Virus record (IMG/VR): IMGVR_UViG_2740892234_000009
Span: 1-13,480 of that record
Direction: 5' to 3' (one strand)
Length of the DNA stretch: 13,480 bases
Source: a virus
Taxonomy: Duplodnaviria > Heunggongvirae > Uroviricota > Caudoviricetes
Shown: one piece after another, positions 1-13,480 of the stretch
How positions within the stretch are numbered: position 1 is the first letter of the stretch
Layout: the number at the start of each line of letters is the position of its first letter
Made by a program: the position numbers and the translations under genes
Notes under the pieces: model-generated
Databases searched by the model: none
What the model was told of the DNA's origin: nothing
Seen by the model: only the letters and a program-made list of their open reading frames with translations

Positions 1-1914
1 TTCAAGGTCGATCATCAGATGAATCCCCGCTCTGCTGGTGGATGTGAGCTTATGATGACCATTCACCTTAATTAAGGGATCTGTCGCCTCGCCAGTTTTA
101 TTATCGCTGGCGTGATGCTGATTGCCGCCAGGGTTCTCCTTGTGTGGATGTTCAGCGCCTTCCATTTCCTCCGGATCATTTTCCTGAACTTCAACCTGAT
201 TCTCTTCATCGAATGTTTCCTGGTATGTTGCGTCGCCCATCACCGCGCCACAATCAGGGCAGTTGCCGCCACCGCTCTGACCGCAGGCGGTGCAGACTTT
301 TTCCGGTTCCTGTTGCGCTACTGGTTCGGATTGTTTCGTTTCTGGCTCGTTTTGTAACGCATTTGGGCTGTTTTGTTCCGCTTTTTGGTCGTTCCGTTCC
401 GATTCATGCTGGTTCTGGTTCACAGAATCGCGAGTCTGGATCCCCTTGACCCATTTCGGATCATTAGGGTCGCTAATCCCCTCAACAAATTCACCACGCG
501 ATACAGCAAGTAACTTATCGGCGTCAGGCTGGCTGATATTGGCTGCCTGCATAATTTTGTTTACTTCGTCAGCGGTGACTTTTACTTGGTTAGCGGAACT
601 CACTTGCGACTGAGCATCCAGCGACTGCGCGTTCTGGCCATGTTCAGTTGTATCCGGTTCCATTGTTTCAGTTGTTGCCTGTTCACCTGCCATTGCGTCA
701 GATGGTTGTGGTTTTTCTTCTTCTGTTTCACGCTCAGTAACCACCTCGCGGTTAATTTCTTCCAGGATATCTTTTTCCGGCGTATGCCGGGCAGCTGTGA
801 GAGTTTCCTTGCTGGGGTTCTCGTGATCAGTTTCCGTCAAATAGGCGTTGATATACCCCTGAAGGCGTCCCGGGTAGTGATAAAATTCAGGGTGTGCGCT
901 TCGGATAAGTGCAAAAATAGCGGCGCGGGAATAGTCCAGAATACCCGGGGTTGCACGAAGTGCTGCGGACCATTCTTTGAACGGACTTTCTTTGTTCAGG
1001 ACTACTTCTTTTGCGCGACGATAAACGCTGCCCGGAATTTCATAAATATTAAAATCCATCGGAAGTGTGGCTGCTGCAATCTCCACATCCAGTGTGTCGA
1101 GGGTGTGTACTAAATTCGGATTGCGATCGGTTTTGTTCCCACCGCCAGCATTAGCACCGGAAGCCGTGCGGGTGATGCGTGAAACACGATTTCCTTTCAT
1201 CCACTCTTTTGTCAGCAGACCCCGATCAGTGTAGTCAGTGTCCAGGTATGCTTCGAAAAAAGCAGTTATTAGTCCCAGGTCTGAATTACCAGGATTAGGG
1301 AAAACTTTGTCAGTGTCACGAACCAGTTTGTGGAGGTCGCGAATCTCCAGCGAGTCGAGCAGACTGGTTTTATGCGAAATAGCCAGGGCAGTAACAGCCG
1401 GTAGTTCTTCAGCCCGTGCAATGTGTAATGCCTGGAGTTCGTCGCGTGAAACGTGCGTTACTGATTTTTCGCTGCCGTGTTGAGCAAGCCAACGAATGGG
1501 CAGTTCCTGACCGGAGACAGGCAGAAGCATGCTCTCCTCAATCTCAGTCATGTCTTCGCCGTTGATGTTGGTATTGTCAGTGCTGGCTGGTTTGTCCTGA
1601 ACAGAGGGGGAAGGGCCGATAAATGTCATTGTGATGCCATCTTTCCCGCCTTTTTCATAGCGGTTGCAGAATTCAGTATCAAACACGCCTTCTGGCGGAA
1701 GGTCGTCAACAACGGGCAAATTGACGCGGACGGGTTTTTTAAAGTCGTCTTCATCATAATCGTTGTCATCCATTGCGGTAATGCAGCGGGAGATTGCAAC
1801 AGATAATTTTTTTGCTGTAGTCCAGTAAAAACCACCTTTAATTCCTAGGCGTTTTCTTACTTTGTCATTTTTTGCTTCGCAATATAGTGCAAATTCTTCT
1901 TTATCAGTGCTCAT
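1..1914 (-). CDS. recE: RecE (exonuclease VIII) homolog, N-terminal 638 codons; 3' part of the gene lies beyond the window start
   Basis: Minus-strand frame open from ATG at 1914 (GAGG 10 nt upstream) to position 1 with no stop. Translation contains motifs I recognise from E. coli Rac RecE ([105 protein letters not shown]). Frame spot-checked around 1498-1530. The overlapping plus-strand ORFs in the track are spurious. Confidence 0.8.
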
Positions 1915-2007
1915 TATTGGTAAACCTCATCACAGATTTAAGGGTGAACAAATCTCTGCCATTGCTGACATATAAGAATGAAACTGGATATTTATTACGG
2001 TGCTGTT

Positions 2008-2199
2008 TTAAAATCCTGCCGGGATTTCGTTATTATCCTGGTGAATAACTTTATCGACCGGATAACAGTTGCCTGGAATTTTCTGTTCGGTTGCTGCTGC
2101 CATACATTCCTGCATTGTTCTGTGAACACTGACTGCAATATCAACTGGCTCTCCGGAAACAAGAAAAACCGTCAGAATAAGTGCAAATACTGGATTCAT
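2008..2199 (-). CDS. ydfD: YdfD-like small protein (63 aa) with N-terminal hydrophobic segment
   Basis: ATG at 2199 overlaps the dicB stop (ATGA); product MNPVFALILTVFLVSGEPVDIAVSVHRTMQECMAAATEQKIPGNCYPVDKVIHQDNNEIPAGF. Same size and position (immediately 3' of dicB) as ydfD in the K-12 Qin dicB operon. Assignment is from memory and synteny. Confidence 0.55.
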   Translation of the reverse strand: MNPVFALILTVFLVSGEPVDIAVSVHRTMQECMAAATEQKIPGNCYPVDKVIHQDNNEIPAGF

Positions 2200-2384
2200 T
2201 GTGCACATCCTTTTGGCATCAGACGTAAACGGGCCAGCATTGAAACAATGCATACTTTATTTAATAACTCCCGTTCGTGTTTTCTTTTGTTAATGGCATC
2301 TTCAGTAAATACAGGATTACTGATAGTGACACCAATTTCAAAACAACCTTCAGACGTATTAACGTTTGGTAATAACGTTTCCAT
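2196..2384 (-). CDS. dicB: DicB-like cell division inhibitor (62 aa)
   Basis: Internal ATG at 2384 of the 2196..2489 ORF, GAGG 8 nt upstream; product METLLPNVNTSEGCFEIGVTISNPVFTEDAINKRKHERELLNKVCIVSMLARLRLMPKGCAQ is near-identical to my recollection of E. coli DicB. Lies directly downstream of DicF, as in Qin. Confidence 0.8.
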   Translation of the reverse strand: METLLPNVNTSEGCFEIGVTISNPVFTEDAINKRKHERELLNKVCIVSMLARLRLMPKGCAQ

Positions 2385-2497
2385 TATCGCGTCCTCAACA
2401 ATGAATTTTGTGATGCGGTGCCTGGTGCCTCCAGGTGACGTTAACCAGTTAACAATTAACGCCGGATACAGAGAATCCACCCATAACACTGTTTTTG

Positions 2498-2569
2498 GTT
2501 TTAACTGTTCCGCGTGCGCTCAGCCGCATTCACCGCATCACAAAATTCACTTTAAAAAGGGCGGCAGAG
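2498..2569. repeat. Direct repeat copy 1 (72 bp) ending at the N-gap; corresponds to the 3' flank and terminal stem of DicF
   Basis: 2498-2569 equals 2610-2681 with one mismatch (c2521 vs t2633). The two copies flank the N run at 2570-2579, which suggests overlapping contig ends or a second DicF locus. Confidence 0.7.
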
Positions 2570-2579
2570 NNNNNNNNNN
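2570..2579. other. Assembly gap (10 N)
   Basis: Run of n in the sequence, flanked by a 72-bp direct repeat. Confidence 0.95.
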
Positions 2580-2665
2580 CATTCCCGTTACGCCCGTAAA
2601 AGACCGCTTGTTTTAACTGTTCCGCGTGCGCTTAGCCGCATTCACCGCATCACAAAATTCACTTT

Positions 2666-2723
2666 AAAAAGGGCGGCAGAGCAGTCACGGAGTAAAACTG
2701 ATACCGCCAAACGTCACCAGAAA
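2666..2723 (-). ncRNA. dicF: DicF small regulatory RNA (Hfq-dependent sRNA that inhibits ftsZ translation), with U-tail
   Basis: Reverse complement of 2671-2723 reads UUUCUGGUGACGUUUGGCGGUAUCAGUUUUACUCCGUGACUGCUCUGCCGCCC, followed by a U-run (A-run 2666-2670 on plus). This matches the DicF sequence as I remember it and sits upstream of dicB in the same orientation. Confidence 0.8.
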
Positions 2724-2904
2724 ATTGATAACAGAGGGCGTTGCAGCGGGGTTGTCACTTAAGCGTATGGTCAACCTGACAACCCGGTGTCCTCAACGGG
2801 GAAGGAATAACCCCGCCATACTTACCGCTGCGCCATTTCGCGGAGTGCCACAACCGGAAGCGCACGATCGAATTAAATTTAACGACGACCTATACAGAGA
2901 GACT

Positions 2905-3022
2905 AACTTCGCCGGGCGCTTTCGTGTTATGCCCTGACTTTTCAGGGATATATCCTTTTCAGTAAACTGTCAGTGCCGGATTCTTATCCGTGTCCGGCGC
3001 ACGCACTCTACCTCACCTGTGA
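2905..3022. promoter_or_regulatory. Conserved ~118-bp element, copy A: palindrome/hairpin CCCTGA-cttt-TCAGGG (2932-2947), hairpin GCCGGA-N12-TCCGGC (2975-2998), candidate sigma70 promoter on plus strand (-35 TTTTCA 2939-2944, 18-bp spacer, -10 TAAACT 2963-2968)
   Basis: Aligns over its whole length with 5040-5156 (about 85-90% identity by eye). The first palindrome carries a compensatory change relative to copy B. Lies between the Y stop codon (3028) and the DicF precursor region. Confidence 0.4.
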
Positions 3023-3027
3023 ATAAA

Positions 3028-3402
3028 TTAATGATTAATTGATATTTTGTTGTTTGATTCAACTTTCCCATCGGATGTGTGATGCTTTAAATCACAGGAA
3101 TTAATACTGCTCGCTGTAAAATGATTTTCAAGGGGAGCTATTCGAATCCCTTTCTTTTTCATTAACAAGCCAAATCCTTTATTAATGATGTCCATTAATT
3201 CCAGGAAGTATTTTTCATGTAAATCCTGGTTATCAGAGAGCTGCTTCTCTTCGTACAGACCGATAAAGGCACGACGCACGTTACCGGATATAGTATCGAT
3301 GGTTTCTTTTTCTACGGTACTCAGGTCAAGAGTCGCCAGTTGAGAGCGAACCACATTCGATGCCATTTCCTGGAATGGTACTGGTAAATCTTTAAATTCC
3401 AT
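3028..3402 (-). CDS. Hypothetical protein Y (124 aa): N-terminal ~50 aa conserved with the 5402..5809 product, unrelated AT-rich C-terminal part
   Basis: ATG at 3402 (MEFKDLPVPFQEMASNVVRSQLATLDLSTVEKETID...), GAGG 6 nt upstream, 11 nt after the stop of the upstream gene. The 5' ~150 bp are conserved at DNA level with 5650-5809; the rest is unrelated. The track ORF starts 4 codons earlier at 3414. Confidence 0.6.
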   Translation of the reverse strand: MEFKDLPVPFQEMASNVVRSQLATLDLSTVEKETIDTISGNVRRAFIGLYEEKQLSDNQDLHEKYFLELMDIINKGFGLLMKKKGIRIAPLENHFTASSINSCDLKHHTSDGKVESNNKISINH

Positions 3403-3413
3403 CGTCAACCTCA

Positions 3414-3566
3414 TCAGTCAGTGTTTCTGGTTAACCAGCGACGCGCGCCAGCTTCAGTTTTAAACGTTTTGCTTCTGGTATACGTCATCGCGGTAAACGT
3501 GCCGTCCTGGTTGGGAAACACGCCGTACACCAGAGATTCGTTGTTGCCAAGATCGATAGTATCCAT
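3414..3566 (-). CDS. Hypothetical small protein X (50 aa), first gene of the repressor-distal leftward operon
   Basis: ATG at 3566 (MDTIDLGNNESLVYGVFPNQDGTFTAMTYTRSKTFKTEAGARRWLTRNTD) with GAGG 5 nt upstream, directly preceded by the conserved leader element. The track ORF extends to 3653, but that part overlaps the conserved element and has no RBS. Confidence 0.45.
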   Translation of the reverse strand: MDTIDLGNNESLVYGVFPNQDGTFTAMTYTRSKTFKTEAGARRWLTRNTD

Positions 3567-3578
3567 GTTGACCTCATT

Positions 3579-3605
3579 TCCCCTTAACGCTGGGGTAGCG
3601 GAACT
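3579..3605 (-). promoter_or_regulatory. Conserved 27-nt leader element (minus sense AGTTCCGCTACCCCAGCGTTAAGGGGAA), copy 1
   Basis: Near-identical to 6495-6521; in both places it sits 13-16 nt upstream of the start codon of the first gene downstream of a repressor gene. Confidence 0.35.
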
Positions 3606-3747
3606 AAAAACCTGCTGCGCTGTTATACAAAGTGTTCCCGCCGTCATGTTCATACGCCTCGGGCTGGCTACTTACCCCCTGACCACTGCTTGGTAACTCG
3701 AAGTATTGCCCGGCGTTCTGTGGGGCGGGGTGGGTTGGTATGTTGTT

Positions 3748-3776
3748 AAGGTAACAAGGGTTACCTTTCGAGTCAA
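3748..3776 (-). promoter_or_regulatory. Candidate leftward promoter with operator: -35 TTGACT (3771-3776), 17-bp spacer, -10 TACCTT (3748-3753), overlapping palindrome GGTAAC-aagg-GTTACC (3750-3765)
   Basis: The palindrome half-sites are identical to the two palindromes in the cI-cro intergenic region (4514-4527, 4562-4575). Lies between the cI terminator and gene X. Confidence 0.4.
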
Positions 3777-3808
3777 TGCAATGTTGCAAAAGGTACATTT
3801 GAGGGCAT

Positions 3809-3832
3809 GAAAAACCCGCAATGAATGCGGGT
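3809..3832 (-). terminator. Rho-independent terminator 6 nt downstream of the cI-like stop
   Basis: Minus sense: stem ACCCGCA / TGCGGGT with 5-nt loop followed by UUUUU (plus 3814-3832 with A-run 3810-3814). Confidence 0.6.
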
Positions 3833-3838
3833 TCTGAC

Positions 3839-4555
3839 TCAGTCTAAGTATTGATGTATTTGTGAAACTTTACCTTTAATGGTGTAACCACCATTCAGTT
3901 CGATGGGTTTGTAAAGCGGATTCAGTGACAACAGATAGATGTTTGGTCCGTCAATCGCAACTTTTTTTAGTGTTACGTTTGGCGTTCCTTCCAATTGGAT
4001 TAAGATTATTTTTCCCACCAGTTCTCTAATGTTACTTGAGCATGGTGTGATCAGCACGGTAGATCCGTCGGGGATGGTTGGGAGGCCGTTAGAGTTTGTC
4101 ATCGCATCTCCCTCAACATGCAATAAAAAAGAGTTTTCAGCGGTTTTTGTCATGACATCAACCCAATTCTTAATACCAGGAATCTCGGTTACTGGACAAC
4201 TCATATCCCAATAACCAGCCTGTTCCCACGTTAAAACGGGCAACCGGGCGATGTTGTCACTAATGTAAGGGTACTGATTCAGACGCAGATCATCGGCTTT
4301 ATCGTGACCGTCCTTTCCATAAAGAATCCATTCAGGAGATTTGGAAAGCAATTTTGACAGTAGATACAAATTCTCACCGTCAGGTTTTGAAGAGCCATTT
4401 TCCCATTTTGTTACGGATACACGAGATATGCCGATTGCTTTCGCAACCTGCTGTTGGGTTAATCCAACGTCTTTTCGACGATTCCGAATACGTTCGCTGA
4501 TAGTGTTTTTCATGTAACCAATGTTACTACCAAGTGATGTTGCTATGGTTGACAT
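3839..4555 (-). CDS. CI-type phage repressor (HTH_XRE N-terminal domain plus LexA-like S24 peptidase C-terminal domain)
   Basis: 238-aa ORF. N-terminal ISERIRNRRKDVGLTQQQVAKAIGISRVSVTKWENG is a classic XRE helix-turn-helix; C-terminal part has S24/LexA-like features (HVEGDAM, GKIILIQLEG, TLKKV) as in lambda CI / P22 C2. The true start is probably the internal ATG at 4513 (MKNTISERIR...), which leaves a 91-bp divergent intergenic region holding both operator palindromes. Confidence 0.85.
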   Translation of the reverse strand: MSTIATSLGSNIGYMKNTISERIRNRRKDVGLTQQQVAKAIGISRVSVTKWENGSSKPDGENLYLLSKLLSKSPEWILYGKDGHDKADDLRLNQYPYISDNIARLPVLTWEQAGYWDMSCPVTEIPGIKNWVDVMTKTAENSFLLHVEGDAMTNSNGLPTIPDGSTVLITPCSSNIRELVGKIILIQLEGTPNVTLKKVAIDGPNIYLLSLNPLYKPIELNGGYTIKGKVSQIHQYLD

Positions 4556-4575
4556 TGTTATGTAACTATTGTTAC
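4514..4575. promoter_or_regulatory. Immunity operator region: palindromes GTAAC-caat-GTTAC (4514-4527) and GTAAC-tatt-GTTAC (4562-4575); candidate pR -35 TTGACA (4549-4554), -10 TACCCT (4573-4578)
   Basis: Two 14-bp inverted repeats with identical half-sites in the divergent cI/cro intergenic region; the same half-site palindrome recurs at 3750-3765. Confidence 0.5.
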
Positions 4576-4604
4576 CCTTCTACTCGAAATAACAGGAGAG
4601 TTTT

Positions 4605-4820
4605 ATGTTCAAAGATGATGTTCTGCGCTATTTCAAAAAAAAGCGACTAGTAGCTGAGGCTCTTGGAATTTCACATGTGGCTGTTGTGCGGTGGAAAGCA
4701 GTTATTCCCAAACTTCGCGCAATGGAACTGGATGAAATTACTAACGGTGAATTGAAATACAACCCAGAACTTTACAAGAAGCAGGATAGCACCTCAAACG
4801 AAGGAAAGAATGATTCATGA
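4605..4820 (+). CDS. Cro-like small HTH protein of the YdaS/DicC family (71 aa)
   Basis: Divergent from the repressor, AGGAG RBS at 4591-4595. Product is clearly homologous to the 7171..7398 product (FGSKTKLA.., ..VP.GRAM.L.E...GEL.Y.P..Y). Overlaps the next gene (ATGA at 4817-4820). Confidence 0.75.
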   Translation: MFKDDVLRYFKKKRLVAEALGISHVAVVRWKAVIPKLRAMELDEITNGELKYNPELYKKQDSTSNEGKNDS

Positions 4821-5029
4821 AAATCAAGCATGAACACATCCGCATGGCGATGAATGTCTGGGCGCATCCGGACGGCGAAAAAGTACCGGCTGCGAAAATT
4901 ACCAAAGCGTATTTCGAGCTGGGAATGACGTTCCCGGAACTGTATGACGACAGCCATCCGGAAGCCCTAGCCCGTAATACCCAGAAAATTTTCCGCTGGG
5001 TAGAGAAAGACACCCCTGATGCAGTTGAA
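4817..5029 (+). CDS. YdaT-like protein, N-terminal part only (truncated by the N-gap at 5030)
   Basis: Starts MKIKHEHIRMAMNVWAHPDGEK; segment NTQKIFRWVEKDTPD resembles NRVKIFERWKAIDTRD of the 7382..7933 product; same position after the cro-like gene. The track ORF reads through the Ns into unrelated sequence, which is an artefact. Confidence 0.5.
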
Positions 5030-5039
5030 NNNNNNNNNN
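5030..5039. other. Assembly gap (10 N)
   Basis: Run of n; interrupts the YdaT-like ORF and immediately precedes conserved element copy B. Confidence 0.95.
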
Positions 5040-5156
5040 AACCTCGCCGTGCGCTTTCGCGTTATGCTCTGACTTTTCAGAGAAATATCCTTTCAGTAAA
5101 CTGTCAGTGCCGGATGTTCACCCGTGTCCGGCGCACGCACTCCACTTCACCCGTGG
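5040..5156. promoter_or_regulatory. Conserved ~117-bp element, copy B: palindrome/hairpin CTCTGA-cttt-TCAGAG (5067-5082), hairpin GCCGGA-N12-TCCGGC (5109-5132), candidate promoter (-35 TTTTCA 5074-5079, 17-bp spacer, -10 TAAACT 5097-5102)
   Basis: Homologous to 2905-3022. The first palindrome differs from copy A by a symmetric pair of substitutions that preserves dyad symmetry/base pairing. Followed by a strong RBS and the ORF at 5191. Confidence 0.4.
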
Positions 5157-5190
5157 AGAACTCCTTAATTACCAACCCTCAGGAGGGTGA

Positions 5191-5424
5191 ATGTTAAAAT
5201 CAACTCTTATTGCTAAATGCCTTTATCAAAATCGCATGGTAAGCAGCATTTCAATAGGCGAGTCTGCAGTTAAAAGTATTTTCGAAGAGTACTTTCCCGG
5301 GCATGATTTTAATAAATGGAATACCAAATTACCGCCAGCAGTTTCAACGCGTATTCTGAAAGCAACCGAAAGAGCAAGTACAATTCGCGTTAACTATTTC
5401 ATTAAAGATTTGTGGGATCTTTGA
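5191..5424 (+). CDS. Hypothetical 77-aa protein, convergent with and overlapping the 3' end of the Y' gene by 23 bp
   Basis: AGGAGGG RBS at 5181-5187, ATG 5191, stop 5422-5424; AT-rich coding region; no homolog recognised. Confidence 0.4.
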   Translation: MLKSTLIAKCLYQNRMVSSISIGESAVKSIFEEYFPGHDFNKWNTKLPPAVSTRILKATERASTIRVNYFIKDLWDL

Positions 5425-5809
5425 TATCCACAGAGCCTAAAGTATGTGCATATGGATGTGCTATTATGCGCCCTCGCAGATTTGCATCATTTTCTAAATT
5501 CACTGAACGAAACAGGGCATCAACAAGGCTCTGTACAATGCAAAGGCAATCGAAGACTGTCGCCGTTTCTGTTTTGATTGATGAAAGAACATGGCCATTC
5601 ACGCAAACAGAAATTACCCGTTTATTAACATCGCTTTCCTGCTTTTGATTATCAGAACCATATAGCCCAGAAAAAGCATTGCGCACATTACGAACCATAT
5701 TATCGATGGTTTCTTTTTCTGCGGTACTAAGGTCAAGAGTAGCCAGTTGTGAACGAACTATATTCGATGCCATTTCCTGTAATGGCGTTGGTAAATCTTT
5801 AAATTCCAT
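5402..5809 (-). CDS. Hypothetical protein Y' (135 aa), paralog of Y with a different C-terminal cassette
   Basis: ATG at 5809 (MEFKDLPTPLQEMASNIVRSQLATLDLSTAEKETID...), GAGG RBS upstream. N-terminal ~50 aa about 85% identical to Y; the rest is unrelated and AT-rich. Confidence 0.6.
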   Translation of the reverse strand: MEFKDLPTPLQEMASNIVRSQLATLDLSTAEKETIDNMVRNVRNAFSGLYGSDNQKQESDVNKRVISVCVNGHVLSSIKTETATVFDCLCIVQSLVDALFRSVNLENDANLRGRIIAHPYAHTLGSVDIKDPTNL

Positions 5810-5831
5810 TATTAGCCTCGTTGGTTAGCTA

Positions 5832-6050
5832 TTAACGTGGGTATGTAATCATTCTGGCAATGCTTAATGCCGCTGCTTTTTCCAGATTGGTGATATCCTG
5901 CTCCAGAGCGGACAGATTTTCAGCCTGCTTAGCCCTGGCTTCATTGGCCCATTTCAGGTCCTGCACCGCCTTAATTTTCTGGTGCATCCACTCATAAAGT
6001 TCATCATCGGTATAGTCTGGCGCGATGATGACGGGGTCTCGTTTCTGCAT
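5832..6050 (-). CDS. Hypothetical 72-aa protein
   Basis: ATG at 6050 with AGGAG 5 nt upstream; product MQKRDPVIIAPDYTDDELYEWMHQKIKAVQDLKWANEARAKQAENLSALEQDITNLEKAAALSIARMITYPR has a helical/coiled-coil character. Confidence 0.55.
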   Translation of the reverse strand: MQKRDPVIIAPDYTDDELYEWMHQKIKAVQDLKWANEARAKQAENLSALEQDITNLEKAAALSIARMITYPR

Positions 6051-6122
6051 GTCGGCTCCTTGTGGTTAGCGTTGCCTGCTTTTTAACCACGTCAGGCGAG
6101 GTGGTATCCTCTGAGGGGTCTG

Positions 6123-6479
6123 TTACTCGAGAGGAAATTGGTTATGAATACAATCAAGTTTTCTTGCCCAGAATGTGGTGGCTAAGTCTTTGACACATCC
6201 TTTAAGCCGCAGGGCTCTGACAGTTTCGCGGGAGCCATCTGCAAAAATTGTGGTCACCTTGTAACTGAAGATGAGTCCTCGCAGTTCGATGACGAAATCG
6301 TTGACAATATCTTCGGTGCACTCACCAGAGACTTTCTGAAGTAAAGGCGCATACCGCTTAGTTACCGCTCTGATAACTCTTACCTGTCCGGCAATGGCGC
6401 TGATATCAATATAAAGCGCCATCGCTGTTTCTTTGCTGATCCCTGGACGCCTTCCATTCTGATGTTTGACTTCGCCCAC
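6123..6479 (-). CDS. Hypothetical 118-aa protein (GTG start), first gene downstream of the DicA-like repressor; conflicts with an antisense disrupted zinc-ribbon ORF
   Basis: GTG at 6479 preceded by AGAGGA and by the conserved 27-nt leader element. No homolog recognised. The C-terminal two thirds overlap a plus-strand zinc-ribbon reading frame (6144-6344), so the true coding strand of 6144-6344 is uncertain. Confidence 0.4.
   Translation of the reverse strand: MGEVKHQNGRRPGISKETAMALYIDISAIAGQVRVIRAVTKRYAPLLQKVSGECTEDIVNDFVIELRGLIFSYKVTTIFADGSRETVRALRLKGCVKDLATTFWARKLDCIHNQFPLE
6144..6344 (+). pseudogene. Zinc-ribbon small protein reading frame interrupted by an in-frame TAA at codon 14 (6183-6185)
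   Basis: GAGAGG RBS at 6129-6134, ATG 6144; conceptual product MNTIKFSCPECGG*VFDTSFKPQGSDSFAGAICKNCGHLVTEDESSQFDDEIVDNIFGALTRDFLK has two CxxC pairs and an acidic C-terminus typical of small zinc-ribbon proteins. Confidence 0.35.
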
Positions 6480-6494
6480 TGAGAAATCCTCTGC

Positions 6495-6521
6495 TTCCCC
6501 TTAACGCCGGGTAGCGGAACT
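6495..6521 (-). promoter_or_regulatory. Conserved 27-nt leader element, copy 2 (minus sense AGTTCCGCTACCCGGCGTTAAGGGGAA)
   Basis: Matches 3579-3605 except for one indel/substitution; 16 nt upstream of GTG 6479. Confidence 0.35.
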
Positions 6522-6686
6522 GTTTGCTGAGAACACCGTGCGGTGTCTTGATGAGTAGAATTTAGAATAGCCTAAGAGTTATGGTCAAGCTTTTTGTGTA
6601 GAAAAACCTAAGCTTCTTGATGTAAAAAACACAAGTATTTGAAAGTTTGTGCTTTTTATTACAGAGAGTTGCGAAAAAAAGGGGGG

Positions 6687-7094
6687 TTATTTATTTGCGC
6701 TTCTTTTGCGAGCTTTGAGTAGTTCTTCAAAAAGTTTGTTGAAATTCTCAACTCGAGCACGCATCTCTGACAACAGAGCCTTTTGCTCTGACTCAGGCAG
6801 TGCGTCGAACAGTTGAAGCAACTCTTTTTGATCTTCTGTCAGATTGACTGGCTGATTATCTGGGATCGGTTCGCCTGGTTGCTTATCTTCATCTCCAAAA
6901 AGAAGCCAAGTCGGCGAGCACTGAAGCGCCTGGCTCAGTGCGAATAATCTCTTCCCCGCTGGCTGTGTTTCATCTCTTTCCCATTGAGAAATTGTTACGT
7001 GAGCCACTTTGACCAGCTTACCTAATGCGGCCTGAGACAGTTTTAATTTTTTTCGCCTGTATAAGAGGCGAGCACCGAAGGTTTCGTTTTTCAT
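6687..7094 (-). CDS. dicA: DicA-like (P22 C2-type) HTH_XRE repressor, 135 aa
   Basis: Product contains LSQAALGKLVKVAHVTISQWERDETQPAGKRLFALSQALQCSPTWLLFGDEDKQP and ...LFDALPESEQ...EMRARVENFNKLFEELLKARKR, which closely match my recollection of E. coli DicA (also 135 aa). Divergent from a DicC-like gene. Confidence 0.8.
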   Translation of the reverse strand: MKNETFGARLLYRRKKLKLSQAALGKLVKVAHVTISQWERDETQPAGKRLFALSQALQCSPTWLLFGDEDKQPGEPIPDNQPVNLTEDQKELLQLFDALPESEQKALLSEMRARVENFNKLFEELLKARKRSANK

Positions 7095-7170
7095 ATTAGG
7101 TAATTCTAATTTTTCTTGACTTAGGTTTCTCTACGATCTAGTTTCCTTAGGAAAATCTAAGGGGTTCGAT
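7095..7170. promoter_or_regulatory. Divergent promoter/operator region: candidate rightward promoter -35 TTGACT (7116-7121), -10 TAGTTT (7139-7144); palindrome CCTTAG-gaaaat-CTAAGG (7145-7162); additional TTAGG/CTAA repeats (7096-7109, 7121-7126)
   Basis: Inverted repeats built on a CTTAGG/CCTAAG half-site in the 76-bp intergenic region between the divergent repressor and cro-like genes; AAGGGG RBS 7158-7163 before ATG 7171. Confidence 0.45.
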
Positions 7171-7398
7171 ATGTTGAAAATTGATGCTATAGAGTTTTTT
7201 GGCAGCAAAACAAAGCTTGCCAATGTCGCAGGAGTTAGGCTGGCAAGCGTTGCTGCATGGGGAGAACTGGTTCCTGAAGGTCGCGCGATGCGCCTGCAAG
7301 AGGCATCCGGCGGGGAACTTCAGTACGACCCCAAAGTTTATGACGAATATCGTAAGGCAAAGCGGGCGGGGCGGTTGAACAATGAAAATCACCACTGA
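7171..7398 (+). CDS. dicC: DicC/YdaS-family Cro-like protein (75 aa)
   Basis: Divergent from the DicA-like repressor; product MLKIDAIEFFGSKTKLANVAGVRLASVAAWGELVPEGRAMRLQEASGGELQYDPKVYDEYRKAKRAGRLNNENHH; homologous to the 4605..4820 product. Symbol assigned by position and partial recollection. Confidence 0.7.
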   Translation: MLKIDAIEFFGSKTKLANVAGVRLASVAAWGELVPEGRAMRLQEASGGELQYDPKVYDEYRKAKRAGRLNNENHH

Positions 7399-7933
7399 AC
7401 AGGTTTGTGAGGCTCTGGATACCTGGGTATGCCGACCAGGAATGACACAGGAGCAGGCGACGATATTAATCACGGAAGCATTCTGGGCTCTGAAAGAACG
7501 CCCGAACATCGATGTTCAACGCGTCACGTTTAATGATGGCGAGGTTGATCAACGGGCGCTGGGCGTTAACCGGGTGAAGATATTCGAACGCTGGAAAGCT
7601 ATCGACACCAGAGATAAGCGTGACAAATTCACGGCGCTGATTCCGGCAATTATGGAGGCTATCCGGATCAGCGATTTCAGATTGTATTGTGAAATTACTG
7701 ACGGAAAAAGCATTACGTACATGATCGCCGGGTTAAACAAAGAATATGGCGATGTGGTGGAGTCCGGGCTGCTTTTTGCGGATCCAGTTGTTGTGGAACG
7801 TGAGACTGACGAGCTTATAGAAAAAGCTATTGCTTTCAAGCACGCGTATCGTCAGCAATACCAATATTACTTTGCAGATAAACAAATGTCTGCCAGGGGT
7901 TCGTATGAGTATCGATGCACTACGATGGGCTAA
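7382..7933 (+). CDS. YdaT-like protein (183 aa)
   Basis: Overlaps the cro-like gene end by 17 nt; shares the MKI start and the KIFxRW..DT.D segment with the 4817 ORF. Family assignment is from memory. Confidence 0.6.
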   Translation: MKITTEQVCEALDTWVCRPGMTQEQATILITEAFWALKERPNIDVQRVTFNDGEVDQRALGVNRVKIFERWKAIDTRDKRDKFTALIPAIMEAIRISDFRLYCEITDGKSITYMIAGLNKEYGDVVESGLLFADPVVVERETDELIEKAIAFKHAYRQQYQYYFADKQMSARGSYEYRCTTMG

Positions 7934-8955
7934 AAAGGTGAAAACCGGCAGTTCATCCAGTAAGTCAGTATTGACCTGGCTTGCTGATATGTGCGGTGCC
8001 GATTTGTGTGCATACCCGTCTGTATCTGCACTGGCAGAAGTAACGGAACTGAACAAAAAGACTGTGCAGGACAGCTTACGACACCTGATGGAGATTGGGT
8101 TAATTGTTGATACCGGTGAGAGAAAAGGCAGAACAAAGCAAATTGTGGTGTACCGACTTATCGGTGTAGAAGAAAGTGTTGCCGAGCCTGAATACACCCA
8201 AAAACGGGAGTCTTTAAAGGTGGGTAAAATTGGTGCTGTTAATAAAAACAGTACCGAAAATGGTTATGTTTCAGCACAAAACAGACCCAAAAACAGAACT
8301 CTTAGCTGCATGGAAAATAACCAAAGACACCCAAATTTTCCATCAAAGACACCCAAAAACGGATCACGGAACCCAAAGGAACCCAAAGGAACCCAAAGAT
8401 CTAAACCCCACACATAACGCACGCGAGAGTGCTCCGACCAGTGAGCAGGAAGTTTTGTCGTTACAGGCAGCCCCCCCTGTATTCCTGTATGGCCTGAGCG
8501 AACCCATCGGAAAATTCCCGATGAGCGATAGCTGGTATCCGTCACGGGATTTTCGACGACGGGCTGCGTTGTGGGGGATGGCTTTGCCGGAGACAGAATT
8601 TACACCTGCTGAACTTGCCGCCTTCCGGGACTACTGGGCAGCGGAGGGGAAAGTGTTTACGCAGATTCAGTGGGAGCAGAAATTCGCCCGTCACGTAAAT
8701 CACGTCAGGGCGCAGGTTAAACCAGTCAGCAAAGGGGTAAACCATGCAGCAGCACCAGGTGGCACCGCATCACGGGCAGTTCAGGAAATTCGGGCAGCAC
8801 GTGAGCAGTGGGAACGTGAAAACGGATTTATCAGCGACGGAAACGGCCTGGAAGCTGTGGGAACTCATGGGGGTGGTTTATTCGAACCGCTGGACCCAGA
8901 AGAACGGGGCCGCACCTTCGAAGCTCTGGATTGCACAGATTGGCGCGATGACTGA
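7905..8955 (+). CDS. Replication initiator (O-like): N-terminal HTH/winged-helix domain (7905-8417, frame A) and DnaT-like C-terminal domain (frame B, ends 8955), separated by an apparent +1 frameshift within 8230-8417
   Basis: ATG 7905 with AGGGG RBS. N-terminal part MSIDALRWAKKVKTG...VLTWLADMCGADLCAYPSVSALAEVTELNKKTVQDSLRHLMEIGLIVDTGERKGRTKQIVVYRL. C-terminal part GKFPMSDSWYPSRDFRRRAALWGMALPETEFTPAELAAFRDYWAAEGKVFTQIQWEQKFARH aligns with E. coli DnaT ([26 protein letters not shown]...[20 protein letters not shown]). Frame A stops at 8415-8417; frame B is open from about 8230. The gene may be a pseudogene or carry an assembly indel. Confidence 0.6.
8281..8400. repeat. Iteron-like array inside the replication gene: ACCCAAA-containing repeats, including CAAAGACACCCAAA x2 (8322-8335, 8344-8357) and a perfect 10-bp tandem GGAACCCAAA x3 (8368-8397)
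   Basis: Repeats read directly from the sequence; the position (inside the initiator gene between its two domains) is analogous to ori-lambda within gene O. Confidence 0.55.
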
Positions 8956-9409
8956 GCAGCAAATCCGGCAGGTCTGCCGCCAGTGCATGGACTGCTGCCG
9001 GGCGGGTGAAACATGGCCTCCGGACCTGGCTGAGTTTGTGGCACTGATTTCGAAAAGCGGAGCCAATCCATTCGGTCTGACGGTGGATGCTGTGATGGAG
9101 GAGTACTGCCGCTGGCGCAATGAGTCCTGGCGATACGACGGAAGTGATAAGTACCCGTGGTCTCAGCCTGTGCTGTATCACATTTGCCTCGAGATGCGTT
9201 CAAAGGGGATTGAGCGCCAGATGACCGAAGGGGAATTAAAACGGCTTGCAGAACGGCAACTGACGAAATGGGCAAAGCATGTTAGTAACGGCCTGAGCGT
9301 TCCGCCAGTCCGGCGACAACTGGCGGCCCCCAAACGCCCGTCGGGGCCAACGCCAATTGAGTTGCTGAAACAGGAATATGAACGCCGGAAAGCGGCTGGT
9401 TTTGTTTGA
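8948..9409 (+). CDS. Lambda P-like replication protein (helicase loader family), 153 aa
   Basis: ATG 8948 overlaps the upstream stop (ATGACTGA). Product aligns with the C-terminal part of lambda P: PDLAEFVALI ~ PGQFVAWC, VDAVMEEYCRWRNE ~ VDMVYEYCRKRG, KYPWSQPVLYHICLEMRSKGIERQMTEGELKRLAERQL ~ SYPWKSNAHYWLVTNLYQNMRANALTDAELRRKAADEL. The track ORF starts earlier at 8744, inside the upstream gene. Confidence 0.7.
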   Translation: MTEQQIRQVCRQCMDCCRAGETWPPDLAEFVALISKSGANPFGLTVDAVMEEYCRWRNESWRYDGSDKYPWSQPVLYHICLEMRSKGIERQMTEGELKRLAERQLTKWAKHVSNGLSVPPVRRQLAAPKRPSGPTPIELLKQEYERRKAAGFV

Positions 9410-9442
9410 GTTGAGAAGTGATTTTTTACCGGGAGGAAATTT

Positions 9443-10177
9443 ATGGAGACTGTTTTTGACGCACTGAAAGCGATGGGAAAAGCCACGTCGGTAGAGCTGG
9501 CTGCGCGCCTTGATATCAGTCGTGAAGAAGTACTGAACGAGCTGTGGGAACTGAAAAAGGCTGGCTTCGTTGATAAAAGCGTATACACCTGGCGTGTGGC
9601 TGATAACAACGTTCAGCAGGAACAGCCAGCGCCAGAAGAAACCACCACGGCAACAGAAGCGAAAATCTCAGAGTGCGATTTAACCGCGACGATTGAACAA
9701 CGCGGACCACAAACGGCGGATGAACTGGCTACGCTGTTCGGTACAACATCCCGCAAAGTTGCTTCAACGCTGGCAATGGCAATCAGCAAAGGTCGTCTGA
9801 TTCGCGTAAACCAGAACGGTAAAATTCGTTACTGCATACCAGGTGATAATTTACCAGCAGAGCCGAAAGTTGAATCGGTAGCGGAAACCGATGGTAAAGC
9901 CTTTCCTCAGCCAGCCGGTGTTGCGTTACCGGTACAGAAAGATGCAACACAGGAAGATATTAAAACAGAAACTGTGGCGGACATTGTGCAGTCGCTGCCA
10001 TCGTTTACTGCAACGCGAGAAGATGATTTGATTTTGCCATCGCTGCATATGGCAAATCGCGAACTGCGTAGGGCGAAGAATCATGTCCAGAAGTGGGAGC
10101 GAGTCTGCGCCGCGCTGCGGGAGCTGAACAAGCACCGGGATATGGTTGCCGGGATTTGTCGGAAGTCCGGGCAATGA
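9443..10177 (+). CDS. Hypothetical 244-aa protein with two winged-helix-like segments
   Basis: GGAGG RBS at 9432-9436, ATG 9443. wHTH-like segments [29 protein letters not shown] and [32 protein letters not shown]; acidic/T-rich linker. No specific family recognised. Confidence 0.55.
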
Positions 10178-10338
10178 GCGGATGGTGCAGGCCTGAAATC
10201 ATGATACTAACAATGAAGGTAAAATGCATCGGCAGTCTGATTGGTCGTAGTGAGGCGGCGGTCAGGATGAAAGCCCGGGTTAAGGGAATAAGCCTGATTC
10301 TGCGGGGTGATTTTCACCAGTCAACAAAATATCCGTAG
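10174..10338 (+). CDS. Hypothetical small ORF (54 aa), weak support
   Basis: ATG 10174 overlapping the upstream stop (ATGA); no clear RBS; alternative in-frame ATGs at 10201 and 10213. Confidence 0.2.
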
Positions 10339-10618
10339 CGCGATAACGGTCAAAAATTATGGCGCTGACACTTTTGTGCCACTGGAGATGACTGTACCTA
10401 AGTTCAGGGGAGAAGAACACGTCCGGTGGGATGGTCGGGCCAGATTTAAAGGGCAGGTCATGGCTCCAGCCTGTACGCTGGCAATGGAGGCTGCCTGGCG
10501 GGAAATTGATATGGGAACCACGCCACTCAGGGATTTACTGCCGGTCCAGAGAATAAATTCCTGTTACGGTTACACCACTGTGATCTTGCAAGTGCAGGAA
10601 AGTAGGTCTACACGGTAA
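10307..10618 (+). CDS. Hypothetical ORF (103 aa, GTG start), weak support; possibly a gene remnant
   Basis: Open frame overlapping the previous ORF in another frame; no convincing RBS; no homolog recognised. Confidence 0.2.
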   Translation: MIFTSQQNIRSAITVKNYGADTFVPLEMTVPKFRGEEHVRWDGRARFKGQVMAPACTLAMEAAWREIDMGTTPLRDLLPVQRINSCYGYTTVILQVQESRSTR

Positions 10619-10846
10619 CGCGAGTGCGTGTAACTTTTGATGTCATTCCCGTAGAAACACCGGACAAATTTTCGCTGACAGGTCATGCAGAAGGTATAAA
10701 TCTGCAGATTATGGACAATTACGGATATCCGGCAAGAGCCGGAAAAAGCATGCCGCCTCTAATTCTCAGTGGAAGATGGACTTGATTATACTCATTGCAT
10801 TGTCAGAAATAGTTATCCATTAAAGGCTGGCTATTCCAAACAGGAT

Positions 10847-10870
10847 GTTGATTACAAAAATGTAATCAAC
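10847..10870. promoter_or_regulatory. Perfect 24-bp palindrome GTTGATTACA-aaaa-TGTAATCAAC in the AT-rich region upstream of the binding-protein gene
   Basis: Read directly; lies about 30 bp upstream of a TATAAT hexamer (10899-10904) and about 170 bp upstream of ATG 11037. Confidence 0.3.
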
Positions 10871-11036
10871 ATGTAAGGTTTATACTCTTCAATATGCGTA
10901 TAATTTTCCTTATTTTGTTGACTTTAAATAACAAGCTATGCACGAGGTAAAGTCGGATAAGTTTATCTGGATGTAATATATATTATTTGTAGTGTTTATA
11001 ACTTTATTTCATGATAACCAATAAAAGGAGTTTTTT

Positions 11037-11795
11037 ATGAGGAACATAATGGCAGGTTTTTTAATATTCCTGTCTTCTGCTGCTTATGCTGATATCAATC
11101 TGTATGGTCCTGGTGGCCCGCATACAGCCTTGCTTGATGCAGCCAAACTTTATGCCGAAAAAACAGGTATTATAGTGAACGTTCATTACGGCCCACAGAA
11201 CAAATGGAATGAAGATGCCAAAAAAAATGCAGATATCTTGTTTGGCGCATCAGAACAATCTGCTCTGGCTATCATTCGGGACCATAAAGACAGCTTCAGT
11301 GAAAAAGATATTCAGCCTCTTTATCTGCGAAAAAGTATTTTACTGGTAAAGAAAGGTAATCCTAAAAATATCCGGAGTATTGACGACCTGACCAGACCTG
11401 GGATTGGCGTAATTGTTAATGATGGTGGTGGTACCAGTAATACATCAGGCACTGGCGTCTGGGAAGATATTGCCGGACGTAAAGGGAATATAGAAACTGT
11501 CGCCGCAATCCGAAAAAATATTATTTTATATGCGCCCAATAGCGGAACTGCACGTAAGGCTCTTGAGAATCAGCCTGGAGCAGATGTCTGGATAACCTGG
11601 GCTGACTGGGCAGCCAGTAATCCAGAAATTGGTGATGTCGTGGAAATAGCGCCAGACTACGTGATATGGCGTGATATGAACATTACAGTACGTCAGGATG
11701 CAAATGATGAAACCCGTCGATTTGCAGAATGGCTACAAACCGATGAAGCGGCGCCTGCATTCAAAAAATATGGCTGGACCAGGAAAGGCACTTGA
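11037..11795 (+). CDS. Periplasmic substrate-binding protein of the ModA (molybdate/tungstate-binding) family, with signal peptide; no cognate permease/ATPase in the window
   Basis: GGAG RBS 11025-11028. N-terminal signal peptide MRNIMAGFLIFLSSAAYA. C-terminus FAEWLQTDEAAPAFKKYGW resembles the ModA C-terminus (AFYDYLKGPQAAEIFKRYGF); overall type-2 periplasmic binding protein pattern. Sits in a low-GC island (10620-11036). Confidence 0.75.
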   Translation: MRNIMAGFLIFLSSAAYADINLYGPGGPHTALLDAAKLYAEKTGIIVNVHYGPQNKWNEDAKKNADILFGASEQSALAIIRDHKDSFSEKDIQPLYLRKSILLVKKGNPKNIRSIDDLTRPGIGVIVNDGGGTSNTSGTGVWEDIAGRKGNIETVAAIRKNIILYAPNSGTARKALENQPGADVWITWADWAASNPEIGDVVEIAPDYVIWRDMNITVRQDANDETRRFAEWLQTDEAAPAFKKYGWTRKGT

Positions 11796-11797
11796 CA

Positions 11798-11827
11798 TCC
11801 TCGTCCTTCAGGACGTGGATTCTTTTT
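11798..11827 (+). terminator. Rho-independent terminator after the binding-protein gene
   Basis: Stem TCCTCGTCC / GGACGTGGA (one mismatch), loop TTCA, followed by TTCTTTTT; begins 3 nt after the stop. Confidence 0.5.
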
Positions 11828-11914
11828 CCGGATGCCGCGCCAGCGGCATGTAGGGGCAGCTCACAAAACGGAAAAAATTGTACGCTAAGCCTCGCCAGGT
11901 GAACTGAATTCATT

Positions 11915-11938
11915 CCGATATGGGAATTCCCATATCGG
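11915..11938. repeat. Perfect 24-bp palindrome CCGATATGGGAATTCCCATATCGG
   Basis: Read directly; centred on a GAATTC site; a second GAATTC lies at 11906-11911. No flanking T-run, so it is not a terminator. Confidence 0.6.
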
Positions 11939-12023
11939 GCGAAAACGGTTTGCTGTAACGGCAGAGTTAAGTAGGATTGCTGCGGGTGCTTGAGGCTATC
12001 TGCCTCGGGCATGAACACCAACG

Positions 12024-12033
12024 NNNNNNNNNN
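12024..12033. other. Assembly gap (10 N) upstream of the hok locus
   Basis: Run of n. Confidence 0.95.
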
Positions 12034-12131
12034 TAAAAGCCCCACCCGACTATAAATCGAAGTGAGGCCCCTATATGCTCGTCACATATAGATTGCCTCT
12101 TACGGACCGAAAGGTCAAGGAGAAGCAGGCT

Positions 12132-12287
12132 ATGAAGCAGCAAAAGGCGATGTTAATCGCCCTGATCGTCATCTGTTTAACCGTCATAGTGACGGCACTG
12201 GTAACGAGGAAAGACCTCTGCGAGGTACGAATCCGAACCGGCCAGACGGAGGTCGCTGTCTTCACAGCTTACGAACCTGAGGAGTAA
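12132..12287 (+). CDS. hokD: Hok/Gef-family membrane toxin (type I toxin), 51 aa
   Basis: Product MKQQKAMLIALIVICLTVIVTALVTRKDLCEVRIRTGQTEVAVFTAYEPEE is a canonical Hok/Gef peptide (hydrophobic helix, conserved C..E..R..G..EVAAF-type tail). It matches my recollection of HokD (RelF) best, but the paralog assignment is less certain than the family. RBS AAGGAG 12118-12123. Confidence 0.75.
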   Translation: MKQQKAMLIALIVICLTVIVTALVTRKDLCEVRIRTGQTEVAVFTAYEPEE

Positions 12288-12355
12288 GAGACCAGGCGGG
12301 GGAGAAATCCCTCGCCACCTCTGATGTGTCAGGCATCCTCAACGCACCCGCACTT

Positions 12356-12382
12356 AACCCGCTTCGGCGGGTTTTTGTTTTT
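12356..12382 (+). terminator. Rho-independent terminator at the 3' end of the hok transcript
   Basis: Stem ACCCGC / GCGGGT with TTCG loop followed by TTTTTGTTTTT. Confidence 0.6.
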
Positions 12383-12507
12383 ATTTTCAACGCGTTTGAA
12401 GTTCCGGACGGCGCCGGAATAGAATCAAAAATACTTAAGTAGCGCGCAGGGAGAAGAGGGATGGACCCCGAACAGGGGAGTGCTATTTATCTGGAAGGAT
12501 TCTGTTG

Positions 12508-12765
12508 ATGAGAATCGAAGAATTACGTGAAATTTTTAGTGAAGATGGCCTCTATACTGTGCGCGTTGAGAAGGGCGCTATTGTCAGCCACTGCCGTATT
12601 AAATGTTTACAGTCTCAACAAAGGAAGAGTGGAGCTGCGTTAATTCATTTTGTGGATGGGCTTGTGACGGATGGTTTTATTTTGCGTGCAAATGAATTTG
12701 TCACATCGTTGCCGTCTCTGAAAGAAGCTGGGATTAAGGCTGGTTTTTCTGCTTTTGAAGATTAG
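12508..12765 (+). CDS. Hypothetical 85-aa phage protein
   Basis: ATG 12508 with GGAAGGA 9 nt upstream (the track ORF starts at TTG 12505); product MRIEELREIFSEDGLYTVRVEKGAIVSHCRIKCLQ.... Occupies the position of rem next to hokD in Qin, but the sequence is not recognised. Confidence 0.5.
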   Translation: MRIEELREIFSEDGLYTVRVEKGAIVSHCRIKCLQSQQRKSGAALIHFVDGLVTDGFILRANEFVTSLPSLKEAGIKAGFSAFED

Positions 12766-12834
12766 TGAATTCATCTACAATTCAGCGCAGGGCTGAACCC
12801 CTGTTGAGTAACACTGTGCCACCGGAGAAAGCCG

Positions 12835-13113
12835 ATGGCGCAAAATTCCAGACTACACAATTCTGATAATTCAGCCGTCTTTGCCAGCAGGCACGGGCGG
12901 CGTTCTCATGCATTCAAATCTGACTGGTTCCGGCACGCCCCATGCACTGAAGAACAGGCCGAATGGCTGATTCAGAACTACCGCAGACGTGGGTATGAGT
13001 TTAGGAAAGCCCTCAGCCTCGATTATCGTCACTGGATAATCTACGTCAGGCTGCCGTACTCCGAGCGCCCACCGCGTCCGTCCCGCACATTCCAGCAACG
13101 CATCTGGAGGTAA
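12835..13113 (+). CDS. Hypothetical 92-aa basic protein
   Basis: GGAG RBS 12824-12827, ATG 12835; Arg-rich product; no homolog recognised. Confidence 0.4.
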   Translation: MAQNSRLHNSDNSAVFASRHGRRSHAFKSDWFRHAPCTEEQAEWLIQNYRRRGYEFRKALSLDYRHWIIYVRLPYSERPPRPSRTFQQRIWR

Positions 13114-13114
13114 C

Positions 13115-13480
13115 GTGCGGGTATTACTTCGACCTGTTCCGGTACCGGAACTTGGGTTGGAGGTCCTTAAACCAGGCCGTGAATCCATGCAGGTATTCCA
13201 TAACCCTCGAGTGCTTGTGGAGCCGGAACCGAAAAGCATGCGCGGTCTGCCGTCCGGCATCGTCCCTGCCGTTCGCCAGCCGCTGGCGGAGGATAAATCA
13301 TTACTGCCGTTTTTCAGCAATGAGCGTGTGATTCGTGCTGTTGGTGGCGCTGGTGCACTGTCTGACTGGCTGTTGCGTCATGTCAAATCCTGCCAGTGGC
13401 CTCATGGTGACTATCATCACAGTGAAACCGTTATTCACCGTTATGGTACCGGCGCAATGGTGTTGTGCTGGCACTGCGAC
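13115..13480 (+). CDS. Phage protein, 5' partial (runs off the window end); possibly YdfU/DUF968-like
   Basis: GTG 13115 preceded by GGAGG (13106-13110); open for 122 codons to the window end; C-terminal visible part ...CQWPHGDYHHSETVIHRYGTGAMVLCWHCD is Cys/His-rich. Family assignment is tentative (memory plus Qin synteny hokD-rem-ydfU). Confidence 0.45.
   Translation, partial: MRVLLRPVPVPELGLEVLKPGRESMQVFHNPRVLVEPEPKSMRGLPSGIVPAVRQPLAEDKSLLPFFSNERVIRAVGGAGALSDWLLRHVKSCQWPHGDYHHSETVIHRYGTGAMVLCWHCD

Follow-up and report, generated by a model that had tools for sequence, protein, structure and literature searches.

A probable promoter and folded 5′ leader of an exchangeable accessory-gene cassette, reversed in the early operon of lambdoid prophages upstream of DicF

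The element upstream of DicF and its two copies

The stretch of viral DNA analyzed here (the window; 13,480 nucleotides, positions 1 to 13,480 of IMG/VR record IMGVR_UViG_2740892234_000009) holds two copies of an element, copy A (2905-3022) and copy B (5040-5156), in the early-left, PL-type operon of lambdoid prophages. In annotated complete genomes, the minus-strand order around both copies is repressor, DUF1391/YdfA-like ORF, small ORFs, element, DicF, dicB, ydfD, exonuclease and xis/int. The two copies belong to two different lambdoid prophages with unlike repressor and cro genes. Between the last small ORF and DicF/dicB, the minus strand has a long untranslated stretch, which corresponds to the ydfC-dicF spacer of K-12; both copies lie in it, and the element is located 183-300 nt upstream of DicF in the operon transcript. 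In the Qin prophage of K-12, it occupies NC_000913.3 1649083-1649199, between ydfC and dicF, where nothing is annotated. The dicBF locus is among the oldest-studied small RNA loci. Comparison of ~95 distinct sequences revealed that the whole spacer, from the upstream ORF to past DicF, is conserved except for a variable island of ~30 nt.

The DicF gene itself varies among these prophages. The variant in the copy-B prophage (O157:H7 strain TR01, minus strand, positions 3770-3825 of locus L002) shares the 5′ seed UUUCUGGUGACGUUUGGCGG but not the terminator stem-loop and scores below the Rfam threshold for DicF; the DicF-like RNA of phiSTEC1589-Stx1c (positions 2700-2745 of locus L225) has yet another stem.

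An earlier note, made from the sequence of the window, had claimed that the two copies align from end to end. They do, with 13 substitutions and 1 single-base indel in 118 columns (~88% identity), and both palindromes that the note described are present in copies A and B. The second of them, a GCCGGA-N12-TCCGGC hairpin that had been called identical, indeed has the same arms in both copies, but the N12 loops differ at 4 positions. The hairpin pattern (28 nt) is expected by chance 0.07 times in the window; the similarity of the two copies and the palindromes are far above chance.

Of 5,426 complete E. coli genomes, 4,442 contain the 900 bp around copy A, at 10,265 places in all and at up to 9 in a single genome, which explains the assembly breaks at this spot. 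The suggestion that a multi-copy sequence coincides here with an assembly break was thus correct: copy B starts right after one of the three scaffold gaps of 10 N each (2570-2579, 5030-5039 and 12024-12033). Because the gap directly precedes it, the left end of copy B at position 5040 is the edge of a scaffold gap and not a biological boundary. In O157:H7 strain TR01, the identical copy-B sequence runs on leftwards for 414 nt, with 90% identity to the copy-A region, into a DicF-like block/RNA and dicB. On the right, the A/B homology ends (3021/5155) inside a further hairpin, H2, which is lost from copy A. The element is composite. Positions 2905-2931 and 5040-5066 belong to a conserved DicF-side block and are common to loci (referred to as type II) without the rest of the element; only 2932-3021 and 5067-5190 form the distinct module, the proposed promoter and leader. 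The features of both copies are collected in Table 1.

Table 1. Features of the element and its surroundings (positions in the window; promoter elements and start sites are putative)
Feature	Position	Strand	Basis or remark
Copy A, end of DicF-side block (AACTTCGCCGGGCGCTTTCGTGTTATG)	2905-2931		present in type II loci; outside the promoter/leader module
Copy A, palindrome 1, CCCTGA CTTT TCAGGG, overlaps the −35-like hexamer	2932-2947		sequence
Copy A, −35-like TTTTCA, followed by an 18-nt spacer	2939-2944	+	read from the sequence
Copy A, −10-like TAAACT	2963-2968	+	conserved across sampled loci
Copy A, hairpin H1, GCCGGA-N12-TCCGGC, probable start G2975	2975-2998	+	sequence, comparative
Copy A, cut-short leader: GCACGCA, then H2 5′ arm and loop (CTCTAC CTCACCT GTG)	2999-3021	+	alignment with copy B
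Scaffold gap, 10 N, making the apparent left end of copy B	5030-5039		continuation in O157:H7 TR01
Copy B, end of DicF-side block	5040-5066		alignment
Copy B, palindrome 1, CTCTGA CTTT TCAGAG, with −35-like TTTTCA at 5074-5079	5067-5082		sequence
Copy B, −10-like TAAACT after a 17-nt spacer	5097-5102	+	sequence, comparative
Copy B, hairpin H1, probable start G5109	5109-5132	+	sequence, comparative
Copy B, hairpin H2, CTCCAC TTCACCC GTGGAG	5140-5158	+	at least 7 different, compensating stems here
Copy B, helix H3: anti-SD CUCCU (5161-5165) with SD AGGAG (5181-5185)	5161-5185	+	covarying flank pair
Copy B, cargo ORF, 77 aa, phrog_10348 (unknown function)	5191-5424	+	PGAP in O157:H7 = WP_000920491.1
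DicF sRNA gene	2671-2722	−	Rfam RF00039, 76.7 bits, E = 7.6e-16

Several other observations concern the window as such. A 72-nt stretch covering post-DicF sequence and the DicF terminator is doubled (2498-2569 and 2610-2681, 99% identity) on either side of the gap at 2570-2579, and looks like overlapping contig ends joined by the scaffolder. Two ORFs that cross gaps, 1978-2616 and 4817-5197, are chimeric. The gap at 12024-12033 breaks the sok antitoxin RNA of a hok/sok-type locus (11984-12134, plus strand; 66.5 bits in Rfam). Finally, three direct repeats of ~24 nt (AATACACCCAAAAACGGGAGTCTT-like), 89 and 66 nt apart, are present at 8191-8369 in the replication-gene region and may be origin iterons.

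The promoter-like pattern and the ORFs behind it

The earlier note had read the plus strand of the element as a −35 and a −10 hexamer, with the GCCGGA hairpin as a 5′-leader stem that leads in copy B to an RBS and the ORF at 5191, and copy A as an orphan antisense promoter. This reading, copy A included, fits the comparative data well. The −10-like hexamers of the two copies have the A at position 2 and the T at position 6 that are expected of σ70 promoters, and the −35-like hexamer (4/6 match) lies 18 nt (copy A) or 17 nt (copy B) upstream, within the 16-18 nt that such promoters call for. With 8/12 matches overall, the candidate is absent from the results of a consensus promoter scan that required at least 9/12.

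In a sample of loci anchored outside of the element, the hexamer at −12 to −7 was TAAACT in 55 of 59 loci, the others having TAAGCT (3) or CAAACT (1), and TTTTCA was located 17 or 18 nt upstream of the −10 hexamer in 32 of 34 unique variants. The sample contained 12 spacer variants and 7 discriminator variants. In one variant of the element, spacer and discriminator are replaced and both hexamers are kept. We also scanned for GCCGGA-N12-TCCGGCGCAC with the usual upstream sequence excluded. The hairpin (H1), with GCAC directly after it, was found behind at least six unrelated upstream sequences, each with TAnnnT exactly 6 nt before the first G. The −10 hexamers in these contexts were TAAACT, TAAGCT, TAACAT (several with TGn upstream), TAAAAT and TATGGT, and the discriminators differed (gtcagt, ggtgct, ggaatt, tgggtt, tgtggt and ggtgtt); the contexts that break the TAnnnT rule, with GTTAAA and TTTAAA, are cargo-less or decayed. 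The distance between the −10 hexamer and the hairpin is thus constant, and TAnnnT at a fixed 6 nt in unrelated contexts would mark the hairpin as a transcript 5′ end. Such a pattern is that of a promoter whose transcript would begin with the hairpin, presumably at G2975 in copy A and G5109 in copy B. Shinhara 2011 lists no sRNA at this position.

Sepvirinae Stx phages also have H1 with TAAGCT 6 nt upstream, in surroundings other than those of DicF. A 73-aa cargo follows it in phi367 (positions 2500-2560 of locus L227), and it is an orphan in the ea22 region of the Stx2a phage P13374 of O104:H4 (positions 1500-1545 of locus L330).

Further downstream, the plus strand has a strong, conserved RBS and an ATG ~100-105 nt after TTTCAGTAAACT, and then unrelated ORFs. 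As can be seen from 128 hairpin instances, 54 of which have cargo behind them and 74 of which, at one site, do not, the gene is present or absent among collinear phages in the manner expected of a moron. The 54 cargo ORFs (57-101 aa) fall into 13 families without BLAST similarity to each other, and homology between loci stops at the cargo start codon; cargo is swapped behind the leader. Ten representative cargo proteins were compared with PHROG, and most fall into separate families of unknown function, with phrog_8894 shared by two and no match for two. The two phrog_8894 proteins (families c8 and c17; 94 and 101 aa) are also marginally similar in Pfam to GhoS, an endoribonuclease antitoxin (PF11080, E = 2.8e-4).

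Copy B is a complete unit, with its 77-aa cargo antisense to the early-left operon and overlapping by its 3′ end the convergent ORF 5402-5809. In copy A and in K-12 Qin, the leader is cut inside H2, and the H2 3′ arm, anti-SD, SD and cargo are all missing; in the window, the stop codon of the convergent ORF 3028-3414 lies 7 nt past the end of copy-A homology. The GC content is 0.34-0.38 in the cargo and variable region (0.38 over 5200-5500) versus about 0.50-0.52 in the conserved blocks, a composition unlike the flanks that is likewise expected of a moron. The two convergent ORFs (minus strand) have their N-terminal ~63 aa in common (DNA repeat 3254-3421/5661-5828, 79% identity). Their C-terminal halves, AT-rich with a GC of 0.34-0.38, are unrelated (phrog_6937 versus phrog_1363), and the hypervariable zone therefore comprises the cargo gene and the 3′ half of the convergent ORF.

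The cargo resembles phage morons in being a small AT-rich gene, patchy among collinear phages, set against the lytic operon and provided with its own putative promoter; orientation against the lytic operon is typical of prophage accessory loci (PMC7067206). It differs from them in that a single conserved promoter and leader serve at least 13 unrelated genes, always at one and the same site, with homology ending at the start codon. Moreover, no terminator was found on the plus strand after 5424, the nearest being a weak one at 5855-5872, and expression in the lysogen is here a supposition.

The comparison, which covered roughly 300 related loci, speaks for the plus-strand reading. Among 160 loci sampled via an anchor in the DicF-side block, its exact 17-mer is present in 118 and ~25 carry a different, type II sequence at this place; homology between the two types resumes at CA(T/C)AAC(A/G)CGAAAGCGCACGG. 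A BLAST search against phage genomes retrieved the DicF-side block on its own, without the module, from Stx2c phages, cdtI, Ayreon and P1/P7. In phiSTEC1589-Stx1c and PhiR5_2, the element stands ahead of kil and the DicF-like hairpin is divergent, while phi367 has retained only H1 and what comes after. The module with cargo is thus found independently of DicF in these last three phages; orphan remnants are seen in K-12 Qin, copy A and Stx phages such as P13374. In a scan of genome contigs with the 17-mer, almost all matches were due to chance, and real ones were confined to Escherichia coli and E. albertii.

The type II sequence (for example, in loci L181-L224) occupies the same site as 2932-3021 and reads …GGTGGT…ACCACCTCGCCTGACGTGGTTAAAAGCAGGCACACAAC in the operon sense. 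It also precedes other antisense ORFs that have an RBS of their own, including one for a small membrane protein.

Helices of the leader

Three helices, H1, H2 and H3, are common to 41 distinct leaders. The stem of H2 is CTCCAC/GTGGAG in copy B and CCCGAC/GTCGGG, CCCAAC/GTTGGG, CCCTAC/GTAGGG, CCAAT/ATTGG, ACACG/CGTGT or GCCACA/TGTGG elsewhere. In H3, the anti-SD (CUCCU, CUCCAU or CUCCAC) is matched by AGGAG, AUGGAG or GUGGAG on the SD side, and a flanking pair covaries, being UA in 12 and AU in 8 sequences. H2 and H3 are thus helices with compensatory changes, as would be expected of a structured 5′UTR in general.

We quantified the covariation in an unfitted MAFFT alignment of 21 leaders (A3). 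The three-helix structure pairs 96% of cells, compared to at most 47% when the partner is slid, and the covariation score is 0.166 versus 0.060 in shuffles, none of 500 of which reached 0.166. Double changes in H2 and H3 involve 5 pairs and 22 cells, although some of these counts reflect few events, since the leaders are closely related. At the H2 pair 36-48, CG, AU, GC and UA are all seen, and a stem of at least 6 bp is present in 17 of 25 observed H2 regions compared to 4.6% of shuffled ones. The U-G combinations at pair 7-18 (21 of 21 leaders) and at 38-46 pair only in plus-strand RNA, and the SD/anti-SD logic likewise makes sense only on this strand. The arms of H1, which were partly fixed by the search pattern, show no compensatory variation.

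Folding of single sequences reproduced H1 and H2, and H3 in some classes, with z from −2.1 to −4.1; the remnant of copy A folded no better than shuffles (z = −0.94). The SD has a predicted pairing probability of 0.74, no higher than the 0.79 of composition-matched shuffles, so that it is the covariation that would argue for translational damping by H3.

The leader, a series of hairpins ending near the start codon in an anti-SD:SD helix, is reminiscent of SD-sequestering 5′UTRs such as the ROSE-type RNA thermometers. It differs from them in the lack of a sequence or covariance-model match and of a known link to temperature, and in an SD occlusion that is within compositional expectation. Similarly, leaders of the ompA type are stabilized by a 5′-terminal stem-loop, and here, too, a hairpin is predicted at nucleotide +1; the sequences are unrelated and the likeness is one of inferred position. 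A hairpin at nucleotide +1 is known to hinder 5′-end-dependent decay.

The H2 loop of one class of leaders (CCACACG; for example, L012, L025 and L037) occurs in both orientations, CTGTCA and TGACAG, between identical arms. Such a flip bears the mark of inversion through the hairpin, or of template switching, in DNA.

Alternative readings and the proposed cassette

The first palindrome lies upstream of the putative start and would for this reason be absent from plus-strand RNA; its symmetry, if relevant, would act in DNA, as an operator, or in operon-sense RNA. The symmetric C/G to T/A change that distinguishes the two copies had been put forward as proof of selection on a structure. This argument fails, since CTC/GAG represents a single lineage event and only 59 of 130 loci have perfect palindromes. 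The arm haplotypes are GTCTGA/TCAGGG (the commonest, K-12 type, in which 4/6 positions pair; 52 loci), CCCTGA/TCAGGG (51), GTCTGA/TCATGG (13), CTCTGA/TCAGAG (8), CACTGA/TCAGGG (3), GTCTGA/TCAGAG (2) and CCCTGA/TCAGGA (1). A separate role for the palindrome is possible but unproven. We consider it unlikely that it is a dyad operator overlapping the −35 hexamer, through which a regulator controls the promoter, a proposal that is compatible with the promoter/leader reading. A symmetry located upstream of the start cannot serve the plus-strand mRNA, it is kept in the CTC/GAG variant, and perfect dyads are commoner with cargo (38/53) than without (21/77). However, shared ancestry confounds this enrichment, as K-12-type loci prevail among those without cargo, 71 of the 130 copies are imperfect with one symmetric double change only, and the invariant core of the palindrome, CTGACTTTTCAG, contains the −35-like hexamer, which alone explains it. 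A cI/Cro operator was rejected: the palindrome bears no likeness to the operators in the immunity region of either prophage in the window.

The earlier note had also entertained a processing signal on the minus strand. In this form, the element would act in the ydfC 3′UTR/DicF precursor, its hairpins serving as processing, stability or folding determinants for DicF/dicB expression. Its place is always in the early-left transcript ahead of DicF or kil, conservation extends over the entire spacer of ~340 nt even in cargo-less loci such as K-12, and RNAalifold predicts that its 3′ part (AAGCGCACGG) pairs with CCGTGCGCTT across the variable island. In copy A, this stem of the operon-sense RNA joins 2905-2931 to CCGTGCGCTT near 2845-2860; it is predicted without covariation. 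Yet this long stem has no compensatory change and was rejected, module 2932-3021 and the DicF block each occur without the other, and the module is found with cargo beside plus-strand ORFs in phages without DicF, while the wobble pairs and the SD/anti-SD covariation fit the plus strand only. The genomic position is the same as that of the dicBF precursor of K-12 Qin, but the features described for it (an RNase E site, a terminator and an RNase III site) include none in this stretch, and the conserved logic of the element is on the opposite strand. Nor does the element match RF00039 or match or overlap the RNase E and RNase III sites flanking DicF. DicF is processed by RNase E at its 5′ end and by RNase III 19 nt past its 3′ end, i.e., at or just past DicF and not 180-300 nt upstream (PMC9438474, PMC5069750). 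Taken together, an action in the minus-strand RNA is quite improbable as the explanation of the element, though the DicF-side block may have a role there; being kept in many cargo-less loci, K-12 included, the element could have another function on the operon strand. It is highly improbable that the element has no function of its own and is a conserved linker at a mosaic boundary, maintained by frequent homologous recombination among co-resident lambdoid prophages, with incidental palindromes. Its location precisely at a module junction, one side of which varies in sequence, its up to 9 copies per genome and the inverted loop of one hairpin class, a case of palindrome dynamics at the DNA level, would agree with a linker, but a linker predicts neither the multiple compensating H2 stems and covarying anti-SD flank nor a fixed-distance TAnnnT across unrelated contexts and a homology that stops right at the start codon of the cargo.

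At ~2845-2925 (minus strand), AAGCGC(A/C)CGG pairs with (C/T)CGTGCGCTT ~50 nt downstream and encloses the ~30-nt island. The pairing is conserved, shows no compensatory changes and may be a feature of the DicF precursor.

Other identities were considered and rejected. Lambda nut and HK022 put, the antitermination elements of the early-left operon, likewise contain hairpins and precede a terminator on the PL transcript (here, that of DicF), but no boxA (CGCTCTTA-like, at most 1 mismatch) is present in or near either copy, the stem-loop geometry is unlike boxB, and the element lies three genes from PL and is conserved on the other strand. An intrinsic terminator was dismissed, since no T-run comes after the hairpins on the plus or the minus strand and no terminator was called. 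The plus-strand ORF 2725-2937 and the ORFs from the ATG of the H1 loop are not conserved: the variable island has indels, and this ATG is missing in the TTCTTATCC loop class. Nor does the element belong to a known RNA family, the Rfam scan of the window at gathering thresholds having found only DicF and sok, and a permissive scan (E ≤ 10) of 5040-5260 only noise (E > 3).

We conclude that the element is probably the promoter and folded 5′ leader of a swappable accessory-gene cassette, reversed in the lambdoid early operon upstream of DicF. The cassette, a moron, would have been inserted in reverse between the last small early ORF and DicF/dicB. A modest promoter of the σ70 type (TTTTCA, 17-18 nt, TAAACT) would direct plus-strand transcription from the first G of GCCGGA. 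The mRNA would begin with H1 as a 5′-terminal stem-loop, plausibly a stabilizer, and continue with H2 and then H3, whose anti-SD (CUCCU or CUCCAU) would pair with the SD just before the start codon and may dampen translation. The ORF behind the leader would be exchangeable, with at least 13 unrelated small proteins of 57-101 aa in this place. In these terms, copy B (5067-5424) would be a whole cassette with a 77-aa cargo, and copy A (2932-3021), like K-12 Qin, a deletion remnant with promoter and H1 and with neither SD nor gene; if active, the only product of copy A would be an antisense RNA that runs into the convergent ORF 3028-3414 from its 3′ end.

No description of the element was found in the searchable literature, the reach of which does not extend to key older papers. 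More speculatively, H1, H2 and the anti-SD might define a family of leader RNAs, so far undescribed, that controls expression from a hypervariable gene slot active in lysogens. This slot, a cassette-like hotspot of lambdoid prophages, may hold new defence, anti-defence or host-modulating proteins; antisense transcription, that from orphan copies such as K-12 Qin and copy A included, would then dampen leaky read-through into the toxic dicF-dicB. We regard this extended proposal as tentative and put it below even odds by a good distance.

In practical terms, the element accounts for assembly breaks at this spot. As at least 13 unrelated small ORFs stand in a fixed slot behind one conserved leader, a simple sequence handle is available for harvesting uncharacterised accessory genes of prophages. 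If the proposed reading is true, a convergent promoter and leader in the dicBF untranslated region, even in K-12, would explain part of the strong noncoding conservation at dicBF and would bear on the silencing of DicF and DicB.

Follow-up and report, generated by a model that had tools for sequence, protein, structure and literature searches.

The dicBF locus of lambdoid prophages encodes the DicF small RNA and the division inhibitor DicB, and it excludes phages through ManXYZ. The genes that lie between its repressor and dicF have so far been treated as anonymous filler. Two genes in this position, Y and Y', occur in a 13,480-nt stretch of tailed-phage DNA (IMG/VR record IMGVR_UViG_2740892234_000009; the whole stretch is called the window here), and they begin alike and end in unrelated sequence. 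How does such a pair arise, and what does it reveal about the slot that the genes occupy?

Two genes with one N-terminus

The two genes and their parts are as follows.

3028-3402, minus strand: Y, an ORF for a 124-aa Y-family protein of the phrog_6937 type, WP_000394557-like
3247-3402, minus strand: N-module of Y (codons 1-52), common to Y'; putative left homology arm
3028-3246, minus strand: C-terminal cassette of Y (Y-type, GC 0.33), unrelated to Y'
5402-5809, minus strand: Y', an ORF for a 135-aa Y-family protein of the phrog_1363 type, WP_000394552-like
5654-5809, minus strand: N-module of Y', homologous to Y and compared with it for dN/dS

The first-pass annotation had placed both genes correctly, strand included, and had described their N-termini as near-identical; BLASTP confirms the shared N-terminus with 44/60 identities (E=7e-28), all of them N-terminal. 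Homology between the two proteins extends over ~52 N-terminal residues, and the remainder of both ORFs is unalignable. At the DNA level, repeat D1 (3254-3421 and 5661-5828) shows 79% identity across 168 nt, and the sharp switch proposed to lie inside the ORF is indeed seen, identity per 20 nt dropping from 16-20/20 to 6-8/20 past ORF nucleotide ~140-160. The start codon of the family is the ATG at 3402, not the ATG at 3414, and a GAGG Shine-Dalgarno sequence lies 7-11 nt 5' of the MEFKDLP ATG in both ORFs. The C-terminal cassettes had also been called AT-rich and foreign in composition; this holds for Y (GC 0.33 against 0.45 in the N-module) but not for Y' (0.40 against 0.39).

Both proteins belong to PHROGs classed as 'unknown function', Y matching phrog_6937 over its full length (1-124/124, E=1.3e-76) and Y' matching phrog_1363 over 1-138/139 (E=4.8e-47), while the C-terminal part of Y' by itself matches phrog_23433. 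Y, labelled 'hypothetical protein' in complete genomes, is 98% identical to cluster P0154, and Y' is 99% identical to cluster P0103.

A fixed position in dicBF-type operons

The surroundings of the two genes contain the following features.

2671-2722, minus strand: DicF sRNA gene (Rfam RF00039 at 76.7 bits, gathering score 48; E=7.6e-16)
3414-3566, minus strand: ydfA (DUF1391), upstream of Y (Pfam PF07151, E=4e-28)
3839-4555, minus strand: LexA/S24-type cI repressor of the Y prophage (HTH_3 and Peptidase_S24; annotated 'LexA family protein')
5030-5039: run of 10 N, the probable join of two pieces that belong to different prophages in complete genomes
5832-6050, minus strand: ydfC, upstream of Y' (near-identical to K-12 YdfC; annotated ydfC)
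6687-7094, minus strand: DicA-like repressor of the Y' prophage (HTH_3; 135 aa; in the position of dicA in Qin)

By their dicB, ydfD, repressor and ydfA or ydfC genes, both loci are early-left operons of the dicBF type (Qin-like, lambdoid). The order runs repressor, ydfA or ydfC, Y-family gene, a conserved block R, the DicF sRNA, dicB, ydfD and exonuclease, and the same synteny is found in all dicBF-type loci examined; the dicF of the Y' locus falls past the N-run join in the window and is present in complete genomes. Y and Y' had been taken for the last genes of repressor-proximal operons, but the operon continues through DicF, dicB, ydfD, the exonuclease, xis and int. They are probably not neighbours in the genome either. 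Complete genomes place the copies in separate prophages, 0.4-1.1 Mb apart, and in strain 2013C-3264 ~1.1 Mb separates the Y piece in one prophage from the Y' piece in another. Homology to complete genomes breaks exactly at the 10-N run (5030-5039), and the joins at the window's 10-N runs were seen in 0 of 5,426 such genomes. On these sequence comparisons, it was probably an assembly join that brought Y and Y' together in the window.

A known counterpart is the dicBF region of K-12 Qin, which has the same repressor, ydfA/ydfC, R, DicF, dicB and ydfD arrangement, with DicF, DicB and YdfC near-identical. It differs in that the whole cassette is absent, with neither a Y-family gene nor a convergent ORF, and ydfC abuts R. 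K-12 is the strain in which the dicBF operon was studied and described as a single transcript from dicBp under DicA repression, giving a polycistronic, processed mRNA (PMC10448788). Going by that work, the location of the gene in a repressed early operon argues against its expression in the lysogen (PMC10448788). The dicBF papers draw non-conserved genes merely as unlabelled boxes and leave this gene unnamed, the hotspot papers do not cover the slot, and the motif MEFKDLP occurs in no paper found. A fusion of YdfB and YdfC was considered as the origin of Y and rejected: both K-12 proteins are unrelated to Y, and ydfC is a separate gene upstream of Y'.

A constant N-module joined to many C-termini

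The N-module is found in 1357/5426 complete E. coli genomes, about a quarter, with one to three Y-family copies per genome. The family is almost restricted to Escherichia, and a scan of genome contigs gave matches only in E. albertii and in a remote Xenorhabdus locus. In a search of 1.84 billion representatives, the module occupied residues 1-52 in 39/39 clusters at the 50% identity level. It comprises 52 residues, predicted to form two helices, with the motif MEFKDLP...NVRxAFxGLY, and it also exists on its own as proteins of 50-52 aa, including those of phage phi191 and Xenorhabdus. As a query, the 52-aa module returned short or partial proteins only, and C-termini were typed through representative and full-length searches. 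The expectation of a constant N-terminus with variable C-termini was borne out by this survey, which yielded at least seven unrelated C-types, each with two or more members, the Y-type being the biggest with 84 clusters. PHROGs splits the family among phrog_6937, 1363, 2151, 9419 and 33007, whose common part is the N-terminal 50-65 positions only, and C-terminal sub-modules recur in further PHROGs (23433, 30817, 12693, 2982, 15476 and 25397).

Cassette exchange, as first proposed, is supported by 80 IMG/VR loci in which an identical 53-aa N-module carries either a Y-type or a P0187-type C-terminus. Their DNA is ~100% identical to nucleotide ~160, then unrelated, and identity is back at R; one N-module DNA thus stands on two C-types, and the joints fall at codon ~53 and R. 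Extra joints lie at about codons 8, 31, 92 and 128, and in locus comparisons codons 8-31 of the Y' N-module form a patch exchangeable on its own. From such mosaic patterns we infer recombination at the Y slot. The Y slot, with variable DNA between conserved flanks, a syntenic position and presence/absence polymorphism, matches a mosaic accessory slot or moron of lambdoid phages in these respects. Truncated Y-family forms (69-109 aa) are widespread, so the C-terminus may be dispensable.

The pattern of substitutions bears on whether these parts act as protein. In the N-module, dN/dS is 0.02-0.15 at dS 0.2-0.5 among close variants and 0.21-0.31 between Y and Y', and synonymous changes far exceed non-synonymous ones (for example 11 vs 1 and 10 vs 1). 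The Y-type C-terminus has a dN/dS of 0.1-0.5, its tail included, and values of 0.08-0.33 at dS up to 1.8 are obtained with the last 32 codons counted in. The first-pass annotation had allowed that one copy might be a pseudogene fragment; both are intact and, since they are also under purifying selection, they are not pseudogenes. Judged by its codons, the N-module is a real protein domain.

Block R and the convergent small ORFs

Downstream of the two genes lie three further features.

2905-3037: R, non-coding and conserved, separating the Y slot from dicF; putative right homology arm (core about 2905-3010; repeats D2 and D4)
5040-5190: R' with the conserved leader and Shine-Dalgarno sequence (CCTCAGGAGGGTGA) of a convergent ORF
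5191-5424, plus strand: orf77, convergent small ORF in the Y' cassette, overlapping the 3' end of Y' by 23 nt

R is a second block shared by Y and Y', and it had been missed at first reading. Its copies (2905-3037 and 5040-5171) are 83-89% identical over ~130 nt and lie 3' of both stop codons. With R homology downstream and N-module homology upstream, the variable part is bracketed on both sides. All of the DNA in this interval varies from prophage to prophage; it encodes the C-terminal part of the protein and, in most cassette types, a convergent small ORF as well. DNA identity returns at R throughout the locus comparisons, and the distance from the end of R to dicF is 181-186 nt in every locus. 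A role of R as the RNase III site of the 190-nt DicF species was rejected, that site lying ~137 nt upstream of dicF and downstream of R.

The convergent frame orf77 matches phrog_10348 over its full length (E=1e-47) and has been annotated as a CDS (WP_000920491), both in phage Evi and in complete genomes; it is absent from K-12. Read as plus-strand RNA, the R' leader has a folding z of -3.41, with the Shine-Dalgarno sequence paired to CUCCU in the minimum-energy fold; the plus strand of R gave no match to a sigma-70 consensus, which was looked for because a moron with its own promoter and terminator could be expressed from the repressed prophage. Convergent ORFs are present in most cassettes and start behind one conserved Shine-Dalgarno sequence at the R edge. 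That they form one divergent family could be discarded, as pairwise comparison found no similarity.

Function searches and structure models

The family had not been recognised from its sequence, and Pfam, NCBIfam and PADLOC agree, giving zero significant matches; the same searches, run on orf77 and five more convergent ORFs and on four further family types, also returned nothing significant. Neither Y, Y' nor orf77 had a PADLOC-DB 2.0 match at E<=0.01, the remaining family members and convergent ORFs matched defence models at chance level only (E 0.006-0.02), and alignments of the N-module and of the Y'-type reached best E values of 0.2-0.5 against PDB sequence profiles, which is chance level.

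The AF2 model of Y, of moderate confidence (pLDDT 70.7), predicts a helical hairpin made of helix 8-23 and a long helix 32-83, followed by a disordered tail. For Y', helices 8-23 and 32-50 are predicted, then a beta-hairpin and a helix, in a model (pLDDT 53.5) too poor for fold comparison. The fold search used the Y model; Foldseek found no PDB match at E<1, and its BFVD matches were family members only, namely N-module-only proteins. The Kyte-Doolittle maximum is 0.51 for Y, which has no hydrophobic segment, and a borderline 1.58 for Y', with no clear transmembrane segment; a membrane protein made in the lysogen would be expected for superinfection exclusion of the SieB/Imm kind. Overall, the Y family consists of small, probably soluble, uncharacterised proteins, and they occupy a previously undescribed variable slot of a known lambdoid kind.

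A model for the slot and its competitors

We consider it probable, on sequence grounds, that Y and Y' belong to a family with a constant N-terminus and C-termini that are shuffled, at a fixed slot of dicBF operons, by homologous recombination between lambdoid phages. The N-module DNA and R would serve as homology arms, and co-resident or co-infecting lambdoid phages would swap the cassette between them. Upon derepression, the repressor-controlled early-left promoter would express the Y-family protein alongside DicF and DicB. More speculatively, given the modest structure models, the most likely role of the N-module is oligomerisation or docking to a conserved partner, with the variable C-terminus setting what is bound, an architecture that would fit a role in host takeover or phage-phage conflict.

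A rather unlikely alternative makes the N-module the whole functional unit, with C-termini that arise without specificity, as by-products of the insertion or replacement of an adjacent convergent gene (a moron) that truncates the gene and leaves its frame running on into the DNA beyond. In keeping with this are the stand-alone 50-52-aa proteins, a PHROG profile of 64 positions, the common truncations to 69, 87, 88, 106 and 109 aa, some of them on >100 contigs, and the tails predicted to be disordered or of low confidence. Moreover, the 135-aa and 201-aa forms of the Y'-type split exactly at the start of different convergent ORFs. However, purifying selection on the Y-type C-terminus reaches into its last 32 codons, C-terminal sub-modules recur within other phage protein families, and the Y of the window has a 72-aa C-terminus with no adjoining convergent ORF.

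The convergent ORFs invite a comparison with effector-immunity pairs, in which a constant N-module would carry a C-terminal effector, toxic or inhibitory, with the convergent ORF as its cognate neutraliser. In five of six cassette arrangements, and in the Xenorhabdus locus, an ORF of 60-92 aa runs up to or into the 3' end of the Y-family gene. Of these ORFs, at least six are mutually unrelated, four begin at one conserved Shine-Dalgarno/ATG site, and five have PHROG families of their own. Nevertheless, the pairing appears improbable. The commonest Y-type arrangement (29 loci, the Y of the window included) lacks a convergent ORF, and one C-terminal core is found with different partners (none, orf73 or orf91 for the Y-type; orf77 or orf63 for the Y'-type). 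No toxin, nuclease or secretion domain was found in the Pfam, PADLOC and PDB searches, orf92 shows 0 synonymous vs 4 non-synonymous changes and frameshifted alleles in 8/46 loci, and the orientation is convergent, as against co-directional in CDI or Rhs systems.

Equally doubtful is a two-sided conflict locus in which the two halves take turns, each being expressed in a different state. In the derepressed state, the N-module would dock to a conserved host or phage target and the swappable C-terminus would act against rival phages or variable defences. The structured R leader RNA on the opposite strand would, in the lysogen, drive orf77, orf63, orf92 or others, whose small proteins might act in exclusion or defence, and convergent transcription might at the same time limit leaky transcription reaching the toxic dicF and dicB.

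Retention of the 5' part for a nucleic-acid reason (recombination linker, translational coupling or RNA processing), or decay of one copy as a pseudogene, would suit a short conserved stretch within a processed polycistronic mRNA (PMC10448788) and the many frameshifted fragments in databases, but this very improbable reading is largely refuted by the synonymous excess in the N-module, by a motif that Stx phages and Xenorhabdus, with DNA that no longer aligns, retain at 33-44% protein identity, and by the full-length window copies, which match large clusters at 98-99% identity.

The analysis shows that roughly one in four complete E. coli genomes has a domain-shuffled family at this slot, its N-module conserved, often with a convergent small gene and a conserved leader; pathogenic E. 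coli carry several copies. The slot offers compact, easily cloned natural chimeras, in which one N-terminus stands on several C-termini or vice versa, and these could help reveal what early-left accessory proteins do and whether the slot has a part in phage-host or phage-phage conflict. Even if the Y proteins are inert passengers, the locus would still be a clean case of intragenic modular exchange in lambdoid phages.

Relation to known systems

Modular exchange at conserved boundary sequences in lambdoid phages has reportedly been described by Hendrix and Juhala for HK97 and HK022. The Y slot resembles such mosaic genes and morons in its fixed syntenic position, sharp breakpoints, presence/absence and small early-left ORFs. 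Unlike in morons, one breakpoint lies inside the ORF at a domain boundary, joining a constant N-terminal domain to many C-termini, while the second anchor does not code for protein and also provides convergent ORFs with their translation start.

CdiA-CT/CdiI and Rhs-CT/RhsI share with the Y family a constant N-part, unrelated C-parts, a sharp junction and a small variable neighbour gene. However, the Y-family N-module is 52 aa and not a large delivery domain, no secretion signal or toxin domain is found, and the partner ORF runs convergently, is missing from some arrangements and does not co-vary strictly; the family has no recognisable toxin domain or delivery region, and no always-adjacent, co-varying immunity gene, of the kind that marks polymorphic toxin-immunity systems.

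P22-like tailspikes and tail fibres combine a conserved N-terminal docking domain with exchangeable C-terminal domains, and the logic of constant N-terminal docking and C-terminal specificity swapped by recombination is similar, although tailspikes are large virion proteins with known partners and Y is an early protein of ~125 aa. Finally, P2-like prophages and P4-like satellites contain antiviral-system hotspots (PMC9122126). Like these hotspots, the Y slot places variable cargo between conserved flanks in an E. coli prophage family; unlike theirs (PMC9122126), its cargo measures 0.2-0.7 kb and has no match among known defence models, and part of it is joined in frame to a conserved gene.

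Shared start and exchangeable ends of the Y proteins

The two paralogous small proteins Y (3028-3402, minus strand, 124 aa) and Y' (5402-5809, minus strand, 135 aa) had been described as sharing an N-terminus that switches abruptly to unrelated C-terminal sequence, and the comparison bears this out: 44 of 60 N-terminal residues are identical (E=7e-28), and nothing beyond aligns. Their DNA is 79% identical across 168 nt around the start codon, and identity collapses past nucleotide ~140-160 of the ORF. A second conserved block, R (2905-3037 and 5040-5171; 83-89% identical), lies 3' of both stop codons, so that the variable segment is bracketed on both sides. The foreign composition ascribed to the C-terminal cassettes by the first-pass annotation holds for Y, with a GC content of 0.33 in the cassette against 0.45 in the N-terminal part, but not for Y' (0.40 against 0.39).

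A profile of the common N-terminal 52 residues (the N-module), searched against 1.84 billion representatives, matched 39 clusters at the 50% identity level, and in all 39 the match comprises residues 1-52 of the protein. Clustering of the sequence after the GLY motif gave seven C-terminal types with at least two members each; across homologues, the N-terminus is constant while the C-termini vary. E. coli accounts for nearly all of the roughly 225 clusters (90% identity) that full-length searches yielded; E. albertii, E. marmotae and Salmonella contribute a few. With 84 clusters the Y-type is the largest C-terminal type, followed by the Y'-type with 37 (in a 135-aa and a 201-aa form), a type of 133 aa with 29 and one of 208-212 aa with 17. 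PHROGs divides the family into five families that have only the first 50-65 positions in common, and C-terminal sub-modules recur in other PHROGs, at times as the N-terminus of stand-alone proteins. N-module DNA is present in 1,357 of 5,426 complete E. coli genomes, in one to three copies per genome. More remote copies occur in short-tailed Stx phages (~44% identity), where the early-left context differs, and in a Xenorhabdus prophage (33%), where the protein consists of the N-module only. The family, which the first-pass annotation could not place, is uncharacterised: all of the ~225 clusters are annotated 'hypothetical', the literature available does not mention it, and neither Pfam, NCBIfam, PADLOC and PDB profiles nor Foldseek against the PDB gave a significant match.

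The cassette exchange proposed earlier is supported at the sequence level by direct mosaic evidence. Among 80 IMG/VR loci, an identical 53-residue N-module carries either a Y-type or a 133-aa-type C-terminus; when such a pair is aligned, the DNA is ~100% identical from 300 nt upstream through nucleotide ~160 of the ORF, unrelated thereafter, and identical again from R. K-12 lacks the family: in its Qin prophage the entire cassette is missing and ydfC directly joins R. The R-to-dicF spacing is 181-186 nt in every locus. The 135- and 201-aa forms diverge also near codon 128. Such exchange is an instance of the mosaicism for which lambdoid phages are well known.

Variation is found within the N-module as well. 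Compared with phage Evi or the 201-aa form, codons 8-31 of Y' show only ~45% nucleotide identity while the flanks are ~100% identical, which suggests, from sequence comparison, that these codons may form a separately exchanged patch or a specificity surface. For helix 1 and the loop after it, two strongly divergent alleles occur, TPLQEMASNIVRSQLATLDLSTAEK and KEIQTIAATTLGDSLVKIDPAYTKK (codons 8-31 of Y', window 5654-5809, compared with the related loci L004 and L011).

Could the shared part be merely a recombination linker? The substitution pattern shows that it is conserved as protein: dN/dS of the N-module is 0.02-0.15 at dS 0.2-0.5 among close variants (in one example, 11 synonymous against 1 non-synonymous change) and 0.21-0.31 between the Y-type and Y'. 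The Y-type C-terminus has a dN/dS of 0.1-0.5, and its last 32 codons 0.08-0.33. Together with the GAGG Shine-Dalgarno sequence preceding both genes, these values rule out that either Y or Y' is a pseudogene.

Operon context

The minus strand between 2000 and 7100 holds two early-left operons of dicBF-type (Qin-like) lambdoid prophages, with the following features around the two genes.

Features of the Y and Y' operons
2671-2722, minus strand: DicF (Rfam, 76.7 bits against a gathering score of 48)
downstream of DicF in the Y operon: dicB, ydfD
3414-3566, minus strand: ydfA/DUF1391, upstream of Y
3839-4555, minus strand: LexA/S24-type cI, upstream of Y
5832-6050, minus strand: ydfC, near-identical to K-12 YdfC, upstream of Y'
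between ydfC and the DicA-like repressor: 118-aa ORF, upstream of Y'
6687-7094, minus strand: DicA-like repressor, upstream of Y'

Annotated complete genomes show the same order: repressor, ydfA or ydfC, hypothetical protein, dicB, ydfD, exonuclease, xis and int. Since the operon continues through the last five of these genes, Y and Y' are not operon-terminal, as had been thought; they are the final ORFs ahead of a long untranslated stretch containing dicF. In K-12, the whole stretch is a single DicA-repressed transcript (PMC10448788). The dicF-dicB spacer and dicB leader also contain a sub-threshold Rfam match to STnc100 (2352-2561, minus strand; 40.1 bits against a gathering score of 47, E=6.5e-6).

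Predicted structure and possible function

AlphaFold2 models of Y and Y' agree on the N-module, predicted as two helices (residues 8-23 and 32-50). In Y the second helix continues across the junction to residue 83 and is followed by a disordered tail (pLDDT 70.7); Y' is given a low-confidence beta-hairpin and a helix (pLDDT 53.5). Neither has a clear membrane segment. Matches in BFVD are confined to N-module-only proteins of 50-52 aa. In the best-supported account, a constant two-helix N-terminal module would carry exchangeable C-terminal modules, the gene would occupy a recombination slot with N-module DNA on one side and R on the other, and the protein would be produced alongside DicF and DicB upon derepression. 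One may speculate about a role in conflict between phage and host, or between phages, that combines docking with specificity.

Convergent ORFs and the R block

Of the six cassette arrangements observed, five have a convergent ORF of 63-92 aa between R and the Y-family stop codon, which the ORF often overlaps.

Convergent ORFs
5191-5424, plus strand: orf77, paired with Y'
in related loci: L006 4362-4592, L008 4628-4837, L011 4584-4775, L089 3365-3625, L092 3299-3652; L095 1837-2019

These ORFs fall into at least six mutually unrelated types at the same position in different cassettes, five of which have their own PHROG families, classed as 'unknown function'. Four of them (orf77, orf92, orf91 and orf73) begin right after one conserved R-edge sequence, CCTCAGGAGGGTGA(A)-ATG, a conserved Shine-Dalgarno/ATG site; orf63 starts nine bases further in, and the R edge of orf69 differs. 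The Xenorhabdus prophage has the same layout, with a convergent 60-aa ORF. Y in the window has no convergent ORF, its stop codon lying 7 nt from R. A strict effector-immunity pairing is argued against by the occurrence of the same C-terminal core with different convergent ORFs across loci. Substitution patterns give mixed evidence that these ORFs are coding: orf91 has 4 synonymous against 1 non-synonymous change; orf92 has 0 against 4, and its allele is frameshifted in 8 of 46 loci.

R itself, which separates the variable slot from dicF, resembles a structured RNA encoded opposite the dicBF operon, judging from fold predictions and covariation in the window (5040-5200, plus strand; 2905-3037), L002 (2575-2700) and about 90 related loci. 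On the convergent-ORF strand the predicted fold is the more stable (z=-3.41, against -1.47 for the operon strand), and it pairs the Shine-Dalgarno sequence of the convergent ORF with a CUCCU lying upstream. A compensatory change from C-G to U-A is seen in one hairpin, along with a U.G wobble; the wobble fits the convergent-ORF strand only. R yielded no match to a sigma-70 consensus promoter. The block is retained even in K-12, where the convergent ORF is missing.

Probable join of separate prophages within the window

Three runs of exactly 10 N interrupt the window (2570-2579, 5030-5039 and 12024-12033). The second lies between a truncated ydaT-like gene and R', the R copy downstream of Y'; complete-genome matches begin exactly at 5040 or stop at 5029, and the junction occurs in none of the 5,426 complete E. 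coli genomes searched. The first separates two copies of the dicF 3' end (99% identical), a sequence present only once in complete genomes; this junction, too, is absent from all 5,426. The third falls within the sok RNA, which aligns through the run with unchanged length. Pieces flanking the first two runs map to different prophages, 0.4-1.1 Mb apart, and the window probably consists of separate pieces joined together. Strain 2013C-3264 has the Y piece at 4.96 Mb and the Y' piece at 0.59 Mb, each in its own complete prophage. Given this mapping and the missing junctions, Y and Y' are paralogues that probably lie in two prophages of one genome and are not neighbours there.

The Y' prophage also carries cargo that is likewise annotated in complete genomes: a 252-aa ORF (11037-11795, plus strand), at the position where a complete genome that is 100% identical to the window over 5040-9000 has the AcfC-family adhesin Paa annotated, and a type I toxin-antitoxin locus of the hok/sok kind (11984-12287, plus strand; sok 66.5 bits, exceeding the gathering score). 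In L008 and L009, two loci whose family member is of the 208-aa type, the ydaT-like gene beside the prophage immunity region is split by a Mu-like module of transposase and repressor (1-2265).

Follow-up and report, generated by a model that had tools for sequence, protein, structure and literature searches.

The window analyzed in this study is the entire 13,480-nt stretch of viral DNA, and the locus of interest lies toward its right end. Here, an intact gene for a putatively exported protein is accompanied by its own expression signals, with a decayed pilin gene to its left and a short prophage-specific segment to its right. The following features can be distinguished:

10343–10876, plus strand: remnant of a pilin gene for a PixH/PapH-like minor subunit, broken up by frameshifting and internal stops into three reading-frame pieces
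10845–10872, plus strand: hairpin (inverted repeat) with perfect 12-nt arms, ATGTTGATTACA and TGTAATCAACAT, around AAAA; left boundary of the paa cassette
10873–11036, plus strand: AT-rich paa leader and putative promoter region, with TATAAT at 10899–10904 and an RBS at 11025–11030
11037–11795, plus strand: paa/adfO coding sequence, 252 aa, of which residues 1–19, MRNIMAGFLIFLSSAAYA, read as a Sec signal peptide
11797–11828, plus strand: intrinsic terminator of paa, a 9-pair interrupted stem with a 4-nt loop, followed by TTCTTTTT
11856–11941, plus strand: prophage-specific right end of the cargo, with a perfect 24-bp palindrome, CCGATATGGGAATTCCCATATCGG, at 11915–11938

The intact ORF is paa (synonym adfO, Z2053 of O-island 57), a known adherence-associated virulence gene. 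Over positions 10300–12020 (1721 nt), the window is 100% identical to the chromosomes of O157:H7, O26, O103, O111, and other-serogroup STEC, in which the locus is annotated as “paa: AcfC family adhesin Paa” and is flanked by a “fimbrial protein” pseudogene with a frameshift. At least 80% of this interval is present in 574 of 5426 complete E. coli genomes. Deposited PPompW prophages, in which the annotation reads “Paa/adherence factor AdfO”, match the paa region at 99.9% identity. The corresponding RefSeq protein for E. coli Paa/AdfO is WP_001449026.1, while Z2053 is located in OI-57/CP-933O of O157:H7 strain EDL933. Relative to this reference, the paa gene exhibits no sequence difference and the expected prophage context is present as well, the neighborhood being identical in make-up (DUF1627 gene, pilin pseudogene, paa, and hokD/ckf), whereas the left 5 kb of the window (the early-left region) is a diverged mosaic when compared to the reference prophages. 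In the published literature, a review assigns adfO (z2053) to O-island 57 in strain EDL933 and describes ckf (z2054), which encodes a hok-like killing factor, as its constant companion, and the OI-57 adfO is noted to resemble Paa (PMC8565820); elsewhere, adfO is equated with paa (PMC10562709). Thus, the gene, its OI-57/PPompW location, and its family are all already known.

With regard to its genomic setting, paa is a “moron” (accessory cargo) of a lambdoid, ompW-integrating prophage (PPompW/CP-933O-like) and is situated in its early-right region. The reference prophages are integrated beside ompW; DicB, hokD, an integrase, and replication genes are among their contents, the gene order being integrase, excisionase, exonuclease, dicB, dicA/dicC-like repressors, replication, DUF1627, pilin pseudogene, paa, hokD (gef), rusA, and Q. 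Within this arrangement, paa is flanked on one side by the replication/DUF1627 genes and on the other by the hokD-sok (“ckf”) module. It shows several traits of a moron, namely a position between backbone modules, a leader of deviant GC content (26% vs. 47%), and a terminator of its own. Elsewhere, the same slot holds other cargo, such as a Doc-type toxin together with a DUF4752 gene. When we searched for an empty-site prophage, in which the DUF1627 flank would be joined directly to the hok/sok flank, there were no records at 80% coverage or above. The initial annotation had also considered the gene to be prophage cargo, which is correct, and had judged this to be unusual, which is not the case for a named virulence gene of the OI-57 and PPompW prophages.

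Comparison with plasmids made it possible to delimit a paa cassette of ~1 kb that is common to the prophages and to IncF plasmids and that extends from 10843 or 10851 to 11855 or 11819. In pSTEC388_3, the plasmid homology starts at 10843 with 10-nt arms of the hairpin kept, while in pSTEC299_1 it starts at 10851 and the outer part of the left arm is lost, which places the left breakpoint of the cassette at or within the hairpin at 10845–10872. The cassette alignments to the plasmid copies are 87–89% identical overall and the paa gene itself is ~91–92% identical at the DNA level. Conservation inside the shared cassette extends to the RBS, the TATAAT, and the AT-rich leader. On IncF plasmids of porcine and other STEC/ETEC (e.g., pSTEC388_3, WP_001258298.1), the paa-like gene has its leader, RBS, and terminator in common with the prophage gene, along with the greater part of the hairpin, and it likewise lacks a transporter partner. 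Its flanks are different, as they contain replication and toxin-antitoxin genes as well as IS110, with neither the pilin remnant nor the 11856–11941 segment. In RefSeq, the plasmid copies are labeled only as “substrate-binding domain-containing protein”. On the right side, a 96-nt probe over the 11856–11941 segment matched 580 of 5426 E. coli genomes, close to the 574 that carry the prophage paa. Other Stx phages match only from 11942 onward, which is where the lambdoid sok/hokD backbone resumes.

To the left of the cassette, the decayed pilin gene accounts for the higher-GC left part of the interval 10620–11795. At the matching coordinates of two reference loci, RefSeq describes a “fimbrial protein, frameshifted; internal stop”. 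Pfam yielded no match when the pilin fragments were searched separately. After reconstruction, the product shares 65% identity with PixH from the ETEC plasmid pEB2 over residues 21–178. This homology ends before the hairpin at 10845–10872. PixH, the nearest intact relative, is encoded within a pix operon that has no paa. Furthermore, no intact pilin gene was recognized in six-frame translations of the regions upstream of paa orthologs in E. albertii, Citrobacter, Edwardsiella, and others. The delimitation of this prophage/IncF cassette, and the finding that its left end coincides with a strong hairpin beside a decayed PixH-like pilin gene, are two of three modest additions made here to what was already known of paa.

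The leader of paa is conspicuously AT-rich. GC content is 27.9% over 10786–11036 and 26.3% over 10843–11036, as compared to 47.1% for the window and 43.9% for paa itself. An AT-rich stretch of roughly 400 bp had been proposed previously; the low GC content is real, and yet it is confined to ~250 bp, as the portion at 10620–10785 belongs to the decayed pilin gene and has an ordinary composition (300-nt windows over 10501–10800 have 45% GC). The promoter-like hexamers that had been attributed to this stretch are not enriched either, since only 2 such pairs are present vs. 3.9 ± 2.0 in shuffled sequences and neither lies in the conserved leader. A consensus scan found no -35/-10 pair in the leader, even though the perfect TATAAT at 10899–10904 is conserved in the plasmid paa copies. 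No Rfam leader RNA was detected in 10786–11036. A leader of 26% GC makes H-NS-type silencing and control by a virulence regulon plausible for paa, judging from base composition.

The most prominent element of the upstream region had been described as a perfect 24-bp palindrome at 10847–10870. It cannot be one, because the central AAAA is not self-complementary; the element is actually an inverted repeat at 10845–10872, its 12-nt arms occupying 10845–10856 and 10861–10872 with a 4-nt spacer between them. Folded as RNA, it has a predicted energy of -14.3 kcal/mol (z = -6.1). When the window was simulated 300 times under a first-order Markov model, an inverted repeat with arms of 12 nt occurred in only one simulation, suggesting that the hairpin is unlikely to have arisen by chance. 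Neither the hairpin nor the leader precedes the orthologs from E. albertii, Citrobacter, and Edwardsiella, which indicates that both belong to the E. coli cassette rather than to the family as a whole. We also considered the hairpin as a family-wide operator and rejected this due to the same lack of conservation upstream of the orthologs from other genera. By eye, it does not fit the consensus sites of FNR, CRP, TyrR, LexA, Fur, or IHF.

The signals within and around the coding sequence are more straightforward. An RBS (AAGGAG, 11025–11030) is located 6 nt upstream of the paa ATG. The terminator has its stem at 11802–11815, extendable to 11797–11820, with a predicted energy of -12.7 kcal/mol (z = -4.2), and this stem is partly kept in the plasmid copies. 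Inspected by eye, the N-terminus of the protein (MRNIMAGFLIFLSSAAYA followed by DINLYG) has a single basic residue together with a hydrophobic stretch and an A-x-A cleavage site, such that the mature protein would begin with DINLYGPGGP and would have no lipobox Cys. As Paa contains no cysteines at all, it is expected to be a soluble Sec-exported protein rather than a lipoprotein. By its sequence, Paa is a soluble protein with a cleavable Sec signal peptide and without a lipid anchor. Its predicted mature start aligns to residue 2 of the 237-aa PEB3 chain 2HXW, and the combination of a Sec signal peptide, a soluble mature protein of ~25–26 kDa, and the lack of a lipobox reads as a trait of its family. 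The initial annotation had envisioned a secreted substrate-binding protein with its own RBS and its own terminator, and each of these expectations is borne out, the fold being that of a periplasmic binding protein (PEB3/AcfC, E ~1e-81). With these signals, paa reads as a gene that is expressed on its own.

The family to which Paa belongs is a different matter. Pfam places Paa only in the broad SBP_bac_11 family (5.5e-34), which is also the level at which its description as “ModA-like” is justified. When compared to solved structures, Paa matches PEB3 of C. jejuni with an E value of 1.2e-81 (residues 11–248) and AcfC of V. cholerae with 3.5e-81 (residues 16–248). Along its entire length, it is more than 50% identical to class-II binding proteins of solved structure, although for AcfC the figure is ~47–50%, and since these homologs match at E 1e-81, the fold can be considered fixed. 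Paa also has a full-length match to the phage family phrog_11834 (4e-176). Sulfate-binding proteins from the PDB match at only E 1e-4 to 1e-3, and the Sbp/CysP models return just 19–23 bits over ~45 residues where the curated cut-offs are 155–308 bits. We therefore rejected Paa as a sulfate/thiosulfate-binding protein (Sbp/CysP). The ModA family was rejected as well because its cut-offs are missed widely: Paa scores 18.3 bits with TIGR01256 (cut-off 62.5) and 17.7 bits with NF002920 (cut-off 470). Presumed kinship to ModA, Sbp, and CysP thus consists of a common SBP_bac_11/class-II anion-binding fold superfamily, while Paa misses all of the curated cut-offs and also lacks the adjoining permease and ATPase genes of such systems (e.g. 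modB and modC).

Certainly, the most literal form of the ModA proposal would be an orphan ModA-type, high-affinity molybdate/tungstate binder that sequesters the anion for the lysogen. The Pfam family shared by Paa and ModA is compatible with this, as are the ModA-model matches of E ~1.5e-3, although these are weak and partial and contain no individually significant stretch. Against such a role stand the missed cut-offs and the result of the comparison with ModA, TupA, and WtpA that had been suggested for the binding pocket: none of the three is represented among the PDB matches listed at E ≤ 0.01, whereas PEB3 and AcfC appear at 1e-81. Furthermore, the known ligands of the close homologs are phospho-carboxylates and sulfated glycans. 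We consider a molybdate/tungstate binder to be highly improbable.

Sequence conservation instead points to a coherent family of its own. In an alignment of 29 family sequences (34–92% identity to Paa), YGxGGP, GNPK, G130, G132, and E143-D144 are invariant, as are R159, S169, W188, W191, R212, and G246-W247. The SNTSGTG loop is missing in the most distant clade only. Paa carries both the G-x-G-x-SNTSGTGVWED loop and YGPGGP, which correspond to invariant or near-invariant family columns. PEB3 (PDB 2HXW, 3FIR, 3FJ7, 3FJG, and 3FJM) is a full-length homolog that has YGPGGP and SNTSGTGVWED, a signal peptide, and the binding-protein fold in common with Paa; unlike Paa, it is an N-glycoprotein encoded by a core chromosomal gene under BumSR control. 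PEB3 residues T138/S139, which we take to be ligand-site residues, align with T136/S137 of Paa, which would presumably be their counterparts. PEB3 Lys135 corresponds to Thr133 in Paa. Min et al. 2009 (Biochemistry 48:3057) reportedly mutated the ligand-site residues T138/S139 of PEB3, and the PEB3 entries differing at residue 135 (E or K) presumably fit the K135E mutant of the same work. AcfC (PDB 4JB7; VC_0841 in VPI-1) is, like Paa, the cargo of a mobile virulence element, in its case a virulence island, and a colonization factor, whereas acfC differs from paa in being ToxT-regulated and in forming an operon after the chemoreceptor gene acfB. Judged by these sequence comparisons, Paa is the E. 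coli member of a group of stand-alone virulence factors having a periplasmic-binding-protein fold, the AcfC/PEB3/Paa family.

A further feature of paa is the lack of a transporter partner. Permease or ATPase genes are found neither in the window nor in the annotated reference prophages or the surroundings of paa on plasmids, which agrees with what had been noted from the sequence at the outset. The third addition made here is that this lack can be demonstrated family-wide. We collected 80 related loci from species-representative genomes and used the 33 with full-length homologs. A Pfam scan of 127 neighboring ORFs from these 33 loci (two per side where the locus allowed) revealed no ABC-transporter families among the 25 commonest families. 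An ORF with both Walker-A and LSGGQ motifs is similarly absent from the window and absent within ~6 kb in 29 of the 33 loci, the remaining four being Vibrio loci in which ~560-aa ORFs are found ~2 kb away. Such a survey of relatives had been put forward together with the original observation, and its outcome is that the missing ABC partner is normal for the AcfC/PEB3/Paa family as a whole and typical of its members. In the V. cholerae locus, a 626-aa ORF on the same strand ends 48 nt upstream of acfC. This agrees with the published acfB-acfC operon, in which the gene 5′ of acfC encodes the chemoreceptor-like AcfB.

Based upon these features, a mechanism can be proposed for Paa. The protein would be exported to the periplasm and possibly beyond. 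By analogy with PEB3 and AcfC, the cleft between its two lobes would bind a small anionic ligand bearing phosphate or sulfate. Binding of such an anion, or of an anionic group on a glycan, would then promote adherence and colonization by attaching-effacing and enterotoxigenic E. coli. Given that there is no dedicated ABC permease or ATPase, Paa would either work alone as a binding/adhesive factor or rely on a partner whose gene is located at another place in the host genome. With respect to the ligand, PEB3 has been reported to bind 3-phosphoglycerate (3-PG) and PEP. AcfC, a periplasmic protein, has sulfated glycosaminoglycans and mucin as ligands and alters chemotaxis toward mucin rather than cell adhesion. 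With respect to the phenotype, both paa and adfO mutants are reported to have adherence defects. An adfO mutant attaches less well to HeLa cells and secretes several proteins in smaller amounts (PMC8565820), and Paa is credited with a contribution to A/E lesions (PMC10562709). Taken as a whole, the explanation that combines the paa/adfO identity, the family assignment, the prophage cargo setting, and an anion-binding, adherence-promoting mechanism appears very likely to be correct.

The adherence effect of Paa may be direct or indirect. The Paa sequence shows neither an anchor nor a signal for surface display, which counts against a classical adhesin. It is therefore conceivable that Paa is not an adhesin, but rather a periplasmic sensor acting via a host chemoreceptor, a two-component sensor, or a secondary transporter, in which case its adherence phenotypes would be indirect. 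Such a role would suit a soluble, unanchored protein that has a binding-protein fold and a signal peptide, and it would also fit the family-wide lack of ABC partners. The parallel with V. cholerae is also suggestive, since acfC is preceded by the gene for chemoreceptor-like AcfB and AcfC affects chemotaxis, not adhesion. Moreover, the loss of adfO lowers the secretion of several unrelated proteins, which looks regulatory. Conversely, neither the prophage nor the plasmids have a partner gene in linkage with paa, and secondary sources cite reports of a direct effect of paa mutants and anti-Paa reagents on A/E adherence. On balance, a purely sensory role for Paa is possible, though we regard it as rather unlikely. 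It is also tempting to extend this idea to a transporter-less periplasmic sensor of host phospho-/sulfo-metabolites that tunes the adherence and secretion of EHEC lysogens via a chromosomal partner, with the hairpins at 10845–10872 and 11915–11938 that bracket the paa cargo being regulatory or recombinational elements and not products of chance. This combined proposal is more speculative still and unlikely to hold in its entirety.

The location of paa inside a prophage raises the question of whether it could serve the phage itself, through superinfection exclusion, receptor masking, or anti-phage defense. Its slot is a variable lambdoid cargo position adjoining a hok/sok toxin module, and in another prophage the same slot is occupied by a toxin-antitoxin gene, both of which speak for such a role. 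However, Paa has no match among the PADLOC defense models, and we found nothing in support of the exclusion factor that had been offered as one option for the protein. The same cassette also resides on F-type plasmids in the absence of any phage context, and the homologs in Vibrio and Campylobacter are chromosomal colonization factors. A role on behalf of the phage is hardly credible in light of these observations, and the preferred reading remains that of a prophage-borne, anion-binding factor that would promote adherence of its bacterial host. For STEC, paa/adfO is already in use as a molecular risk marker. The gene is carried by Shiga-toxin-producing as well as pig-pathogenic E. coli, and its name stands for porcine attaching-effacing associated protein.

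The paa gene (adfO of OI-57) is flanked within its lambdoid prophage by the following features:

10343-10876: decayed PixH/PapH-like minor pilin gene, with a frameshift and internal stops
11915-11938: genuinely perfect 24-bp palindrome centred on an EcoRI site, CCGATATGGGAATTCCCATATCGG
11984-12287 (+): type I toxin-antitoxin module
11984-12134: sok antisense RNA of this module (RF01794, 66.5 bits)
12075-12287 (+): hokD/gef open reading frame of this module

The pilin remnant lies immediately 5' of paa, and its closest intact relative (65% identity) is found in the pix operon of the ETEC plasmid pEB2, which suggests that the prophage cargo originated by capture from a plasmid or fimbrial-operon setting. 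On the other side, the palindrome (folding energy -18.3 kcal/mol) is located where the prophage-specific cargo ends on the right, with homology to the hok/sok regions of other Stx phages restarting 4 nt beyond it, and it co-occurs with prophage-borne paa (580 genomes). The toxin-antitoxin module is situated immediately 3' of paa, and its hokD/gef gene, termed ckf, has been described as a constant companion of adfO in OI-57 (PMC8565820).

Distant AcfC/PEB3-family genes, encoded by Vibrio and Endozoicomonas (loci L019-L030) as well as Burkholderia, Limnobacter and an unclassified gammaproteobacterial MAG (L029, L031, L032), adjoin conserved non-ABC genes. Among the marine gammaproteobacteria, these neighbours encode an ECF sigma factor, a zf-HC2 anti-sigma factor and a Lipoprotein_15 protein. 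In the Burkholderia/Limnobacter/MAG group, a LysR regulator and a gene for a PF03601 (YeiH-like) membrane protein are located directly 5' of the family gene. This conservation hints at regulatory or secondary-transport partners for the family proteins of these distant clades. The paa homologue of Providencia alcalifaciens (L010:6001-6747, 67% identity) is probably a pseudogene, its reading frame being interrupted by a stop codon.

Several features concern the assembly and the early-left region:

2570-2579, 5030-5039 and 12024-12033: three N runs, each exactly 10 nt long
2671-2722 (-): DicF antisense sRNA (Rfam RF00039, 76.7 bits)
3839-4555 (-): 238-aa open reading frame

The N runs may be masks or scaffold joins. 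The run at 12024-12033, within the sok/hok region, stands in for 10 real bases, as the annotated reference prophage L005 aligns collinearly across it. The run at 5030-5039 coincides with the point at which diverged sequence gives way to sequence 99.9% identical to the reference prophages. The early-left region (1-5040) is a mosaic, in which similarity to the reference PPompW-type prophages (90-94% identity) is confined to the patches 1-585, 1910-2569 and 2610-3021. No megablast match to these prophages was obtained for approximately 585-1910 or for 3021-5040, the latter containing the 238-aa open reading frame, and no complete E. coli genome covered >75% of the window. The DicF gene lies upstream of a dicB-like region, an arrangement typical of Qin/CP-933O-type prophages.
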